From: Patescibacteria group bacterium
GTDB lineage: Bacteria; Patescibacteriota; UBA1384; XYA2-FULL-43-10; 1-14-0-10-43-13
Length of the DNA stretch: 64,000 nt
Assembly: GCA_041666325.1 (NCBI GenBank)
Contig: JBAYHC010000002.1
Span: 51,635-115,634 of the forward strand
Direction: 5' to 3'
Of the stretch, positions 1 to 64,000 are shown one piece after another (positions within the stretch are counted from its first letter, which is position 1; every line of letters begins with the position of its first letter). The position numbers and the translations under genes are program-made. The notes beneath the pieces are model-generated. The model had not been told where the DNA came from. It did not search any database and was given only the letters and a program-made list of their open reading frames with translations.

Positions 1-14
1 TTACTGAAACAACT

Positions 15-1115
15 ATGAAATTTGCAATTGATGTTAGAGAAGTGGGCGAAATGAGGGCAGGCAAGGGCTATTACGTTTTTGAGTTAGTAAACCATCTGGC
101 ACAGATCGACCATGAGAATGAGTATGTCCTTTATACCAACAAATCTTTTTTGTGGCAGTTGCCAAAGAACTTCTCATTAAAAGTAGTCTTGGGCAGATCA
201 ATCATGTGGCACAAGCGGCTCGCCAGCCAAATGGAAAAAGATTCAATTAATGCGTTTCTGTCAACATTGAGTTATTTGAGTGCACTTTTTTCGAGTGTGC
301 CAACCGTTTTGGTGGTCCATGACTTGGCGGTTTTTTATGCCCCAATCAAGAGCAAGCGAAAATCCGTGATCGCCGAAAAGCTCACGCTTAATCGTGCAGC
401 CAAGAGGGCAGAAAGAATAATTGCCGTATCAGAAACGACAAAATCAGAGCTAAATCGCTTCAATCCTTCTTTCGGCGACAAAACAGTGGTGGCACCAAAT
501 GCGGTTTCCGATCGTTTTTGCGTTGCATCGAGGGAAGAGGTAAGCAGTTTTATCCGCTCCCGCGGGTTGCCCGATAAATACATTCTCTTTGTCGGTACGC
601 TAGAACCAAGAAAGGGCATATCCGCACTAATAGGTGCCTACGCACAGCTGGATCAGGAGATACAGGAGGAATATCGATTGATTATTGCCGGCAAGAAGGG
701 ATGGTATTACGAGGAGATATTTGACTTAGTCGGTAAGTTGGGGTTAAAAGAGAGGGTTGGCTTCCCGGGATATATTGCGGAAGATGATTTGCCCCTGCTT
801 TATAATGGTGCATCTCTTTTTGTCTTTCCTAGTGTCTATGAAGGTTTCGGCTTGCCTGTGTTGGAGGCGATGAAGTGTGGCACACCAACCATCACGAGTG
901 ATGCTCCTGCTTTGGTGGAGGTGGGTGATGGGGCAGCGCTGTCTGTGCATGTTGGAGATGTCTCTGGTCTGGCAACCCAGATGCAGAAGGTGCTGACGGA
1001 TAGCGTGTTGTCGCGCTTGATGGTTGAAAAGGGTCTAGAAATTGTGAAAAAATACGACTGGAAAAAGAGCGCAAAGATAACGCTGGATACCTTGATTAGA
1101 GCAGTAAAGCAGTAA
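15..1115 (+). CDS. Glycosyltransferase family 1 (GT4-like)
   Basis: 366-aa ORF; C-terminal GT1 signature ...FVFPSVYEGFGLPVLEAMKCGTPTITSD; first gene of glycan locus. Confidence 0.85.
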   Translation: MKFAIDVREVGEMRAGKGYYVFELVNHLAQIDHENEYVLYTNKSFLWQLPKNFSLKVVLGRSIMWHKRLASQMEKDSINAFLSTLSYLSALFSSVPTVLVVHDLAVFYAPIKSKRKSVIAEKLTLNRAAKRAERIIAVSETTKSELNRFNPSFGDKTVVAPNAVSDRFCVASREEVSSFIRSRGLPDKYILFVGTLEPRKGISALIGAYAQLDQEIQEEYRLIIAGKKGWYYEEIFDLVGKLGLKERVGFPGYIAEDDLPLLYNGASLFVFPSVYEGFGLPVLEAMKCGTPTITSDAPALVEVGDGAALSVHVGDVSGLATQMQKVLTDSVLSRLMVEKGLEIVKKYDWKKSAKITLDTLIRAVKQ

Positions 1116-1250
1116 GGCAGTAGAGCGGTGAGGTGGGTAGGGCAAAGCACTACCTTACAACACTATTGTCTTGTCACTTCATTTCTCTGCTACCTTACAT
1201 CCTTATTGCCTTACAACTCTATTACATTATATTAACGACATAGGAGAGTT

Positions 1251-2501
1251 ATGGAATCGTTGGCATATATACTTCTTTACTTAGTGCCATTTGAGAGAAT
1301 CCCATCAATTGAGATTTTCGGGCTAACGGCAAGATTGAGTACATTTGCAATCTTGGTGTTTGTCTTAATCTTCCTGCCTGGTTTTTTGTACAAGAAAAAA
1401 TATTTACCAATATCATCCATTGATAAATCTATTATTGCATTTCTTCTGATTACTTATTCGTCCATCTTGGTGGCGGAAGATAAAAAGCGGGCGCTGATCG
1501 TTGCTGCTCTCCTAACATTTGTTATCTGTGGCTACTTATTAGTAACCCGTGTGCTGCGCGTAAAATTTAACTTTGAAAAAGTATCCAAGGTGATTATCTG
1601 GTCTGCGTTAGCGACTGCCTTATTTGGCTTTTTCCAGTTCTTTGGCGATAGCCGTTTCGGCTTGCCGGCCAATGTGACGGGACTCATTCCCAGATACACA
1701 AAAGAGATATTGGGTTTTGCCAGAGTCCAATCAGTCGGCATGGAGCCTCTTTACTATGCTAACTTTTTGTTCCTTCCGATTTTTATTCTGTCCAGCCGAA
1801 TCTTGACTGCAGCCAAGAAGCCAGCTGTCTTTGACCTTGTCTCGCTCACAATAGTTTTGTCTGCCTTTATTTTGTCCTTGTCTCGTGGGGCTTATGCTGG
1901 TTTCGCTGCTGGTATTGTTACTCTGATTGCTTTGTTGGTCATCTTTTCTCATCTGAGAAAGCATGCTTGGAAACTGGTAATTGTTGGTTTGGTCGCCTGG
2001 GGGTTGTCTCAGATGGCCGTGCTGGATGTTTCTGGTGGTCAGGGTGTGACAGATTTTACGGAACAGGTGACTGTGCCAGAGAAAACAGCCGGAGCGTCGA
2101 CTAATCCCAGACTAGAGTCATACCGTGAAGCCATCCGGTTGTTCAGAGAAAATCCGATTTTGGGCGTGGGAATCGGCAACTACGGTGTTGTTTCTAAATT
2201 TGAGAAGAATATTGCCGAGGCCGGGTATATTATTGTAAATAACCAATACCTAGAAACTTTAGCAGAAACCGGGATTGTCGGTTTTGTCTCCTTTGCCGTA
2301 CTAATTTTTCTTCTTATCGTCAAGCTGTTTCGCGCCTTGAGGCTCAACAAGGCAAATGCGCCATCCATTGCTCTGACGTTGACCCTCGTCTCGGTTTTGA
2401 CTCAATATAACTTTTTCTCAACTATTTATATTCTATATATTTGGATAGTGGTGGCTCTTATAGAATCGATGCCGATAGCAACAGGGGAAGGGGACAAGTG
2501 A
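1251..2501 (+). CDS. O-antigen ligase / Wzy_C family polytopic membrane protein
   Basis: 416 aa, ~10 predicted TM helices, Wzy_C-like loop motif LSLSRGAYAGFAAG; RBS taggagag upstream of ATG. Confidence 0.6.
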   Translation: MESLAYILLYLVPFERIPSIEIFGLTARLSTFAILVFVLIFLPGFLYKKKYLPISSIDKSIIAFLLITYSSILVAEDKKRALIVAALLTFVICGYLLVTRVLRVKFNFEKVSKVIIWSALATALFGFFQFFGDSRFGLPANVTGLIPRYTKEILGFARVQSVGMEPLYYANFLFLPIFILSSRILTAAKKPAVFDLVSLTIVLSAFILSLSRGAYAGFAAGIVTLIALLVIFSHLRKHAWKLVIVGLVAWGLSQMAVLDVSGGQGVTDFTEQVTVPEKTAGASTNPRLESYREAIRLFRENPILGVGIGNYGVVSKFEKNIAEAGYIIVNNQYLETLAETGIVGFVSFAVLIFLLIVKLFRALRLNKANAPSIALTLTLVSVLTQYNFFSTIYILYIWIVVALIESMPIATGEGDK

Positions 2502-4030
2502 AGCAAGATAAGCTCGGGAAGAAATTTGTCGTCCCGGTGATTATGCTTGCGCTCTTTTTCTTGGCCCTAAATATTCTCTGGTCTTACCTGGACAAGACTC
2601 CACCGCATTGGGATATGGCCAGGCATCTATCCAATAGTCTTGACTATCATCGGTATTTGATCGATCTTAATTGGCGCAAGCTGATCTTTAATTACTCATA
2701 TTACCCACCCTTTTATTATTGGCTGACTGCCCTGTGGTATTTGGTTGTTGGCAGGTCGATTGATGCTGCAATTTCAACAAATCTGTTCTTTGTTGTAGCA
2801 CTTGCGATCAGTGTTTATTTCAGTGCGAAGAAATTACAAGACGAAAGATCTGCTTGCTTGGCCGCTCTTCTTGCGTTAACCTTTCCGATGCTGTCGAGCC
2901 AATTTAAAGAGTTTCAGCTGGATGCACCGCTGACAGTGATGGTTTCTCTTGGCCTAACGTTTCTCTTGTATAGCGATAATTTTCGCAATAGAAAATCGAT
3001 TGTCTTTCTGGGTATCGTCTCTGGCCTGGCCATGCTTACGAAGTGGACCTACGCTGCTTATGTGCTTGTGCCATTGATTTATCTATTGGCAGAATCATTA
3101 CTTAAATTTCCCAGAGAGAGAATTAGCATTCTGAAAAATGCTCTTATCGCCGCGATTGCTACATCGATTATCGCCGGACCCTGGTACACGCATAATCTGT
3201 CCGACATCAAGCGAGATGTTGACGGAAGCGGTATAAATGCTGCTCTGGCCGAGGGCGATCCGGTCGGCTTGACGTTGAAAGCATTCATGTTTTATTTTTG
3301 GACGTTCATTGAGCATCATTTTTGGCTTATCGGCACTATAATTTTCTTGGTTGGGTTGGTGGTCCTGCTCAGCAATCGCGAATCACGCCGCAAGTATGCG
3401 ATATATCTGATCTCCGTCATTGTCGGTTATATCATCTTTTCGACTTTTCCCAACAAAGATGCCAGATTTATCATGCCGATCGTTCCCTCTGTGGCCATAA
3501 TCATTATCGGTTTCATGTCCCTGTTACCAAAGACTCCAAGAGCATTCCTGGCAGTCTATTTGATTATCTTTGCTTTTTTCACCTTCTTTGAAACCACCTT
3601 CAGCTTGCCATTCACTAAAAGCATCTCATGGCAAACGGAGGGTAAGCACTGGATCAATGTTTATCTGGAGAGGAGCTACACCGTTACGGCGCCAAGCCAA
3701 CTTGATTGGCATTATGACGTAATTGTTTCCAGAGCTAGATCTGACGCAGGCGAGGACAGAACTATTCAGTTTCTGGGACAAGACCGCTCTGAGTTTAATC
3801 GATGGGCTTTGGCATATTACAGCAGGCTTTATGGTATGGAGTGGGTTGGCGAAAATACATCTAGCGTCAATTTCCGCTATCTCGTATTTCGTGAAGCCGG
3901 GGAAAGCTATGCCCAAAAAGAAGAGGAATTGTTTCGAGAGGGGTTTTCCCCTGATGTCATGGGCCAGTGGATTCTTCCAGATGGAACGAGCGCCTACCTG
4001 ATAAAGATAGAAGGGGAGCAAGATGTTTAA
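2441..4030 (+). CDS. GT-C fold glycosyltransferase, PMT_2/ArnT-like (family 39/83-like) membrane protein
   Basis: 529-aa polytopic membrane protein; N-terminal region PPHWDMARHLSNSLDY resembles PMT/ArnT family; likely real start GTG at ~2498 after RBS aggggaagggga (ORF frame opens at 2441). Confidence 0.5.
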   Translation: MDSGGSYRIDADSNRGRGQVKQDKLGKKFVVPVIMLALFFLALNILWSYLDKTPPHWDMARHLSNSLDYHRYLIDLNWRKLIFNYSYYPPFYYWLTALWYLVVGRSIDAAISTNLFFVVALAISVYFSAKKLQDERSACLAALLALTFPMLSSQFKEFQLDAPLTVMVSLGLTFLLYSDNFRNRKSIVFLGIVSGLAMLTKWTYAAYVLVPLIYLLAESLLKFPRERISILKNALIAAIATSIIAGPWYTHNLSDIKRDVDGSGINAALAEGDPVGLTLKAFMFYFWTFIEHHFWLIGTIIFLVGLVVLLSNRESRRKYAIYLISVIVGYIIFSTFPNKDARFIMPIVPSVAIIIIGFMSLLPKTPRAFLAVYLIIFAFFTFFETTFSLPFTKSISWQTEGKHWINVYLERSYTVTAPSQLDWHYDVIVSRARSDAGEDRTIQFLGQDRSEFNRWALAYYSRLYGMEWVGENTSSVNFRYLVFREAGESYAQKEEELFREGFSPDVMGQWILPDGTSAYLIKIEGEQDV

Positions 4031-5219
4031 GCTGGTTATGATTATTCTTATTGCTACTGTTTTTCTTGTGCCTTTTTATTTCTTTCGCTTTGATCTTCTG
4101 GGGGTGCCGACGAATATTTTTGAGGTAGCGATTTTCGCTGCCATCCTGGCGGCGATAGTTGATCTTGTCGCAAAGAAAAGACGTGTAAATTGGGGTGGGA
4201 TCTGGCCATACTTGCTTCTGGTTTCGGTTCTTGTTGGAGCAATAATCTCTGAGGACAAGACCAGAGCCGCTGGTATCGCAAAGGGTTGGTTTATTGCTCC
4301 AATCTTGCTTTATTGGTTAATGATTAACTTTGGCAACAAAAGCTCTATCCGCAAAATCGTCCTCGCGCAATTCTTCGCTATGATTGTGATTGCGCTGTGG
4401 GCAATCTTGCAGCGGTTCGAGGTGGTCGGTTTACTCTTCTACCAAAAGGGCGACCCGTCATTCTTGCAATATCTGGGAGATACGCCTCGGTCGTTCGGAC
4501 CATTTGAATCACCGAATTATCTTGCGATGTATTTGGTGCCAACTATCTTCATATCATTGTCGACACTGACTTTTATCAGGCCTATTGGCCAAAGGTTAAT
4601 TCTGGCTTCCGGACTAATTATAGCTATTATCGCCCTTCTGCTGTCGGGCTCACGGGGTGGTGTGATTGCTCTAGCACTGGCGTTATTGGTGCTCCTTGTA
4701 ATAATTATCGGCCGACGCCTAGGCAAGCAGGCGTCACTATTGATTGCCGCACTGATCGCAGCATTGTCGTTGTTCTCAATCTGGAAGATCGCGCCGGCGC
4801 AGGATCAAGCCAGGATTGAGATCTATGCTTATTCAGTTGAGATGATCCAATCGCACCCTTTTGCAGGTATTGGTCTTGGTAGCTTTAGAGATGAAATTAC
4901 CAAACTTTCTGTGGGTAATCCGACATTTATTGAGCATGGTCTACCATTCGCTCTGCACCCCCACAATCTTTACTTGGCAATATGGCTGAATCTGGGTTTG
5001 TCCGGATTGCTTGTTTTTGGCTTGCTATTGTGGGGGTTTTTAAGAAAAGCCAGATCGGACAATGGTGGAGTAGGGCTGTTTGCGCTTTTGGCAATGGTTG
5101 CGATTTTAGCACACGGTTTGGTTGATACAACTTATTTTAAGAATGATCTTGCTGCCCTATTTTGGTTGATTTATGCAATCCCGTATCTCCCAAGTGAGAA
5201 TGATGAAAACAAGTTTTAA
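4023..5219 (+). CDS. O-antigen ligase / Wzy_C family membrane protein (paralog 2)
   Basis: 398 aa, multi-TM, motif LSGSRGGVIALALALLVLL typical of Wzy_C loop region; 4-bp overlap with upstream gene. Confidence 0.6.
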   Translation: MFKLVMIILIATVFLVPFYFFRFDLLGVPTNIFEVAIFAAILAAIVDLVAKKRRVNWGGIWPYLLLVSVLVGAIISEDKTRAAGIAKGWFIAPILLYWLMINFGNKSSIRKIVLAQFFAMIVIALWAILQRFEVVGLLFYQKGDPSFLQYLGDTPRSFGPFESPNYLAMYLVPTIFISLSTLTFIRPIGQRLILASGLIIAIIALLLSGSRGGVIALALALLVLLVIIIGRRLGKQASLLIAALIAALSLFSIWKIAPAQDQARIEIYAYSVEMIQSHPFAGIGLGSFRDEITKLSVGNPTFIEHGLPFALHPHNLYLAIWLNLGLSGLLVFGLLLWGFLRKARSDNGGVGLFALLAMVAILAHGLVDTTYFKNDLAALFWLIYAIPYLPSENDENKF

Positions 5220-6495
5220 GAAAACAATATATCATTTTCTGTTAGCAGTTATTGTTTTTATTCCTTTTCAGTCTCTTGCGGTTGCGATTCTAGGGAACAT
5301 TAGTAATCTGCCTGCTGCGGAAGTATTTTGGCTTGCTCACTGGTATGAGCCCGTTTCACTTCTATTGCTACCGGCAATAATTTTGAGCAGAATTGTGAAG
5401 GGAAATATCAGCCGAGATCGTCTTTGGTTGATGGCTATCGGGTTGATTGCCTTTGGCTTCGTAACAATAATTACCGGAGATTTGCCAGTCGGCAGAATGC
5501 TTGAGGGATTCAGGTTTACTTTGTTCCCGATTTTGATCTTTCTGCTGGCTTCTTCGCGTGTCTTTCGGTCGTGGGAAAAGAGAACTTTTGTGACAACATA
5601 TTTGGTCTTGGCATTACTGATTGCCATCCTAGCTGTTGTTGAGCGTTTTTTGCCGCCACATTATCTTGAATTTCTGGGTATATTGCCGCAAGGTTCACTT
5701 TTTGGTTTTGGTAATTTTACAATCGTCGAGGTCTATCAAAGTTCCTCGCTTATTGGTGCCCCTAATCAACTTGCTACGTATCTTCTGCCCGCACTTTTTT
5801 TGTTCTTGATAAAAGCGAAGCGAGGAGAGATGAGTAGACTTTGTGCTGTTCCTGCCAGCACAATCATTGCTTTGGCAATTTTATTTACATTTTCTCGATC
5901 GGCGTTAATTGGAGCTGTCTTTGCCTTATTGGTGTCGGCAATGCTTTATTTTAGAGACAGATATTGGAGTATGACCATCGCATCCTCTTTGCCGTTTTTT
6001 GTTCTGATTCCGTACTTGGTATATATTAGATCCGGAGGCATGTGGTGGGATCTTTTCACCCACGGAGCATCTCAGACACAGCATGCTGGTGCCTTGGAGC
6101 AAAGTTTGACCGAGTTAGGGTCAAGACTTAGCCAGCCAGGAACGTTGTTTTTTGGTTCGGGCTTAGGGTCGGCCGGCCCGCTTGTGTTGAAATATGGCGA
6201 TGGCCTTGTCTCTGAGAGTTGGTATCTTCAGCTGTTCCTTGAGCTTGGTTTGATTGGATTTATGCTTTGGTTTTTTCTAATCATTGCCATGTGCAAGCGA
6301 TTGATCGATGGCTCTGGTGACTCAGAGAAGCCAATGCTGGCCTTGGGTTTGATTGCCGTTTTAGTTGCTGCCCTCTTTCTTCATACGTTGTCTGACAATC
6401 CGGCAGTTAGCATTACGTTATTTATTTTGATCGGGGTGTATGCGACCGAAGATGCCCAGATCGCTAGAGCTGCGCAATCTGGGGCAAGAGAATGA
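5173..6495 (+). CDS. O-antigen ligase / Wzy_C family membrane protein (paralog 3)
   Basis: 440 aa multi-TM; motif FSRSALIGAVFALLVS; probable start at MMKTSF (~5200). Confidence 0.55.
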   Translation: MQSRISQVRMMKTSFKKTIYHFLLAVIVFIPFQSLAVAILGNISNLPAAEVFWLAHWYEPVSLLLLPAIILSRIVKGNISRDRLWLMAIGLIAFGFVTIITGDLPVGRMLEGFRFTLFPILIFLLASSRVFRSWEKRTFVTTYLVLALLIAILAVVERFLPPHYLEFLGILPQGSLFGFGNFTIVEVYQSSSLIGAPNQLATYLLPALFLFLIKAKRGEMSRLCAVPASTIIALAILFTFSRSALIGAVFALLVSAMLYFRDRYWSMTIASSLPFFVLIPYLVYIRSGGMWWDLFTHGASQTQHAGALEQSLTELGSRLSQPGTLFFGSGLGSAGPLVLKYGDGLVSESWYLQLFLELGLIGFMLWFFLIIAMCKRLIDGSGDSEKPMLALGLIAVLVAALFLHTLSDNPAVSITLFILIGVYATEDAQIARAAQSGARE

Positions 6496-6543
6496 GCGTA
6501 ACGTGTGATATTTATGATTGATTTTTTAGGACAGGATTATACT

Positions 6544-7770
6544 ATGAGCAAAATCTTAATTGATGGCAGATTTGTGGGTGTTGGCGAATCAATGACTCGC
6601 TATACTCTGGAAATCCTGCGGGGTGTTTTGGAGCTGGACAAAGAGAATGAGTACACATTGCTCGTTCGGCCGCAGGGATTAGGGGCAATCAATGAATTTT
6701 TTGGTGAATCGGAAATCAAAAGACACGAATCAGGGAGTGACCCTTTTCGAGCCGAGATTAAAGATTCAAGCTTTATGATTCAAGTACTCGACATACCTCA
6801 TTATTCCTTGCCTGAGCAAACAAAGTTGCTGCAATACTTAAATAAAAGCAAGTATGACCTGGTCCACTTTATCCAGTTCAATCACCCTGTCCGCTACAAG
6901 GCGCCCTATGTTGTGACCGTGCACGATTTGACCATGGTGGGCTACTTGCACAGATCGAATCCGCTTAAGCGTTTAGCCTTTGGCAGAGTGATGAAATCTG
7001 CCGTCAGGGATTCAAGGCGGATAATTACCGTTTCTAATACATCTCGTGATGAAATCGTTGAGTATTATCGGATTGACAAGGACAAGATTGATACTGTTTA
7101 CAATGGCATTAATCATGAGCGCTACAATGCCCTGATTGAGGATAAAGAGCTGAAAACTAAACAATTTAGGAAGAAGTACGAGATTGATGGTGATTACTTG
7201 CTCTACACTGGGATGTGGAAAAAGCACAAGAACTTGCTCAGGCTTTTGAAAGCCTTCGAGCAAGTAAAATCCAAAATCCAAAATCCAAAATCCAAAAATA
7301 TAGAAGGCTTGCAACTAGTATTGGTGGGGAAGAAGGACGAGAGCGAGCCAGAGGTGCTTGCTGAAATTAAAAGAATCAACAACCTAAAATCGAAAATCAA
7401 AGATCGAAAATCTATTGTAACGACTGGCTATATCAAAGAAGAAGAGTTGCCGGTGGCCTATGCCGGGGCATTGGCATATGCTATTCCCTCACTCTCTGAG
7501 GGGTTTGGTCTGCCGCCGCTCGAAGCCATGGCTTGTGGTGCGCCTGTTATTTCATCGAATGTTTCCTGTATGCCGGAGGTCTTGGGTGACGCACCGCTTT
7601 ATTTTGATCCTTATGATGTCGATGATATTGCTGGTGCGATAGAACAAACAGTAGAAAGTCGGGAACTAAGGAACGACTTGATTAAGAAGGGGCTGGTCCA
7701 GGCCAAAAAGTACTCATGGGATAAGGCGGCGAGAGAGACGTGGGAAGTGTATAAAAAGTTGCTAGGATAA
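6544..7770 (+). CDS. Glycosyltransferase family 1 (GT4-like) with internal low-complexity K/S-rich linker
   Basis: GT1 signature [23 protein letters not shown]; start taken at MSKILIDG (ORF frame opens 6505); contains heptanucleotide repeat 7266-7293. Confidence 0.85.
7266..7299. repeat. Perfect tandem heptanucleotide repeat (AAAATCC)x4 plus partial copy, inside GT4 CDS
   Basis: Direct reading: aaaatcc aaaatcc aaaatcc aaaatcc aaaaata; encodes [10 protein letters not shown]; second degenerate repeat aaaatcgaaaatcaaagatcgaaaatc at ~7384-7420. Confidence 0.9.
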
Positions 7771-7873
7771 TATTTTATTCTATATGTTAGCTAGTAAGGC
7801 AGTAGGGCAATAAGGAGGTAGAGCACTAAGACTCTGAGTCTCAGTCAGAGTACTTTTTGTGTGGGTATTAAAT

Positions 7874-7913
7874 AAAAAAGACCGGCGGCACCCCAAGAAG
7901 GGGGCGCCACCGG
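7874..7913 (-). terminator. Rho-independent terminator of high-GC lipoprotein gene
   Basis: minus strand: CCGGTGGCGCCCC-cttctt-GGGGTGCCGCCGG followed by TCTTTTTTATTT; immediately downstream of stop at 7939. Confidence 0.7.
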
Positions 7914-7938
7914 CGTGTGTAATCGAACGTGCCAGGAT

Positions 7939-8889
7939 CTACCTGGCGGTGTGAACCTGCATCGGCAGGTGCGGCGGGTCCGCGCTGGCGTTTACCGGCT
8001 GGACCTGCAGCCCGCGTGCGCGGGTGATGACCCGCACCTGGCGGCGGAAGTGGTCATCGGTCCCGACCGTGCCCCACCACAGGTAGACGCCATTGGAGGC
8101 GAACTTCCAGCGGCGGGGCTGGTCCGTGCCTGTCACGGGCGTGGGCTGGGGCAGCGTGCCGCCGACGGGGGTAAAGGCGTACTGGACGCCCTCGGTTACC
8201 TCCGCGTTGGCGGCATCGTAGACCTTGGGCAGGATCTCCTGACCGTTGCCGGCGAGACACTGGTCGCCGAAGAGCGAGAGCTCGTCCGGCGTGGTGTCCT
8301 CCGGATCGTAGCTCCAGAGCTTGAGCAGGTGGGGGCTGACCCGCACCTTGCACGTCAGCTCGAACCTGGCGAAGCGCAGCCCCGAGGCTTCGGTCGGCTT
8401 CACGCCGACGATCAGGTCGTACGTGCCCGCCGCCGGCTTGTAGATGCCCGGGGCGGCCGGTGTGACAACTGTCGTGCCCGAGCTTGTGACCAGCCGGTAA
8501 TCCAAGATGAACTTGTCACTTGGCTGCCCACCGGCAGTTATGTCCTCGATCCAGCTTGCCAGCCACTCGTCTTTGCAGGCCCAGCGGTTGGTGGCGTTGG
8601 CACCCTCGAGCTCGACCCACTTGCCATTGGGGTCGGCGTTGGAGCTGCCGACCCAGAACGGCACTGTCAGCCGATAGATGCGCGTCTCCGGCTCGAGCCG
8701 GAATGAGTTGGCGTTCCGGTCGATGACCGGAGTCACGGTCGTGCCACCCGGCGGGGGCGGGTTGGTGCCGCCACCGGATGACGAACCGTTCCCGTTGGTG
8801 TTGGAGTTGTCGAGGACCGTTCCGCCTCCGCCCCCACAACCGCCAACACCGATACCAGCACACAACACTACCAGCAAAAGGTACCTCAT
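7939..8889 (-). CDS. High-GC (~67%) secreted lipoprotein, unknown function (foreign-composition islet 1)
   Basis: 316 aa; N-terminus MRYLLLVVLCAGIGVGGCGGG = signal peptide with Cys lipobox and Gly/Ser/Pro-rich linker; GC far above flanks; RBS gaaaggaaggga before ATG. Confidence 0.6.
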   Translation of the reverse strand: MRYLLLVVLCAGIGVGGCGGGGGTVLDNSNTNGNGSSSGGGTNPPPPGGTTVTPVIDRNANSFRLEPETRIYRLTVPFWVGSSNADPNGKWVELEGANATNRWACKDEWLASWIEDITAGGQPSDKFILDYRLVTSSGTTVVTPAAPGIYKPAAGTYDLIVGVKPTEASGLRFARFELTCKVRVSPHLLKLWSYDPEDTTPDELSLFGDQCLAGNGQEILPKVYDAANAEVTEGVQYAFTPVGGTLPQPTPVTGTDQPRRWKFASNGVYLWWGTVGTDDHFRRQVRVITRARGLQVQPVNASADPPHLPMQVHTAR

Positions 8890-9051
8890 GATGTGTCCCT
8901 TCCTTTCGTTACGTTTGGATGCTCCTGAACGGGCGGTGAAGTATGTGCTTTTTGCGAATTCCGGCGCCGGTGGAAGCCTCGAGAGGCAGGGCTGGCGTGG
9001 GCGGCTGAAGCAAAAAGGACATACGAGCCAGTGTAAGTAACGTAACTAGCT

Positions 9052-9080
9052 TTTATATCACAAAACGGTACTAATGTCAA
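9052..9080 (-). promoter_or_regulatory. Sigma70-like promoter (TTGACA-17-TATAAA) driving islet-1 lipoprotein gene, ~155-nt GC-rich 5'UTR
   Basis: minus strand reads TTGACAttagtaccgttttgtgaTATAAA; AT-rich promoter abutting GC-rich transcribed region. Confidence 0.5.
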
Positions 9081-9246
9081 GATTGAAAAGGTAAATCATT
9101 CATGATATTGTAGCGGTGACTGATTGAGAGCTCAAATGGTGCCAAGTTTGTTGTACTTGGCTCAGTTTTTAATAAACTAATCTAATATCATTACCCTCAC
9201 CCCAACCCTCTCATAGAGGGAGAGGGAACAGGGAAGAAAGGAAACC

Positions 9247-11352
9247 ATGTTCACGGCCGCTATGGGCATAGCTTTTGGCGCATCGGTTCTGGCCATTGTT
9301 TATGCCTTGATTCTTATTTCTATCATCCTCAAGAAGCCTGCCGGCAACAAGAAGATGGCAGATATTGCCAAGGCAATCCAAGAGGGTGCGTCTGCCTTCT
9401 TGAACCGCCAATACAGCACCGTTGCTGTTGTTGCCGCTGTTCTCTTTATCGTTTTGCTTTATGCCTTCAATTGGCAGACAGCCGTTGGCTTCCTGGTCGG
9501 AGCTCTTTTCTCTGGCCTCGCTGGATACATCGGCATGAACATTGCTGTTCGCGCCAATGTTCGTACGGCTGAGGCAGCCAGGAAGGGAACGGCTGCCGGC
9601 ATGGATGTCGCCTTCAAGTCAGGTGCAGTCACTGGCATGTTTGTCGTTGGTCTCTCGCTTTTGGCTGTCGCTGGTTTCTACGCTATCTTTCGCGACACTG
9701 TCGCTTTGGTCGGTTTTGGTTTTGGCGCTTCTCTTATCTCGATCTTTGCTCGTCTTGGCGGCGGAATTTTTACCAAAGGCGCTGATGTTGGCGCTGATCT
9801 CGTTGGTAAGGTTGAGGCTGGTATTCCTGAGGACGATCCAAGAAACCCCGCTGTTATCGCTGACAATGTCGGTGACAATGTTGGCGACGATGCCGGCATG
9901 GCCGCTGACCTTTTTGAGACCTACTCCATCACAGCTGTTGCCACAATGCTTTTGGGCTCACTGACCTTTGATGGTTTTGAGAATGCGCTTCTTTATCCCT
10001 TGGTTCTCGGTGGAATTTCTATTGTTGCTTCCATCATCGGTTCATTCTTTGCTCGTCTCTCCAAGAAGTCAAAAAATATCATGGGGGCGCTTTATCGAGC
10101 CCTTGCCGTATCTGGTGTATTGGCTGCTGTGGCGTTCTATTTTGCCACCAACTGGTTGATGAAAGACAACGGCATATACAGTACAAGCAGTCTCTTCTAC
10201 TCCTCACTGGTTGGTCTTCTGGTGACCGCCCTAATGGTAGTGGTTACGGAGTACTTCACTTCAACCAAATACTCCCCGGTAAAATCAATTGCTCAGGCCT
10301 CAATTACCGGCCATGGCACCAATGTTATTACCGGACTTGCCGTTTCGCTTAGATCAACCGCTGTTCCCGTCATCGTGATTGCCGCTTCTATTCTCGGTGC
10401 CTATCAGCTGGCTGGTCTCTACGGTGTTGCTGTTGCCGTCATGAGCATGCTCTCTATGGCTGGAATTATTGTCGCTATCGATGCCTTTGGTCCTGTTGCT
10501 GATAATGCTGGTGGTATTGCCGAGATGGCAGACCTACCTGAGGATGTGCGCGTTCACACGGATGCTCTTGATGCCGTCGGAAACACAACCAAGGCTGTAA
10601 CAAAGGGTTATGCCATTGCTTCCGCTGGGCTTGCCGCAGTTGTTCTTTTTGCGAGTTATACCGAGGAATTGATCAAGGCAGGCAAAAGTCTAACATTTGA
10701 TTTGGCAGACCCATACGTTATTGTCGGCCTGTTCATCGGCGGTCTGTTGCCATACTATTTTGCCTCTCTCGCCATGGAAGCTGTTGGCAAAGCCGGTAGT
10801 GCTGTTGTGATCGAGGTTCGAAGACAGTTTAGAGAAATCAAGGGCATTATGGAGGGCAAAGCGAAACCAGATTACAAACGTGCTGTTGATATTGTTACCA
10901 GAGCAGCTATTCGCGAGATGATATTGCCAACATTCGTCACTGTTGCCGCGCCTTTGGTTGTTGGTTTTGTCCTTGGTCCTGTTGCCCTTGGCGGATTCTT
11001 GGTGGGCACTATTATAACTGGAATCTTCGTAGCTATCTCCATGACCTCTGGCGGTGGCGCTTGGGACAATGCCAAGAAGTATATCGAAGCCGGTGCATAC
11101 GGTGGCAAGGGCTCGATTGCTCATCAGGCTGCTGTTACTGGAGACACTGTCGGCGATCCTTATAAAGACACTGCTGGGCCAGCAATTAACCCAATTATCA
11201 AAGTTGTAAACATTATCGCATTATTGATAGCTCCAACTTTGGCTAAGGTCAATGTTTCTTGGGAGATCAAAGTTGTGATCGTTGCAATATTCGTGATACT
11301 CTTAATTGGTTACGCGCTGTTTGCTCCTAAAGGTGAAGCAATAACTGAGTAA
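9247..11352 (+). CDS. hppA: Membrane-bound proton/sodium-translocating pyrophosphatase (H+-PPase)
   Basis: 701 aa; hallmark motifs [46 protein letters not shown]; ~16 TM. Confidence 0.9.
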
Positions 11353-11369
11353 ATGTACTTTCTTCTGCG

Positions 11370-11612
11370 ATGACTAAACCAGGTGATGATGAAATCAGTA
11401 AGGTGGAGCTAACCCTCGATAGATTCGAGGGTGATCGGGCAATTCTTATTGTTGAGGAGAGTGAGTTTATCGTTCCAAAACAATACTTGCCACGGAATAT
11501 CAAAGAGGGTGGCGTAGTCTGCCTGTCGATGGCGGCGATTGAGGTAGAGCGAAAACGCCGTGAGAAAGCTGCCAAAGATCTTCTCAATGAAATTCTGCGC
11601 GGAAATAAATAA
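11370..11612 (+). CDS. Small hypothetical protein (80 aa)
   Basis: ORF immediately after hppA, followed by strong terminator; no recognisable motif. Confidence 0.4.
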   Translation: MTKPGDDEISKVELTLDRFEGDRAILIVEESEFIVPKQYLPRNIKEGGVVCLSMAAIEVERKRREKAAKDLLNEILRGNK

Positions 11613-11693
11613 AAGTATTGACTCCAGGGGCAACCGTCTCGCCTTTGGCATCGTCGCCCAGTCGGGCATTATCGTATCTTGTAATAAAGAAAA

Positions 11694-11727
11694 TATGTGC
11701 CTCATTGGAGAGGCACATATTTTATTG
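11694..11727 (+). terminator. Rho-independent terminator
   Basis: ATATGTGCCTC-attgga-GAGGCACATAT perfect 11-bp stem followed by TTTTATT. Confidence 0.75.
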
Positions 11728-11831
11728 AGAGGGCTCAAAGTGGAGCGCTCTAGTGAGCAATTTGTTCGAATTGTGATATACTGAATTTGCTTAGGTTTAT
11801 AGTAAGCTGAGTCGAACCACGTTACCTTAAA

Positions 11832-13688
11832 TTGATGACGAAATCGGGGAAAAATAGACGCACAAGAATAATCGGCGCTGTGGTGGCCAGTTTTTTTGTG
11901 CTGATAATGATTTTGTCCGGAGCATTCGCGGTGTACTCATTTTTCAACTTTGATCGTGTCTACGCCAATCAGTATGTTGGTAATATCAACTTGGCCAAAA
12001 GAACTCGATCTGAGGTTAGAGATATTCTCACAAAGGAAGCGGCTGATTTTTCGAGCAAGGAATTGATTCTGCGCTATAAGGGCGAAAAAGAAGAGAAGAC
12101 ATACAAGATTAAGCCGTCAGAAGTCGGTTTGCACTATGATGCTGAGGCGACCACAAAGAAGGTGTGGGATTTTGGCCGAGAGGGTGACATAGCAAGTTCG
12201 TCCTGGCATCAGATGAAGTCAATTTTTGTCAGAAGCGAACATGAAGCCGTATTCACGATTAATCAAGGCGAGCTTGAGGCTAAGATCAAGACCATAGCCA
12301 AAGAGATCGATCTACCCGAGAAGGACTATTCGATCACATATAAAGAGGGAAAATTTGTTCTCAGCGATCAACAGTCCGAGGGCAGGCGCATCGACCAGGC
12401 AGAAATCACTACTGCCATCCTCAATCACTTGCGTAAATTTGAGAGTAGCGAAGTAGCGTTCGTTTCCAAGATCTATGCTCCAAAAGTAAAGAAGGAGAAG
12501 GCACTGGCGCGACTCTTGGCGGCCAATAGAATTCTCGAAAAAGGTGAGCTTATAGCTTTCTACGAGGGGCAGGAATTTAAATTTGACAAGGATATGATCG
12601 GCGGAACAATTAAATCGCAAATCAACAAAGATGATCTTGAGATCTTGTTGGACGACAAGCGTTTGAACACATTTTTGGATACCGTCGGGGGAGCGATCAA
12701 TGTCGAGCCGAGAAGCGCGAAACTAACGATCAACAACAGTCGGGCAACCATCTTTGAGACATCAAGAGACGGCAAGAGCTTGAGTGGGGACATTAGCAAG
12801 GAGAGAATAAAAAGTGCCCTGCTTTCGAGAGCTGAGGACGACTCAGATCATTCTCGCGTAGAGCTGGTGGTAGAGGTAAAAAAGCCAGAAATTGCCGAGA
12901 ATGATATTGGTAATCTGGGCATAACTGAGTTAGTCGCTTCTGCCTCAACTGAATTCAAGGGCTCTCCAGCGAATCGAATTCACAATATTCAAACCGGTGC
13001 AGCTGCGATCAATGGTGTTTTGGTAAAACCGGGGGAAACTTTTTCGACTTTGGCACGCCTTGGCGCTATCGATGGATCAACGGGATACTTACCAGAGTTA
13101 GTTATCAAAGAAGATCGAACCGTGCCTGAGTTTGGTGGCGGGTTGTGTCAAGTCTCGACAACTCTTTTCCGTTCTGCTCTCAATGCCGGAATGAAGATTG
13201 TGGAAAGGAGTAATCACAGCTATCGCGTTGGTTATTACGAGCCTCCGGTTGGTATGGATGCGACCATTTATGACCCGGCGCCTGACTTCAAGTTTTCTAA
13301 CAATTATTCCAGTCATATTCTTATTCAGTCAAAAGTCGAGGGAACCAAAATAACTTTCGAGCTGTACGGGACCAAAGATGGCCGCCAGGTCGAGATCGGG
13401 CAGCCTGTGGTTTATGATTACACCAACCCATCAGAGCCGATAAACATCGAAACCGATACTTTGCCGCCCGGTGAGAGAAAGCAGATCGAGAAGCCGCACC
13501 AGGGCGCTTCGGCAAAATTTCATTATAAGTCTGTCCGTAACGATGAAGTGCTCCAAGAGCGAGATTTCTTCTCCAAGTATGTCCCTTGGCCAGAGAAGTG
13601 GCTAGTGGGTAAACAGCCAGTGCAGCCGCAGCCAGAGACGGTACCGCAGCCGGAGCCGGCGCCAGCGTCAGAATCACAACCACAATAA
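11832..13688 (+). CDS. VanW/YoaR-like family protein with N-terminal TM anchor and Pro/Gln-rich C-terminus
   Basis: 618 aa; VanW-domain core FGGGLCQVSTTLFRSALNAGMKIVERSNHSYRVGYYEP; single N-terminal TM. Confidence 0.65.
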   Translation: MMTKSGKNRRTRIIGAVVASFFVLIMILSGAFAVYSFFNFDRVYANQYVGNINLAKRTRSEVRDILTKEAADFSSKELILRYKGEKEEKTYKIKPSEVGLHYDAEATTKKVWDFGREGDIASSSWHQMKSIFVRSEHEAVFTINQGELEAKIKTIAKEIDLPEKDYSITYKEGKFVLSDQQSEGRRIDQAEITTAILNHLRKFESSEVAFVSKIYAPKVKKEKALARLLAANRILEKGELIAFYEGQEFKFDKDMIGGTIKSQINKDDLEILLDDKRLNTFLDTVGGAINVEPRSAKLTINNSRATIFETSRDGKSLSGDISKERIKSALLSRAEDDSDHSRVELVVEVKKPEIAENDIGNLGITELVASASTEFKGSPANRIHNIQTGAAAINGVLVKPGETFSTLARLGAIDGSTGYLPELVIKEDRTVPEFGGGLCQVSTTLFRSALNAGMKIVERSNHSYRVGYYEPPVGMDATIYDPAPDFKFSNNYSSHILIQSKVEGTKITFELYGTKDGRQVEIGQPVVYDYTNPSEPINIETDTLPPGERKQIEKPHQGASAKFHYKSVRNDEVLQERDFFSKYVPWPEKWLVGKQPVQPQPETVPQPEPAPASESQPQ

Positions 13689-13844
13689 TTTGGCGGAATC
13701 ATAGTTACGATAGACTCTAGGGCCTAGGATTCTAGAACCTAGGCCTTGGGTTCTAGTGTCTAGAGTTCTAGATTCTAAATTCAAACCATTTATTCTTGCG
13801 AGAGATTTGTAAGTTCGTAGGGGATCAGGAAGCCTGGAGGGGCA

Positions 13845-16445
13845 GTGTCAAACCATCAATTTTATGCTTGGACTGTCGAAGAAATCGAGCACCATTTTGG
13901 TGTTGAGGCAAATTTTGGTTTGAGTACAAAGCATGCAGGACATCTGCTTCAGAAATATGGTCCTAATTCACTTAATGACCTCAAGGAAACGGGAATCTGG
14001 ACTGTGTTACTGCGGCAGCTGGATAATTTTTTTGTCTTTTTGCTAGTCATCGCAGCCGTCATTTCTTACATGGTTGACGGTCTGGTGCAGGCGTTAATTC
14101 TCGTTGCTGTAATAATTATTAACATCGCTCTAGGGTTTTTTCAGGAATATAAAGCAGAGAGAGCTCTGGCCGAACTAAAGAGCGCGTACCAAGCCAAGAG
14201 TAAGGTTCTCCGAGGTGGTAAGATCAGAGCTATTCCAAATGAAGAGCTAACAATTGGTGATGTCGTTATTCTGGAAAGTGGCGACAAAGTCCCAGCTGAC
14301 GTGCGGGTGATTGAGGAGGAGGGACTTCGTGTTGACGAATCTCTTCTGTCAGGTGAATCTGTTCCGGCCAGCAAAAACCCAGCTGCTTTATCGAAGGAAA
14401 CATCTTTGGCTGATAGGCACAACATGCTTTTTGCTTCAACACTCGTTGCAGCAGGCAGGGGAAGAGGTATTGTTGTTGCCATTGGATCAGGAACGGAATT
14501 TGGAAAAATTGCTAATCTTGTCAAAAAGGCTGAGGAGAGAACCCCTCTTGAACAGCAAATTTTCTATATTGGCAAGATACTCACGCTTGTTTCTGCACTG
14601 GTAGCAGCGGCAATATTTATTCTAGGGTACTTCAGTGGCGAGTCACTTCTGCCTCTCCTGTCCTTCTCGATCGCTCTTCTTGTTGCGACTGTGCCAGAGA
14701 GTTTACCTACGGCTGTTACCTTGTCCTTGGCTATGGGCGTCGCAAGGGCAGCCAGGCAGAAGGTGCTAATCCGAAGAATGGCGGCGATAGAGACCCTCGG
14801 GACGATAAACATTATCGCTAGCGATAAAACCGGGACCCTAACGGAAAATCATCTTGTTGCTGAGGTTGCCTCAGTCTTTGGCAACCTGCATTGGCATCGA
14901 GCTGATCTCGACAGCGGTGAAGACAGGAAGTATGCCGGGTCCCTTTTGGCTCGGGCAGTTGTTTGCTCCAATGTAGTTTGGCGTGGTGAAAAGGAGCTGG
15001 TGGGTGATCCCATCGAGATAGCCCTTGTCGAGCGTTGCAGAAAAGGTTACTCGGATGCGCTTGATGAATCTGATAAATACCGGCGTGTGCTGGAGATTCC
15101 CTTCGATTCGGATCGAAAATATATGGCGGTCTTGTGTCGTCGGCGCGGAGGAAGCGAATTGATAGTTAAAGGAATGCCGGAGAGGGTAATCTCTTTTTGT
15201 GCCCTGACTGTTTCGGAAAGAAAGGTGGCATTAGCCGAGGCGGCGAGTTTAAGCAGGGATGGTTATAAGGTGCTGGCGGTCGCAAAAAAGAAAAGCGTAA
15301 CCACCGCCAAGGTTCTCTCGAAAATGGAGTTGCTTGGTTTCTTGGCTTTTGCGGATGAACCGGCGGTAGGGGTAAAAGAGGCGATAGGACAAGCCATTAG
15401 GGCTGGCATTAGGCCGATTATTATTACCGGAGATCATCCTGAAACAGCACGGTTCATTGCTAACAAAGTTGGTATGAACGTGGGAAATGATGAGATCTTA
15501 GGTGAAAAAGAGCTGGCCAATATGACGCAAAGGCAACTCGAAGCTGCGCTTAAGGTGGTGAAAGTTTTTGCCCGGGTCACGCCCGAAGACAAAATCAATA
15601 TCGTCAAGACTTTACAAAAAATGGGTTATTCTGTCGGTGTTACGGGTGACGGAGTAAATGATGCCCCTGCGCTCAAGGAGGCGAATGCTGGTATTGCTAT
15701 GGGAATCAAGGGAACAGAGGTGGCAAAGAGCGCTGCCGATATTGTTTTGGCCGATGATCGTTATGGAACGATCATCTCTGCCATTGAGTACGGGCGCTCG
15801 ATTTTTGATAACATCAAAAATATTATCACTTTCCTGGTTGCGGGCAATCTGAACGAAATACTGATGGTGGGTTTGGCCTATATTTTCGGGATGCCTTTGC
15901 CGATCACTACCTTGCAGATCTTGTGGGTCAACCTGATTACTGATTCTTTTCCTGCCCTGGCGCTAAGTTTTGAGCAGCCGTCTCGCCATGTTTTGTCTGA
16001 ACCCCCAAGGTCGATTCGCCAAGACTCACTCAAGGCCCCGATTGTATATGCAGGGTATTTATCCATAATTTCCCTCGCCCTGAGTATCGCAGTCTACTTT
16101 TGGGGATTGTCTTTCTCTCTGGCCAAAGCCCAGACTATGACGTTCACATTTTTGGTCTTAATTGAGTTGATTTTTTGTTTCTCTGTTCGTTCTAAGCAGA
16201 GATTTTGGCAGCGACCAAGGGGTTTCTTTGAGAATAAGTTTTTGCTTTGGGCGATAGCGCTCTCCTTGTTCTTGCAGGGCATAATATTTGTCGCTCCGCT
16301 GCGCAAGATCTTCGGCCTTGTTGGACTAACTTCTTCGGACATTGCCGTCTTGGTTGTGTCGTCAGTTGTTGCTTTTGTCCTGGCTGAGCTCATCAGATAT
16401 GTTTCCGACAAAGTAGCCCAAAGAAAATTGCGGCAAAAACCATAG
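13845..16445 (+). CDS. P-type cation-transporting ATPase (P2-type, Ca2+/Mg2+-like)
   Basis: 866 aa; phosphorylation motif DKTGTLT, hinge GDGVNDAPALKEANAGIAMG, Cation_ATPase_N-like N-terminus. Confidence 0.9.
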   Translation: MSNHQFYAWTVEEIEHHFGVEANFGLSTKHAGHLLQKYGPNSLNDLKETGIWTVLLRQLDNFFVFLLVIAAVISYMVDGLVQALILVAVIIINIALGFFQEYKAERALAELKSAYQAKSKVLRGGKIRAIPNEELTIGDVVILESGDKVPADVRVIEEEGLRVDESLLSGESVPASKNPAALSKETSLADRHNMLFASTLVAAGRGRGIVVAIGSGTEFGKIANLVKKAEERTPLEQQIFYIGKILTLVSALVAAAIFILGYFSGESLLPLLSFSIALLVATVPESLPTAVTLSLAMGVARAARQKVLIRRMAAIETLGTINIIASDKTGTLTENHLVAEVASVFGNLHWHRADLDSGEDRKYAGSLLARAVVCSNVVWRGEKELVGDPIEIALVERCRKGYSDALDESDKYRRVLEIPFDSDRKYMAVLCRRRGGSELIVKGMPERVISFCALTVSERKVALAEAASLSRDGYKVLAVAKKKSVTTAKVLSKMELLGFLAFADEPAVGVKEAIGQAIRAGIRPIIITGDHPETARFIANKVGMNVGNDEILGEKELANMTQRQLEAALKVVKVFARVTPEDKINIVKTLQKMGYSVGVTGDGVNDAPALKEANAGIAMGIKGTEVAKSAADIVLADDRYGTIISAIEYGRSIFDNIKNIITFLVAGNLNEILMVGLAYIFGMPLPITTLQILWVNLITDSFPALALSFEQPSRHVLSEPPRSIRQDSLKAPIVYAGYLSIISLALSIAVYFWGLSFSLAKAQTMTFTFLVLIELIFCFSVRSKQRFWQRPRGFFENKFLLWAIALSLFLQGIIFVAPLRKIFGLVGLTSSDIAVLVVSSVVAFVLAELIRYVSDKVAQRKLRQKP

Positions 16446-16593
16446 GGTCAAGTCGGAGCTTTTTTGATTTTAAAAATTAGTCGAAGATGTACCGTGCCGC
16501 AAAATGGCTAGATCTATTCCACAAAAAGTTCCCATTCAACAACAGATAATACTTCTAGTGCAGAGCACAACCTGTGACATTGTGAACAAGCGA

Positions 16594-18336
16594 TCAAATG
16601 GTTGGTGCGAGTTCTTTTTCGATTTTGGCAGCGATTGTGCTGTTGGATGAATGTTCATCTGCTGCCTTGATGAAGGCCATGAAAAGCGGGTGGGGGTGAA
16701 GTGGGCGCGATTGGAGTTCGGGATGGAACTGGACGCCAACATAAAACGGATGATCTTTGAGCTCCACTATCTCTGCAAGGTCGCGTTCGGGGTTGACGCC
16801 GGCGATGACTAATCCTGCCTTTTCAAGTTGTTCGCGGTATTTGTTGTTAAGCTCATATCGATGGCGATGACGTTCCACTATCGTGGGGTATTTCGTATTT
16901 CGCCCGCCTGCATCGCCTGGAGCGAAGCTACCGCGGGCAGGTATTTCGTATTTGGTGTACGCCACATAGGAGGTGGTGCCTTTCTTGAGCAAGCAATCGA
17001 ATGCACCGAGGCGCATTGAGCCGCCATAATCTCTTTCTTCAAGCCTTTTCTTTTGGTCGGGCATGATGTGAATGACGGGGTATGGAGTTTCAGAATTGAT
17101 TTCTTCTGTGTGAGCGCCCTTCATACCGCAGACATTCCGAGCAAATTCAATTGTAGCGATTTGCATGCCATAGCAGAGGCCAAAATAAGGAATTGAGTTT
17201 TGGCGACAGAATCCTGCGGCCGCAATTTTACCCTCAATACCTCGCGATCCAAAGCCTCCCGGAACGATAACACCATCAAAACTTCTCAGTTCCTCTAGCT
17301 TTTCCGGGTTTTTCTCATATGCTTCAGAGTTCAGCCAGGTAAGCTTTGGCTGCAGTTCTTGCGTCCAGGCAGCATGCTTAACCGCCTCTATAACCGATAT
17401 ATAAGAGTCAGACAGAACGTAGTCTCCTGTGCCAAAATATTTTCCGACAATACCGATATTGATCTCTCTCTTGCCATTGTGAGCGTGGCGAGTGAATTCC
17501 TCCCATTTTGACAGATCTGAATCCTTCTCCGGTAGGTTAAGGTGATGCAATATCTTGTTGCCCAGACCTTCTTTTTCAAAGTTGACCGGAATATCATAGA
17601 TTGAGTCAACATCAGGAGCAGAGATAGCATTTTCTGGTTCTATGCTGCAAAATATTGCGAGCTTTTCTCTGCGTTTGTCGTCGATCGGCTTTTCTGATCT
17701 GCAGAGAATGAAGTCGGCTTGGATACCGCAGGAATTTAGCTCTCGTGAAGCATGCTGGGTTGGCTTGGTCTTCATCTCTCCAACCTTGGAAGGAATAGGA
17801 AGATAAGAGACCAATACAAAAACTACATCCTTCGGTTGCTTAAGTTTTAGCATTCTGGCTGCTTCGAGGAAAAGAAGGTTTTCGTATTCCCCGACAGTAC
17901 CACCTATTTCTATGACGCCGATATCTGATTTTGTTTCCTTAACAGCTGTCTTGATCCGTCTGATTATTTCTTCAGGAATGTGGGGCACTACCTGGACACA
18001 CTTTCCGCCGTACTCAAGATTTCTTTCTCGGTTTATAACGCTTTGATATATGCGGCCGGTGGTCATATAGTTGATCTTGGTGATGTTTTCATTGAGAAAG
18101 CGCTCATAGTTGCCAAGGTCCTGATCGCACTCATCTCCGTCAATTGTAACGAAAACCTCGCCATGCTCTGTCGGGTTCATTGTGCCAGCATCAACATTGA
18201 CGTAGGGGTCGGCCTTAAGGGCAGTAACCCTGTAGCCCTTGCTTTTAAGAATTGTCCCGATCGAAGCAGCTGCGATACCTTTGCCCACTGACGACATGAC
18301 GCCGCCAACGACGAAGATGAATTTTTCCTGGGCCAT
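16594..18336 (-). CDS. pyrG: CTP synthase
   Basis: N-terminus MAQEKFIFVVGGVMSSVGKGIAAASIG..., glutamine amidotransferase C-terminal half; start chosen at ATG 18336 after RBS GGAGGAA (ORF frame opens 18402). Confidence 0.92.
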   Translation of the reverse strand: MAQEKFIFVVGGVMSSVGKGIAAASIGTILKSKGYRVTALKADPYVNVDAGTMNPTEHGEVFVTIDGDECDQDLGNYERFLNENITKINYMTTGRIYQSVINRERNLEYGGKCVQVVPHIPEEIIRRIKTAVKETKSDIGVIEIGGTVGEYENLLFLEAARMLKLKQPKDVVFVLVSYLPIPSKVGEMKTKPTQHASRELNSCGIQADFILCRSEKPIDDKRREKLAIFCSIEPENAISAPDVDSIYDIPVNFEKEGLGNKILHHLNLPEKDSDLSKWEEFTRHAHNGKREINIGIVGKYFGTGDYVLSDSYISVIEAVKHAAWTQELQPKLTWLNSEAYEKNPEKLEELRSFDGVIVPGGFGSRGIEGKIAAAGFCRQNSIPYFGLCYGMQIATIEFARNVCGMKGAHTEEINSETPYPVIHIMPDQKKRLEERDYGGSMRLGAFDCLLKKGTTSYVAYTKYEIPARGSFAPGDAGGRNTKYPTIVERHRHRYELNNKYREQLEKAGLVIAGVNPERDLAEIVELKDHPFYVGVQFHPELQSRPLHPHPLFMAFIKAADEHSSNSTIAAKIEKELAPTI

Positions 18337-18547
18337 AGACTTCCTCCGTTGTATATTAGTCGAGCGATGTGAGTACAAACAAAAAACTCCTTGATCTGGC
18401 ATATTGGAGTTTTTTTTAGAAGCTAACTTTGTTTTAATGCTATTTTAAACCAACCCGTAAGTTGAATGCAATACTAAAAAGGTTGATTGTCTGTGGAAAT
18501 GTTGTGTCAGACCAAACACAATCGTTGTCTGCTATACTATCTTTGAA

Positions 18548-19216
18548 ATGAGAACAAGACTTCTGCAAAACAGACTAACCAAGTTGCGGATCGCCGGATA
18601 TTTTTTCCAGGCGGTTCCATTTATTCGAGCCGTTATTCTCAATGGCTCATTGGCGACCGGCCAGATCAAAGCGTCGTCTGATATTGACTTGCTGATAGTT
18701 GCCAGTGAGGGCAGGATTTTTACTGTGCGTTTTTTGGTCAACGCTTTTGCTTGGGTCTCGGGACAGAAGAGGCCGAAGGATGAGCGCCGATCTCACGCCG
18801 GTAAGTTTTGTTTCAACTACTTTATGTCTACCTCATACCTGAAGATTCCAGTTGGTCGTGGTGATAGCATTGATCGATATTGTGCCAGGTGTTACTCGCA
18901 GAGTGTGCTGGTGTGGCAGAGAGGAGATGTCTTCGAGCGTTTTTGGCAGGACAACTACGATTTATTTGTCCGATATTCAACCCGGGGCAACAACCGTTTT
19001 TCGAAGATATTTCCCGTTCGAACGCTGTGGTCAATGACGAGGCTCTCTGGGCTTGCTGAGTTTATTTTTGGAGGAAGGGCCGGGAATTGTCTGGAACAAT
19101 ACTTGAAAGCATTCCAGATCAGATCTATTGAGCGTGATGACAGGACGCGCAAGTACCCTTCATTGATTGTTTACTCCGACAGAGAATTGCGTTTTCATCC
19201 GCCAAAAGAAGACTGA
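18548..19216 (+). CDS. Nucleotidyltransferase-fold (Pol-beta/MNT-like) domain protein
   Basis: Motif GSLATGQIKASSDIDLLIV = G[SG]-x(9-13)-DxD NTase signature; remainder unknown. Confidence 0.45.
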   Translation: MRTRLLQNRLTKLRIAGYFFQAVPFIRAVILNGSLATGQIKASSDIDLLIVASEGRIFTVRFLVNAFAWVSGQKRPKDERRSHAGKFCFNYFMSTSYLKIPVGRGDSIDRYCARCYSQSVLVWQRGDVFERFWQDNYDLFVRYSTRGNNRFSKIFPVRTLWSMTRLSGLAEFIFGGRAGNCLEQYLKAFQIRSIERDDRTRKYPSLIVYSDRELRFHPPKED

Positions 19217-19511
19217 CAAGGTTTCTGCCGGTTGGTTTTTGGGCACGGAAAACGATGCAACAATTGGTTGAGTTTGAGTCTGACTAATCTTGACATCGTG
19301 CGTCTGATAATCTAAGATGATGTTGGCGGCAGACGTTTCCCCCTTGCGTCGCCGCCATTTTTAAAAAGACTGAAGAACTTGAGAACCAACGAACAAGTGA
19401 GGGCTTGGCAATATCCTTACAGTTCCTGTGTGCTTCCGTTCCTCAGTTTTTTGTTTATAAGAAAGTTGTTGCTATCGCTAGGTGATGACAAGGCCAGCCA
19501 GTGCTAGGGGG

Positions 19512-19540
19512 TTGACAATGTGTAAAGTTTACTTTACATT
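19512..19540 (+). promoter_or_regulatory. groES promoter TTGACA-17-TACATT with embedded perfect palindrome TGTAAAGT-tt-ACTTTACA (candidate operator, not canonical CIRCE)
   Basis: Direct reading; palindrome 19521-19538 spans spacer and -10. Confidence 0.55.
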
Positions 19541-19594
19541 TTGTGATGAAGCCATGAGTATTTAATAGTATTTAAAAAGGAAGGTGAGGTGCTT

Positions 19595-19876
19595 ATGTTT
19601 AAACCACTCGCAGACAGAGTCTTGGTTAAGCCGCTTCCAGCAGAGGAGATTACAAAATCGGGTATTGTTATCCCTGACACTGCTAAGGAAGCGCCAGCAG
19701 AAGGGGAAATTGTTGGTTTAGGTGATGGCAAGTTAAAAGAGGGCAAGAAGCACGATTTTTCCGTCAAGAATGGCGATAAAGTGTTGTACTCAAAGTATGC
19801 CGGCGACGAGATTACTCTCGATGGGGTCGAACACAAGATCATGAGAGAAGATGAGATATTGGGAATTTTAAGTTAA
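19595..19876 (+). CDS. groES: Co-chaperonin GroES
   Basis: MFKPLADRVLVKPLPAEEITKSGIVIPDTAKE...; RBS aggtgagg. Confidence 0.92.
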   Translation: MFKPLADRVLVKPLPAEEITKSGIVIPDTAKEAPAEGEIVGLGDGKLKEGKKHDFSVKNGDKVLYSKYAGDEITLDGVEHKIMREDEILGILS

Positions 19877-19966
19877 AATTCCTCCTGCGAAAATACGAAT
19901 CTAACGAAAATACAAATATTGCTAAATTACAAATACGTGAGAAGCAGAATATTCGTAATTTCGTAA

Positions 19967-21643
<1,677 letters not shown>

Positions 21644-21665
21644 TTTCTGTATTAAAAAAACAAAA

Positions 21666-21697
21666 GAGTCCTGGAGAAATCCGGGGCTTTTTTTGAG
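21666..21697 (+). terminator. Rho-independent terminator after groEL
   Basis: AGUCCUGG-agaaau-CCGGGGCU (two G-U wobbles) followed by TTTTTTT. Confidence 0.55.
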
Positions 21698-21707
21698 ATA
21701 GATTGGA

Positions 21708-22220
21708 TTAAATACTTTCAACCGCCAGAGTAGTCGAGATTTCAGCGAGGCCGTAGTCGTCTTTGATAATGATTTTGTGGCCCTGAATGTCGGTGATGGC
21801 AGAGGCTGGTATTATTCTCTCTTTGAGAATGCTTTTGGTATAAATTTTGGTGATGGCAAAGCTTGCACTGTCGATAAGATAGTCGAAAACACGCCCGACC
21901 TTTCTACCGCTTTGAGTGACAACGATCTGATTTATGCCGACGAATCCCTTGTTAATAGCACTCGCTACCCTGACCAGGTCCTTGAGGTTGGAAACAGCTT
22001 CCTTGTTACCAACCATGACAGCATAGTTATTCAGACTAATTATGTCGGTTGTCGAGATGGCTTTGGTATCTCTTTTAATGAACGTAGGGCTCTTGATGGT
22101 TAGAGCGAGGATTACGAGGTTGGTTTCAGAAAAAACGATATCATCAATTTCGCCAAGTATGCTTTGGCTTTTGGTTTCAAAAACTTTTGCTCCTACGACT
22201 CTGGAATAGGGGATGATCAT
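21708..22220 (-). CDS. PRC-barrel-like domain protein (hypothetical)
   Basis: 170 aa from ATG 22220 after RBS AAGGAGG; two beta-rich halves resembling PRC barrel repeats; weak assignment. Confidence 0.35.
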   Translation of the reverse strand: MIIPYSRVVGAKVFETKSQSILGEIDDIVFSETNLVILALTIKSPTFIKRDTKAISTTDIISLNNYAVMVGNKEAVSNLKDLVRVASAINKGFVGINQIVVTQSGRKVGRVFDYLIDSASFAITKIYTKSILKERIIPASAITDIQGHKIIIKDDYGLAEISTTLAVESI

Positions 22221-22362
22221 TGAGTTCAGGCCTCCTTGCGTATTAGTATAGCACATTAGGAAAAAAGCGGAATTGATCTCAGTTTGATATTGATCTTTTG
22301 GTTCTCATAATTACCAACAAAAAAGAGGCCTTGGCCTCTTTTTTGTTGGTATAACTTGTGGT

Positions 22363-22923
22363 TTAGTTGGCTCTTTCGACATATGAACCATCGCGGGTGT
22401 CTACGACGATTGAGTCCCCCTCTTTTATGAAGAGCGGTGCGTCGACTAATGCGCCTGTTTCGATGGTTACTTTTTTGGTCACTGAACCTGCGGTATTGCC
22501 CCTGACTCCTGGGGGAGCAGACGTTACCTTGAAGTTCATCTTAATAGGAAGCTCAATGTTGATCGCTTCATTGTTGAAGTAAATAATATCGACAGGAGTA
22601 TTCTCGGCCAAGTAGTTGATGTTGCTGCCGATTTTTTCGAGTGAGATATCAAACTGATCGTAGCTTTCCTCATCCATGAAGTAGGCACTGTTTTCATCGG
22701 AATAAAGAAAGGTTGATTTTTTCTTTGACAGAGATGCCTCCTCGACCTTGTCTGCTCCTTGAAATGTTTTATCGATTACGCCGCCGGTACGGAGGTTTTT
22801 CAGCTTGGTTTTGACAACTGCGCCTCCCCGTCCCATCTTGCTGTGTGAATAGCTCAAAACAACGTACGGGTCGTTTTCGTAAGTTAATTTGGCGCCGGTT
22901 TTTAGGTCAGTGATGCTTAACAT
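22363..22923 (-). CDS. efp: Elongation factor P (Arg-type loop)
   Basis: 186 aa; aligns over full length to EF-P; loop SKMGRGGAVVKTKLKNL has Arg at the position of E. coli Lys34. Confidence 0.9.
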   Translation of the reverse strand: MLSITDLKTGAKLTYENDPYVVLSYSHSKMGRGGAVVKTKLKNLRTGGVIDKTFQGADKVEEASLSKKKSTFLYSDENSAYFMDEESYDQFDISLEKIGSNINYLAENTPVDIIYFNNEAINIELPIKMNFKVTSAPPGVRGNTAGSVTKKVTIETGALVDAPLFIKEGDSIVVDTRDGSYVERAN

Positions 22924-23063
22924 AGAAACCCCTGGTTTCTAGTTCATAAAGTACTGAGTTCATAAAGTGACGGAGCCGCCTTTGCCTCTAAGATTCATCG
23001 ATCTGAACAAAGCTGTGTATCACTTTATAAACCTTATGAACTTTATAAACTTTAAAAACTAAA

Positions 23064-23300
23064 TTATTCTGCAACGAATGGCATAAGTGCCAAGTGTCGA
23101 GCTCTCTTGATTGCCTGAGTAAGCTGGCGCTGATGCTTAGCGCAATTGCCAGTTCTTCCGGCGGACTCGATCTGGTTCCAGCGGTTGAGGTAACGTGTCA
23201 ACGCGGTGACATTTTTGTAATCAATTTCTTCTGTAAGTTTAGCTTTGCAAAACAAACATTTTTTGGTTCGAACATTGCTTTCTTTGCTGATGTAAGCCAT
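23064..23300 (-). CDS. rpsR: 30S ribosomal protein S18
   Basis: 78 aa MAYISKESNVRTKKCLFC...RQLTQAIKRARHLALMPF; RBS AGGAGA. Confidence 0.9.
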   Translation of the reverse strand: MAYISKESNVRTKKCLFCKAKLTEEIDYKNVTALTRYLNRWNQIESAGRTGNCAKHQRQLTQAIKRARHLALMPFVAE

Positions 23301-23388
23301 AAAATCTCCTGATTAAGTACTAATTGTGAAAGAAATCGCTTTATTCCAGCTTGACTTAGAACTTAGTACTTTTAACTATTTGGTAATT

Positions 23389-23844
23389 TTAAAATGGAAT
23401 TTCGTCTATATCAATTTCATCGTCGGATTGTTTTTTAGCAGCAGGCTCTTGGCTTTCGGATGTGGTGTCGACCGGGTTGCTGTCGCTCATGGTAGATGGG
23501 GCACTGCCGCCTCGTCCGCCAAGGACAATAACATTCTCGGCAACTATCTCGGTCTTAAACCGTTTGACGCCATCCTGCCCTTCCCAGCTTCTGGTTTGAA
23601 GTCGTCCTTCAACGAAAACCGGTCCGCCCTTTTTGAGCATGGGGCTCAAAGTTTCGGCTTGCTGGCCCCAAAGAACGATATCATGATATTCGGTTGCCTC
23701 TCCGCCGGCTGCGCCATCCTTGCCCTTCCAGCGTCTGTTGGTTGCTACGGTGAAGGAGGAGACAGGTTGGCCATTAGGAGTGAAACGCATTTCGGCATCG
23801 CGAGTCAAATTGCCTAGTATCTGTGCACGATTTAAATTTAACAT
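23389..23844 (-). CDS. ssb: Single-stranded DNA-binding protein
   Basis: OB-fold N-terminus MLNLNRAQILGNLTRD..., Gly-rich linker, acidic tail DDEIDIDEIPF; start at ATG 23844 after GGAGG. Confidence 0.9.
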   Translation of the reverse strand: MLNLNRAQILGNLTRDAEMRFTPNGQPVSSFTVATNRRWKGKDGAAGGEATEYHDIVLWGQQAETLSPMLKKGGPVFVEGRLQTRSWEGQDGVKRFKTEIVAENVIVLGGRGGSAPSTMSDSNPVDTTSESQEPAAKKQSDDEIDIDEIPF

Positions 23845-23939
23845 AGGAACCTCCAGTTTATTAGCTGGTAAGCTGGTAAGCATGTAAGCAGTAAGTTTAC
23901 ATTACTTACTAGCTTAATTCTTATTAGCTTATTGCTTAA

Positions 23940-24566
23940 TTAAAGTTCGTCGTTCAATATATCATCCAGCTCTTTGTCGAGCTTAGCCAGGCGATCTGCT
24001 TCAGTTTCTGGCTTCTTCGTTCCGCGTGTCTTTTTTGGAGCTGTTTCCTTTGTTTCGGCTGGCGCTTTGGCCTTTGCCTCTTCTTTAGTTTCAGTTGGTT
24101 CTTCTGATGGTTCTTCGGCGGGGGCCGCTTCCTCTTCTTTATCGTTTCTGACCGACATCAATTCGCGACTGTCCGCGGTTTCACCCTCTACTGCCTCAAA
24201 GGCTCGTTCTCCACCGGCGACTTCCTCAATTGCTTCTGCTCCTACAATTTCCTCTGCCGTCAGAGTAAGCTCCTCTGTGCCGTAATCCTTCACGATGATA
24301 AGGTGGCGGATAACTTGTGGGAAGAGATGTAATTGCCGTTCCAACGGAGTCATCCCATTGGCCGGGAGATCAAAGTTGATCGTAACATAGGTTGCGAACT
24401 CTTGTTTCTTAATTGGGTAAGCGAGCTTTCTTCGTTTCCAGATTTCTTCCTTGAGGAGCTTGCCTCCAAGATCAGAAACAAAACCGCCAACTTTGCCGGT
24501 TACTTTATTTAGATCGCTCTCTGGGACCTTGTCAGAGACAAGGTAGGTCATTTCATATGAACGCAT
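23940..24566 (-). CDS. rpsF: 30S ribosomal protein S6 with ~100-aa acidic/Lys-Ala-Pro-rich C-terminal extension
   Basis: N-terminus MRSYEMTYLV...; conserved rpsF-ssb-rpsR order; long E/K/A/P tail. Confidence 0.85.
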   Translation of the reverse strand: MRSYEMTYLVSDKVPESDLNKVTGKVGGFVSDLGGKLLKEEIWKRRKLAYPIKKQEFATYVTINFDLPANGMTPLERQLHLFPQVIRHLIIVKDYGTEELTLTAEEIVGAEAIEEVAGGERAFEAVEGETADSRELMSVRNDKEEEAAPAEEPSEEPTETKEEAKAKAPAETKETAPKKTRGTKKPETEADRLAKLDKELDDILNDEL

Positions 24567-24711
24567 GGACACCCTTTCTGTGGCAACCTCGGCTCGCCTG
24601 ATGGCGAGATGGGCTCTCTGGCCTTTCGGGCTAGAGAAAAAGGTTAATAAATATGTATTATGATTTGTGAATCATGAGTTATGGTAACAGAAAATGAGGG
24701 AAAATGCAAAT

Positions 24712-25815
24712 CTATTTCTTGACGTTGAACCTAAATATTGTCACGTCGCCATCCTGAAATATATACTCTTTGCCCTCGGTTCGAACCAAACCCTTTGATT
24801 TTGCTCCCGCCCAGCCATTCTGAGCATAGAGATCTTGCCAGGGGACAACCTCTGCGGCGATAAAGCCCTTCTGAAAATCAGTGTGAATGACGCCTGCAGC
24901 CTCGGGCGCCGTTGCGCCTTTGTTCGCGGTCCAGGCCCGAGTTTCCTTCTCTCCCGAGGTGAAGTAGGTGATTAGGCCAAGGAGCTCATAGGCCTTCTTG
25001 ATCAGTGAATTTAGCCCTGTTTCTTCCATGCCTAGTGCCTCAAGGTATTCTTTCTTCTCGTCGTCAGAGAGTTCGTTTAATTCAGACTCCACCTTGGCAG
25101 AGATAATAACCGGCTCTGATTTTTTGATCCTAGATATTGTTTCACTAATTTTTGTTTTGACGCTTTCGCTTTGTATTTGTTCCTCAGAGACATTGGCAAT
25201 ATAGAGAAATGGTTTCATTGTTAGGAGGGCAAGATTTTTGATTAGCTCCGTCTCCTGGTCATCAAGATTGGTTTCGTGGGCATTTTTGCCGGCATTGAGA
25301 GTATCCTTTATCTTTTGCAGTGCAGAGTGGGCGACCTCTGATTCCTTTGACCGAGCTTTCAACTCCTTTTCGACGGAGTAGAGTCGTTTCTCAACAGTTG
25401 AGAGATCTGCTAACTGAAGTTCCGTTTCAATTGTTCCAATATCGGAGACCGGATCAACTTTGCCCTCGGTATGAATAATGTTGCCATCCTCAAAGAAGCG
25501 TACGACCATAGCAATAGCGTCGCACTCGCGAATATGGGCCAGGAATTGATTGCCCAAACCCTCACCCTTGGATGCACCTCGAACAAGGCCGGCGATATCG
25601 ACGAACTCAATTACTGTTGGGACAATCTTCTCTGACTTGGAGACCTGGGCCAGTGGAGAAAGGCGTTCATCTGGGACCTCAACAACGCCAACATTAGGAT
25701 CAATTGTGCAAAAGGGATAATTGGCTGCCTCAGCTTTGGCGCCTTTGACAAGTGCGTTGAACAATGTAGATTTTCCAACGTTGGGGAGACCAACGATCCC
25801 GATTTGAAGTGACAT
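24712..25815 (-). CDS. ychF: Redox-regulated ATPase YchF (Obg-family GTPase)
   Basis: MSLQIGIVGLPNVGKSTLFNAL... G1 motif, TGS domain at C-terminus. Confidence 0.9.
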   Translation of the reverse strand: MSLQIGIVGLPNVGKSTLFNALVKGAKAEAANYPFCTIDPNVGVVEVPDERLSPLAQVSKSEKIVPTVIEFVDIAGLVRGASKGEGLGNQFLAHIRECDAIAMVVRFFEDGNIIHTEGKVDPVSDIGTIETELQLADLSTVEKRLYSVEKELKARSKESEVAHSALQKIKDTLNAGKNAHETNLDDQETELIKNLALLTMKPFLYIANVSEEQIQSESVKTKISETISRIKKSEPVIISAKVESELNELSDDEKKEYLEALGMEETGLNSLIKKAYELLGLITYFTSGEKETRAWTANKGATAPEAAGVIHTDFQKGFIAAEVVPWQDLYAQNGWAGAKSKGLVRTEGKEYIFQDGDVTIFRFNVKK

Positions 25816-26130
25816 TAGCTATCCTAATCAGTTTTTATTATGTCATTCCCGCGGAGGCGGGAATCTATTCAATATTTCGTCTCACTCTACCACAAACCAC
25901 GCCTGATGTCGAACGGTCCACCGGTTGAGGTGTGTCAAGTGTCGAGGAACGACTCCCAAAATCCTTATTGTCAAAATTTAGCTAGAAAGTGAGATGTCCC
26001 CAAGGCTACCCGATTTAAACAATTCGACTATATTTCACGCGCAATATTGAACGTAATAATTGCTGTGGGTTAGGCCTTGTCAAAAAACAGGAGCCAGCGT
26101 AAGCACTGTCTCTTCGTGCAGTGTCCGAGG

Positions 26131-26168
26131 AACAATAGGTTTGAGAGAGAGTGATAAAAGTGTATAAT
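26131..26168 (+). promoter_or_regulatory. Sigma70-like promoter TTGAGA-16-TATAAT immediately upstream of 26173 ORF
   Basis: ggtTTGAGAgagagtgataaaagtgTATAATtcacATG. Confidence 0.45.
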
Positions 26169-26172
26169 TCAC

Positions 26173-27585
26173 ATGGATCCTAATAAAATTTTAAGTGCCG
26201 GGAACAAGGACATTATGGATAAAAATAAAAAGTCGGATAAACAATCGGGCAAACTGCAATGGAATCCATTAGACAGTAATAATACGGTCGGCGGATTGGT
26301 TAAGACTGCATATTCGCTGGAGGCAGGATCTAGTATTGTTGGTCAAATTATCTGGCAGTCATTTTATATTTTTTTGGTCATCTATTTTTCAGCTCAACTT
26401 AAAATTACGCCCATTCTCGCTATAGTTGCTGCTATTTGTGCTGGTATCTCACTCTGGATCTATTATCGTTCTTATAAAGTAATCAGAACTCTGCCAAACG
26501 AGAATAGTTTAGAAGGTTTTCAAAATATATTTATCCTTCGAGAACTGTATAAAATTCAAAAATCGATTGCTGATTCGCCAACGTCGCTCATTTTCTGGTA
26601 CTTATTGATACTTTATTTTGTTCAAAAATCACCGGGTTTTGAGTTTGTCCCGCATTCGGTAATCATTTTTCTCATTCTCATCTTTGCCGGTAATTTCTTA
26701 GTCGACCAGACGTTTGGAATAATTCGCTACCTGCAATATAAGCGCCATCTGCCTGAGGCCAAGAATAAAGCTCACGTTACTCAAATCGCAAAGCTGATTG
26801 ATGAAAAGATTGGTCTGGTCGGTTATTTAATTACAATGCCGATATTTTTTGCGTTAGCACTTCTTGTCGCAAGGAATATCGCTAATGGTGTACCAGGGCT
26901 TGCCACGATTCTCGCGTCAACTGGATCCCTGACTACAATCGTAATTGCTATTATTGTTTTTGCCAGCACATTGGTTATTATGCCGGTTTTATCAATGGTT
27001 ATTATTCGGCGGATCAATTCAATTGATTTTTCCCAATTTTCTGACCCCGTTATTCCTGTTGCAGTTGATTCTTCTCCTGTGATATCAAAAGAAAGGCGCC
27101 AAATTATTGATTCAGAGGAAAGATTGGTTTCCCTTTATGGTATTTGGAATACCCATAGTTACTCTGTCGAGGTTCTGGGAAAAGGCCAGCGCTACGATCC
27201 AGAGAACACCCTGATTATTACTCCCCACCGCCTTGTCTTTCTGAAAGTGCCAGTCTTCGGTGCCGGTGTTTCTATGGATGGTATTGACTACACTACCGAA
27301 GCAAATATTTGGGGGCGGGCAGATATCAGGGCGAAGGCCGAGGAGCTGGTTCAAAGCCATACCTTAGACGAGCTAGTTGAGAGAGATAAAGATAATTTTG
27401 TTCTCACTTATGACAAAATTAAAGAGGCCAAGCTAATCAAAAAAGGTTTTATTAATGTTCCGAGGCTTGAGGTTCATTCAATTGATGGCCGATCTCGCGC
27501 ATATTGCTGGCTGGACAAAACCTACCGTGGCATATTGGAAAGTACTCTGCCTAAAGTCTTAGGTGATCGGGCGATTATCGACTAA
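26173..27585 (+). CDS. Hypothetical polytopic membrane protein with C-terminal soluble (possibly bacterial PH-like) domain
   Basis: 470 aa; ~8 hydrophobic helices in first 300 aa; no recognisable catalytic motif; start may be at internal Met. Confidence 0.45.
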   Translation: MDPNKILSAGNKDIMDKNKKSDKQSGKLQWNPLDSNNTVGGLVKTAYSLEAGSSIVGQIIWQSFYIFLVIYFSAQLKITPILAIVAAICAGISLWIYYRSYKVIRTLPNENSLEGFQNIFILRELYKIQKSIADSPTSLIFWYLLILYFVQKSPGFEFVPHSVIIFLILIFAGNFLVDQTFGIIRYLQYKRHLPEAKNKAHVTQIAKLIDEKIGLVGYLITMPIFFALALLVARNIANGVPGLATILASTGSLTTIVIAIIVFASTLVIMPVLSMVIIRRINSIDFSQFSDPVIPVAVDSSPVISKERRQIIDSEERLVSLYGIWNTHSYSVEVLGKGQRYDPENTLIITPHRLVFLKVPVFGAGVSMDGIDYTTEANIWGRADIRAKAEELVQSHTLDELVERDKDNFVLTYDKIKEAKLIKKGFINVPRLEVHSIDGRSRAYCWLDKTYRGILESTLPKVLGDRAIID

Positions 27586-27823
27586 TCAGGCTCAGTACGT
27601 CCATGCCTGGAGAACGCTTCGAGATATAAATCTTGACGACAATTCCGAGTAGCCCAAAACGCTAACTCGCACTATTTGAGTCTTAGCGCTGATGGTTTTG
27701 ATCTCACCATTCGACCCAGCTTATCTCGTTGAACTGTCAGTTGTTCTTTTTGTGGTCGCGGAGCTGTGAAAGAGAACTGAAATTCTAAAAATCGGATTTG
27801 ATGAGGTAGATGCCTATTTGTCG

Positions 27824-27857
27824 AACAAAAAAGCCGCGGCGAATGCCAGCGGCGGGA
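27824..27857. repeat. 34-nt terminator-like element copy 1 (AACAAAAAAGCCGCGGCGAATGCCAGCGGCGGGA)
   Basis: Identical to 28768-28801; on minus strand forms short GC hairpin followed by TTTTTTG; lies 20 nt downstream of stop of 27877-28701 gene. Confidence 0.8.
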
Positions 27858-27876
27858 TGTATGAATAAACCATATC

Positions 27877-28701
27877 TCAATTGGTCAGTTCAGCCTCTTT
27901 TCGATAGAGGTCGCATAGGCGGCCAAGCACGACAAGCAGGGTGATTTGTGAAGTGAGGGTATCAACATCAACAGGCTGGAGCTCGGCCCCATGTCCTGGC
28001 TCCCAGGGATGAGCCATCCAAAGCATACCGCCACTCGGCGGGACCTTGAAGCGCAGTCCTGTCGGGAGATTAATGATTGTTTCAAGCCAGGACACATCGC
28101 TCTCGTCGCCAGCCATGGCTTTGTATGCTAGTTTGACTGGTGCTTCCAGGTCGGGCCAACTATAACATTGGCCTTTTTGTGATAACCAATTCATCAAATC
28201 AGCTGAAAGTGTAGCACAGAAAGAACCGCCACGCATTCCGAAGGTTGTGATGAAGTGGTCAATCGTCAGCAGCTGGCTGCCTGCGCCGCTTTGTCCTCTA
28301 TCATAGCCAAGGGCAGCAAACAGAAGATTGAGTGTGGCGGATATGCAGAGGATTGAATCATGGTTTGGCCTTCTCCAGCCTGAAACAGGGTCATACTCAG
28401 CTGTTTGCAGGTCAAAGTCTAGAACAACATCACTTGAACTGTCCTCAACGAAACCAACAAACATGTATGATGCAGCTCTACCGAAACCAAAGAAAGCAGT
28501 TCCCTCCTTGTGGTCAGCAAAGGGGGGTAGGCCGGAAAATCCTTTCTGCCTAGCTGCTTCCTGCCAATCTAATCGAAGAAGATTCTCCCAAACATCTCGT
28601 TTTATCCAGATGCGGAGGTTGGGGTCTCCGCCGGCAGCAGATAAGCGGTATCGTTCTGGTATTTTGCCACAAAGCAACGAAGGAACTCTTGCCTTGTCCA
28701 T
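27877..28701 (-). CDS. Hypothetical protein (274 aa), GC-elevated
   Basis: Start ATG 28701 after RBS AGGAGGA; no recognisable motif; ~55% GC. Confidence 0.45.
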   Translation of the reverse strand: MDKARVPSLLCGKIPERYRLSAAGGDPNLRIWIKRDVWENLLRLDWQEAARQKGFSGLPPFADHKEGTAFFGFGRAASYMFVGFVEDSSSDVVLDFDLQTAEYDPVSGWRRPNHDSILCISATLNLLFAALGYDRGQSGAGSQLLTIDHFITTFGMRGGSFCATLSADLMNWLSQKGQCYSWPDLEAPVKLAYKAMAGDESDVSWLETIINLPTGLRFKVPPSGGMLWMAHPWEPGHGAELQPVDVDTLTSQITLLVVLGRLCDLYRKEAELTN

Positions 28702-28767
28702 TTGGCTCTTCCTCCTGTGCGGTATAATTACCGCAAACTCTTTGTAGCACAATAGGATACAGCTCGC

Positions 28768-28801
28768 AACAAAAAAGCCGCGGCGAATGCCAGCGGCGGG
28801 A
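28768..28801. repeat. 34-nt terminator-like element copy 2
   Basis: Exact repeat of 27824-27857, 15 nt downstream of stop of 28816-29742 gene. Confidence 0.8.
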
Positions 28802-28815
28802 GATGAAAGGGGAAA

Positions 28816-29742
28816 TTAGGCTCGGGGAGCGCGGTTCGGTGTAGGACGGATCCCATTGACCTCGACGGTAGCCGAGACAGTATGGGCACGCTCCTCGATG
28901 CGCTGTCGCATCCGGTCCAGGGCTTCCTTAATAGCCAAGATGTCCTGATTCGACTGGAACTGTGACAACAAGGTGGCAAGATACTCGATGGCGCCGGTAA
29001 CCTCGGGCACGTCGCCAACGATCTTGGCGAGCCGTGCCAAGATGGCACTCGCCTGGCCGACCGTTTCGACGTTGAGGTTCTCCGGGTCAACCAAGGCGTC
29101 AAGCATCCGCAAACAGGTCGCCGTGTCGGCCGTCTCGATCGAAATGGGTTGGTCAGACACGGGCTGTTGTCTTGGCTGCATAATGGCTGCGACTGCAGCC
29201 TGCACGTCCGGGGCAAATTCCGGCTTGGACTCAGGGGCAATATCAGGTGCTACCAAGGTGGCACAATATCCGTAGTCACTGAGATTGCCATCGTTCCCAT
29301 AAGTCAAACGTGTGAACAATATTCCGCTTGTGTCTCCGTGTCGAAATACAACATAGCTTTGGTCAAACACTGCGCTGCTGAGTGTGCCTTCGTTCAAAAA
29401 GAAGATTCTGATTTGGTTATCTCTGGTTTTGTACCATTGAACAACCGGTAGCCAAGTGGCACGACCGACTTTTTCGGCCTCTTCGACAATCTGTCTTGTT
29501 GCCCTGAACTTGTCCATAGCAGCCAGGACTGCTTTTTCGCCATAATACGCGCCTAAGCCGAAGAGCAGAATCGGTATGCCGTATACAAAAATGTTCATCA
29601 TGTGCAACGAACGAAGGACAAAAAAGATGATTATGCTAGCAACGGCAGCGCAACCAGTTGGTAGCCATCTTGGGGTGGGCTCCGATACCTCACCTGAGCG
29701 GTCTGGGACTTCGATCTCAAGTGGAATACACGGATTACTCAT
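28816..29742 (-). CDS. Hypothetical membrane-anchored protein (2 N-terminal TM, beta-rich middle domain, acidic helical C-terminus)
   Basis: 308 aa; TM segments AAVASIIIFFVL and IFVYGIPILLFGLGAYY; unknown function. Confidence 0.45.
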   Translation of the reverse strand: MSNPCIPLEIEVPDRSGEVSEPTPRWLPTGCAAVASIIIFFVLRSLHMMNIFVYGIPILLFGLGAYYGEKAVLAAMDKFRATRQIVEEAEKVGRATWLPVVQWYKTRDNQIRIFFLNEGTLSSAVFDQSYVVFRHGDTSGILFTRLTYGNDGNLSDYGYCATLVAPDIAPESKPEFAPDVQAAVAAIMQPRQQPVSDQPISIETADTATCLRMLDALVDPENLNVETVGQASAILARLAKIVGDVPEVTGAIEYLATLLSQFQSNQDILAIKEALDRMRQRIEERAHTVSATVEVNGIRPTPNRAPRA

Positions 29743-29904
29743 GTTTTCCCTCTCTCACAGCGTTGTCGCACTCCGGCTCCAGGCACGGAATGCCGACATT
29801 ATTATATGCTTTTCTTTGAATTTGTCAATGTCAGAGGCGCACAATGCGACTCATGTATCAAAAAAGCGGAGTGGTGCTCCGCTGAGAGGTAATTTGCAAA
29901 TGGG

Positions 29905-30756
29905 TCAAAAGATGTATCGAACACCCTGTTGGGTCCAGCCGGCAAAGCCGGTGATGTCCTGATTCTCCCAATTGTCGGCATAGTGTATCAGGTGCATTTT
30001 GCCTCGGATTTCCGCCGGGAGTGTTTGCAGGTCGGCAAGCGGTGCGTGAACGGCACCGGGGAAGAATTGAACATCGTGGAACATAACACTCGACCTATCA
30101 GCATAGAAGTCAATCAATTGCCGGTCAAAGCGTGTGTCGCAGGAAACGAAGACGTGGCCATCGATAAACAAACCATAGCTCAGGAATGAATCTCCCCATC
30201 CCGTGGAGTTATCCGGGGTATGCATAGTGCGGAAGATCTCCAGATCGATGCCAGCGTAATTGCAGCTGAATATCTCGCGTGGTTGCTGCACTTTCCAGCG
30301 TGGTTGGACGATCGAGAAGTAATCAACGAGTGAGAGCCTTCGGCCGTCTGCTTCCTGCTCATTGTACTCAAGGCCGCCACGCAGCGAGCATTCCCAGAGT
30401 ACACGCTGATATTCAGGGGAAACGATCATCTTGAGTTTGTCTTTGCCAAGCATGCGCCGACCTTTGTAGCGGTTGGCTAAGGCTAACGTTTCGATTCCGC
30501 CTATGTGGTCAGCGTGCGAATGGGTGGGCAAGAGCACCTCAATGTCGGTCGGAGCAAGGTTGGCAGTTTGCCGCAATGCGATCTGGGCCTTCTGGCCAAA
30601 ATCAACCAAGATGTGGGTTTTGCCCTTAATGATAAGGAAATTGGTCTGGAAGTTGCGCTCGGCGTCCGCCGAGCCAACGCCGAGGAAGAAGAGTTCGAGT
30701 TGGCCATCATTTTGAAGACTGTATTTCTCTCCTGGCAACATGCCTCTTGTTTCCAT
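29905..30756 (-). CDS. MBL-fold metallo-hydrolase
   Basis: HxHxDH motif LLPTHSHADHIGG; start ATG 30756 (METRGMLPGEKY) after RBS aaaggga. Confidence 0.7.
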   Translation of the reverse strand: METRGMLPGEKYSLQNDGQLELFFLGVGSADAERNFQTNFLIIKGKTHILVDFGQKAQIALRQTANLAPTDIEVLLPTHSHADHIGGIETLALANRYKGRRMLGKDKLKMIVSPEYQRVLWECSLRGGLEYNEQEADGRRLSLVDYFSIVQPRWKVQQPREIFSCNYAGIDLEIFRTMHTPDNSTGWGDSFLSYGLFIDGHVFVSCDTRFDRQLIDFYADRSSVMFHDVQFFPGAVHAPLADLQTLPAEIRGKMHLIHYADNWENQDITGFAGWTQQGVRYIF

Positions 30757-30864
30757 TGGATGACTCCCTTTCTGTGGGTCAACGTTGAAGCACGCACGAA
30801 CCATACCACAGTGCCACCTAGGTGTCAAATGTAACGCGAAGGAATCGATGATTGACGTGGCCTT

Positions 30865-31242
30865 GTGGCCATGGTAGAATCACGCGTGTATTTTGACGAG
30901 GGAGGGAAGTGGAAGATGCGTAATTCTTTGTGGTATCAGGCGGTGTACCAGGGCACCGGCTTGACGATTGAGCTGGCTGGTTGTTTTGATGGCCAAGACG
31001 TATTCCAGATACGGGAGATTGTGGCCACGATGTATGCCAGGGGATTTAGCCAGGTCATTCTTGACTTTGACAAGGTAGTTTCTCTGGGTGATGAGGGCTT
31101 GCTTGTGCTCTATCAGAGTTACGATCTGGCAAGGAGGAGTAATCGCCAATTTGGTATTATCAATCCCAGTCCAGACGTGCTTCAGCTGCTCAAGCAAACA
31201 CAATCAGAGAGGATTATCTACACCGGTGAGAGCAGGGTATGA
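30865..31242 (+). CDS. STAS-domain protein (anti-sigma-factor-antagonist-like)
   Basis: ~125 aa; LTIELAGCFDGQDVFQIREIV...VILDFDKVVSLGDEGLLVL pattern typical of SpoIIAA/STAS fold. Confidence 0.45.
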   Translation: MAMVESRVYFDEGGKWKMRNSLWYQAVYQGTGLTIELAGCFDGQDVFQIREIVATMYARGFSQVILDFDKVVSLGDEGLLVLYQSYDLARRSNRQFGIINPSPDVLQLLKQTQSERIIYTGESRV

Positions 31243-31367
31243 GCGACTAGCTCGTGCCCAACAGACAGAACTGTGCGATTGATACGCGGGCGGCCTTAGT
31301 GGGTCGCCCTTTATTGTTATTACCTGATTGTTGTGGTATCTAGTTATCAATCGGAGGTGAGAGTGGA

Positions 31368-31925
31368 GTGATGACGAAACCAGTCGAGACTGTTGAAGCA
31401 GCTTGGCGGCAGCTTGATCCGTCGCCGGAAAAGTTTCGTCAAGCTTTCTTTGCGCCTGGTGTTTCGGTTGCGACAATCCGGTTGAGTTGGCAGCAGAAGC
31501 GTCAACTACAGGATAGCGTGATCGCCGGCATCATTGGGGACGAGACTTTTGACTTGGATGATTTTCTTTATCTGGCGGAACATTGTTGTCTTGATTCGTG
31601 GGCTGGAGTCGGAGATCGCAATGGTCGCTGGGATGATGCTGGAGAGATTCTTTATGCCGAGGCGGTCAAAGCCGGCAATGAGTCTGCTTGCCGAAGCATC
31701 GAGAAATGGAAGGACCGACCAGCTATATTATATGAAGGTGCGCGCATGTATGTTGGTCGGCTTTTCTTTCGCCTAGGGGAGGAATTGAGGTGTACCAGCA
31801 TTAACACTGCGAAGAGATTCGTCGTCTCAGTTCTTATCGAGAGAAGCTTGCGTCCGAGTAAACCGCAACAGCGGCGCATCAATTGGAGTGAGTTTGAGCT
31901 TGTCGACCCGCAGCCTCCGTCATAG
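31368..31925 (+). CDS. Hypothetical protein (185 aa)
   Basis: ORF with RBS ggaggtgag upstream; no motif recognised. Confidence 0.4.
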   Translation: MMTKPVETVEAAWRQLDPSPEKFRQAFFAPGVSVATIRLSWQQKRQLQDSVIAGIIGDETFDLDDFLYLAEHCCLDSWAGVGDRNGRWDDAGEILYAEAVKAGNESACRSIEKWKDRPAILYEGARMYVGRLFFRLGEELRCTSINTAKRFVVSVLIERSLRPSKPQQRRINWSEFELVDPQPPS

Positions 31926-31977
31926 GAGGCCTTTTTAAAACAAAAACTCCGGCGGGGCCGGAGGAAGCGGAACACAA

Positions 31978-32739
31978 TCAAATGTTCAGTTGGGGACGAG
32001 CCTGGTCGTTCTTGGGCACATCCTTCTCGAGGATGACCTCAGTCTTGCTGCCTATTTCAAAAACTTCTCCCGATATCAATATCCGTGCCATCGGTGCTTG
32101 CCAGCCATCTATGCCTGATGGGACGAGAATGGATCGGAATGATCCTTTGGCAAGACAGTCTACTTGGCCATTTGCTCGCCGGTAAATGCGTATTCCCTCA
32201 AATTGGAATTTACTGTTGATAATATTTACCAACTCTAGCACCTGCCTATAGCAAGAGCTGTATTCATTGAAGTAGCCGAGAATGTTGGATAGCGTAATTT
32301 CAATCAGGTTGGCTGGCAATCTGGTTCGAGGTTGCGGTCGTCGAATAGCAGATACTACCCTCCAATCATGCGATAGGCTGATTTCAACAATCTGTTTCTC
32401 TGTATAGCTCTCGTCGGCTGCGTGTGTGACGGACGATAACGCCAGATAGATATCGGCTGGGTAACTATCGGGTTGGAGTGTGCCGCCAATCTGAATGGGC
32501 TTACAGTAGATGCCGATTGGGTTTCCGCTAAAGGATAATTTGCAAGATGGATCGGCAAGCTCAAGCTCTGTTTGGCTTTGGCCGTGATAGTGTAAAAACT
32601 CTCTGCTCGCCGAGTTTACTTTGTCTGCAGTTGTGTAAACTCTAGCGCAGAGTTCATCAAGCTCCAAGAGTGCTCTTCGTAGATTGGGCGTAGATTTGCG
32701 CGCGTTCTTTCCGATCAATCTGTACCTCCTTCCAGCCAA
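31978..32739 (-). CDS. Hypothetical protein (<=253 aa), lower GC than neighbours
   Basis: ORF only; start uncertain. Confidence 0.35.
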   Translation of the reverse strand: MAGRRYRLIGKNARKSTPNLRRALLELDELCARVYTTADKVNSASREFLHYHGQSQTELELADPSCKLSFSGNPIGIYCKPIQIGGTLQPDSYPADIYLALSSVTHAADESYTEKQIVEISLSHDWRVVSAIRRPQPRTRLPANLIEITLSNILGYFNEYSSCYRQVLELVNIINSKFQFEGIRIYRRANGQVDCLAKGSFRSILVPSGIDGWQAPMARILISGEVFEIGSKTEVILEKDVPKNDQARPQLNI

Positions 32740-32987
32740 AGCCTTCAGCCTTGACTCAAAATATATCTACTCTCCGGGATTAATTATGTCAACACGGGTT
32801 TTGCCGGCATTGTTAAATTGGCTCGGTTCAGTATAGACTAAATGGCTACGGTTTTTTGTAGCAAGGACAATCCAGCCAGGCGATAAAGCCCCACCCAAAA
32901 GGTGGGGCTTGTCGTATATTTTAATAAATTTAATCAGTCTAATATTAATTAATATTATCTTATACCACAAATGAGCACTATTAGCCC

Positions 32988-33016
32988 TTGACAAGTTATG
33001 GTATAAAATATATAAT
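32988..33016 (+). promoter_or_regulatory. Orphan consensus sigma70 promoter TTGACA-17-TATAAT
   Basis: cTTGACAagttatggtataaaataTATAATg; no ORF downstream. Confidence 0.6.
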
Positions 33017-33022
33017 GATCTA

Positions 33023-33160
33023 ATCACTTTAAAAATTGAATACAAATGCCTGGAGGGGCAAGAGATCGTATCTGGTAGCTCGTAGCTAGTGTTTGGGTAA
33101 ATGCTAATTGCCGAATACCGATTACGATAAAAAGCGCCTCCACCACAAGGCGCTTTTTAT
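33023..33160 (+). ncRNA. Candidate small non-coding RNA (~138 nt) between orphan promoter and perfect terminator
   Basis: Only a 10-codon ORF present; bounded by consensus promoter and 10-bp-stem terminator. Confidence 0.4.
33129..33160. terminator. Rho-independent (bidirectional-capable) terminator
   Basis: AAAAAGCGCC-tccaccacaa-GGCGCTTTTT perfect 10-bp stem, A-run before and T-run after. Confidence 0.8.
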
Positions 33161-33529
33161 TAGCTCGAGTGAGATGGGGATGAGGGGTCTGCTCCGCCTT
33201 TCATCGAGGGAAATCAATCTATAAAAATTTATGACTGATTCCCCCCAGCTCAGTCTAGCTAAAATAAAGCTAGAAGAAACAACCCAAAGTCAAACAGGAA
33301 CAGAAGAACAAAAACAGAAAAACAAGAAAAAGACAGAGGGGAAAAACAAAAAAGTAGGAAGAAATCAAAGGTGTCTTTTATGAAACAATATGTTTCATGG
33401 GGGGTACCACAAACGATTTAAAAAGTCGCTTTGCGGCCCTTCCTACGAGCGCAAGTTGAAGTGACCGGACAATAATTAAAAATATTTGTTTCCGATTAGT
33501 TCACAAATCACTTGCGCTCAAACAAAAGC

Positions 33530-33552
33530 CTCCGATTCAGTCGGAGTTTTTT
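33530..33552 (+). terminator. Rho-independent terminator ending a structured non-coding segment
   Basis: CTCCGA-ttcag-TCGGAG then TTTTTTG; preceded by long-range pairing GAGCGCAAGT...ACTTGCGCTC (33436-33446 / 33508-33518). Confidence 0.65.
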
Positions 33553-33696
33553 GTTTGAGAGAATATAGTCTAATTGATTCTTGCGATTGACGTGTCTCGA
33601 GACAGAAGGCTCAAACGGGTCATGTCCCATTCGAAAACAAAAAGCCCTCGGCCACGGGACCGAAGGGCGGAGAAGCGAGCTCTGTGCGGCTGGTGC

Positions 33697-34764
33697 CTAC
33701 GGCTTGAAGAGTGGCCAGCCTATTCCTATTACCACCATGAGTGCGACAAAGGCGCTGATGATGGCTGTTTGGAAGCGTGCGACTGGGTTTGACATCTGGA
33801 CCCAGAATTCAGCGATCTTACCCTTGGGCTGCTTGAGCAGCGGTTTTGGTTCGGGATTGAGCAGGAAGAAGATAAAGCTGCAGATGAGTGAGAAGATAAT
33901 CAACAGTGCCAGGATGGCTCTCCCTCCTATTCTGTGGGAAAACTCTGGTGTCGGCGCTGTGCTAGGGCTGCCTATTCCAGAGAGAACCCCCTGCTTTTTC
34001 ATGGTTTCGATTGTCTGGTTGACCACGAACACGATCTCTTTCTGCCCCATGGGCTCGACAATTCCTGCAAGCTTGCCTGCCTCTCTCTGCTTTCTCATCC
34101 AGCTCAGGAAGGTTTCCTGGTTTGCTCTGCCGCCGAGCGGTTGAGCCTTGATTGCCCTGATCTCCTTCCATGTGTCGCGAATCTGCTCCAGCGCAAACTG
34201 CTGTGTTTGGAGAATGACAGGGGACGAGTATACCACGCGAGTTGCCGGTATGTCTGCAGTGGCTTCGGTGGGTTCGTGTTGAGTAGTATAGGCTTTAGTG
34301 GGAGGGGGGACGACGGGAGCGCTGGGGATTGGTCCGGCAGGACCAGCCTTGGGCAAAGTGTTTTTCGTCAGGGTGCCTCCGGCCAGAGCCGATCTTGGCA
34401 CTCGCTGTTGAGGTGTGGGCAACGCTTGCTGCAGAAGCTTGTTTTGCTCCCTGACAAGCGTGCGTAGCTCTTCGACTTCTGCGCGGTAGCTCCTGATCTC
34501 TAGTTTGAGGTTATCCAGCTCGGTATTTGGCGGGGTCTCGGCGATTGGCGGTGTTGCAGTATTCGGAGCTATTGCGGGCGACGATAGCGCGATTTGGGTC
34601 GTTGAGCCAGTGCTCTCGGGCACAGCTGTTGCAACGACATTTGTTGCCATCGGTGCGGTTGCGGTCAGTAGCGGTTGCTGTGCCTTGGTCGGCACGACTG
34701 CGACGGTCAGGCTGAGCCCGAATGCCGCGATGATTCCTGCTGCTTTGCGTGCGAACGATTTCAT
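33697..34764 (-). CDS. Secreted Pro/Thr/Ala-rich protein with coiled-coil and C-terminal hydrophobic anchor segments (hypothetical)
   Basis: 355 aa; signal peptide MKSFARKAAGIIAAFGLSLTVAVVPTKA; ~57% GC. Confidence 0.5.
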   Translation of the reverse strand: MKSFARKAAGIIAAFGLSLTVAVVPTKAQQPLLTATAPMATNVVATAVPESTGSTTQIALSSPAIAPNTATPPIAETPPNTELDNLKLEIRSYRAEVEELRTLVREQNKLLQQALPTPQQRVPRSALAGGTLTKNTLPKAGPAGPIPSAPVVPPPTKAYTTQHEPTEATADIPATRVVYSSPVILQTQQFALEQIRDTWKEIRAIKAQPLGGRANQETFLSWMRKQREAGKLAGIVEPMGQKEIVFVVNQTIETMKKQGVLSGIGSPSTAPTPEFSHRIGGRAILALLIIFSLICSFIFFLLNPEPKPLLKQPKGKIAEFWVQMSNPVARFQTAIISAFVALMVVIGIGWPLFKP

Positions 34765-35016
34765 CTCTGCGTCCTTTCCGGTGAAGCGGAGTGTTGCATA
34801 CTGTTGTTTGGCGGGATGTCCTTATCTGCCAAACTGCGCATTTCAAAGTGCAGCAGGATAGCTTATCACACCATTAATAAATGACAAGGGCTTTTGTGCC
34901 CGGACTTGTTTTGTCAATTTGTGATAATTAAACCCACAAAATTAGTTGACTAAAAAAAGATCTCTGCTAGCATGTAGTTGCTCTAAGCGTGTGCTTGGAC
35001 AGGCAAGGGGGAACAA

Positions 35017-36099
35017 ATGTCGACAGTTGATCTGAGCCGGCATATTGGGTGCTTGGGTCATCTTGCTTATCAGGCTGACAATTCGCTTGGTCGCCGTTAT
35101 AACGAGTATGACGAAAAGTGGCTTGATGGTATCGTTGGGCCGTTCGTTATTGATGCGAAGATTGTCGATGAGTCAAAAGCAGTGAGGAGACAAAGGCGAA
35201 AAACGCAAGTCTTTACTGGTACTGTTAACTCTCATATGAGAGACAGGGATGTTCACGCCAGGGAGGTTATATCCAACGCTGTGATTATGGCAAGCATTTT
35301 GGGGCTAAATCCTGAGATGTGTAGGGTAGGCGCCATCGCTCATGATTGCTGCCATCTGCCTGGGGGCCATCCAGCAGAGCGGATTCTAAGTAGATTAAGT
35401 GGGCGGAAAATCAAGCACAACCGGCTCTTTTGCGTTATCGGCCAGCATGTTGAGCGCAAGGGGCAAGGATTGCCCTTGCTTTTCGAGACTTATGAGATCG
35501 TTTTGTTCCACTCGGCCGATGAGCACATTCGTCCAGTTAAGATTCTGCCGAAAGAGTATTTTCTCTTGGCGTTTGCCGATACTGCTGCCTTCATCACTGC
35601 TGATCCTGAGGATGCTGTCAAACGTATGCGTTTTATCTCCCCGGCTGATTTTCCGCCTGAGTTTTGGGTTATGGGAAACACGCAAAGAGAGAGGCAGCGA
35701 TACATTGTCAGTCGCTTGGTTAAAGAATCGGCCAGAGATGGTCGAGTGTCATTTACCGATGAGGCATTTGAAGTTACAAAAAGGTGGATGTATGAGCATC
35801 TTTATTATCCTGCTAACTCGATTGCCTTTGCCGATGCGCTTGAGCGAACTTATGCGTTTGTGGCAACCTCGACGATCTTTGAAGGTTGCGATCCGGTGCT
35901 TGTCATTGCTCTAATGATCGATGACGATGTGATGCATCTTGACCGGATCTTGCAGTTGGGTAGAGGACCTGAGATTAGAGACTTTGAGGACAGGGGTTTC
36001 TGGGAGCTGGTTCCTGGTATTCGGGGCCGAGAGATTGATCTTGAAAATCCAGATCTTGATTGGGGTCTGGAGCGCTGGCAAAATCGTAACCGTGAGTGA
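35017..36099 (+). CDS. HD-domain phosphohydrolase, dGTP-triphosphohydrolase-like
   Basis: Motifs HAREVISNA and AIAHDCCHLPGGHPAERIL parallel dGTPase HSLEVAQ / LLHDIGHPPFGH. Confidence 0.5.
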   Translation: MSTVDLSRHIGCLGHLAYQADNSLGRRYNEYDEKWLDGIVGPFVIDAKIVDESKAVRRQRRKTQVFTGTVNSHMRDRDVHAREVISNAVIMASILGLNPEMCRVGAIAHDCCHLPGGHPAERILSRLSGRKIKHNRLFCVIGQHVERKGQGLPLLFETYEIVLFHSADEHIRPVKILPKEYFLLAFADTAAFITADPEDAVKRMRFISPADFPPEFWVMGNTQRERQRYIVSRLVKESARDGRVSFTDEAFEVTKRWMYEHLYYPANSIAFADALERTYAFVATSTIFEGCDPVLVIALMIDDDVMHLDRILQLGRGPEIRDFEDRGFWELVPGIRGREIDLENPDLDWGLERWQNRNRE

Positions 36100-36115
36100 T
36101 CCCTCACGGTTTTTT
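36088..36115. terminator. Convergent-gene terminator
   Basis: AACCGTGAG-tgatcc-CTCACGGTT + TTTTT; stop codon of 35017-36099 lies in loop. Confidence 0.75.
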
Positions 36116-36117
36116 AA

Positions 36118-36837
36118 TTATTGAGTTGTTGCTAGAGAGGCTAACTTTTGAACAATTAAATTTTCGATATATGTCTTGATTTCTAGTTGTTCCTTAATCG
36201 TATTTGTAAGCTCTATGGCGATGATGGGTGCGAAATAGCGAAGTGGAAACTGCTGCAGATAATTTAGCTGTTCCATGTCATCCATGTGGTGCGCATCATA
36301 GCAAACCATGCCCTGTTGATTGATTTCCGGTTTCGTGCCGATGGCGCTAACATGGTTGACCAAGATGGGATAGCGGTCTAGAAGGGGAATGGTTTTTGCA
36401 TAGTTGCCGGATTTGGCTAGTCTGTCACTCTCCAGGTGGGCAAAGTCAAGGCAGAGGCCCGCATATGATCCTAACTCATTTTCTGGTAATCCCAATTCGG
36501 TCGAGGTGTTTTCGAGAGCAATTATGGATCGCAATTCTCCCAGGTCGTATTCCAGTGGGTATTCTGAGTTGGAATGGAGGTTGAATAGTTTGGTGCCAAA
36601 TCTTTTAATTAGATAGTGGTATTCATCTGGCGCCATATCCTGACGAGCGTGGACGAATGGTATTGATATTCCACCCACTTTCTCAAGCGCACGATAATAT
36701 TCTTGTCTTTCGTCTAGCTTAATGCTGGTTAGGAAGAGGGAGAGCTCTCTGATCTTGAGCTGTGCGATATCTCTGATTTGGCTCTTCCAGTCTTTTTGTT
36801 CAAAGGATGTAATGGAAACAAGAACCTTATGTTCCAT
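36118..36837 (-). CDS. Xylose-isomerase-like TIM-barrel (sugar phosphate isomerase/epimerase / AP-endonuclease-2 fold) protein
   Basis: 239 aa; LCLDFAHLE resembles the v-x-lDtaH motif of AP_endonuc_2 family; weak. Confidence 0.35.
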   Translation of the reverse strand: MEHKVLVSITSFEQKDWKSQIRDIAQLKIRELSLFLTSIKLDERQEYYRALEKVGGISIPFVHARQDMAPDEYHYLIKRFGTKLFNLHSNSEYPLEYDLGELRSIIALENTSTELGLPENELGSYAGLCLDFAHLESDRLAKSGNYAKTIPLLDRYPILVNHVSAIGTKPEINQQGMVCYDAHHMDDMEQLNYLQQFPLRYFAPIIAIELTNTIKEQLEIKTYIENLIVQKLASLATTQ

Positions 36838-36909
36838 AGAACCTTTCGGCTAAGTGTTTCTTAAAAAGATACACCTAGTCTAGATTATGAGCAATAGTTC
36901 TATTGGGTA

Positions 36910-37659
36910 TTATACGTATTGTGCTCCGATCCAAGCGAGCTCGAAGATCATTCGTTGAGTTTTGGCGATGCTTTCAGATTCAATAATAACGGCCATGATC
37001 TCGCCTTGAGTGGAGAGGATGGCGACTTTATTACCATAAATATCGATCTCATTTGTAAATGGGAATTTATCAGCTGGGACAAAGCGCGAGGTGCGAAGTT
37101 GTTCGGTATCTTTATTGGTGTATTTCCGAGTCTCTGGTGTGTCAACAACGATGGAGCGAGCACTGATCTTTTTAGCGACGCGATCTTTGATGTAAGCGGC
37201 TGAGAACTCAGGCTCCTTGGTGTAGAAGCCCTCGGCTGTGGCATAAGAGATAATTTCGCTGCCTTCTTTTTGTTGCAAAGTATCATAAAGGGCAGTTTTT
37301 AAGCCTTCTCTGCCCTCAAAAAACCGGACCTTTGGCCGATCTCCAACGGTTTTTTCTAAGACTTTTAACTCCGGCATAGCACTCTCAAATCGCTTGAATT
37401 TCTCTTCTTGGATTTTTTTGAATTGTTCAATGGAGACAGCAGAGTAGTGCTTTTTGCCCCGAATCTCAACTTCAGAGACGATCGCTTTATCCATCAAATC
37501 TTTCAAAATATCATAGGCAAAGGTGCGCTGAATACCGGCGTCCTCGGCAATTGTACTAACGGTGCTTTGACCTAACTTTAAAGCGGCCAAGTAGATTTTG
37601 GCTTCTTGCGGTCGCATGCCGAGATCGGTCAATAATTTTTCATAACTTTGATTTTCCAT
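36910..37659 (-). CDS. TrmB-family transcriptional regulator
   Basis: N-terminal wHTH LGMRPQEAKIYLAALKLGQSTVSTIAEDAGIQRTFAYDILKDLMDKAIV typical of TrmB. Confidence 0.6.
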   Translation of the reverse strand: MENQSYEKLLTDLGMRPQEAKIYLAALKLGQSTVSTIAEDAGIQRTFAYDILKDLMDKAIVSEVEIRGKKHYSAVSIEQFKKIQEEKFKRFESAMPELKVLEKTVGDRPKVRFFEGREGLKTALYDTLQQKEGSEIISYATAEGFYTKEPEFSAAYIKDRVAKKISARSIVVDTPETRKYTNKDTEQLRTSRFVPADKFPFTNEIDIYGNKVAILSTQGEIMAVIIESESIAKTQRMIFELAWIGAQYV

Positions 37660-37677
37660 TTGTTGTCCTATTTATGC

Positions 37678-37756
37678 TGTCATTCCAGCCTGGGGCTAGA
37701 GAGCTGGAATACAGGCTATTGTTTCTGGATCCCAAATCAAGTTTGGGATGACACAA
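37678..37756. mobile_element. MITE-like palindromic element copy 1 (solo)
   Basis: TGTCATTCCAGCCTGG...GAGAGCTGGAAT...TGGATCCCAAATCAAGTTTGGGATGACACAA; terminal inverted repeats TGTCATYCCAG / CTGGRATGACA. Confidence 0.55.
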
Positions 37757-37966
37757 TTATTTTACACTCACATTGTATCTTATTTACGACAATATGTCAA
37801 TATCTAGATACGATGAGGAAAAAATATCAAGAAAATGTGTATCAGCTAATTGACATAATCAATTAATTCTGTTAAAATAGTGCGTTGCAGAGTTGGAAAC
37901 GGCTTTGCAAAGAACCGGCGCAATCACGTGTCAGACAAAACGTCTACAGTTGAAAGGGAGAATCAA

Positions 37967-38512
37967 ATGACTGAGAAGACATACACCGAGAAGATGGACG
38001 ATCTGGCGTATGAGATCTTCAGTCTCATCCTAACAGCGCAAGCACGACTTTGTCTGCACGAGGCCGATCAAATAGCTGGAATGCAGGTTCCGTGCGGCAA
38101 GGGAACAGCGACTGGGGACATAAGTTGGAGAGAAAATGAGCCTTACTGTGAGGTAAGGTTTCGTCATCAGATTCGGACTGGGAGTTGCAGCGTTATTATC
38201 CGCATCGGGGGGAGTCCAAAGGACGTCCATTGGTCTGCGAGCTATTCCGAGCGGACTAAAACGGGTGAATTTATCCGCCAATATATAGAGTACGATGCGG
38301 TTTCGTGTGAGCTCCGGGGCTATAAGACTGGCCGGCTGGCAGAAGAACCTGGCGCCTGGCTCGATGACTCACGGAATGACGATGATGTGCACTGGCGGAC
38401 CACCTTCTGCCCGGAGGCGGAACAGCGGGCTTTACATGACTTAGAGGCCATCTTGGATGACCTTAAAGCCAAGAGAGGACAGTGGGTCATACAGCGTCTG
38501 GCGACGATGTGA
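37967..38512 (+). CDS. Hypothetical protein (181 aa), GC ~55%
   Basis: Start ATG after RBS aaagggag; no motif. Confidence 0.4.
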   Translation: MTEKTYTEKMDDLAYEIFSLILTAQARLCLHEADQIAGMQVPCGKGTATGDISWRENEPYCEVRFRHQIRTGSCSVIIRIGGSPKDVHWSASYSERTKTGEFIRQYIEYDAVSCELRGYKTGRLAEEPGAWLDDSRNDDDVHWRTTFCPEAEQRALHDLEAILDDLKAKRGQWVIQRLATM

Positions 38513-38610
38513 GTACGTCTTCAACCTTCAGACCGTCCCGATAGCCGCTTTGGCGGCTATCGGGGCTAACTGAGGGGTGAAAGCGTGTTCTCGGAAAGGG
38601 GAAAGTGTGA

Positions 38611-39347
38611 TGGGAATCTTCATTAAAGCCCATGATGGGCTGATCGAGTTTCGATTTCTGGTTGATAAGGAGTGGGAGGAGAGTGTAAGACGGTTTCGGT
38701 CCAGCCAGCTGGAGTTTGATTTCCTGGCTGGTGGGAGTTCGTGGAAGAAAGTGGTGGTTGGAGCAGAAGGGAAGGTGGAGATCGTTTTTAGAAAGGCGAT
38801 CGATTGGCACCGAATAATGGAATTACCCAAAGCGTTGCATGATCTGCCTGCCTATGTACAGTATGGGCTGCTTAGCAGTGCCCTTTTGTACGATCTGATG
38901 CCTCACAGCCTAGCTGAATGGGAAGGGACATATTTTCTGTTTAGACAGAACAATGGTCGGGTGGCGGTCAAGCACAATGGCATCGTGGAGCGACTTCCTG
39001 ATTGGGAGAGAGACGAGCGCGAGGAGGAGTTAGGGCGAGAGAGCTTGATGCGGAAAGCTCGCCAGAAGCGTGAAGATCGGCTGGAAAGAAAGCAGAGACG
39101 GAGACAGAAGAAACAACTGCCACAACCGCCAGTGCGTCTTGCCGCCTCCGGAGATCAGATCTGGGGTGGCGGAACAACGAAAGGCAAAACACAACTTCTA
39201 CGCAAGTTCTGCTGGCTGGTTGTCGGGGTGAATGGTGTCTGGCACATGGGGAACCTGATTTTCTCCTGGCCGGATTCACCGCGATGGCTAGCCTATCTCT
39301 CCTTACTAATGTTCTGTTACCTCTTTCTGCACCGAAAGAGGACCTGA
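38611..39347 (+). CDS. Hypothetical protein with Arg/Glu-rich coiled segment and C-terminal hydrophobic helices, GC ~55%
   Basis: Start ATG after RBS aaagggga; perfect 10-bp hairpin CGATAGCCGC-tttg-GCGGCTATCG in upstream spacer. Confidence 0.4.
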
Positions 39348-39446
39348 GCACGGCTAAGGGTGAGATCCGACGCCTCGACCTGGCAAACGCCGGGGCGGGG
39401 CTTTTCGTATTTAGTATGCGCTGCTACAATGTCCTAGTAATGTGAC

Positions 39447-39560
39447 TGTCATCCCAGCCTGCAGGCCTGAAAGGTACCCTCTGGGTCTTGAGAGCTGGGA
39501 TCCAGAAATTAGTTTCCGGGAATTTATCACTGGATTCCAGGTCAAGCCTGGAATGACACA
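39447..39560. mobile_element. MITE-like palindromic element copy 2 (left flank of GIY-YIG gene)
   Basis: TGTCATCCCAGCCTGCAGG...CTTGAGAGCTGGGATCCAG...CCTGGAATGACACA. Confidence 0.55.
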
Positions 39561-39564
39561 GAAG

Positions 39565-39855
39565 ATGAAATCCTATTATATTTACATTCTTGCTAGCAAG
39601 CGCAATGGCACTTTGTATATTGGTGTTACGTCTGATTTGGTTAAACGGATTTGGGAGCATAAAAATAAAGTGGTTAAGGGTTTCACCAGCGAATACAATG
39701 TTTCGTTGCTGGAATATTATGAAGAAACGAGTGATGTGAGAAGTGCTATCAAAAGAGAAAAACAGTTGAAAGCGCGGAGACGAGAATGGAAACTAGAATT
39801 AATTGAGAAAGAAAATCCTGAGTGGAAAGATTTGTATCAGGATTTACTATCTTGA
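39565..39855 (+). CDS. GIY-YIG nuclease family protein (stand-alone, 96 aa)
   Basis: MKSYYIYILASKRNGTLYIGVTSDLVKRIWEHK = canonical GIY-YIG motif; ORF frame extends upstream into repeat but first ATG is 39565. Confidence 0.8.
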   Translation: MKSYYIYILASKRNGTLYIGVTSDLVKRIWEHKNKVVKGFTSEYNVSLLEYYEETSDVRSAIKREKQLKARRREWKLELIEKENPEWKDLYQDLLS

Positions 39856-39937
39856 CTGGATCTTAAATCAAGTTCAGGATGACGCTAAAGCGTCAACTAG
39901 ATCCCAGCTCTCAAGCTGACAGGCTGGGATGACACAA
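39856..39937. mobile_element. MITE-like palindromic element copy 3 (right flank of GIY-YIG gene, inverted relative to copy 2)
   Basis: CTGGATCTTAAATCAAGTTCAGGATGAC...CTAGATCCCAGCTCTCAAGCTGACAGGCTGGGATGACACAA; CAGGCTGGGATGACA is reverse complement of copy-2 start. Confidence 0.5.
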
Positions 39938-39977
39938 TGGTGTTAATTGGATACTAAATCAATGTAATTACTATTTA

Positions 39978-40032
39978 TGGATCCCGTATTAAGACCCACC
40001 GAGGGTCCCCTTTGTGGGGTACGGGATGACAA
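39978..40032. repeat. Partial member of same repeat family (TGGATCCC-hairpin-GGGATGACAA)
   Basis: TGGATCCCGTATTAAGACCCACCGAGGGTCCCCTTTGTGGGGTACGGGATGACAA; shares ends with tail module of copy 1. Confidence 0.4.
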
Positions 40033-40036
40033 GGGA

Positions 40037-41989
40037 ATGAATGACCTATTAGACAATTTAAATCCCCCTCAAAGAGAGGCCGTGCTCACAACCGAAGGCC
40101 CCGTGCTCGTCCTCGCCGGGGCTGGCTCAGGGAAAACCAAGGCCTTGACGCATCGAATTGCTTATTTGATTAAAGAAAAGCATGTTTCGACGTATAATCT
40201 TCTGGCTGTGACCTTTACTAACAAAGCGGCGGGGGAGATGGCAAGCCGCGTTAGTGATCTGTTGACCGGCCAATCTTATGGTGGTGAGATTGTGAGGCTG
40301 CCTTGGCTTGGGACCTTCCACTCTATCTGTGTTCGAATCCTTCGCCGGGAGTCGAACCACATTGGCTATGATCGCGGCTTTACTATCTATGATGACGGCG
40401 ACCAGCTCTCGATTATCAAGCGTATCATGAAAGATCTCAATATTGACCCCAAGCACTATGCGCCGCAAGCGATTCGTTCATTTATCTCAGGGGCAAAGAA
40501 CGAATTTATCAATGCCCAAGAGTACAAGAAATATAATAATTCTCCCTTCGAAGTCGTGACATCCAAGGTTTACGAGCGCTACGAGAAGTACTTGAGGGAG
40601 GTGAACGCGATGGATTTTGACGATCTCCTGGTGAATTGCGTCAGGCTCTTTGATGAAAATCCACAAGTGCTGGAGCGCTATCAGGATCAGTTCAAGTATA
40701 TTCTTGTCGATGAGTATCAGGACACCAACCATGTTCAGTATTTGTGGGTTAAGATGTTGGCGGCCAAGCATGGGAACATAATGGTGGTGGGGGACGATTC
40801 ACAGTCAATTTACGGCTGGCGTGGAGCCAATTTCCGCAACATCCTGAACTTCGAAAAGCACTATCCGTCTGCCCAAGTGATTAAATTGGAACAAAACTAT
40901 CGTTCTACCCAGGTTATCCTTGAGGCAGCCAACGAGGTAATTAGATACAATCGTCAGCGTACAGACAAGAAGCTCTGGACCAAGAATCAGCGCGGTTTAC
41001 CAATTTCGATCTATGAGGCGCTCAACGAGAAGGACGAATCTGAGTTCATTGCTCTCGAGATTGCGTCACTCGCCAGAACCAAGGGACAAGACGAAGAAAA
41101 AAAGTACTCTGACTTTGCCGTTCTTTATCGGACCAATGCTCAGTCCCGTGCTGTTGAAGAGGCCTTCTTGCGCTTCAATATTCCTTATCGAGTCGTTGGT
41201 GGTATGCGCTTTTACGAGCGCAAAGAAATTAAAGATATCGTTGCCTATCTGCGCGTAATTGCAAACCCGCGTGATTTTGAGGCTTTTGAGAGGGTTGTTG
41301 CGACTCCATCGCGGGGAATAGGCGAGAAAACACTCACTCAAATACGGCAGATTCCTAATTTTCAACTATCAGTCACCAATCAGACGCCGAATTTAGAATT
41401 TTCCATCCCTGGCAAGATTGTTGATTTTTTGGGTATCCTCGATGAAATGAGAGAGTATGCCAAGGATTCTGGCCTGCCTCAATTAATTGAACATATTGCT
41501 GTGAAGTCTGGTTACCGCCAGCATCTTCTGGATGGTACCCCGGAGGGCGAGGGAAGATGGGAAAACGTGATGGAACTGATGACTGTTGCCGAGTCGGTCC
41601 AGAAATCACGCGAGAGCGATGACACTGACAGCCATCTTTCTGATCTGGAGCGTTTTATTGAAAGAGTAATGTTGGCTCAGGACGTAGATGAATATGATAA
41701 GGATAACAATGTTGTAACGTTGATGACACTTCACTCCGCAAAGGGCCTCGAGTTTCGAGTTGTGTTTATTGTTGGCGTCGAGGAGGGACTTTTCCCTCAC
41801 ACTCGGGCATTGGCTGACGAGAGTGAGATGGAGGAGGAGCGCAGGCTTTGTTATGTTGGTATTACTCGTGCAAGGGAGCGGCTTTATCTTTTGTATGCCT
41901 CCGAACGCGTGATCTATGGTCGGTTCCAGTCTAATCCCAAATCTAGATTCATCGAGTGCTTGCCGGACAACCTTATTGACAAAGTATAG
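40037..41989 (+). CDS. uvrD: ATP-dependent DNA helicase UvrD/PcrA family
   Basis: Walker A VLVLAGAGSGKTKALTHRIAYLI, motif TFHS, DEYQDTN, C-terminal helicase domain; start at MNDLLDNL. Confidence 0.9.
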   Translation: MNDLLDNLNPPQREAVLTTEGPVLVLAGAGSGKTKALTHRIAYLIKEKHVSTYNLLAVTFTNKAAGEMASRVSDLLTGQSYGGEIVRLPWLGTFHSICVRILRRESNHIGYDRGFTIYDDGDQLSIIKRIMKDLNIDPKHYAPQAIRSFISGAKNEFINAQEYKKYNNSPFEVVTSKVYERYEKYLREVNAMDFDDLLVNCVRLFDENPQVLERYQDQFKYILVDEYQDTNHVQYLWVKMLAAKHGNIMVVGDDSQSIYGWRGANFRNILNFEKHYPSAQVIKLEQNYRSTQVILEAANEVIRYNRQRTDKKLWTKNQRGLPISIYEALNEKDESEFIALEIASLARTKGQDEEKKYSDFAVLYRTNAQSRAVEEAFLRFNIPYRVVGGMRFYERKEIKDIVAYLRVIANPRDFEAFERVVATPSRGIGEKTLTQIRQIPNFQLSVTNQTPNLEFSIPGKIVDFLGILDEMREYAKDSGLPQLIEHIAVKSGYRQHLLDGTPEGEGRWENVMELMTVAESVQKSRESDDTDSHLSDLERFIERVMLAQDVDEYDKDNNVVTLMTLHSAKGLEFRVVFIVGVEEGLFPHTRALADESEMEEERRLCYVGITRARERLYLLYASERVIYGRFQSNPKSRFIECLPDNLIDKV

Positions 41990-42136
41990 GAAATAGTGTA
42001 TAATAAAGAGGTTGTTTAAATCTATTTGTCGTTTCGAGCGAAGTCGAGAAATCTTATCTGCTGTACTAGCAAGATGCCAATGTTGGCGCAGAGCAAGATC
42101 TCTCCGTTTCAGTCGAGATGACAGGGGGGGAAAGCG

Positions 42137-42364
42137 ATGTACGCAGACGCCTGGGAGCGCATCTTCGGTCGATGGATTGATTCCATCGAAGAGGGCCGCT
42201 GCGATTCCGCGATCCTCTTCTTTGTCGGTTTCACCCTCTATATCCCTAGTTGTGCACTGGGGTTGGCGAGAGTGATTACGCTTGATTGGTGGCTGCCGCA
42301 ACTGCGGCAGCGCATAGAACGTAGGATACCCGCCGCACAGCGACGGGCGAGAGAACTGGCATAG
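42137..42364 (+). CDS. Small GC-rich hypothetical protein (75 aa) with one hydrophobic helix
   Basis: RBS ggggggaaag before ATG; stop overlaps strong terminator; speculative. Confidence 0.3.
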   Translation: MYADAWERIFGRWIDSIEEGRCDSAILFFVGFTLYIPSCALGLARVITLDWWLPQLRQRIERRIPAAQRRARELA

Positions 42365-42385
42365 CCCCCTTCCGGGGCTTTTTTG
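42363..42385 (+). terminator. Rho-independent terminator
   Basis: AGCCCC-cttcc-GGGGCT then TTTTTTG. Confidence 0.8.
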
Positions 42386-42484
42386 TTTGACTTGTTGGGT
42401 CTTAGCTCATATAGTCGCTTCGCTCCTTTAACGCCCTGTATCGATATCGCATTTCTTAAAATCTTGTTATAATGATTAGCGTAT

Positions 42485-43474
42485 ATGAACAACAAAATCA
42501 TCTTCGCGCTTGCCGGGGTAGCTATCTCGGCATCGTTGTACGCAAGGGTTTTCGCACAGAGTTCAACAATCGAAAAGGGAAGCTTATCTCACGAATACGC
42601 TAAGCCGTATTTAGTTGAGGTGATAAATCCTGACGGCACTAAGGAGCGTGAGATTAGCGGAAGAAGCAAGTCAGTCGTTCCTTTTTTGATTGCTAACGAG
42701 TTAGGATCTGAGCCTAATGAGAAGGATCACTTCTCTGCTTTTCCTGATATCCGACTCGGTATTGGTGCCAAAATCACACAGCACATTACGCCAAGCTATG
42801 TTGTGAGTGATGGCCGCAGGAAACTATTGATCCGGTCGTGGGCCGGAAGTGTGCGAGACCTTCTGACTGAGGGCAATATTGATCTGGGAGTAGAGGATAA
42901 AATCAATTTTTCCCTAGACACTCCGCTCACTCTGGACATGTCTATCGTAATTATTCGCGTAGCCCGGACAACAGTTGTTGAGAGCGAGCCAATTGATTTC
43001 AAGACGGTAAAAAAGGACGACCCAACTATAGACAAAGGCCAAACTAGGGTTGAACAGAAAGGCCAAAAGGGCCAAAAGAAACGTTATTTTGAGGTCGTAC
43101 GTGAAGACGGTGAAGAGATTTCAAAAACGCTCAAGAGAACAGAAGTTACGTCAGAACCTATTAGTGAAATTATTCTTGTTGGTACCAAGCCCGTTATTAC
43201 TGTTAGGTGCAAGCATAACGACACTGTGATTGCGGCATCAGCCAAATACAACTATGACCCAAATGCGCTTTGCAGTTTGATGATGAAGGAGAGCAATGGT
43301 AATCCAAATTCGATTGCCAGCGCCGGGTACAAAGGGCTGTTCCAGTACGAGGATGGTTTCTGGCGTGATGCTTCCAAGAAGGCTGGTTATGCTGGCGCCA
43401 GCGTTTTTGATCCAACGGCTCAAATTTATACAACAGCCTGGGCGTTCACTCATGGGTATGCGGGGAGATGGTAG
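42485..43474 (+). CDS. RpfB-like protein: signal peptide, G5 domain, C-terminal Rpf-type transglycosylase-like domain
   Basis: G5-like KTVKKDDPTIDKGQTRVEQKGQKG...; C-terminus CSLMMKESNGNPNSIASAGYKGLFQYEDGFW resembles transglycosylase-like/Rpf motif. Confidence 0.5.
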   Translation: MNNKIIFALAGVAISASLYARVFAQSSTIEKGSLSHEYAKPYLVEVINPDGTKEREISGRSKSVVPFLIANELGSEPNEKDHFSAFPDIRLGIGAKITQHITPSYVVSDGRRKLLIRSWAGSVRDLLTEGNIDLGVEDKINFSLDTPLTLDMSIVIIRVARTTVVESEPIDFKTVKKDDPTIDKGQTRVEQKGQKGQKKRYFEVVREDGEEISKTLKRTEVTSEPISEIILVGTKPVITVRCKHNDTVIAASAKYNYDPNALCSLMMKESNGNPNSIASAGYKGLFQYEDGFWRDASKKAGYAGASVFDPTAQIYTTAWAFTHGYAGRW

Positions 43475-43723
43475 TTGCCAAATCCGAATTTCAAAATGCA
43501 AAACAACAATGAAAAATCCAAAAAGAGTGCAGCTATCTCAAATGGGATTTATCGCCATTACAAAGGCGGAACTTATAGGGTTATTGGCCAGGCCAAACAC
43601 TCCGAAACACTCGAGGACATGGTCATATATGAGGCGCTCTATGACAATGATCTGTCGAGGTTTTGGGCAAGGTCGCTAGATGAATTTGTTGGCGATGTTG
43701 AGTGGGGTGGGAAAAGAGTGTAG
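43475..43723 (+). CDS. DUF1653-family small protein
   Basis: GIYRHYKGGTYRVIGQAKHSETLEDMVIYEALYD matches DUF1653 pattern; TTG start at 43475 or ATG at 43496. Confidence 0.5.
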   Translation: MPNPNFKMQNNNEKSKKSAAISNGIYRHYKGGTYRVIGQAKHSETLEDMVIYEALYDNDLSRFWARSLDEFVGDVEWGGKRV

Positions 43724-43760
43724 AGATTTACATTTATCAACGGATCGTGAACTAAGAATT

Positions 43761-44609
43761 ATGACTCAAGATTCAATTGACCTGACTGACCGTCAGCAAC
43801 TAATACAATACTTGCAAAGGCATCGTCTCTATACTAAGAAGGGCTTGGGGCAGAATTTTTTGGTTGATAGAATAGCCCTGGAGAAGATTGTTGGTTCGGC
43901 TGAGTTGAAACCCGAAGATTGTGTGGTTGAGGTTGGGCCGGGTCTGGGCACTATGACAGAGGAGCTAGTTGCCAGAGCCAAAAAGGTAGTAGCCATTGAG
44001 TTGGACAGGGTGCTAGCCTCGTTGTTGGCAGACAGGTTGGGCGACAGAGCAGAGATAGTGAACGCTGATATCTTGAGAATAAATCTTGCAAAAACGATCG
44101 GGGCTTGCTCTGGCTACAAAGTTGTAGCCAATATCCCATACTACATTACCTCCAGGATTTTGCGCTTCTTTTTGGAGGCAAGCGAGAAACCGTCCCTGAT
44201 AGTTCTGCTGACCCAGAAGGAAGTGGCAGAGCAAATTACAGCAAAACCAGGGGACATGTCATTGTTGTCCGTATCTGTTCAGGCTTATGGTGATCCTGAA
44301 ATAGTTGATTTAGTTGGAGCCAGTTCTTTCTTTCCGGTGCCCAAGGTAAATTCGGCAATTCTCAGAGTGAGGAATATCGGTTGGAAAATCGAAAACCTGG
44401 GCGAGAAAGAGTTTTTTAGATCGGTTCGAATCGGTTTCTCCTCTCGGAGAAAAACACTACTTAATAACTTATCCGCAGGCTACCAATTCAATAAGGTGAA
44501 AACGCTTGGTATACTGGAAAAAGTAGGCCTGACGGATAAGACTCGTGCGCAGGAACTATCGGTGCAGAAGTGGCAGGAGCTTTGTAGCCAATTGAATAGT
44601 GAATTATGA
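43761..44609 (+). CDS. rsmA: 16S rRNA (adenine1518/1519-N6)-dimethyltransferase
   Basis: LGQNFLVDRIALEKIV...VVEVGPGLGTMTEEL SAM-binding motif. Confidence 0.9.
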   Translation: MTQDSIDLTDRQQLIQYLQRHRLYTKKGLGQNFLVDRIALEKIVGSAELKPEDCVVEVGPGLGTMTEELVARAKKVVAIELDRVLASLLADRLGDRAEIVNADILRINLAKTIGACSGYKVVANIPYYITSRILRFFLEASEKPSLIVLLTQKEVAEQITAKPGDMSLLSVSVQAYGDPEIVDLVGASSFFPVPKVNSAILRVRNIGWKIENLGEKEFFRSVRIGFSSRRKTLLNNLSAGYQFNKVKTLGILEKVGLTDKTRAQELSVQKWQELCSQLNSEL

Positions 44610-44677
44610 AATGAGCGCTATGTCTGTAGGCACAGCTCTTAATTCATAACTCTTAATTCATTCAGGATGAGGGGAAT

Positions 44678-46144
44678 ATGACTGTCGTGACCAAGGGTGT
44701 TAGTGCTGAAGCGGTAAGCACTAAGGGGAAGCTCTTCACTATCTCGGAATTTCGCCACGAACTGGGCATTCCGCTGGTTTTGGCTAGAAAGCTTTTGGTT
44801 TGGGGTTTGGTTGAGGGTTATCTTGCCGTTGACGGCACAATTCGAATTACTGAAGAAGAGTTAGCGAAGGCCAGGGAGATATTAAAGAACCCATGGCGCA
44901 AACTGGCTCTGTTTGTAAAGTCGCTTGGTCCTGGGTTAGTGACTGGCGCTTCAGATGATGACCCGGGTGGAATCGGCACGTACTCTTCTGTTGGTGCGGC
45001 CTATGGATTTTCTCTTTTGTGGATGGCTGTCTATTTGTTGCCATTGATGCTGGCAGTTCAGGAGAGCTGTGCTCGTATCGGAATCGTTACCAACCGGGGT
45101 TTGGCTGGTGTGTTGCAGCGCCACTATCGGCGTAACGTGGTAGCAATGGCGGTTATTCTTCTCATTGTCGCCAACGTTGTTAACATTGGCGCCGATCTTG
45201 GCGCTATGGCTGCATCGTTAAAACTGATCTTAAATGTTGACTATGCTCTTGCTGCAGTCATTTTTACAATTATCATAGCGGCTATTGTTATTGCTGTGCC
45301 GTACCATATTTATGCCAAGCTACTTAAGTGGCTAACTCTCTCTGTTTTTGCTTATGTTATAACCGGCATTATTATTCATCCTGACTGGATCACGATCTTG
45401 AGGGAGGCGTTCATTCCACGGGTTACTTTTGAGAAGGAATATCTCTTTGCTATGATTGCCGTATTTGGCACAACGATAACGCCATATCTTTTCTTTTGGC
45501 AAACCTCGGAGGAAGTAGAGGAGGGCAAGATTGAAGTGAAAGAATCAAAGAAACTATCGCTCCATCATCGCATTGGCCGCATGCGAACTGATGTGCGAAC
45601 AGGGATGGCGTTGGCAAATTTGGTTTTCTTTTTTATAATTCTCAGCACGGCGAGTGTGCTCAATGCGAATGGTGTCACCAGCATTAACTCAGCTGAACAA
45701 GCGGCTGAAGCATTGCGGCCATTTGCTGGCGATTACGCATTTTTGCTCTTTGCTTTTGGAATAATTGGTACGGGATTGTTGGCGGTGCCCATATTGGCTG
45801 GGTCGGGTGCCTATGCTCTTTCTGAGGTGATGAAGTGGCGAGAGGGTTTGGAGTACAAATTCTCGCAAGCCAAAGGTTTTTATCTGATTATTGCTTTTTC
45901 GCTTGTTGTTGGACTGTCGCTTAACTTTGTCGGTATCAATCCCATTACCGCTCTTTATTATTCTGCTTTTCTAAATGGTATTATTGCCCTACCACTGCTT
46001 GTTGCTATAATGATCGTTGGCGATGATGAAAGAATCATGGGCAGAGAGACCCATCCTGGGTGGGTTAAGCTCTTTGGTTGGTTGGCTGTTGCTTTCATGG
46101 CGGTAGCAGTAGTTTTGGCCTTGTGGCTTAATTTTGTTAAGTAA
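44678..46144 (+). CDS. mntH: Nramp-family divalent metal transporter with ~60-aa N-terminal HTH-like extension
   Basis: LGPGLVTGASDDDPGGIGTYSSVGAAYGFSLLW = Nramp DPGN motif region; 11 TM; N-terminal FTISEFRHELGIPLVLARKLLVWGLVEGYLAVDGTIRITEEEL resembles excisionase/MerR-type HTH. Confidence 0.85.
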   Translation: MTVVTKGVSAEAVSTKGKLFTISEFRHELGIPLVLARKLLVWGLVEGYLAVDGTIRITEEELAKAREILKNPWRKLALFVKSLGPGLVTGASDDDPGGIGTYSSVGAAYGFSLLWMAVYLLPLMLAVQESCARIGIVTNRGLAGVLQRHYRRNVVAMAVILLIVANVVNIGADLGAMAASLKLILNVDYALAAVIFTIIIAAIVIAVPYHIYAKLLKWLTLSVFAYVITGIIIHPDWITILREAFIPRVTFEKEYLFAMIAVFGTTITPYLFFWQTSEEVEEGKIEVKESKKLSLHHRIGRMRTDVRTGMALANLVFFFIILSTASVLNANGVTSINSAEQAAEALRPFAGDYAFLLFAFGIIGTGLLAVPILAGSGAYALSEVMKWREGLEYKFSQAKGFYLIIAFSLVVGLSLNFVGINPITALYYSAFLNGIIALPLLVAIMIVGDDERIMGRETHPGWVKLFGWLAVAFMAVAVVLALWLNFVK

Positions 46145-46170
46145 TGTCGAGAGTTAGAAAGGAATCTTCT

Positions 46171-46653
46171 ATGTATAAAACAATCACGGCGGTTATTTAT
46201 ACCATTCTTGTTGGCGGACTTGTTGCATTGTTTGTTGGGTTTGGTATCCAGGCGTTCTACCCTAGTCCGAAATTTCCTGAATACCCCCACGAGCTAGAGT
46301 TTGCCAAGGGCGACCCGAGCGAGTACACCGACGCACAAAAAGTGGTCAAGGATGAGTACGACAAGAAGAGTGACGATTACAAAAACAAGCAGAAAGAGTG
46401 GTCGAAAAACGCTTCCGTTATTGCCATAAGTGCCGGACTTATCCTTCTGATTGTGAGCCTGACTGTTTTGCAGCCAGTGCCATTGATTTCGAACGGTTTT
46501 TTGCTTGGTAGCGGTTTTACTTTGATCTATGGGACGGGAACAAGCTTTATGAGTGAAGATAGCAAGTTTCAATTTGCAATGATTGCCGTTACTCTTGTTG
46601 TTGCTATCGTATTGGGATATCTAAAATTTGTTAAGCCGGAAAAGGTGAAGTAG
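46171..46653 (+). CDS. Hypothetical small membrane protein (3 TM)
   Basis: RBS aaaggaa before ATG 46171; hydrophobic helices; no motif. Confidence 0.4.
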   Translation: MYKTITAVIYTILVGGLVALFVGFGIQAFYPSPKFPEYPHELEFAKGDPSEYTDAQKVVKDEYDKKSDDYKNKQKEWSKNASVIAISAGLILLIVSLTVLQPVPLISNGFLLGSGFTLIYGTGTSFMSEDSKFQFAMIAVTLVVAIVLGYLKFVKPEKVK

Positions 46654-46656
46654 AAG

Positions 46657-47364
46657 ATGGATAAGCACGGAATACTGTACATCATTGCAACTCCGATCGG
46701 TAATCTCGAAGATATGACCTTCCGAGCGATTCGGATATTGAAAGAAGTCGATCTAATTGCTTGCGAGGACACTCGTGTTACCAGGACTTTGCTCGATCAT
46801 TATGAGATCAAGACACCGACTGTCTCATACTTCGCTCACTCAAAGTTATCAAAGATAGACTATCTGATCGGACAGCTGGAAGCGGGGAAGTCAATTGCGC
46901 TAGTTTCCGACGCAGGCACGCCGGGAATTTCTGATCCAGGGGAATATCTGATTCGGAGAATCAGGGAAATCCGAAATTCTAAATCCGAAATCCTAAATAT
47001 ATCCCAAACACCAATAGTTCCTATTCCCGGTCCGTCGGCGTTGACGGCGGCGGCATCGGTTAGTGGCATGATTGATAAGGAGTTTTATTTCGCTGGTTTT
47101 CTGCCCAAGAAAAAGGGTCGCCAGACGGAACTAAAAATGTTGTCATCACTCAGCAGTCCCGTCGTAATCTATGAATCAGCTGTTAGGATTGAGCGAACGC
47201 TTCGCGATATTGAGGCGTATTTTGGCGACAAGACACAGGTTTTCATTGCACGGGAGATAACTAAGATGTTCGAGGAGTATTGGGGCGGCAACATTAAAGT
47301 TGTTATCACCGATCTTTCAATCCACAAGCTAAAGGGTGAGATTGTACTGATTGTTAAGAAATAA
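46657..47364 (+). CDS. rsmI: 16S rRNA (cytidine1402-2'-O)-methyltransferase
   Basis: MDKHGILYIIATPIGNLEDMTFRAIRILKEVDLIACEDTRVTRTLL classic RsmI N-terminus; contains 14-nt x2 repeat insertion. Confidence 0.88.
   Translation: MDKHGILYIIATPIGNLEDMTFRAIRILKEVDLIACEDTRVTRTLLDHYEIKTPTVSYFAHSKLSKIDYLIGQLEAGKSIALVSDAGTPGISDPGEYLIRRIREIRNSKSEILNISQTPIVPIPGPSALTAAASVSGMIDKEFYFAGFLPKKKGRQTELKMLSSLSSPVVIYESAVRIERTLRDIEAYFGDKTQVFIAREITKMFEEYWGGNIKVVITDLSIHKLKGEIVLIVKK
46967..46994. repeat. Tandem 14-nt repeat AAATCCGAAATYCT x2 inside rsmI
   Basis: aaatccgaaattct aaatccgaaatcct then aaat; encodes ...IRNSKSEILN... Confidence 0.8.
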
Positions 47365-47384
47365 TAACATGGGGGCAATATAAT

Positions 47385-47879
47385 ATGTCTGATGGAGAAC
47401 ATTATCTTCACGAGGTTGCCATCACGGCCATCGTTGTGAAGGAGGACAAATACCTGATCACGCGCAGATCTCCGAACAAAAAGCGGTTTCCTGGTAAGTG
47501 GGCTGTCCCTGGCGGCAAATTGGAGGCCAAGGATTATTTGGAATTGCCTAAGGATACTGAGTTTTATTGGTACAACGTTTTGGAACGCACCTTGGCGCGC
47601 GAGGTCAAGGAAGAAGTTGGGCTAGATATTGAAAACGTTAAGTATGTCACGAGCCTTGCCACGGTTCATGCTGACGGGAATCCATCGATCGTTATTTCCT
47701 GCATGGCTGACTATGTCGGCGGAGAAGTAGTGTTGCAGGCAGAAGAGTTGGACCAATTTGCTTGGGTTGATCTGGAGGAGGCGAAAAAATATGATTTGCT
47801 AGATGGTATTCATGAAGAGCTGGTTATGACAGAAAAGCTGAGAGTTGGCCAAAAGGCCGAGTGGCAGAGACTTAACTAA
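47385..47879 (+). CDS. NUDIX hydrolase
   Basis: Nudix box GGKLEAKDYL...ERTLAREVKEEVGLDI. Confidence 0.8.
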   Translation: MSDGEHYLHEVAITAIVVKEDKYLITRRSPNKKRFPGKWAVPGGKLEAKDYLELPKDTEFYWYNVLERTLAREVKEEVGLDIENVKYVTSLATVHADGNPSIVISCMADYVGGEVVLQAEELDQFAWVDLEEAKKYDLLDGIHEELVMTEKLRVGQKAEWQRLN

Positions 47880-47902
47880 ACTAATATTTCGGGTGGAGGA
47901 AC

Positions 47903-48523
47903 ATGGTTACAGATATTATTGATATTCTGGCAAACTTCGTCGTCAGCACGATAGACATGATTGGGTATGGCGGAATCTTTATTCTGATGCTGGTTGAGTC
48001 TGCGGGGATACCCATGCCATCTGAGGTTATTATGCCGTTCTCCGGTTTTCTGGTGGCTGATGGCAAGATGGGATTCTGGGCGGTGACGTTACTTGGAACT
48101 GTCGGTAATCTTGTCGGATCACTGCTTGCTTATTGGATTGGCGCCAAGGGTGGCAGGCCGCTGATCGAAAAGTACGGCAAATATATTTTGATCTCAAAAC
48201 ACGATCTAGATTTAGCTGATCGGTGGTTTAGGGATTACGGCAGTGCGACCACCTTCTTTGGCCGCGTCCTGCCAATCGTTCGCACCTATATCTCTTTTCC
48301 GGCCGGTATCGCCGGAATGAATATTTGGAAGTTTTCTTTCTACACCTTCCTGGGCGCGTTGCCCTGGTGCGCGGCCTTGACATATGCCGGCATCAAGATG
48401 GGCAACAACTGGGAGCTGATTCGGGAAAAGTTACATAATTTTGATCTCGCCATCGGTATTACAATCGTTGCGTGCATCGTTCTCTATGTTTGGCGTCACA
48501 TCAAGCACACTAGAGCAGCCTAG
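47903..48523 (+). CDS. DedA/VTT-domain family membrane protein
   Basis: GGIFILMLVESAGIPMPSEVIMPFSGFLVA typical DedA N-terminal region. Confidence 0.7.
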   Translation: MVTDIIDILANFVVSTIDMIGYGGIFILMLVESAGIPMPSEVIMPFSGFLVADGKMGFWAVTLLGTVGNLVGSLLAYWIGAKGGRPLIEKYGKYILISKHDLDLADRWFRDYGSATTFFGRVLPIVRTYISFPAGIAGMNIWKFSFYTFLGALPWCAALTYAGIKMGNNWELIREKLHNFDLAIGITIVACIVLYVWRHIKHTRAA

Positions 48524-48549
48524 ATAACGAAAACCCTGCCGCAAGGCGG

Positions 48550-48825
48550 TCAGGGCCGGTGAGAGAACCAGAAGTTCTGAATGCCTGCAATGTAGGCAGT
48601 TGTGTAAAAAACGCAAGCGATCAAGATTCCCCACTGTTTATGCTTAATGGTGGTATAGAACCAGAATGGCTGAGCGGCAAGACCAACAATCGGGCCATAC
48701 TTGTTTTGCTGTCCCAAGAGGAAAACGGAGCTTGCTCCCATCACCATGATGGCAAGCTGAGAAACATTGTCGAATGTAAGCTTTGGCAACCGTAGCCGTC
48801 TCTTTGACTTGTCCAGTCTGGCCAC
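48550..48825 (-). CDS. Hypothetical small membrane protein (3 TM)
   Basis: ORF only; hydrophobic helices. Confidence 0.3.
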   Translation of the reverse strand: MARLDKSKRRLRLPKLTFDNVSQLAIMVMGASSVFLLGQQNKYGPIVGLAAQPFWFYTTIKHKQWGILIACVFYTTAYIAGIQNFWFSHRP

Positions 48826-48948
48826 CTCCTTGTTTTGTCGATCAGTTGCCGGCTAATAATACAAGAAGACATTCACTAAGTCAATTCACTCTGGAGCAAT
48901 ACTTCCTCTTATGTTAAATTCATGATAGGTAATTAATTTTGGACTAAT

Positions 48949-49740
48949 ATGAACAATCTTCGCAAACAAGCGGATGATCATCGCAATAGCGGTCGGGTTA
49001 CAGAGGCGGTGAGGCTTTATGAACAAATCTACGCTACGGAGGATAGTGCTAGCAACTGGCAGTCTGCCGGCGAGGCTCTACAGATGATCGGAGTGAGCTA
49101 TAAGATCAATAACGACACTAAAAATGCTTTGAAATACCTCAAAAGAGCAGTCGACTATTACAAGCGTCATGATATTGAGGTAGGCATAGCCAATGCTCTT
49201 CGCGATATCGGCATAACTTACGAATACATAAACAGGCTAACTTTAGCTGAAGAAAACTTAAGAAAGAGTTTGCTCATCTCAAAAAGAATCAGTGATGACG
49301 AGTCTTGGGGAATTACCCTTGCCAAAATAGGGTTCGTGGAAACGCGCCAGAAAAAATACCGACAGGCAGAAAAGAATCTGAGTGAGGCAGTAATAATCTT
49401 GAAAGGGTCTGGGCGGAACTGGTTCTATACTGCTACGGCCTTGGGTCACTTGGCAAATTTATATATCGAGATTAAGCATTTCGACAGGGCGATCGAGATA
49501 TTAAATGAGTCACTGAAAATGTTTGATGATCATGGCAATGAGGCTCAAACACGCCGCTATGCTCAGGGTTGGGGTCTTTTGGCTTTTGCCTATGCAAATT
49601 TGGGGCAGATTGATAAGGCGAAGGATTTCTTGCATAAATCTCTGCACATTGTCCTGTCGTCCGACTTTTCTCAGAGCGCAGCCGCAGTAGTTCTACGTGA
49701 TATTCGGGCAGATAAGACAATTACTAAACTAATGAAATGA
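48949..49740 (+). CDS. Tetratricopeptide-repeat protein
   Basis: Repeated A/L/Y/G TPR-like periodicity (ALKYLKRAVDYYKRH..., ALRDIGITYEY...). Confidence 0.55.
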   Translation: MNNLRKQADDHRNSGRVTEAVRLYEQIYATEDSASNWQSAGEALQMIGVSYKINNDTKNALKYLKRAVDYYKRHDIEVGIANALRDIGITYEYINRLTLAEENLRKSLLISKRISDDESWGITLAKIGFVETRQKKYRQAEKNLSEAVIILKGSGRNWFYTATALGHLANLYIEIKHFDRAIEILNESLKMFDDHGNEAQTRRYAQGWGLLAFAYANLGQIDKAKDFLHKSLHIVLSSDFSQSAAAVVLRDIRADKTITKLMK

Positions 49741-49830
49741 TCTTGCAACGGTTGACGCAGATTAATTGATGATGGCATACTGGTGTGGTTGTCGTCCCTT
49801 GAACAAGTAGATCTAACTATGAGGTGAGGT

Positions 49831-50250
49831 ATGAGTAAGAGCAGCAAGCGCTATCTCAACATTTTTCGCATGGCGTTTTTCCGTGAGAAATATCGCTTTG
49901 ATCAGGGCAATGCCTTCTTGGTCTTTTTTAACTTTTCTTTGCTTGTGATTTCGGTGGTCAAGCAGTATGGCGGGAGTCAGAGCTCAATTCCGATTTACGT
50001 CACTGCCGGTCTGCTCGGAACCTGGTTTCTTGGTTATGTTCTTGACCGGTTTATCAAAGTTCAGGACGCTCAAGAGCGAGTTGCTCTGAAGCGAAGTCCT
50101 ATTTGGAAGGAGAACTTCGATCGTCAGGATGAGCACAATAAAACATTGCGAGAAGCAATCCAGCGTCTCGAGGACCTTGAAGCCTTAATTCGAGGCGAGA
50201 TTACCGATGATGAGTCGACGTTCTCAGTGGTGGGGAGAAAGCAAGTATAA
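49831..50250 (+). CDS. Hypothetical membrane protein (139 aa)
   Basis: RBS gaggtgaggt before ATG; two hydrophobic helices. Confidence 0.35.
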   Translation: MSKSSKRYLNIFRMAFFREKYRFDQGNAFLVFFNFSLLVISVVKQYGGSQSSIPIYVTAGLLGTWFLGYVLDRFIKVQDAQERVALKRSPIWKENFDRQDEHNKTLREAIQRLEDLEALIRGEITDDESTFSVVGRKQV

Positions 50251-50254
50251 AAAT

Positions 50255-50280
50255 AGCGCGGAACCATGGAGTTCCGCGCT
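50255..50280. terminator. Bidirectional terminator hairpin
   Basis: AGCGCGGAAC-catgga-GTTCCGCGCT perfect 10-bp stem; A-run upstream. Confidence 0.65.
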
Positions 50281-50313
50281 GAGAGATAATGAGCACAGAG
50301 ATTGGCTGTCTAT

Positions 50314-50613
50314 CTAACGACGATAATCATGTCGGAAGAGACAATTCGGTGAACTTTCATTAGTGGTTGGCCAAACTCTTCCGGATTCAATGTGCTTGAT
50401 AAGATTCGGGATGGATTCACTTGCTTCAGCAGGTGAGATATAGCGATAGCTCCGGCTCAGACAAACTTCCGTCTTTTGCCCAGCTTCTGTGACATCGTAA
50501 GCAACAATGTGCCAAACATGATCACGATCAATTGCGGGGATAGGGGGCACTTCTCGGTGTTCAATGAGCAGTTGGAGTCTTATACCCTGCGATGTCGTTG
50601 CTGTTGCGATCAC
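50314..50613 (-). CDS. Hypothetical protein (99 aa)
   Basis: ORF only. Confidence 0.3.
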   Translation of the reverse strand: MIATATTSQGIRLQLLIEHREVPPIPAIDRDHVWHIVAYDVTEAGQKTEVCLSRSYRYISPAEASESIPNLIKHIESGRVWPTTNESSPNCLFRHDYRR

Positions 50614-50874
50614 GGATCTCTCCTTCCAGCTTCCTAGGTGGCCAGGTATGTATTACCTAGCCATCGGAAAGCTGGAAGGGAAGAATTTAAATATTACAAA
50701 AAATCACCGTTTGGCGGTGATTATCTTTGTCTTATAAGGTATTGAACTTAAACCGAAATCACCGCCACGGAGTGGGAGATAGAAGGACGAGCAAGAGATT
50801 TTGGCTGAAGGTATAATTCATTAATCTATATATAATATATTGACCTGTTCTTGTCAAATACTACTTCTTCGGCA

Positions 50875-50900
50875 TAAAAAAGAATGGCCGGGGGCCATTC
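50875..50900 (-). terminator. Rho-independent terminator on minus strand
   Basis: GAATGGCC-ccc-GGCCATTC then TTTTTTAT on minus strand; downstream of minus ORF 50918-51214. Confidence 0.55.
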
Positions 50901-51224
50901 GGGGAGAGTGTAACAACTCAGAGTTGGGAACAGTAGACCGGAAAATCCTCTTGGTGAATACACAAAGTGAGTCTGCGAGTAGATTGGTCTCTTTTGATGA
51001 AGCGATCGGTCGGGCAGAGAACAGCATCACCTTCACTCAGTGAGCGCTGATTGAAAACGTACTCCGGAAACGTATAGGTTTCCCAGGGCAAGCCCAATAT
51101 CCTTTGCCCTTTCTTGGTCTGGGCGCCAACTGTTCCAAGGTAGAAGGCAGATGACGAATTTGCCGGTGTTTTCATCTCAGTAATGTTTATATCACAATCG
51201 ATATATCTAGTCAACGGAAAACCA

Positions 51225-51253
51225 TTGACAAATTAAGCAATTTATGGTAGTAT
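51225..51253 (+). promoter_or_regulatory. Sigma70-like promoter TTGACA-17-TAGTAT for islet-2 lipoprotein
   Basis: TTGACAaattaagcaatttatggTAGTAT. Confidence 0.55.
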
Positions 51254-51307
51254 CTGCGCATCGTCAATCGGGGCATTGGGCCACATTCAGTGAAGGAGGA
51301 AACGGCT

Positions 51308-52108
51308 GTGAAGAGAACATTGTGCGGATTGATGCTTGGTTTCGCTCTGGTGGCGCAGGGGTGCGGTGGCGGGAGCAACAGCCCCGTGGTACCTGCCGCG
51401 ACCGAAGGACGCTTCTTGGTCGCCTTCGAGCAGTACGACGCGCAGATCAGCGACCACGTCACCCCGGTGATTGAGAGCGGTGTCGAGTTCCGTATCGACA
51501 TCGCCGGCCTGTCATCGCCGCGGTCACGGGGAGGGATCGATCCCTCATCTGCCACCTATCGCTGGCTCAAGGATGGCCGGCCGTTCGATCCGGGCATTGT
51601 CGTGACGGCGGGTCAGGAGCGGCGTGGTTGGATGATCGGAATCCCCAACCGGCACGAGGACTTTGGTGACACGGCCTTCCAGGTCGTGGCCGAGATCACC
51701 GACCAGGGGCAGACCTTCATCGCCCGCCGGACCTTCTTCGTCCGGCCCTGGTCCACGGTCAAACCGGCAGCACCGATTCTGCAGACGGATGCCTTCTCGG
51801 GTGACCCGGCCAGGTCGCGCTATTACAACGAGGTCGGGGGCTATTACGTCGGCATTCTGGACGCGAGGATCGACATCCTCAACGGCGGTGGCGCCGAGGG
51901 CGCGCGCGAGGCCAAGGGGCGTGGCCCCGGCGGATCGTACTGGGAGGTATCCACCAATGGCACTCGCTTGCCGCTTACACCAAGCAGGCCGGGCTGGTGG
52001 ACGGTGTCGCTGGTGAGCCCCGGGGGTTACGTTTCCCGGCCGGCTTGGCTCTGGGTCTACGACCCGGCCAACCCGGGGGCAACCCCGCCCGCCCGCCCGG
52101 ATTGGTAG
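51308..52108 (+). CDS. High-GC (~66%) secreted lipoprotein, unknown function (foreign-composition islet 2)
   Basis: GTG start after RBS GAAGGAGG (8-nt spacer); VKRTLCGLMLGFALVAQGCGGGSNS signal peptide with Cys lipobox; alternative GTG at 51290. Confidence 0.6.
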   Translation: MKRTLCGLMLGFALVAQGCGGGSNSPVVPAATEGRFLVAFEQYDAQISDHVTPVIESGVEFRIDIAGLSSPRSRGGIDPSSATYRWLKDGRPFDPGIVVTAGQERRGWMIGIPNRHEDFGDTAFQVVAEITDQGQTFIARRTFFVRPWSTVKPAAPILQTDAFSGDPARSRYYNEVGGYYVGILDARIDILNGGGAEGAREAKGRGPGGSYWEVSTNGTRLPLTPSRPGWWTVSLVSPGGYVSRPAWLWVYDPANPGATPPARPDW

Positions 52109-52128
52109 TTCTGTTTCGCATTCACAAG

Positions 52129-52160
52129 GTCGGGCGCTTCGGCGCCCGACCCGTTTTTTT
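52129..52160 (+). terminator. Rho-independent terminator (UUCG tetraloop)
   Basis: GTCGGGCGC-ttcg-GCGCCCGAC perfect 9-bp GC stem, then CCGTTTTTTT. Confidence 0.85.
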
Positions 52161-52231
52161 ACTTAAACCCTATTCCTTGAGATCTGAGGCTGTATTTGCT
52201 ACTATGAGTGCAAGTCTTTTATCACACAAAT

Positions 52232-53701
52232 ATGAAAAAATTCTACATCACCACTCCAATCTATTATGTTAACGATGTGCCGCACATTGGTCATGCCTAC
52301 ACCACTATTGCGGCCGATGTTTTGGCGCGGTATTACAAGAAAAAACTCGGACCCGACAAGGTCTTCTTTTTGACCGGCACAGATGAACATGGCGCCAAAA
52401 TCGCTGAAGCTGCCAGGAGAGCCGGCAAGGAACCGAGGGAATATGTTGATGAACTTGCCCCGAAGTTTCAAAAGACTTGGGAAAATTTAAATATTGAGTA
52501 CTCTGAATTTTTTCGTACAACTAATCCGTTGCATGAGGAAGCGGTACAGAATTTTGTTCAATGCCTCATGAACAACGGTTATGTTGAAAAACGCAGCTAT
52601 GAAGGGCTTTATTGTATATCATGCGAGCGGTACTACAAGGAAGAGGAGCTAGTTGAGGGGAAGTGCCCGGATCACAAGCGCGAATTAGTCAAGCAGTCTG
52701 AAGACAACTACTTCTTTCTGTTATCAAAGCCTGAAATATCGGAGCAACTTTTAGCAAAAATTGAGAACGGGGAACTAAAGATCGGTCCGGAAAGTCGCAA
52801 GAATGAGGTTGTTAGCAAAATTAAACTGGGCCTTGAGGATGTTAGTATTTCTCGCGCCGGAGTGAAGTGGGGGATACCATTTCCCGGAGACCCCGATCAG
52901 ACAATATACGTTTGGGTGGACGCACTGCTGAACTATTTCACGGCAGAGAAAATTTACTTCAAAAACGGACAACCAACAGATGGGCCAACTGACAACGAAC
53001 AAGCCTCCCCTGTCCTGTGGCCGGCCGATTTACATCTCATGGCCAAGGATATTCTCTGGTTCCATGCCGTCATCTGGCCGGCGATGCTGATTGCTGCCGG
53101 AGAAGAAACTCCAAAAAAAGTTTTTGCTCACGGCTTTTTTACCATCAATGGGACCAAGATGAGCAAGACTTTGGGCAATGTCATCGATCCAAATGAGGCT
53201 GTGACAAAGTTTGGTGCGGATGTTGTTCGCTATTCTCTGCTGCGTGAATTTCCGTTTGGTGAAGATGGCGATATCTCACTGGAGAAGATGCAAGGTCGCT
53301 ATCAGGAGCTCGGCAACAATATCGGTAACCTTTTTCAAAGAACTATCTCTATGATTAATAAGTATGACACCAAGGTTACGAAAACCGAAAACAAAGATGA
53401 GTATGACTACGGACTAGTCGATATGGTTGACAACGTTGTGGATGAGTTGAGATTTGATATGGTTCTTGCTTCAATCGATTCCTATGCAACAATGTGCAAT
53501 ACTTATATTAACGAGCATAAACCATGGGTTTTAGCAGTTTCTGATCCGGAGTTATTAACCAAAGTCTTGAATCGAGTTTTCAATAATCTCTATTCGATCG
53601 TCCTGGCGCTTGAGCCGTTTATGCCCGAAACTGCCAAGAAGATGAACACTCAGCTTGAGACATTGCGGCCGGAGCCGTTGTTTCCCAGACTTGAATCTTA
53701 G
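52232..53701 (+). CDS. metG: Methionyl-tRNA synthetase
   Basis: MKKFYITTPIYYVNDVPHIGHAYTT (HIGH motif), KMSKTLGNVIDP (KMSKS), zinc knuckle CISCERYYKEEELVEGKCPDH. Confidence 0.92.
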   Translation: MKKFYITTPIYYVNDVPHIGHAYTTIAADVLARYYKKKLGPDKVFFLTGTDEHGAKIAEAARRAGKEPREYVDELAPKFQKTWENLNIEYSEFFRTTNPLHEEAVQNFVQCLMNNGYVEKRSYEGLYCISCERYYKEEELVEGKCPDHKRELVKQSEDNYFFLLSKPEISEQLLAKIENGELKIGPESRKNEVVSKIKLGLEDVSISRAGVKWGIPFPGDPDQTIYVWVDALLNYFTAEKIYFKNGQPTDGPTDNEQASPVLWPADLHLMAKDILWFHAVIWPAMLIAAGEETPKKVFAHGFFTINGTKMSKTLGNVIDPNEAVTKFGADVVRYSLLREFPFGEDGDISLEKMQGRYQELGNNIGNLFQRTISMINKYDTKVTKTENKDEYDYGLVDMVDNVVDELRFDMVLASIDSYATMCNTYINEHKPWVLAVSDPELLTKVLNRVFNNLYSIVLALEPFMPETAKKMNTQLETLRPEPLFPRLES

Positions 53702-53755
53702 TAAAATCGGGAACGTTTCTTGCGGAGAAGCGTCCCTATATCCAGGAGGGGTTTC

Positions 53756-54595
53756 ATGTTGGAAGCGCTGATCGCCTCAATCGGTTACTCTGGCGGAATT
53801 ATTGCCGATAAAATTATCCTTTCCCGCCATCGCATCCCGGTGATGCGCTTTATCCCATTGCTTTTTATTTGGTTGGCAGTTATCACTGGTCTCTTCTTGG
53901 CCAAATGGGGTAGCGTCAATACCGATACCTTATATTCTCCCGCTAATCTAGTTTTGTTCGTACTAATGATCTTGGCGGCAGTGGCCTGGAATATCCTCTA
54001 CTATCGCGGGGTTCAGAAGGAGAATCTGGCAGAGTTCGAGCTCATCATGCTTCTTACTCCGCTAGCTACGATCATTTTTGCGGGCATATTTTTGCCCGCA
54101 GAGAGAAATGCCTCGGCGTTCGCTGCCGGGCTAATTGCCTCACTTGCTCTTGTTGCTTCGCGTTTTCGTCGTCACCATGTCCGCCTGAGCCGGGTAGCGA
54201 AGCAAAGTATGCTCGCGATGATTTTTATGTCTTTGGAGTCAATTTTTATCAAGGAATTACTTGAGGTTTTCTCGCCGGTAGCGCTCTATTTCGTCCGTAC
54301 CACGGTTTTGGCTGTTGTTTTCCTTCTTCTGTACCGGCCGAAACTATTGGCCTTCTCGCCCACTGCATTTGCTCTAACCATAATCTCAGCCGTTTTCGGT
54401 GTTGTGCAGATGGTGTTGAAGTTTTATGGTTTTCAAAATGTGGGCATCGTTGAAACCACGATGATACTGTTGCTCGGTCCCTTCTTTGTTTATATTTTTA
54501 GTTATTTTTATTTCCATGAGCGGCTTTATAAGAGAGACGTGGCAGCGTTGGCGGCGATTGTCGTTAGTATTTTGTATGTAGAGTTTTGGAAGTAA
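53756..54595 (+). CDS. DMT-superfamily (EamA-like) membrane transporter, putative
   Basis: ~280 aa, ~10 TM in two halves; RBS ccaggagggg. Confidence 0.4.
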   Translation: MLEALIASIGYSGGIIADKIILSRHRIPVMRFIPLLFIWLAVITGLFLAKWGSVNTDTLYSPANLVLFVLMILAAVAWNILYYRGVQKENLAEFELIMLLTPLATIIFAGIFLPAERNASAFAAGLIASLALVASRFRRHHVRLSRVAKQSMLAMIFMSLESIFIKELLEVFSPVALYFVRTTVLAVVFLLLYRPKLLAFSPTAFALTIISAVFGVVQMVLKFYGFQNVGIVETTMILLLGPFFVYIFSYFYFHERLYKRDVAALAAIVVSILYVEFWK

Positions 54596-54712
54596 CTAGC
54601 AGTTCGTGAAGTTCTTAAAGTTTATAAAGTTTGTAAAGAAATAGCTTCAATAGCGTTTTCTTCCTGCGAACTTTATGAACCTTATGAACTTGTAACTTTA
54701 TAAACTTATTTC

Positions 54713-55501
54713 ATGTTTATTGATACCCATTGCCATCTAAATTTTCCAGAGTTCAAGAATGAGATCTCGGCCGTAATCGGCCGAGCTGTTGATGCTGGTG
54801 TTAACAGAATGGTAAATGTTGGTATTGACCTTGACACGTCGAAACGCTCACTTGAGCTTGCTCGTCGTTATCCTGAAGTCTACGCTACGGTCGGCATTCA
54901 CCCCCATTGCTCTCCGGACTTAAGTATCGAGACCTGGAGCGACTTGTCTGTTCTGGCGGCCCATCCCAAGGTTGTGGCGATTGGTGAAATTGGCCTTGAC
55001 TACTATTACCTCAAACGATCTTCCCGCTATGCCGACTCCCCTTCTCGTGAAGATCAAATCTTTTGTTTTGAGCGCATGCTTGATCTTGCTTTGGAGACAA
55101 AACTCCCGGTTATAATTCACAGTCGCGAGGCTGACGCGGACATGCTGGGGATACTTAAGAGCTATAGCGGTTCGCTACGCGGTGTTTTTCATTGTTTCTC
55201 TGGCGATACGTACTTTGCCGAGAAGGTGCTCGATCTTGGTTTCGCGATCTCTTTTACTGGAAACATCACATATAAAAAATCAGTTGATACCTGTGAGGCC
55301 ATCGAGCGGATTCCTCTGGGCTCGATCATGATTGAGACAGACGCTCCGTATTTAGCGCCTGAGCCATTTCGGGGCCAGCGCAATGAGCCTGCTCATGTGG
55401 TAGATGTAGCGCAGAAGATAGCCGAAATCAAGAAATTAAGCCTGGCTGAGGTTGAGCGAGAGACGACTAAAAAGGCAAAGAAACTATTTGGTATTGAGTA
55501 A
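54713..55501 (+). CDS. tatD: TatD-family metal-dependent hydrolase/DNase
   Basis: MFIDTHCHLNF, VAIGEIGLDYYY, IIHSREA, FHCFSGD, ETDAPYL motifs. Confidence 0.88.
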   Translation: MFIDTHCHLNFPEFKNEISAVIGRAVDAGVNRMVNVGIDLDTSKRSLELARRYPEVYATVGIHPHCSPDLSIETWSDLSVLAAHPKVVAIGEIGLDYYYLKRSSRYADSPSREDQIFCFERMLDLALETKLPVIIHSREADADMLGILKSYSGSLRGVFHCFSGDTYFAEKVLDLGFAISFTGNITYKKSVDTCEAIERIPLGSIMIETDAPYLAPEPFRGQRNEPAHVVDVAQKIAEIKKLSLAEVERETTKKAKKLFGIE

Positions 55502-55525
55502 TTAGCACTAATCTGTTCATTGGCA

Positions 55526-55571
55526 TTGACAAAATGCCTTTTTTGTGCTATACTCGCGAAGTTATCGCGAG
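55526..55571 (+). promoter_or_regulatory. Consensus promoter TTGACA-17-TATACT plus +1 hairpin CTCGCGA-agtta-TCGCGAG for islet-3 operon
   Basis: TTGACAaaatgccttttttgtgcTATACTcgcgaagttatcgcgag. Confidence 0.65.
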
Positions 55572-55599
55572 CGTGTGATAACTCTGAAGGGGGAAGATC

Positions 55600-55788
55600 G
55601 TGTTAAAAGTCATGTTGACTATCATCGCCGGTTGGGCGGTGTTCGGCTTTTCGGTTTGGTTCTTTGTCACCAACAAGACGTGGGACATCGGGGGCAACCA
55701 GCTCCTCGCCACGATAATGTTGGCTGCAGCAGGGATACTGCTTGTCATCTTCGGCATCATCGCACTGATCGAAAGGAGACGCCGGTGA
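55600..55788 (+). CDS. Holin-like small membrane protein (62 aa, 2 TM, C-terminal ERRRR), high GC
   Basis: GTG start after RBS gaagggggaag; MLKVMLTIIAGWAVFGFSVWFFVTNKTWDIGGNQLLATIMLAAAGILLVIFGIIALIERRRR; stop TGA overlaps GTG of next gene (GTGA). Confidence 0.45.
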   Translation: MLKVMLTIIAGWAVFGFSVWFFVTNKTWDIGGNQLLATIMLAAAGILLVIFGIIALIERRRR

Positions 55789-56906
55789 GAGGCATTCTGT
55801 GGAAGACGTTCGTTGGATTGTTTGTGTGGCTTGGCGGCAAATTGCCTGGGTGGAAGAAGTCTGCCCGGCAGCAGTACCGCCGTCACGGGGGTGTTATCCG
55901 GGGTTTGGGGTACGCTGCAATCGGTCTGGTTCTTCTGTCTCTGGCCAGTCACTACTTCGGTGATGACCATAAGCAGATGACCAAGAAGTCACACAAGCCG
56001 GGCAGGGTGGCCACACGGCCCGATCACCCGACGAAGCCGGAGTGGCAGACTTCGACGCCAAAGAAGCCGAATCGTACGTGGCGGGAACGGGGTCTGACGA
56101 CGGCGCAATTGCGCCAGATCTACCGCCACCCGCGGGTCCAGCAGGGGCCGCACGGTCCTGAGCTGGTGGGGCAGACCAAGCCCCACCCCAACCCGTGGAA
56201 GCCGACGTCGCGCGGGTTGCTCAGTGGCCTAATCGTCGTCGTCGACCCAGGTCACGGCGGCGTGGATCCCGGCAGCTCCTTCGAGCATGCCGGCGCCGGC
56301 TTCTGGGAATCGGCCTACACATACAGGGCCGCCTACGAGCTCATGCAGCTTCTGCGGGCCAAGGGGGCTACAGTCCACCTGACCTGTTGGAGTGACGTCA
56401 TGACTTTGCCGGAACCGCCGCGGGCCGCTGTCCCCATGCCGCTGCCACGTGACGCCCGAACTATTCGCGAAGGTCTGGCTGTCAGATTGTCGACGCGGGT
56501 GCTCAACGCCCGTATCGACTACGCCGATGACTTGGCTAAGCGGTACGGGGGAAAGAGGGTCCTTTTTGTCTCGCTCCATACTGATTGGGAGAGGCAGGGG
56601 CTTTCCGGCGCTTTCGTCTGCATCAACCCCGGCGAGCCGGCTCCGCTCCTGGCCACGTGCATCGCGGCCGAGCTGGAGCGGAAGAACTACCGCCGGCGCG
56701 ACAACGGCAAGCCGCGTTCCTGCGTCGTGCCTCAGGCGAAGAAGTATGTGCTCTTCGCCGGCAAGACGCCGCAGCGGGTCATCGTCGAGATGGCGACGAC
56801 CACGGCGCCGGCTGACGGCTTCCGTATTCGCTGGGAGCGCAACCGGATGGATCTCCTGAAGACCATCCTGGCGGGGATCGAGAGCTATGCCGCGGAGACG
56901 TGGTGA
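55785..56906 (+). CDS. N-acetylmuramoyl-L-alanine amidase (Amidase_3 family) with N-terminal TM anchor and basic Pro-rich linker, high GC (~63%)
   Basis: GTG start after RBS AAGGAG; catalytic-domain motifs VVVDPGHGGVDPGS, FWESAY, LFVSLHTD; TM segment GLGYAAIGLVLLSLASHYF. Confidence 0.7.
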   Translation: MRGILWKTFVGLFVWLGGKLPGWKKSARQQYRRHGGVIRGLGYAAIGLVLLSLASHYFGDDHKQMTKKSHKPGRVATRPDHPTKPEWQTSTPKKPNRTWRERGLTTAQLRQIYRHPRVQQGPHGPELVGQTKPHPNPWKPTSRGLLSGLIVVVDPGHGGVDPGSSFEHAGAGFWESAYTYRAAYELMQLLRAKGATVHLTCWSDVMTLPEPPRAAVPMPLPRDARTIREGLAVRLSTRVLNARIDYADDLAKRYGGKRVLFVSLHTDWERQGLSGAFVCINPGEPAPLLATCIAAELERKNYRRRDNGKPRSCVVPQAKKYVLFAGKTPQRVIVEMATTTAPADGFRIRWERNRMDLLKTILAGIESYAAETW

Positions 56907-57102
56907 TGAAAGGAGAGATGTTCGTCAAATCCAGGGCCGGCCCTTGCCATGCGCGAGGCCGGCCCGAATTGTTTCGATACGATCTTTGATGTAACATTGC
57001 CTTGCCGGCACGACCAGTGTTGGCAAGCACAGTGTTTCAGAGAGGGGGATCAATCTTTGAGAAGAGAAGAAAAATCGGATCGTCTGCGAAGACGGCATGA
57101 GA

Positions 57103-58061
57103 TAATGGGTTTTCTTGTGCTTTGCACTCTGATTCTACCATTGCTTTTGGTTGTTAGATGGTTCTGGTTGAATATCAAGCAAAGCGAAAAACGTTTGCCA
57201 TCATCTGGGAGCAGAGCTCAGTCCTTGTCCTCTGCCTGGTTACGCTCATTTACGATTCCAATCGAGTGCCACAAACATCTTGATCAGCACATTGTTTCCA
57301 ACGGGCGAGTTCCGGATCTTGGCGAGCGTATGGGCAAAGTGGATAAGCTCAAAAAACTGATCGACCAGCTTTGCGCAGAGAGAGGAATCAGCCCGGAATT
57401 GGCTTATGGTCTTATTCTCCATGAGTCGCATGGCGACGTGTGGAGTGTTGATTTCAAGACCAAGCTCGGCCAGGTTCCGGTGACGCAAGCTCATGTTGGG
57501 CTGGGCCAACTGAGTCAAGATTTTCTGCCGGAAGCGATGCGGGTGGATCCAGCTCGCTTGCGTGCTGCTGACGCGTGGCAGAGGGCGACACTCGATCGCA
57601 TTGCCCGCAAGCAGTGGCCGCCGACTGCGGCGGAACGTGTTTTGCTTAGCAAGTGGGCAGCCCTCGATTTGCGCTTCAATGCCAGATGGAATCTAGAGAA
57701 AACGCTTGATTATGTCAAGCAAAATCTCGAGATAACAGGCAATGAAACACTCGCTATCCTGGCACATTTGCGAGGAACTCGCTATCCATTGTGGTGGGTG
57801 GCGCGTTATCGCTTTGACCATGAACGAGTGCCTTACAACGAGGCTGACCGAATTCGACTTCATCGAACAACTGCGCCATATGTTAAGTCTGAGGGCATTG
57901 ACCTTTTTGACCTGATCGTTGACACGGGAGCCGAGGGCTCTCGCTATCGCAGCGATCGCAAGGCCCAAGTTTATTGCTTTTCTATCCTTGCTTGGAGTGA
58001 GCTATATGCTCGCCATCGCAAAACACTTCGTCCGCCCCGATTCAACGGGGCGGCTTTTTAA
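57103..58061 (+). CDS. Putative lytic-transglycosylase-like (SLT-like) protein with N-terminal TM; hypothetical
   Basis: GLILHESHGD...AHVGLGQLSQDF loosely matches SLT E-S...GLMQ pattern but spacing atypical; start at MGFLVLCTLILPLLLVV. Confidence 0.3.
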
Positions 58062-58104
58062 AACTTGAAGTTACGAGGCTAGTTTGCTACGCTACACATA
58101 TCAA

Positions 58105-58935
58105 ATGAATAAATTAGACACAAAAATTTTTGACGGTCGGGCAATCCGCAACCAGATTTTGGATGAATTGAAAAGCAAAATTAGCTCATCGAGTCATGTG
58201 CCTGTTTTGGCTGTTTTCCTTGTCGGTGACGATCCCGTATCAACCAATTACGTTGCGATCAAACAAAAAATTGCTGAGAAATTGGGGATTCAGGTTCGTC
58301 TGTTCCATTTCCCTGAATATGTTTCCGAGAAGGAGATCATAGACACGATTATTGATTTGAATAATAGGCCCATGATCAGCGGCATCATGGTTCAAATCCC
58401 ATTGCCCAAGGGCATAGATCGCGACAATATCATCAGGACAATTGATCCTGCCAAGGATGTTGACGGGTTGCGTTATTGCTTGGGACTGGAATCGGGGTTT
58501 CTGCCGCCGGTTGTTCTTGCAATCGAGAAAGCAATGGCTGGCGCGGGCGCCAATTTGGAGACAATGAACACCCTGATCATCGGACAAGGCTTTCTTGTCG
58601 GTAATCCACTTGTTAGGTATCTACACAACAAATATGAAAAAGTAAGAAAACTAACAATTCTTTCAAAACCGGTTGATAATTTAACAGCTATCACAACGAA
58701 GGCAGATATAATTATCTCTGCTGTTGGCAAAGCAGGCTTAATCGGTGGCAACATGATTAAGGCCGGTGCCATCCTAATAGACGCCGGTACCAGTGAGATA
58801 GGTGGAGAACTCAAGGGAGACATTGATCAAAGTGCTTACGACAAGGCTGCATTTATTACTCCTGTTCCCGGGGGAATTGGTCCTGTGACAGTTGCTATGC
58901 TGATGCAGAATTTGTTAGAAAACCCTATTGGCTAG
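58105..58935 (+). CDS. folD: Bifunctional methylenetetrahydrofolate dehydrogenase/cyclohydrolase
   Basis: AVFLVGDDPVSTNYVAIKQK..., PVPGGIGPVTVAMLMQN. Confidence 0.9.
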   Translation: MNKLDTKIFDGRAIRNQILDELKSKISSSSHVPVLAVFLVGDDPVSTNYVAIKQKIAEKLGIQVRLFHFPEYVSEKEIIDTIIDLNNRPMISGIMVQIPLPKGIDRDNIIRTIDPAKDVDGLRYCLGLESGFLPPVVLAIEKAMAGAGANLETMNTLIIGQGFLVGNPLVRYLHNKYEKVRKLTILSKPVDNLTAITTKADIIISAVGKAGLIGGNMIKAGAILIDAGTSEIGGELKGDIDQSAYDKAAFITPVPGGIGPVTVAMLMQNLLENPIG

Positions 58936-59011
58936 ATGAACTATTATAAAGACAAAGCGCACGTGATGCAGGCGGTTTCTTTTTTGCTGGCTTTTGACTA
59001 TATATAGGTAT

Positions 59012-61183
59012 ATGGATATTCCAGAAGAGTCGACTAAAATCCAATTTTTGAAGGGCGTTGGGCCGAAGATGGCGGATAAATTTAATCGTCTGGGCATTGA
59101 TGATGTCGAAGATCTGCTTTTTCATTGGCCAAGAAGATACGAGGATTATACTCGAATTAGTAGAATATCCGATCTGAACGGAGGTGCTAGGTATGATTCG
59201 ACGGCAGGCGAAAACACAAATCCCTATGAATATGATCCATCTATTCACTCTGTTCGGGGGAGAGTTCTTGGCGTAGTCAATAAGCTTACATCGCGCCAGA
59301 GAATGAAAATAACAGAGGCTGTCGTCGAGGATGGCAGTGGCACGATTAAGCTCGTTTGGTTTAATCAACCTTTCTTGAAGCAGACATTGAGGGTCGGTTC
59401 CGAATGGATATTTCGCGGCAAGGTGATTTATGACTCGTTTAACCATGTTTATGTAATGGAATCGCCAAACAGGGTAAAATTTCCGTGTATAGTACCTGTT
59501 TATCCAACTACTGCCGGCCTGACAAGCAACTATATCACCAAGCTGATCAGCAGTCAGAGGCAAAGAATAGCCAGCCTGATAGACCCTGTTCCTGGTAGCG
59601 TTATTGCAAAGTACAAATTATCACCGCTCGTCGATGCTGTATTAAAACTTCATACGCCAGTAAGATTTGAGGATATCCAAGAATCTCAGAGAAGGATCGC
59701 TTTCGATGAACTTTTTTTGCTGTCTCTCTGTTCCAGGATGATAAAGGATGAAAATCGGGTTTGCCAGGCACCGATAATGAGAATAGACAATTCAGAAATA
59801 GATGATTTTATAAACGCTCTTCCCTTTGGGCTGACCGATGACCAAAAAACAGTGACATGGCAAGTCATCAAGGATATGGCAAGTCCAACTGCAATGAATA
59901 GATTGGTTAATGGCGATGTTGGTAGCGGAAAAACGATTGTAGCAGGGATTGCTGCTTATGTCGGTACCAAGTCTGGGTTTAAGGTTGTTGTGATGGTTCC
60001 CACGGAAGTTCTTGCGTCTCAGCATTATTCAACCTTTTGCAATCTTTTTGAGCGATATGGGATATCGGTTGGTCTGCTCACGTCATCAATGAAAAAAATT
60101 TCGACAGAGGAGACGCCGAAGGGGAAGAAAGTATCTAAGCCAGAACAGGCCGACATTGTAATAGGAACGCAGGCTCTGTTGCAGAAGAGCGTTAATTTGG
60201 ATAATGTCGGTCTGGTTATAGTTGACGAGCAGCACCGATTTGGTGTAACCCAGCGAGCTGCGTTAAGACAGATTCCATCTAGTGGTGAAAGTAGCGATGA
60301 CATGAGTCAGGAACTGGGCAAGCGCTCTCCCCATTTCCTTAGTATGACTGCAACGCCAATTCCTCGCACGCTCTATCTAGCACTTTTTGATGATCTTGAT
60401 GTGTCGGTAATTAAGCAGAAACCAAAGAATCGAAAAGAGATAAAGACAAGATGTGTTGAGCCACACAATCGAGACAAGGCGTACCAATTCATTCGCAAGC
60501 AAATTGAATCTAGCCGGCAAGTTTTTGTTATTTGTCCGCTAATCGAGCAACAGGAAGATGTTTTGAATGAAAGAAGCCTTGAGCTGTGGGAGGAAGATCG
60601 AAAGTCAGTTGCTCGGGAGTATGAAAAACTGAGCAAGCATGTTTTTCCGGAGTTTCGAGTGGCAATGCTTCATGGCAAGATGAAACCCAAAGAAAAAGAT
60701 TCTATTCTCACCGATTTCGCCGATAAAAAATTCGATATTCTTGTTAGCACATCTGTTATTGAAGTGGGAATAGATGTGCCAAATGCAACGGTTATGATTA
60801 TCGAGAATGCAGAAAGATTTGGTTTGGCCCAAATTCATCAGTTTCGCGGTCGTGTTGGTCGGGGAGAGCAGCAGTCTTTTTGTTTTCTTTTTTCAAATTC
60901 CCGCTCCTTTGGGGCAATCGAGCGGTTGCACAAACTGGAGGAAATCTCTGATGGATTTAAGCTGGCAGAGATAGACCTGGAGACTCGGGGTCCGGGAGAT
61001 ATCTTGGGAACATTGCAATCTGGACAGGTGCAGTTGAAAATGGCCAGCTTTTGCGATAGAATGTTGATCGAGCAGGCAAGTGAAGCAGCTTCTTTTGTTT
61101 TCAGAGAAGATCCGACACTGGCACGTCTTCCTGCCCTGAAAGAGCGGATTCTTCGGCTCGAGATGAACAAGCACATGGAGTAA
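59012..61183 (+). CDS. recG: ATP-dependent DNA helicase RecG
   Basis: N-terminal FLKGVGPKMADKFNRLGIDDVEDLLFHWPRRYED, wedge domain, DEAD-box core VNGDVGSGKT / VDEQHRFGV, FRGRVGRG. Confidence 0.92.
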   Translation: MDIPEESTKIQFLKGVGPKMADKFNRLGIDDVEDLLFHWPRRYEDYTRISRISDLNGGARYDSTAGENTNPYEYDPSIHSVRGRVLGVVNKLTSRQRMKITEAVVEDGSGTIKLVWFNQPFLKQTLRVGSEWIFRGKVIYDSFNHVYVMESPNRVKFPCIVPVYPTTAGLTSNYITKLISSQRQRIASLIDPVPGSVIAKYKLSPLVDAVLKLHTPVRFEDIQESQRRIAFDELFLLSLCSRMIKDENRVCQAPIMRIDNSEIDDFINALPFGLTDDQKTVTWQVIKDMASPTAMNRLVNGDVGSGKTIVAGIAAYVGTKSGFKVVVMVPTEVLASQHYSTFCNLFERYGISVGLLTSSMKKISTEETPKGKKVSKPEQADIVIGTQALLQKSVNLDNVGLVIVDEQHRFGVTQRAALRQIPSSGESSDDMSQELGKRSPHFLSMTATPIPRTLYLALFDDLDVSVIKQKPKNRKEIKTRCVEPHNRDKAYQFIRKQIESSRQVFVICPLIEQQEDVLNERSLELWEEDRKSVAREYEKLSKHVFPEFRVAMLHGKMKPKEKDSILTDFADKKFDILVSTSVIEVGIDVPNATVMIIENAERFGLAQIHQFRGRVGRGEQQSFCFLFSNSRSFGAIERLHKLEEISDGFKLAEIDLETRGPGDILGTLQSGQVQLKMASFCDRMLIEQASEAASFVFREDPTLARLPALKERILRLEMNKHME

Positions 61184-61200
61184 CCAGTCGCAAAGGGGTA

Positions 61201-61776
61201 TTGTGGCTTATGAAAGAAGATAGTGCCAATCCGGGTCATTTGATCGAGAAGTATCGCTTTTTAATTGGCGGAGTGCTGCTGCTCGCTGTTTTATCAAGTG
61301 CTGCAGTTCTTCTCTATCGAGAGAACTACACTAAGGTTCGATCAAAAGGCGATATTGAGCGTCTCGGAGCCGAGGTAGTTAAGCTGGACAAAGCGATTGC
61401 TGAGATAAGGGAACAACAACAGCGATTGATTGTCTCTGCTTCGAATCAGTCCAAGACGCAAGAGGGTCAGCAGGCGGCAAATGTTGCCCAGGCGTCTGAG
61501 TCAATCACTAGAGATGCCGGCGTAGTAAAGGGGCAATCAACTCAATCTGTTTCGCCAGAAAAGCCACAAGTGGTCGTTTCTGCTACGGTAAATATCAATA
61601 CAGCATCAGTCGAACAATTGGACGCCTTGCCCGGAATCGGGCCGACCTATGCCAAACGGATCGTCGAGTACCGGGAAGCGAACGGCAAGTTTGCATCGAT
61701 TGACGAAGTTATGAAGGTCAAGGGCATTGGCCCGAAGACGTTCGAAAAGTTTAAGGACAAGATAACGGTTCAATAA
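61201..61776 (+). CDS. comEA: ComEA-family competence protein (TM anchor + tandem helix-hairpin-helix DNA-binding domain)
   Basis: NINTASVEQLDALPGIGPTYAKRIVEYREANGKFASIDEVMKVKGIGPKTFEKFKDKITV. Confidence 0.75.
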   Translation: MWLMKEDSANPGHLIEKYRFLIGGVLLLAVLSSAAVLLYRENYTKVRSKGDIERLGAEVVKLDKAIAEIREQQQRLIVSASNQSKTQEGQQAANVAQASESITRDAGVVKGQSTQSVSPEKPQVVVSATVNINTASVEQLDALPGIGPTYAKRIVEYREANGKFASIDEVMKVKGIGPKTFEKFKDKITVQ

Positions 61777-61851
61777 CAAAGAAGCCAGTAAGCGTATAAG
61801 CGGGTCAGCTGAAACGCTGAGAAGCTTATTCGCTTACAAGCCAATCGATTT

Positions 61852-61937
61852 GCTCGGGTGGTGGAATGGTAGACACGCTAGCCTTAGGAGCTAGTGGGGT
61901 AAAACCCGTGGAGGTTCAAGTCCTCTCCCGAGCACCA
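61852..61937 (+). tRNA. tRNA-Leu (anticodon UAG), type II with long variable arm, encoded CCA
   Basis: Acceptor GCTCGGG/CCCGAGC, anticodon stem CTAGC-CTTAGGA-GCTAG (UAG at 34-36), variable arm TGGGGTAAAACCCGTG, T-loop GGAGGTTCAAGTCCTCT, 3' ACCA. Confidence 0.85.
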
Positions 61938-61941
61938 AATT

Positions 61942-61968
61942 AAAAATACCAGTTAACTGGTATTTTTA
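61942..61968 (+). terminator. Rho-independent terminator after tRNA-Leu
   Basis: AAAAATACCAGTT/AACTGGTATTTTT perfect palindrome with T-run. Confidence 0.75.
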
Positions 61969-62106
61969 ATTTGGTGAAAATGTAGAGCTTCGTCCTATAC
62001 CAGAGGTCATTGTACGGGAAATAACTTTCGCATATAATGATAGCTAAGGATACAAGCCTGCTTTTATTGTATCAGGCAGGAGGTTAAAAGGATTGGGAGG
62101 GCTGGA

Positions 62107-64000
62107 TTGCCAGTGGGCGGTAAGTTCAATCTTACGGAAGAGATCGACAACCAAATAGTCTTAGTACAGAAAAGTACCAAGACTGTTTTGCCGTTTATGG
62201 CTAAGCCCCATAACAAACTTCGCCAAAAGTTCCATTGGTATTATAAATGGCATTTAAATCCATATCACAAAATTGTTCATTGGTCAGCGTTATCGCTTCA
62301 TGTCGCCGTTATTTTCTCCCTTGTTGCAAGCTCAGTTTTTCTTGGCCGCTTACCGGCGAGCGCAGCCACGACAACAAAAACATGGACAACATATAATGAT
62401 TTTACAAACAACGCTTCAACAGTAAACTCGGCAACTACTCAAGCCTCGGTCACGGTGGCCGGTTCGGGAATTCCTGCCGATGTCACAGCCGGCACGGTGA
62501 CGGTTAGTCCGGGTACAGCCTCGGAAGATTTTTCGACCACAACCAACAAAGATGCCGGCAGTACAACGGCGACCTGGGATACCACTGCTCAAACAGTATC
62601 AAGCCCAAGTAGCTGGGGTGACAAGACCGCATCGGCGCCAACGATCTCTGCTGGCAGCTATATGAGTTTTGTTGATGCCAATAATGGTTATGCAATAGTT
62701 GCGTCTAACAAATATGTTTATAAGACCACGAATGGTGGTGTGAGCTGGACACAGCCGTCTATTGTGACTCTTGGCTCTAGTACCATCGCAATATCCTCGA
62801 TGCATTTTATTAGTGCAACGACCGGTTTTGTGGCCGGGACTTGGAATGATCCGGAGTATTGGGATCCCGCTGGGTGCTGGGATCCGGATTACAACGAATG
62901 GTACGGCTGTAATGTGTCCGGTCCAAGCGGTTCGGTTATATTTCGGACGACTAATAGCGGGGGTAGCTGGACGGCGGTTTCACAGTTGAGCCAGGGTGCT
63001 GGCGAGACAGTGACGGGCATTAATTTCCCTAGTGCGAGTATCGGTTACGCAGTTGGACAGAACAATCTAATTCTAAAAACTACTGATGGCGGAGCAAACT
63101 GGAGCGCACAGACCGGTTCGGGTAATTTCACCTCCGTCTACTGCGCAAGCACGACTACCTGTTGGGCGGTTGGCACTGGTAACGTGATCCTAAAAACGAC
63201 AAATGGCGGCACCAACTGGAGCGCTCAGACTAGTGGCACCGCTCAAACTCTAAGCTCAATAGCTTGTAGTGGTGCAAGTAATTGTATTGCGGCTGGGGCA
63301 TCCGGAACTACTGTTAAGACAACAGACGGCGGCACGAACTGGAGCGTTTCCACTATTGTGAATACCCCGACGCTCAATTCCGTGGTAATGATTTCTAGCA
63401 CCGTAGCTTATATTATTGGCAGCAATGGTTTTTATAAGACGGATAATACTGGATCGAGTTGGTGGAGCAGAATCGGCCCGACGCCAGCTGCTCAATCGGC
63501 CGTCCAGCTGTCCTCGACGGCCGGTGTTGCCGCTACGAGTGCTGGTATTGTCAGAACAACTGATGGCTGGACAAGCGTGTGGCAAAACAAGTCAATGGCA
63601 GCAATTAATTTCCGCTCGATTTCTTTTCCGACAACCTCTGTCGGCTTTGCGGCTGGTGACGGGGGAGTAATTTATACTACTGCTGATGGTGGAGCAACGT
63701 GGACGGCCCAGACAAGTAATACAGTAAACAACTTAAGGTCAATTTATTTTTCTGATGCGAGCAACGGCTGGGCAGTCGGTGTCTCTGGCACAATCATGCA
63801 CACAGCTAACGGCGGTACGACATGGGCGGCCCAAACAAGCAATACTGCAAACCAGCTAAACGCTGTATATTTTACCGATTCTAGCAACGGCTGGGCAGTT
63901 GGCATCTCCGGTACGATTGACCATACTTCGGATGGCGGGACAACCTGGGCAACGCAGACTAGCAATACCCCAAACGGTCTCAACTCTGTGTTTTTCGTTG
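62107..64000 (+). CDS. Large secreted/membrane-anchored beta-propeller repeat protein (BNR/Ycf48-like TTDGGxxWS repeats), 5' partial view - runs off window end
   Basis: Open frame from 62044 to window end (not in ORF track because no stop); start TTG 62107 (RBS GGGAGGG 7 nt upstream), GTG 62113 or ATG 62197; TM IVHWSALSLHVAVIFSLVASSVFL; >=9 repeats of ...TTDGGTNWSAQTS... / TTNGGVSWTQPS. Confidence 0.5.
   Translation, partial: MPVGGKFNLTEEIDNQIVLVQKSTKTVLPFMAKPHNKLRQKFHWYYKWHLNPYHKIVHWSALSLHVAVIFSLVASSVFLGRLPASAATTTKTWTTYNDFTNNASTVNSATTQASVTVAGSGIPADVTAGTVTVSPGTASEDFSTTTNKDAGSTTATWDTTAQTVSSPSSWGDKTASAPTISAGSYMSFVDANNGYAIVASNKYVYKTTNGGVSWTQPSIVTLGSSTIAISSMHFISATTGFVAGTWNDPEYWDPAGCWDPDYNEWYGCNVSGPSGSVIFRTTNSGGSWTAVSQLSQGAGETVTGINFPSASIGYAVGQNNLILKTTDGGANWSAQTGSGNFTSVYCASTTTCWAVGTGNVILKTTNGGTNWSAQTSGTAQTLSSIACSGASNCIAAGASGTTVKTTDGGTNWSVSTIVNTPTLNSVVMISSTVAYIIGSNGFYKTDNTGSSWWSRIGPTPAAQSAVQLSSTAGVAATSAGIVRTTDGWTSVWQNKSMAAINFRSISFPTTSVGFAAGDGGVIYTTADGGATWTAQTSNTVNNLRSIYFSDASNGWAVGVSGTIMHTANGGTTWAAQTSNTANQLNAVYFTDSSNGWAVGISGTIDHTSDGGTTWATQTSNTPNGLNSVFFV

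Follow-up and report, generated by a model that had tools for sequence, protein, structure and literature searches.

Stretches of unusual base composition are routinely taken for foreign DNA and, in epibiotic Patescibacteria, for genes derived from the host. Host-to-epibiont gene transfer has been proposed for Saccharibacteria, where the closest homologs of the genes concerned point to other phyla. Flexible genomic islets (replacement or additive islands), which occupy conserved hot spots along an otherwise syntenic backbone, are a known type of variable region, and variable surface lipoproteins are known in host-dependent bacteria with small genomes, such as Mollicutes and Borrelia. Independent horizontal gene transfer (HGT) into mammalian-associated Saccharibacteria lineages has been discussed (PMC7427843), and GC-biased gene conversion (gBGC) has been advanced as a cause of bacterial GC3 heterogeneity in a study that sets recombinant against non-recombinant core genes (Lassalle et al. 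2015; PMC4450053).

Here we analyzed islet 2, a GC-rich block in the 64-kb window (the whole stretch of DNA under study) of a Berkelbacteria-like member of the Patescibacteria (CPR), a taxon that fits the small-genome bacterium guessed by the first-pass annotation. Literature searches yielded no described equivalent of this islet. It looks like a clade-specific accessory surface lipoprotein gene with a persistent GC excess, and not like a gene recently imported from a host of high GC. Promoter, lipobox and terminator analyses confirmed the architecture proposed by the first-pass annotation: positions 51225-52160 form a single monocistronic unit of promoter, ribosome binding site, GTG-start prolipoprotein gene and UUCG terminator. 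The features of the unit and of the slot containing it are as follows.

48524..52228, no strand: variable slot of 3.7 kb from the VTT-domain gene to metG (synteny table)
51225..51253, + strand: predicted sigma-70-type promoter, TTGACA-17 nt-TAGTAT with TG (extended -10), 10/12 matches
51254..51307, + strand: 5' UTR, carrying the Shine-Dalgarno sequence
51292..51299, + strand: Shine-Dalgarno sequence GAAGGAGG, 8 nt ahead of the GTG at 51308
51308..52108, + strand: GTG-start CDS for a 266-aa prolipoprotein (NCBI MFA5927055.1, locus tag WCT32_02805)
51308..51364, + strand: signal peptide and lipobox (VKRTLCGLMLGFALVAQG-C), with Cys19 as predicted lipidation site and a GGGS linker next
51395..51751, + strand: conserved family domain, aa ~30-148, predicted all-beta, Ig-like (I-set-like) sandwich (alignments A1 and A2, AlphaFold, Foldseek)
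51905..52105, + strand: C-terminal beta-rich region, aa ~200-266 (alignment with homolog P0002, low-confidence model)
52128..52151, + strand: intrinsic terminator, 10-bp stem (9 GC pairs) with UUCG loop, then U7 (52154..52160)

By their hexamers, 17-nt spacing, GC hairpin and U-tract, the promoter and the terminator are predicted to be of the sigma-70 and intrinsic type, respectively. Folding of the terminator (-23.4 kcal/mol, z = -4.4) was equalled in 0 of 200 shuffles. Promoter-like sites were not enriched in a local 8-kb scan (6 vs. 7.2 expected); over the whole window, sites with at least 10/12 matches numbered 31 against 11.2+/-3.2 expected. Given this window-wide excess, and given that several of these sites lie directly upstream of native ORF starts, the promoter of islet 2 is of native style, as had been claimed. 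Together with the strong Shine-Dalgarno sequence, it would drive expression of the 266-aa prolipoprotein. The gene had been described as encoding a 267-aa lipoprotein, which is correct as to the class of protein and not as to its length, the NCBI record giving 267 codons including the stop.

The signal VKRTLCGLMLGFALVAQGC satisfies a PROSITE-type lipobox rule (after PS51257), with the Cys at residue 19. The rule asks for an N-terminal K/R, a hydrophobic h-region and the pattern {DERK}(6)-[LIVMFWSTAG](2)-[LIVMFYSTAGCQ]-[AGS]-C, the Cys falling within residues 15-35, and true matches in the 64-kb window were confined to islets 1 and 2. The product is thus probably exported, as the first-pass annotation had it, and surface-exposed; it would be lipid-anchored at Cys19. 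The C-GGG(G)S format is common to islets 1 and 2, the islet-2 homologs P0002 and P0004, and both L085 lipoproteins. RSRGGI, Y-x-W-L-K-D-G and IARRTFFV are motifs of the conserved domain, alignment reveals family-wide invariant residues (e.g. ARR-x-F), and the C-terminal region has the motif PGWW..(x)..W-L/F-W-V/A-Y-D/N-P in common with P0002. The protein matched no Pfam or PHROG family, and its sole NCBIfam match lay far under the cut-off (E 0.1; 13 vs. 37 bits). AlphaFold models were of low confidence (pLDDT 57 and 67). Foldseek searches with these low-confidence models consistently returned Ig domains, at TM 0.2-0.5 overall, TM 0.4-0.5 for hits to the conserved domain and, for the single domain, E of at least 8e-3. 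The modeled fold is probably Ig-like. If so, this beta-sandwich and the second beta-rich region would be displayed at the cell surface, where the fold class suggests a likely role in adhesion or ligand binding at the cell/host interface. Tandem or phase-variation repeats were considered and rejected, a run of four CCCG being all that was seen.

The CDS of islet 2 (51308..52108, + strand) has a GC content of 0.662, with GC1/GC2/GC3 of 0.625/0.558/0.801; since GC3 > GC1 > GC2, this frame is coding. These values are similar to those expected for a genome of ~65% GC and atypical for the recipient (GC 0.66 vs. 0.46), whose native genes in the window range from 0.43 to 0.49 (about 0.46) in GC and from 0.43 to 0.53 (about 0.48) in GC3. 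Measured over 800 bp, the GC content at islet 2 lies 6.2 SD above the remainder of the window, where the highest value outside the islets is 0.576. The reported block of ~66% GC between AT-rich ends was thereby reproduced, GC dropping to 0.30 at 51200-51253 and to 0.36 at 52152-52228. The bias is regional and not purely synonymous, because GC2 is 0.52-0.56 and the 5' UTR has a GC content of 0.57 (vs. 0.41+/-0.09 upstream of native genes). Expression-linked codon bias was ruled out by these shifts in GC2 and UTR and by the GC3 of GroEL (0.45) and EF-P (0.53), neither of which is GC3-rich. A chimeric gene, in which a native signal peptide would precede a mature portion of foreign origin, was likewise rejected, the 5' dip in GC3 being modest (0.65 vs. 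0.75, 14 genes). The choice of C versus G among GC-ending codons correlates with that in native genes (r = 0.82), which we judge non-discriminating because such preferences are widespread.

Atypical GC at every codon position and sharp borders speak for recent, recurrent HGT from high-GC donors, e.g. the host of an epibiont, with genes landing behind native promoters in permissive slots; on the evidence given below we consider this unlikely. The compositional jump is also the one point in favor of an assembly or binning artefact, i.e. of high-GC reads chimerically joined into a low-GC contig. However, the region was 100% identical over 11-21 kb in contigs of ERZ27249449, SRR18595301 and SRR6484324 (one ENA assembly and two Logan single-run assemblies), the borders match promoter, start codon and terminator, and comparable gene-bounded islets occur in many independent MAGs. 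Because the junctions are identical in contigs of three sample accessions, a chimera or contamination is unlikely, in line with the earlier view that trivial contamination is not the cause, and an artefact as the explanation of the islets is scarcely credible.

Islet 2 had been presented as one of three such units. Islets 1 and 2 bear this out; the 55.5-kb unit does not, as it is a three-gene amidase operon and not a lipoprotein gene.

7881..9080, - strand: islet 1, after the glycosyltransferase cluster
7939..8889, - strand: islet-1 gene for a 316-aa lipoprotein, GC 0.66, GC3 0.85 (composition, lipobox)
7914..7881, - strand: predicted islet-1 terminator
near 9080..9052, - strand: putative islet-1 promoter TTGACA-17-TATAAA (sequence match)
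55526..58061, + strand: islet 3, a three-gene operon filling the tatD-folD slot
55526..55554, + strand: predicted islet-3 promoter
55600..55788, + strand: 62-aa 2-TM ORF, which overlaps the amidase gene at its start
55785..56906, + strand: membrane-anchored Amidase_3 gene, GC 0.66 in its catalytic part
56949..58061, + strand: 370-aa ORF of near-native GC, 0.51
58032..58053, + strand: predicted islet-3 terminator

The lipoproteins of islets 1 and 2 have the identical architecture and are unrelated, both as noted earlier: no homology past signal peptide and Gly linker was found among islets 1, 2 and 3, nor between islet 1 and the L085 lipoproteins.

The VTT-metG slot is taken up by clade-variable genes: three ORFs (91, 139 and 99 aa), one gene for a TPR protein, and islet 2. 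In the closest relative (L005) this slot measures 254 bp and the tatD-folD gap 25 bp, so that the blocks of islets 2 and 3 are absent. Such fixed slots were found between VTT/TPmeth and metG, between tatD and folD, upstream of recG and where the glycosyltransferase cluster ends; their contents vary between close relatives, and many of the products are cell-surface proteins. The window and 29 related loci together supplied 430 ORFs for a survey. Every GC3-elevated ORF was clade-variable (41/41), while no conserved ORF was GC3-elevated (0/219; Fisher p = 2e-14), and all credible lipoprotein genes seen fall among the GC-rich variable ORFans. GC-rich ORFs showed no significant association with N-terminal hydrophobic segments by a crude index (p = 0.46). 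The presence or absence of whole blocks between close relatives, the accessory nature of GC-rich genes without exception, and the DNA-uptake protein ComEA encoded in the genome are further points for HGT from high-GC donors.

The relatives of the islet-2 protein point the other way. A HMMER search of 1.84 billion representatives, standing for about 15e9 proteins, returned four true homologs only (P0002, P0003, P0004 and P0006; 37-47% identity) and none in a high-GC context. Three of the four have an N-terminal signal peptide and lipobox, P0003 being N-truncated at its contig start. All four are GC-elevated over their own lower-GC flanks (0.565/0.45, 0.62/0.47, 0.625/0.48 and 0.51/0.38), although for the three homologs whose contigs measure at most 2.7 kb the flank values come from little sequence and the taxonomy is provisional. 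GC3 across the five family members climbs monotonically with flank GC (0.59, 0.73, 0.79, 0.80 and 0.82), i.e. gene GC follows recipient GC. Scanning metagenome contigs with the family profile retrieved the known P0002 contig only. One family-member genome could be identified, that of a Berkelbacteria-like Patescibacterium. P0003 occurs in the MAG that holds the closest MetRS relative (68% identity), the nearest relative of the source genome, and adjoins a glycosyltransferase cluster collinear with 1270-7796 of the window, i.e. it occupies the slot of islet 1. The islet-1 slot of the sister MAG holds three GC-rich ORFs, of which one is the N-truncated homolog of islet 2 and the other two are lipoprotein genes. 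The family is very small, fast-evolving and so far confined to lower-GC contigs, and it resides at different loci in the three genomes with known context. Given these differing loci and the absence of the blocks from the closest relative, gene gain or transfer certainly occurs.

These data run against the earlier claim that a high-GC donor or host has repeatedly supplied such genes: what had been named as its refutation, nearest homologs that lie in low-GC relatives and have a comparably high GC of their own, is what was found for islet 2 and the islet-3 amidase. At 37-47% identity, synonymous sites would be saturated, so that an imported GC3 should have been ameliorated. For islets 1 and 3, word-indexed searches, which are less sensitive than HMMER, gave essentially self-matches only. 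In the tatD-folD slot of another relative, L006, lies a syntenic, GC-elevated (0.57 vs. 0.41) homolog that is 29% identical to the islet-3 amidase. Among solved structures, this amidase is best matched by Firmicutes proteins (Cwp6, LytH) and not by actinobacterial ones; the 370-aa ORF could not be clearly matched to the neighbouring ORF in L006. The promoter is of native type, and the lipobox and Gly-linker format recurs in unrelated lipoproteins of the clade. Unlike ordinary bacterial genes, 0 of 10 tested GC-rich ORFs of relatives reached a Pfam threshold, with one sub-threshold match.

An unsampled GC-richer gene pool may still be the source of the islets. It could take the form of a mobile pool (phage, plasmid or other) circulating only within this Patescibacteria clade and depositing cargo in hot-spot slots. 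Such a pool would account for family members at different loci across genomes and for slots carrying non-homologous GC-rich ORFans instead in L006, L007, L009 and L030, and the 2-TM ORF overlapping the amidase start gives islet 3 a resemblance to a phage holin-endolysin layout. Yet no matches were found in IMG/VR contigs (conserved islet-2 domain), GenBank phages (islet-2 protein and islet-3 amidase) or PLSDB plasmids (islet-2 protein), and the only PHROG signal was that of the amidase to an endolysin (E = 0.007). These search outcomes speak against a phage or plasmid origin, and with no recognised phage genes among its annotated neighbours, islet 3 was rejected as a phage lysis cassette. Mobile-element insertion was also rejected: integrase, flanking repeats and adjacent tRNA were not found, repeats being at chance level only, the borders are free of repeats, tRNA and Rfam elements, and the only tRNA in the window lies at 61852. 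The units are, moreover, single genes with a native promoter. We therefore regard a clade-restricted mobile pool as quite improbable.

The reading that we favor, and hold to be moderately probable, is that of a native, fast-evolving accessory lipoprotein in a variable slot, whose GC excess is long-standing and not a donor signature. It is preferred over recent import because the sole relatives, found in sister genomes, are themselves islets of equally high GC. The 20-point excess would then be a property common to each known family member and, more generally, to the variable genes of the clade. As a guess held with low confidence, it may reflect a regional fixation bias, e.g. gBGC at recombination-prone slots; no bacterial precedent is known to us in which gBGC moved GC3 by +0.3 in single genes only. 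The available copies are all 100% identical. A wider and more doubtful proposition is that Berkelbacteria-like Patescibacteria maintain a compartment of accessory ORFans, to which all credible lipoproteins of this analysis would belong, in fixed backbone slots, kept 10-20 GC points (GC3 +0.15 to +0.36) above the core over the long term by a gene- or slot-specific process, which would make it an endogenous diversification zone and not foreign DNA. Candidate processes would be a mutational mechanism of targeted type or, at hot spots of recombination, unusually strong gBGC.

The default reading of compositional islands as foreign DNA fails here, as no donor is detectable and the only relatives are likewise GC-rich islets, set in contigs of lower GC; throughout the clade, it is the variable ORFan genes that show the GC excess. 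If endogenous, it implies that some process raises GC strongly and locally in very small genomes, and composition alone would flag likely surface or host-contact genes in uncultured lineages. If an unsampled GC-rich pool is responsible instead, the pattern shows where and how these genomes take up new genes. In either case, GC-based filters for MAG curation would wrongly remove such real genes.

Compared with the described systems, islet 2 resembles the host transfer proposed for Saccharibacteria in its Patescibacteria recipient and in a gene plausibly serving host interaction, but differs in that its sole homologs lie in lower-GC contigs (one of a sister genome) and have the GC excess in common. 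With gBGC as treated by Lassalle et al. (2015), it shares a higher GC3 beyond optimal codons and an effect past synonymous sites; that study concerns core genes, whereas here the GC3 shift amounts to +0.23 to +0.36 and is restricted to accessory genes. Similarity to Ig-like surface proteins (the Bacteroides lipoprotein SGBP-B (6e57), intimin, the Sap S-layer protein and GhpA) does not go beyond the fold (10-17% identity and TM 0.2-0.5, with a model of low confidence) and without a common sequence family, yet tandem beta-sandwiches are predicted here as well, as is, for SGBP-B, the lipid anchor. Multigene phase-variation loci, repeats and invertible promoters, all absent here, set the lipoproteins of Mollicutes and Borrelia apart, and the compositional islet is peculiar to the present case; as in those bacteria, the protein is lipobox-anchored, fast-evolving, lineage-restricted and encoded in a reduced genome. 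Unlike in flexible genomic islets, the cargo is 10-20 points GC-richer, not AT-richer, than the core and consists of single-gene units with neither mobility genes or repeats nor a detectable donor; like them, the locus places variable genes in fixed slots, with contents that differ between close relatives and include many surface proteins.

The GC-rich lipoprotein unit at 51225-52160 (+), termed islet 2, and the two other GC-rich islets of the window comprise the following features.

51225..51253 (+), islet-2 promoter, TTGACA-17-TAGTAT with TG
51292..51299 (+), islet-2 ribosome-binding site, GAAGGAGG, 8 nt upstream of the GTG at 51308
51308..52108 (+), islet-2 ORF, GC 0.662, GC1/GC2/GC3 0.625/0.558/0.801
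52128..52151 (+), islet-2 terminator, 10-bp stem, UUCG loop, U7; -23.4 kcal/mol, z = -4.4
7939..8889 (-), islet-1 lipoprotein gene, GC 0.66, GC3 0.85; layout like islet 2, protein unrelated
55526..55554 (+), islet-3 promoter, upstream of three genes
55600..55788 (+), islet-3 62-aa 2-TM ORF, first gene of the operon
55785..56906 (+), islet-3 Amidase_3 gene (373-aa NCBI call), whose GTG start overlaps (GTGA) the stop of the 2-TM ORF
56949..58061 (+), islet-3 370-aa ORF, GC 0.51, ORFan
58032..58053 (+), islet-3 terminator, at the end of the 370-aa ORF

The promoter, ribosome-binding site, GTG start and UUCG terminator of islet 2 were present as described in the first-pass annotation. Promoter-like sites were not enriched in a local 8-kb scan (6 vs 7.2 expected). 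Over the whole window, 31 sites with at least 10/12 matches were found against 11.2+/-3.2 expected, several of them directly upstream of native ORF starts, which makes the islet-2 promoter one of the genome's own kind. Of the three like units claimed for these 64 kb, islet 1 is a lipoprotein gene of the same layout, whereas islet 3 is a three-gene amidase operon, which may serve in cell-wall remodelling or in attack on a host. Its amidase is membrane-anchored, and the layout of 55600..58061 resembles a phage holin-endolysin lysis cassette; phage and PHROG searches gave no phage-family support for this likeness.

Mean GC of the window is 47%, with three outlier segments at about 7.9-8.9, 51.3-52.1 and 55.8-56.9 kb; in 800-bp windows, islets 1-3 lie +6.2 to +6.6 SD above the rest. 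The GC of about 66% initially noted for islet 2 was borne out by its ORF, where GC3 > GC1 > GC2 marks the frame as coding; GC3 of native genes is 0.43-0.53. Long antisense ORFs inside the islets, 51211..51555 (-) and 7915..8706 (+), have codon-position GC unlike coding sequence; such by-products are to be expected where high GC depletes stop codons. Among 800-bp windows outside the three islets, GC peaks (0.576) at a fourth, milder islet, which encodes a signal-peptide-bearing 355-aa ORFan (33697..34764, -; GC 0.56, GC3 0.62). A patch of GC > 0.6 (28933-29250) also lies in a partly GC-rich membrane ORF (28816..29742). This ORF adjoins a gene for a 307-aa MBL-fold protein (29905..30828, -; Pfam Anti-Pycsar Apyc1, PF23023, E = 8e-27), a predicted cyclic-nucleotide phosphodiesterase-type protein on a Patescibacteria chromosome.

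The islet-2 protein is also encoded on contigs of ENA assembly ERZ27249449 and of the Logan single-run assemblies SRR18595301 and SRR6484324, which are 100% identical to the window across 11-21 kb, islet-2 junctions included. Recurrence of the junctions in three sample accessions makes an assembly artefact unlikely and upholds the earlier view that islet 2 is not trivial contamination.

The islet-2 product has 266 aa, in agreement with NCBI annotation MFA5927055.1 ('Patescibacteria group bacterium') and correcting the 267 aa first given. Its N-terminus, VKRTLCGLMLGFALVAQG-C, satisfies the lipobox rule, consistent with the lipoprotein predicted at first reading. AlphaFold models, built with a shallow family alignment, were all-beta (pLDDT 57 for the whole protein, 67 for the conserved domain). 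In Foldseek searches the whole model matched tandem Ig-like surface proteins (GhpA, the SGBP-B lipoprotein, Sap S-layer, adhesins) and the conserved domain matched I-set-type Ig domains (TM 0.4-0.5, E >= 8e-3); the Y-x-W-L-K-D-G motif of the domain appears to resemble the I-set C-strand motif. From these structural matches we read the product, as a statement about fold class, as a surface protein that is likely lipid-anchored, carries an Ig-like domain and probably has an adhesion or ligand-binding role.

The islet-2 protein matched no Pfam, NCBIfam or PHROG family, and a word-indexed search over 5.8e9 clusters retrieved only the query itself. When 1.84e9 representatives were searched exhaustively with phmmer, four real homologs emerged (P0002, P0003, P0004 and P0006; 37-47% identity over aa ~30-150), weaker matches being Ig-repeat giants. 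P0002, P0004 and P0006 each have a lipobox with a Gly-rich linker after it; P0003 is N-truncated at its contig start. All four genes are GC-elevated against their own flanks (0.565/0.45, 0.62/0.47, 0.625/0.48, 0.51/0.38), and within the family gene GC3 increases monotonically with the GC of the flanks. P0002 adjoins nusA (flank GC 0.48), with promoter and terminator style like islet 2. P0003 is encoded in GCA_964529405.1, the MAG that also holds L005, the closest related locus. There, at 1..2468 of locus L085, it forms with two lipoprotein genes a trio of consecutive GC-rich ORFs (GC 0.58-0.63) abutting a glycosyltransferase/Wzy cluster of low GC (0.33-0.42) that is collinear with 1270-7796 of the window; the site of P0003, at the end of this cluster, is the slot held by islet 1 in the window. 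The islet-3 amidase has a homolog in locus L006 (29% identity, E = 3e-15; gene GC 0.57 vs 0.41), likewise between tatD and folD. Otherwise, save two weak generic Amidase_3 matches, the islet-1 protein and this amidase matched themselves only.

Best relatives of the MetRS (52229..53701) are Berkelbacteria-like Patescibacteria MAGs (57-68% identity), and about 25 related loci conserve the backbone uvrD, G5/SLT, ksgA, Nramp, TP-methylase, (VTT), metG, eamA, tatD, [variable], folD, recG, comEA. In L005 only 254 bp separate VTT from metG and 25 bp tatD from folD, so that the 3.7-kb islet-2 block (48524..52228) and the islet-3 operon are clade-variable insertions in fixed slots. These slots carry other GC-elevated ORFans in L006, L007, L009, L013 and L030. 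Phage, IMG/VR and plasmid searches gave no phage or plasmid matches, and no repeats, tRNA or RNA elements were found at the islet borders.

Further variation was seen along this backbone. In most of loci L004-L020, by-eye reading of translations rather than family search places a small antitoxin-like gene with cysteine desulfurase (NifS/IscS-like) and NifU/IscU-like genes between tatD and folD; the window has the amidase operon instead and no homologs of these genes there. A second GC-rich secreted-protein family (21-33% identity, common DVGT..RT..QAM motif) occupies a slot directly upstream of recG in four relatives, empty in the window:

L011 10762-11232 (-), second GC-rich secreted family
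L017 10425-11189 (-), second GC-rich secreted family
L019 17990-18556 (-), second GC-rich secreted family
L036 8344-9057 (-), second GC-rich secreted family

Directly after comEA and tRNA-Leu (61852..61937), a gene for a 1997-aa BNR/PSII_BNR/fn3-type protein starts at ~62108 (+) and extends past the window end.

A comparison of 430 ORFs (>=90 aa), drawn from the window and from 29 related loci, showed 41 to be GC3-elevated (>0.15 above the locus median). All 41 were found in at most 2 other loci, and of the 219 ORFs shared by at least 3 loci none was elevated (Fisher p = 2e-14). None of ten elevated ORFs of relatives tested reached the Pfam threshold, all credible lipobox genes in the surveyed loci were GC-elevated, and more distant loci (Elusimicrobiota, Chloroflexota) almost never carry such islets. 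GC2 of 0.52-0.56, an amino-acid composition rich in GARP and the high GC of the 5' UTR point to a bias that is regional rather than purely synonymous. Expression-linked codon bias was excluded as the cause, GroEL and EF-P not being GC3-rich.

The first-pass annotation had explained the islets by recurrent acquisition from a high-GC donor. The closest homologs of islets 2 and 3 lie instead in low-GC relatives, where local GC is raised to a similar degree, the very outcome it had named as refuting import. Its observation of the unit is confirmed and its interpretation partly supported. Synonymous sites are expected to be saturated at 29-47% protein identity, and by the Lawrence-Ochman logic a GC3 imported once would have ameliorated. 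It is implausible that one rare family entered several lower-GC genomes independently and recently from a donor missing among about 15e9 sampled proteins. A GC-rich donor outside the sampled proteins or a clade-specific mobile pool is, the two taken together, a tentative possibility on the unlikely side. On the best-supported reading, islet 2 belongs to an accessory lipoprotein family that is restricted to the clade, evolves fast, is shuffled between variable slots and keeps a persistent GC excess.

The nearest known candidate mechanism for such an excess is GC-biased gene conversion (PMC4450053). All available islet-2 copies are identical. To our knowledge, the strength and locality of conversion that would be needed exceed any bacterial case. 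The literature searched gave no description of a GC-rich, donor-less, clade-wide accessory compartment. The islet-2 gene itself, which encodes a surface lipoprotein and sits in a flexible slot, is of an ordinary kind; the unusual part of the finding is this compartment.

Follow-up and report, generated by a model that had tools for sequence, protein, structure and literature searches.

The locus described here would be read, in what is roughly an even call, as a chromosomal operon of three genes for peptidoglycan hydrolysis in a Patescibacterium, comprising a small gene (orf62), an amidase gene, and a third open reading frame (ORF3), and not as the remnant of a prophage. For these three genes, a wall-remodelling unit of an ordinary kind is more likely than a phage lysis cassette. 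The neighbours of the locus are housekeeping genes (MetRS, EamA, TatD, FolD, and RecG), with ComEA present too. The features are collected in Table 1, where positions are those of the window, that is, the whole stretch of 64,000 nucleotides that was analysed.

Table 1. Features of the orf62–amidase–ORF3 locus, in order along the window.
Feature	Position	Strand	Basis or description
Terminator-like hairpin, weak, end of the upstream TatD gene	55522..55545	+	6-bp stem, 3 GC pairs, T6
Sigma-70-type promoter, TTGACA-17-(TG)TATACT	55526..55554	+	11/12 positions matching; TG extension
Inverted repeat, AGTTATC-N10-GATAACT	55560..55583	+	Perfect, 7 bp; at about +1 to +25
orf62, small membrane protein, 62 aa	55600..55788	+	GTG start; GGGGG 6 nt upstream
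N-acetylmuramoyl-L-alanine amidase (Amidase_3), 373 aa	55785..56906	+	PF01520 match
Amidase membrane anchor, aa 38–57, GLGYAAIGLVLLSLASHYFG	55896..55955	+	Mean Kyte–Doolittle hydropathy 1.77
Amidase basic Pro/Thr-rich tether, aa 65–146	55977..56222	+	82 aa, net charge +13, pI 11.7
Amidase_3 catalytic domain, aa 151–366	56235..56882	+	Profile and alignment
Spacer hairpins, two, strong, GC-rich	56934–56965 and 56983–57043	+	dG −65.5 kcal/mol, z −5.55
ORF3, divergent GH23/SLT-type lytic transglycosylase, 334 aa	57057..58061	+	TTG start; fold and motifs
Intrinsic terminator	58032..58062	+	8 GC pairs and T-run; z −3.79; overlaps ORF3 stop

The promoter reported in an earlier note on this DNA, with TTGACA and TATACT hexamers separated by 17 bp, is indeed present upstream of orf62. 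Its surroundings are AT-rich and native-like (GC of 0.41–0.46), and eight sites of this quality, mostly upstream of genes, exist in the window versus 1.2 in shuffled sequences, which indicates that this genome uses such promoters. The −35 hexamer falls within the terminator-like hairpin of the TatD gene, and the region from 55500 to 55560 has a folding z-score of −2.0. The inverted repeat that follows occurs only once in the window, at least one match being found in 19 of 100 shuffles. A hairpin at +1 had been described here; the repeat exists, but its folding is no better than that of shuffles (z of −1.16), and it could be either a hairpin in the 5′UTR or an operator. No Rfam family matched this 5′UTR or the structured spacer further downstream.

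The first gene encodes a protein with two hydrophobic helices (aa 4–23 and 35–57, from hydropathy), which are separated by a short loop and followed by an ERRRR tail. GC3 is 0.73 in its frame versus 0.45 and 0.42 in the other two frames, which supports real coding; the two-helix protein with a poly-arginine tail that had been proposed is upheld by hydropathy and by this difference between frames. Its N-terminus, M1-L-K-V-M5, is a possible dual start, and JGI's caller begins at M5. A search among 5.8 billion proteins returned only orf62 itself, an ORFan, and no family in Pfam, PHROGs, or NCBIfam, holin families included, matched it at E ≤ 0.1. What is left of the label “holin-like” is a matter of size, two-helix topology, charged tail, and position, with no match to a holin family of Pfam or PHROGs; two helices and a charged C-terminal tail beside a wall hydrolase do fit the outline of a pinholin, but this outline is not specific to holins. 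The stop codon of orf62 overlaps the start codon of the amidase gene as GTGA (55785–55788), just as had been noted, and an AGGAG lies at 55774–55778; the amidase is translationally coupled to orf62.

The assignment of the second gene to Amidase_3 is secured by the PF01520 profile (51.1 bits versus a cutoff of 27, E-value of 2.2e-13), of which positions 1–173 of 174 are covered by aa 151–366, and the DPGHGGVDPG, WESAY, and SLHTD motifs are all there. The zinc ligands are H157 (codon at 56253), E175 (56307), H265 (56577), and D267, and the catalytic Glu is E335 (56787). H157, E175, H265, and E335 are invariant in an alignment with the relatives of the protein, D267 coming after H265, and in an alignment with PDB sequences the regions of the H, the E, and the C-terminal E match LytH. 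The catalytic domain contains a Pro-rich insertion of 31 aa and lacks the autoinhibitory segment of the AmiC type, the distance from SLH to VE being about 70 aa versus about 115 aa in the AmiC-like proteins P0002 and P0006. The membrane anchor and the basic, Pro-rich linker of the earlier description were both found again. The anchor, in which Gly, Ala, and Ser account for 8 of 20 positions, is weakly hydrophobic and begins behind a highly basic N-region of 37 aa, and the tether that links it to the catalytic domain contains 13 Pro, 10 Thr, 9 Arg, and 8 Lys. Gene callers differ on the start of the protein (373, 333, 309, or 453 aa), and the alternative starts have no Shine–Dalgarno site. A start at M65 would leave no anchor.

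Among solved structures, the best relatives of the amidase are Cwp6 and LytH (33 bits to LytH), and its best match in NCBIfam is the CwlD model TIGR02883 (37 bits, below the cutoff of 221.55); these are anchored or cell-wall autolysin types and not phage enzymes. The nearest relatives in sequence are 27–30% identical, to which a match of 43%, limited to 17% of the query, can be added. They are AmiC-like genes with N-terminal extensions, and those examined have smpB on one side and a TPR gene on the other, in contigs of about 70% GC. As a possible cassette or donor, these relatives were rejected, being AmiC-like, mostly of 27–30% identity, and in unrelated contexts.

The third gene had been described as SLT-like, and this is borne out by the evidence of family and fold, although the protein itself has no match in Pfam, PF01464 included, even at E ≤ 10. 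Its best-supported start is the TTG at 57057 and not the ATG at 56949. With AlphaFold, the single sequence gave a pLDDT of 42, which was of no use, and an alignment of 11 sequences gave a usable model; in this predicted structure, a lysozyme-like GH23 fold was found. The motifs are the catalytic E123-S124 (codon at 57423) and GLGQ at 148–151, of which E123, S124, G148, and Q151 are invariant across the alignment of the family. The ES motif of the family profile was aligned on the ES of g-lysozyme, and the best stretch versus MltE is the same region. Moreover, five of 11 family members match PF01464 weakly (best E-value of 3.2e-05). ORF3 shares Glu-Ser and G-L-G-Q with the family 1 GH23/SLT enzymes MltD, MltE/EmtA, MltC, and Slt70 and with goose-type lysozyme; however, its identity with the solved GH23 enzymes is only 13–17%, the Pfam SLT model is blind to it, and it is larger, with extra helices and a domain of about 265 aa versus the 160–175 aa or so that are aligned. 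It also differs from the outer-membrane lipoprotein transglycosylases in having an N-terminal helix as its anchor (aa 17–40, strongly hydrophobic, 2.59 by hydropathy) in an organism of the monoderm type.

The family of ORF3, with 12 representatives among 1.84 billion, is a very small one, and the JGI collections of metagenome and viral contigs contain no member of it; the AHHGG motif of the family is AHLRG in ORF3. The members are found on short contigs of 40–50% GC together with tRNA synthetases, a GT4 glycosyltransferase, and VanW, with no amidase adjoining them in the contexts examined. Some carry a fused M15-like peptidase motif, which is consistent with wall metabolism.

No promoter-like site was found in the spacer between the amidase gene and ORF3. 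The two hairpins of this spacer have no U-tract, and the high-GC segment is bounded on its 3′ side by the first of them, GC falling beyond about 57000. Co-transcription of ORF3 through these two very stable hairpins is an assumption, and it counts against the reading as an operon. The terminator that overlaps the end of ORF3 marks the end of the operon.

The orf62 and amidase genes appear, from their composition, to have been imported from a high-GC organism. GC3 in these genes is, respectively, 4.9 and 6.1 standard units above the background of 0.50 ± 0.05 (z of +4.9 for 0.73 in orf62 and of +6.1 for 0.78 in the amidase), which supports the foreign origin that had been suggested for the pair, and ORF3 has native codon usage (GC3 of 0.50). 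The pair is indeed high in GC (62.4% over 55600–56906), but the background is 46.3% and not the 43% or so of the earlier note. Signatures of a mobile element are lacking: the segment is not flanked by repeats, direct or inverted, its borders carry no tRNA, and no integrase was found. The window holds three high-GC islands, all of which encode exported proteins or lipoproteins; the two other high-GC lipoproteins belong to no family in Pfam or NCBIfam, and a scan of JGI contigs found no relatives of the first. In a scan of 185,579 species genomes anchored on RecG, no relative had the TatD–FolD neighbourhood, the nearest being 59% identical and on a 2.9-kb contig, and the others at most 44%. A homologous orf62–amidase cassette was found in none of the collections searched, which counts against the wall-remodelling reading.

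In the wall-remodelling reading that we favour, a high-GC unit of about 1.4 kb (orf62, the amidase gene, and the GC-rich hairpin) would have been inserted downstream of a native promoter and ahead of a native transglycosylase gene. One native-type sigma-70 promoter would then drive all three genes, with transcription stopping at the terminator after ORF3. Each of the two enzymes has an N-terminal hydrophobic anchor behind basic residues, their topology being based on hydropathy. The amidase would be held in the membrane by an N-terminal signal-anchor, with its Zn-dependent Amidase_3 domain outside on the 82-aa basic tether, and, from this topology, is predicted to strip stem peptides off MurNAc; ORF3, anchored by its single N-terminal helix, is predicted to cut the glycan strands as a GH23-type lytic transglycosylase. 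Together, they might dismantle the wall near the producer's own membrane in order to split the septum, to turn over the wall, or to make an opening for envelope-spanning machines. Since orf62 is coupled to the amidase and has the same foreign codon usage, it is most likely the membrane partner of the amidase, which it may regulate or activate in a stoichiometric way.

By analogy, such a partnership would most likely parallel those of LytH with ActH in S. aureus and of CwlD with GerS in Bacillus and Clostridioides. These enzymes and the amidase have in common a single N-terminal TM helix and an extracytoplasmic Amidase_3 domain (here by hydropathy), together with an active site of the exposed type that has no AmiB/AmiC autoinhibitory insertion. 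LytH also has an Asp two residues past the second Zn-His, as is the case here (SLH265-T-D267, cf. D195 in LytH), and an Asp of the D195 type is the fourth metal ligand in activator-dependent amidases (PMC9245657). Given the coupled orf62, a dedicated partner would be plausible here too. However, the resemblance is a weak one, at 33 bits for LytH and at 37 bits (cutoff of 221) for the CwlD model, and the amidase has no SH3 domain but has instead the 82-aa basic Pro/Thr-rich tether and the 31-aa Pro-rich insertion. Moreover, orf62, a two-helix ORFan of 62 aa, is unlike ActH (rhomboid-like plus TPR) and unlike the lipoprotein GerS. A nearby TPR protein (48949–49740) was considered as an ActH-like activator and rejected, having no signal peptide or TM helix and being 6 kb away.

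It is extremely improbable that the locus is an artefact, in which the high-GC segment would be a chimeric join or a contaminant or in which orf62 would be spurious within the 5′ leader or within a longer amidase ORF. The GC shift is abrupt, one gene caller gave a merged ORF of 453 aa that starts at 55545, and orf62 has no homologues. However, the locus is identical over 12–18 kb in assemblies from NCBI (on a contig of 107 kb), ENA (MEGAHIT-style, on one of 232 kb), and Logan, and identical proteins are encoded on another NCBI/JGI contig, which is 264 kb long; because of this identity across public assemblies, the chimeric join about which the earlier note had raised a doubt can be dismissed. 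The ORFs are complete and precisely placed, with the promoter before them and the next gene after them, the extension to 453 aa begins inside the −10 box and encodes an Arg/His-rich peptide that is not protein-like, and orf62 has a strong Shine–Dalgarno site and two clean hydrophobic helices in addition to the bias in GC3 of its frame. Another explanation, which is unlikely, is that of a domesticated or orphan phage-type lysis module for programmed lysis or for the release of cell contents, in which orf62 would be a class II holin or pinholin (N-in/C-in, and maybe a holin/antiholin pair from M1 and M5), the amidase would be a secretory or SAR endolysin that is inactive at the membrane until depolarisation by orf62, and ORF3 would be a second lytic activity. 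Indeed, a small two-helix protein whose gene overlaps the start of a wall hydrolase is the classic order of phage lysis genes, as in S21/R21 of phage 21 and other holin–endolysin cassettes. The basic C-terminal tail and the possible dual start are also shared with class II holins and pinholins, the M-L-K-V-M of orf62 resembling the Met-Lys-Met and Met-Lys-Ser-Met dual starts in lambda S and S21. The Gly/Ala/Ser-rich anchor of low hydropathy recalls the weakly hydrophobic N-terminal segment of SAR endolysins, the amidase resembles phage-type Amidase_3 enzymes in having no AmiC-type autoinhibitory insertion and has a weak match to a PHROG endolysin (phrog_435, E-value of 0.007), orf62 and the amidase gene appear to have been co-acquired as a unit, and the perfect inverted repeat at +1 could be an operator. 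Nevertheless, orf62 falls in no holin family of Pfam, PHROGs, or NCBIfam, a tblastn search with the amidase against 50,697 phage records and against plasmids gave no match, and a scan of viral contigs was empty, so the origin from a phage-type module that had been suggested is not sustained; the remark that nothing else nearby looks phage-like does hold, there being no phage family in the rest of the window. The near-consensus promoter, of the housekeeping type used for ordinary genes, would be lethal with an unregulated holin and is hard to reconcile with a lysis cassette. In addition, an Amidase_3 enzyme with a highly basic N-region of 37 aa and an 82-aa tether around its anchor is unlike SAR lysozymes and known SAR domains, the anchor of ORF3 is strongly hydrophobic, and, since both hydrolases have their own Sec-type membrane anchors, no holin would be needed for export.

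It is also quite unlikely that the locus serves an episymbiont in attacking or feeding on another cell by contact. In such a reading, the two anchored hydrolases, of which one has the long basic tether, would extend past the wall of the producer and open the peptidoglycan of a host or partner at the attachment site, and the amidase, derived from a donor of high GC that may have been of the host lineage itself, would be matched to the host wall. The genome is labelled Patescibacteria, the cultivated members of which are all episymbionts according to a passage in PMC11623550; the Pro/Thr/Lys/Arg-rich tether might reach tens of nanometres if extended, and the three high-GC islands suggest that surface functions were taken up more than once from a source of the same composition. 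However, the locus has no gene for a secretion system, a toxin, or immunity beside it, the enzymes would be kept on the membrane of the producer and not secreted, it is not possible to name a donor or a host (the nearest relatives of the amidase being ordinary AmiC-like genes), and no result separates self from non-self wall as the substrate or favours the lysin against a partner's wall that the earlier note had raised. A combination of these ideas, which is a long shot, would have an episymbiont take up envelope genes again and again from a high-GC lineage that has not been sampled and that may be its host's. One such acquisition, a pinholin-like protein with a SAR-like tethered amidase, of no described holin or endolysin lineage, would have come under the promoter that serves the cell's own lytic transglycosylase, giving a non-phage device under chromosomal control, either for breaching the wall of the host where the two cells touch or for programmed lysis.

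The wall hydrolases of the Patescibacteria have been little studied, and division, wall remodelling, and the opening of host walls in these ultra-small episymbionts are largely obscure. Judged from its sequence, the operon of an amidase and a GH23 transglycosylase would belong to known kinds, with orf62 and the amidase having essentially no relatives in collections of billions of proteins. The locus is a clear case of unameliorated foreign DNA, set in a streamlined genome with a native promoter on one side and a native gene on the other, and ORF3 represents a rare branch of GH23, invisible to Pfam, that can now be modelled with confidence. The small membrane protein, the tethered amidase, and the tethered transglycosylase make up a compact trio that can be cloned. 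Should orf62 turn out to activate the amidase or to act as a holin, it would be the founding member of a new family; if it does neither, this would be an ordinary autolysin operon.

Three plus-strand genes fill the 2.58-kb gap between the TatD gene and the FolD gene: orf62, which encodes a 62-aa small membrane protein, the gene for a 373-aa Amidase_3 protein (hereafter the amidase), and ORF3, which encodes a 334-aa GH23/SLT-type protein. These genes could, with about an even chance, form a membrane-tethered wall-remodelling operon in which orf62 is the partner of the amidase.

Features of the locus between the TatD and FolD genes (window positions)
Feature	Position	Strand	Details
TatD gene	54713-55501		upstream neighbour
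Promoter	55526-55554		TTGACA-17-TATACT with TG extension, upstream of orf62
Inverted repeat	55560-55583		perfect, AGTTATC-N10-GATAACT, after the -10 hexamer
orf62	55600-55788	+	GTG start, six bases after GGGGG
Amidase-ORF3 spacer	56905-57050		two long GC-rich hairpins; dG -65.5 kcal/mol, z about -5.6
ORF3	start 57057	+	334 aa; TTG start, after GGGGG; NCBI start identical
Intrinsic terminator	over ORF3 stop codon	+	8 GC pairs and T-run, z -3.8
FolD gene	58084-58935		downstream neighbour

The sequence around the promoter is AT-rich and native-like, and the -35 hexamer falls within a weak terminator-like hairpin of TatD. Promoters of such quality number 8 in the 64-kb window versus 1.2 in shuffles and mostly lie just 5' of genes; the genome therefore uses them routinely. 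Window-wide, the eight sigma-70 matches at 11-12 of 12 positions lie at 26141, 29828, 32988, 37800, 37850, 41976, 45611 and 55526, most of them intergenic, and the use of near-consensus promoters by this Patescibacterium seems unusually frequent. The inverted repeat after the -10 hexamer does not fold as RNA better than shuffles (z -1.16); its motif occurs once in the window, and 19% of shuffles contain one.

The orf62 product has hydrophobic segments at aa 4-23 and 35-57, followed by an ERRRR tail. Its own frame has a GC3 of 0.73, versus 0.45 and 0.42 in the others, which marks orf62 as genuinely coding rather than, as in the product of one gene caller, a piece of a 453-aa ORF. No homologue of orf62 was found among 5.8 billion proteins, nor membership in a known family. 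Its TGA overlaps the GTG of the amidase at 55785, with AGGAG at 55774-55778; the amidase starts chosen by other callers, L41 and M65, lack a ribosome-binding site. Public calls for this gene (window 55545-56906) give 453, 373, 333 or 309 aa according to source, the longest absorbing orf62 and the shortest deleting the membrane anchor, and annotation-based surveys would therefore misjudge its topology.

By its sequence, the second protein is a member of Amidase_3: it matches the full Pfam domain with 51 bits (cutoff 27), and H157, E175, H265 and E335 are invariant in an alignment with its few relatives, D267 following H265 (SLHTD). The stretch from SLH to the catalytic Glu is short: the autoinhibitory insertion of AmiB/AmiC type, present in the AmiC-like relatives, is missing from it, and a 31-aa Pro-rich insertion private to the amidase occurs instead. 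N-terminal to the domain come, in order, a very basic segment, a helix at aa 38-57 that is rich in Gly, Ala and Ser and weakly hydrophobic (mean hydropathy 1.77), and an 82-aa tether with 13 Pro, 10 Thr, 9 Arg and 8 Lys (net charge +13). The positive-inside rule predicts an outward-facing catalytic domain.

The best solved relatives of the amidase are C. difficile Cwp6 and S. aureus LytH, and the top NCBIfam model is CwlD, with a score far under its cutoff. In LytH, one TM helix precedes the amidase domain, and D195 is a fourth metal ligand; this Asp recurs in AmiB and AmiC, which depend on activators, whereas Asn takes its place in many other amidases (PMC9245657). In its architecture and its Asp ligand the amidase is similar to LytH/CwlD, but it does not reach equivalog-level membership.

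ORF3 has a strongly hydrophobic N-terminal helix. It has itself no sequence match in Pfam, PHROG, NCBIfam or PDB, and a word-indexed search of 5.8 billion proteins recovered only ORF3. Exhaustive searching of 1.84 billion representatives with HMMER yielded 12 relatives with 26-39% identity; the family (relatives labelled P0009-P0018) is very rare and has no gathering-level Pfam cover. E123, S124, G148 and Q151 (ES and GLGQ motifs) are invariant in its alignment, 5 of the 11 aligned proteins weakly match Pfam SLT, and the AlphaFold pLDDT of ORF3 is 90.6 with the family alignment versus 42 without. Together, the motifs, the weak SLT matches and the model obtained with the alignment make ORF3 a divergent GH23 enzyme, a lytic transglycosylase or muramidase, included in the GH23 fold class but not in the Pfam SLT model; the weak SLT-like motif reported in the earlier note was thus rightly read. 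Several family members add a C-terminal M15-like module (SHNFGGAxD; SxHxxGxAxD) and C-terminal TM helices. Their hosts are probably also small-genome bacteria, because tRNA synthetase, GT4 and VanW genes occur on the contigs (L089-L094), whose GC is 40-50%. At 11832-13688 (+), the window itself encodes a VanW/PG_binding_4 protein, and on one unrelated contig (L091, 8406-10439) a VanW/PG_binding_4 pair lies ~2 kb from an ORF3-family member; this proximity may be a recurrent wall-related association.

The amidase-ORF3 spacer contains no U-tract, promoter-like site or Rfam match, and ORF3 is likely to be co-transcribed with the upstream genes. This exceptionally structured stretch may be what is left of a donor terminator, or it may act as an attenuator or stabilise the mRNA.

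The background has a GC of 46.3%, and its GC3, taken over 46 genes, is 0.50 ± 0.05 with a maximum of 0.62. The values for orf62 (0.73, z +4.9) and the amidase (0.78, z +6.1) uphold the earlier description of a high-GC pair, while ORF3 is at 0.50 (z +0.1) and native GC returns at about 57000, just 3' of the first GC-rich hairpin. The simplest reading of this history is a single insertion: orf62, the amidase gene and the hairpin, linked in the donor beforehand, would have entered as a ~1.4-kb unit, with a native promoter on one side and a native transglycosylase gene on the other. Repeats, tRNA and integrase were looked for at its borders and none was found. Identity between the amidase and its nearest relatives is mostly 27-30%, with a single local match of 43% that covers 17% of the query; the relatives examined are AmiC-like genes whose contexts are unrelated. 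The collections searched lack the relatives on which a presence/absence comparison would depend. A random chimera is excluded: not one base of the locus differs among the NCBI, ENA and Logan assemblies, and another NCBI/JGI contig, 264 kb long, encodes identical proteins; an artefact is considered very improbable.

Two more short high-GC islands lie at 7939-8889 (-) and 51290-52108 (+), with GC 0.66 and GC3 0.85 and 0.80 (background 0.50). In each, a single lipoprotein-like ORF comes with a separate promoter-like site and a GC-rich intrinsic terminator; the N-termini are ...LCAGIGVGGCGGGGG and ...LVAQGCGGGS, respectively. Neither ORF has a Pfam or NCBIfam match or resembles the other, and a JGI contig scan with the first gave no relative. 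Counting the orf62-amidase segment, the window has three such islands, and every one encodes envelope proteins. Elsewhere, 29905-30828 (-) encodes a metallo-beta-lactamase-fold protein that matches the anti-Pycsar Apyc1 family (95 bits, cutoff 50); GC3 is mildly elevated around it (0.59-0.62), and several family-less ORFs lie in the same region.

The earlier note had proposed a lysis cassette of a holin-like, an Amidase_3 and an SLT-like protein, and its topology, gene order and overlap stand. A domesticated lysis module would fit these features along with the size and basic tail of orf62, a possible dual start (M-L-K-V-M), the weak SAR-like anchor of the amidase and the joint acquisition of the two genes. 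However, no holin family fits orf62, searches among phages and plasmids gave no relatives, the amidase and ORF3 each have their own export anchor, and the promoter is of a housekeeping type; phage genes are absent across the window, as the same note had remarked for the vicinity. This second-ranked explanation is therefore rather doubtful, and a host-directed tool, ranked third, is less likely again. For the wall-remodelling operon, orf62 offers a small partner candidate that belongs to no known family, in a locus whose mosaic history is unusually clean.
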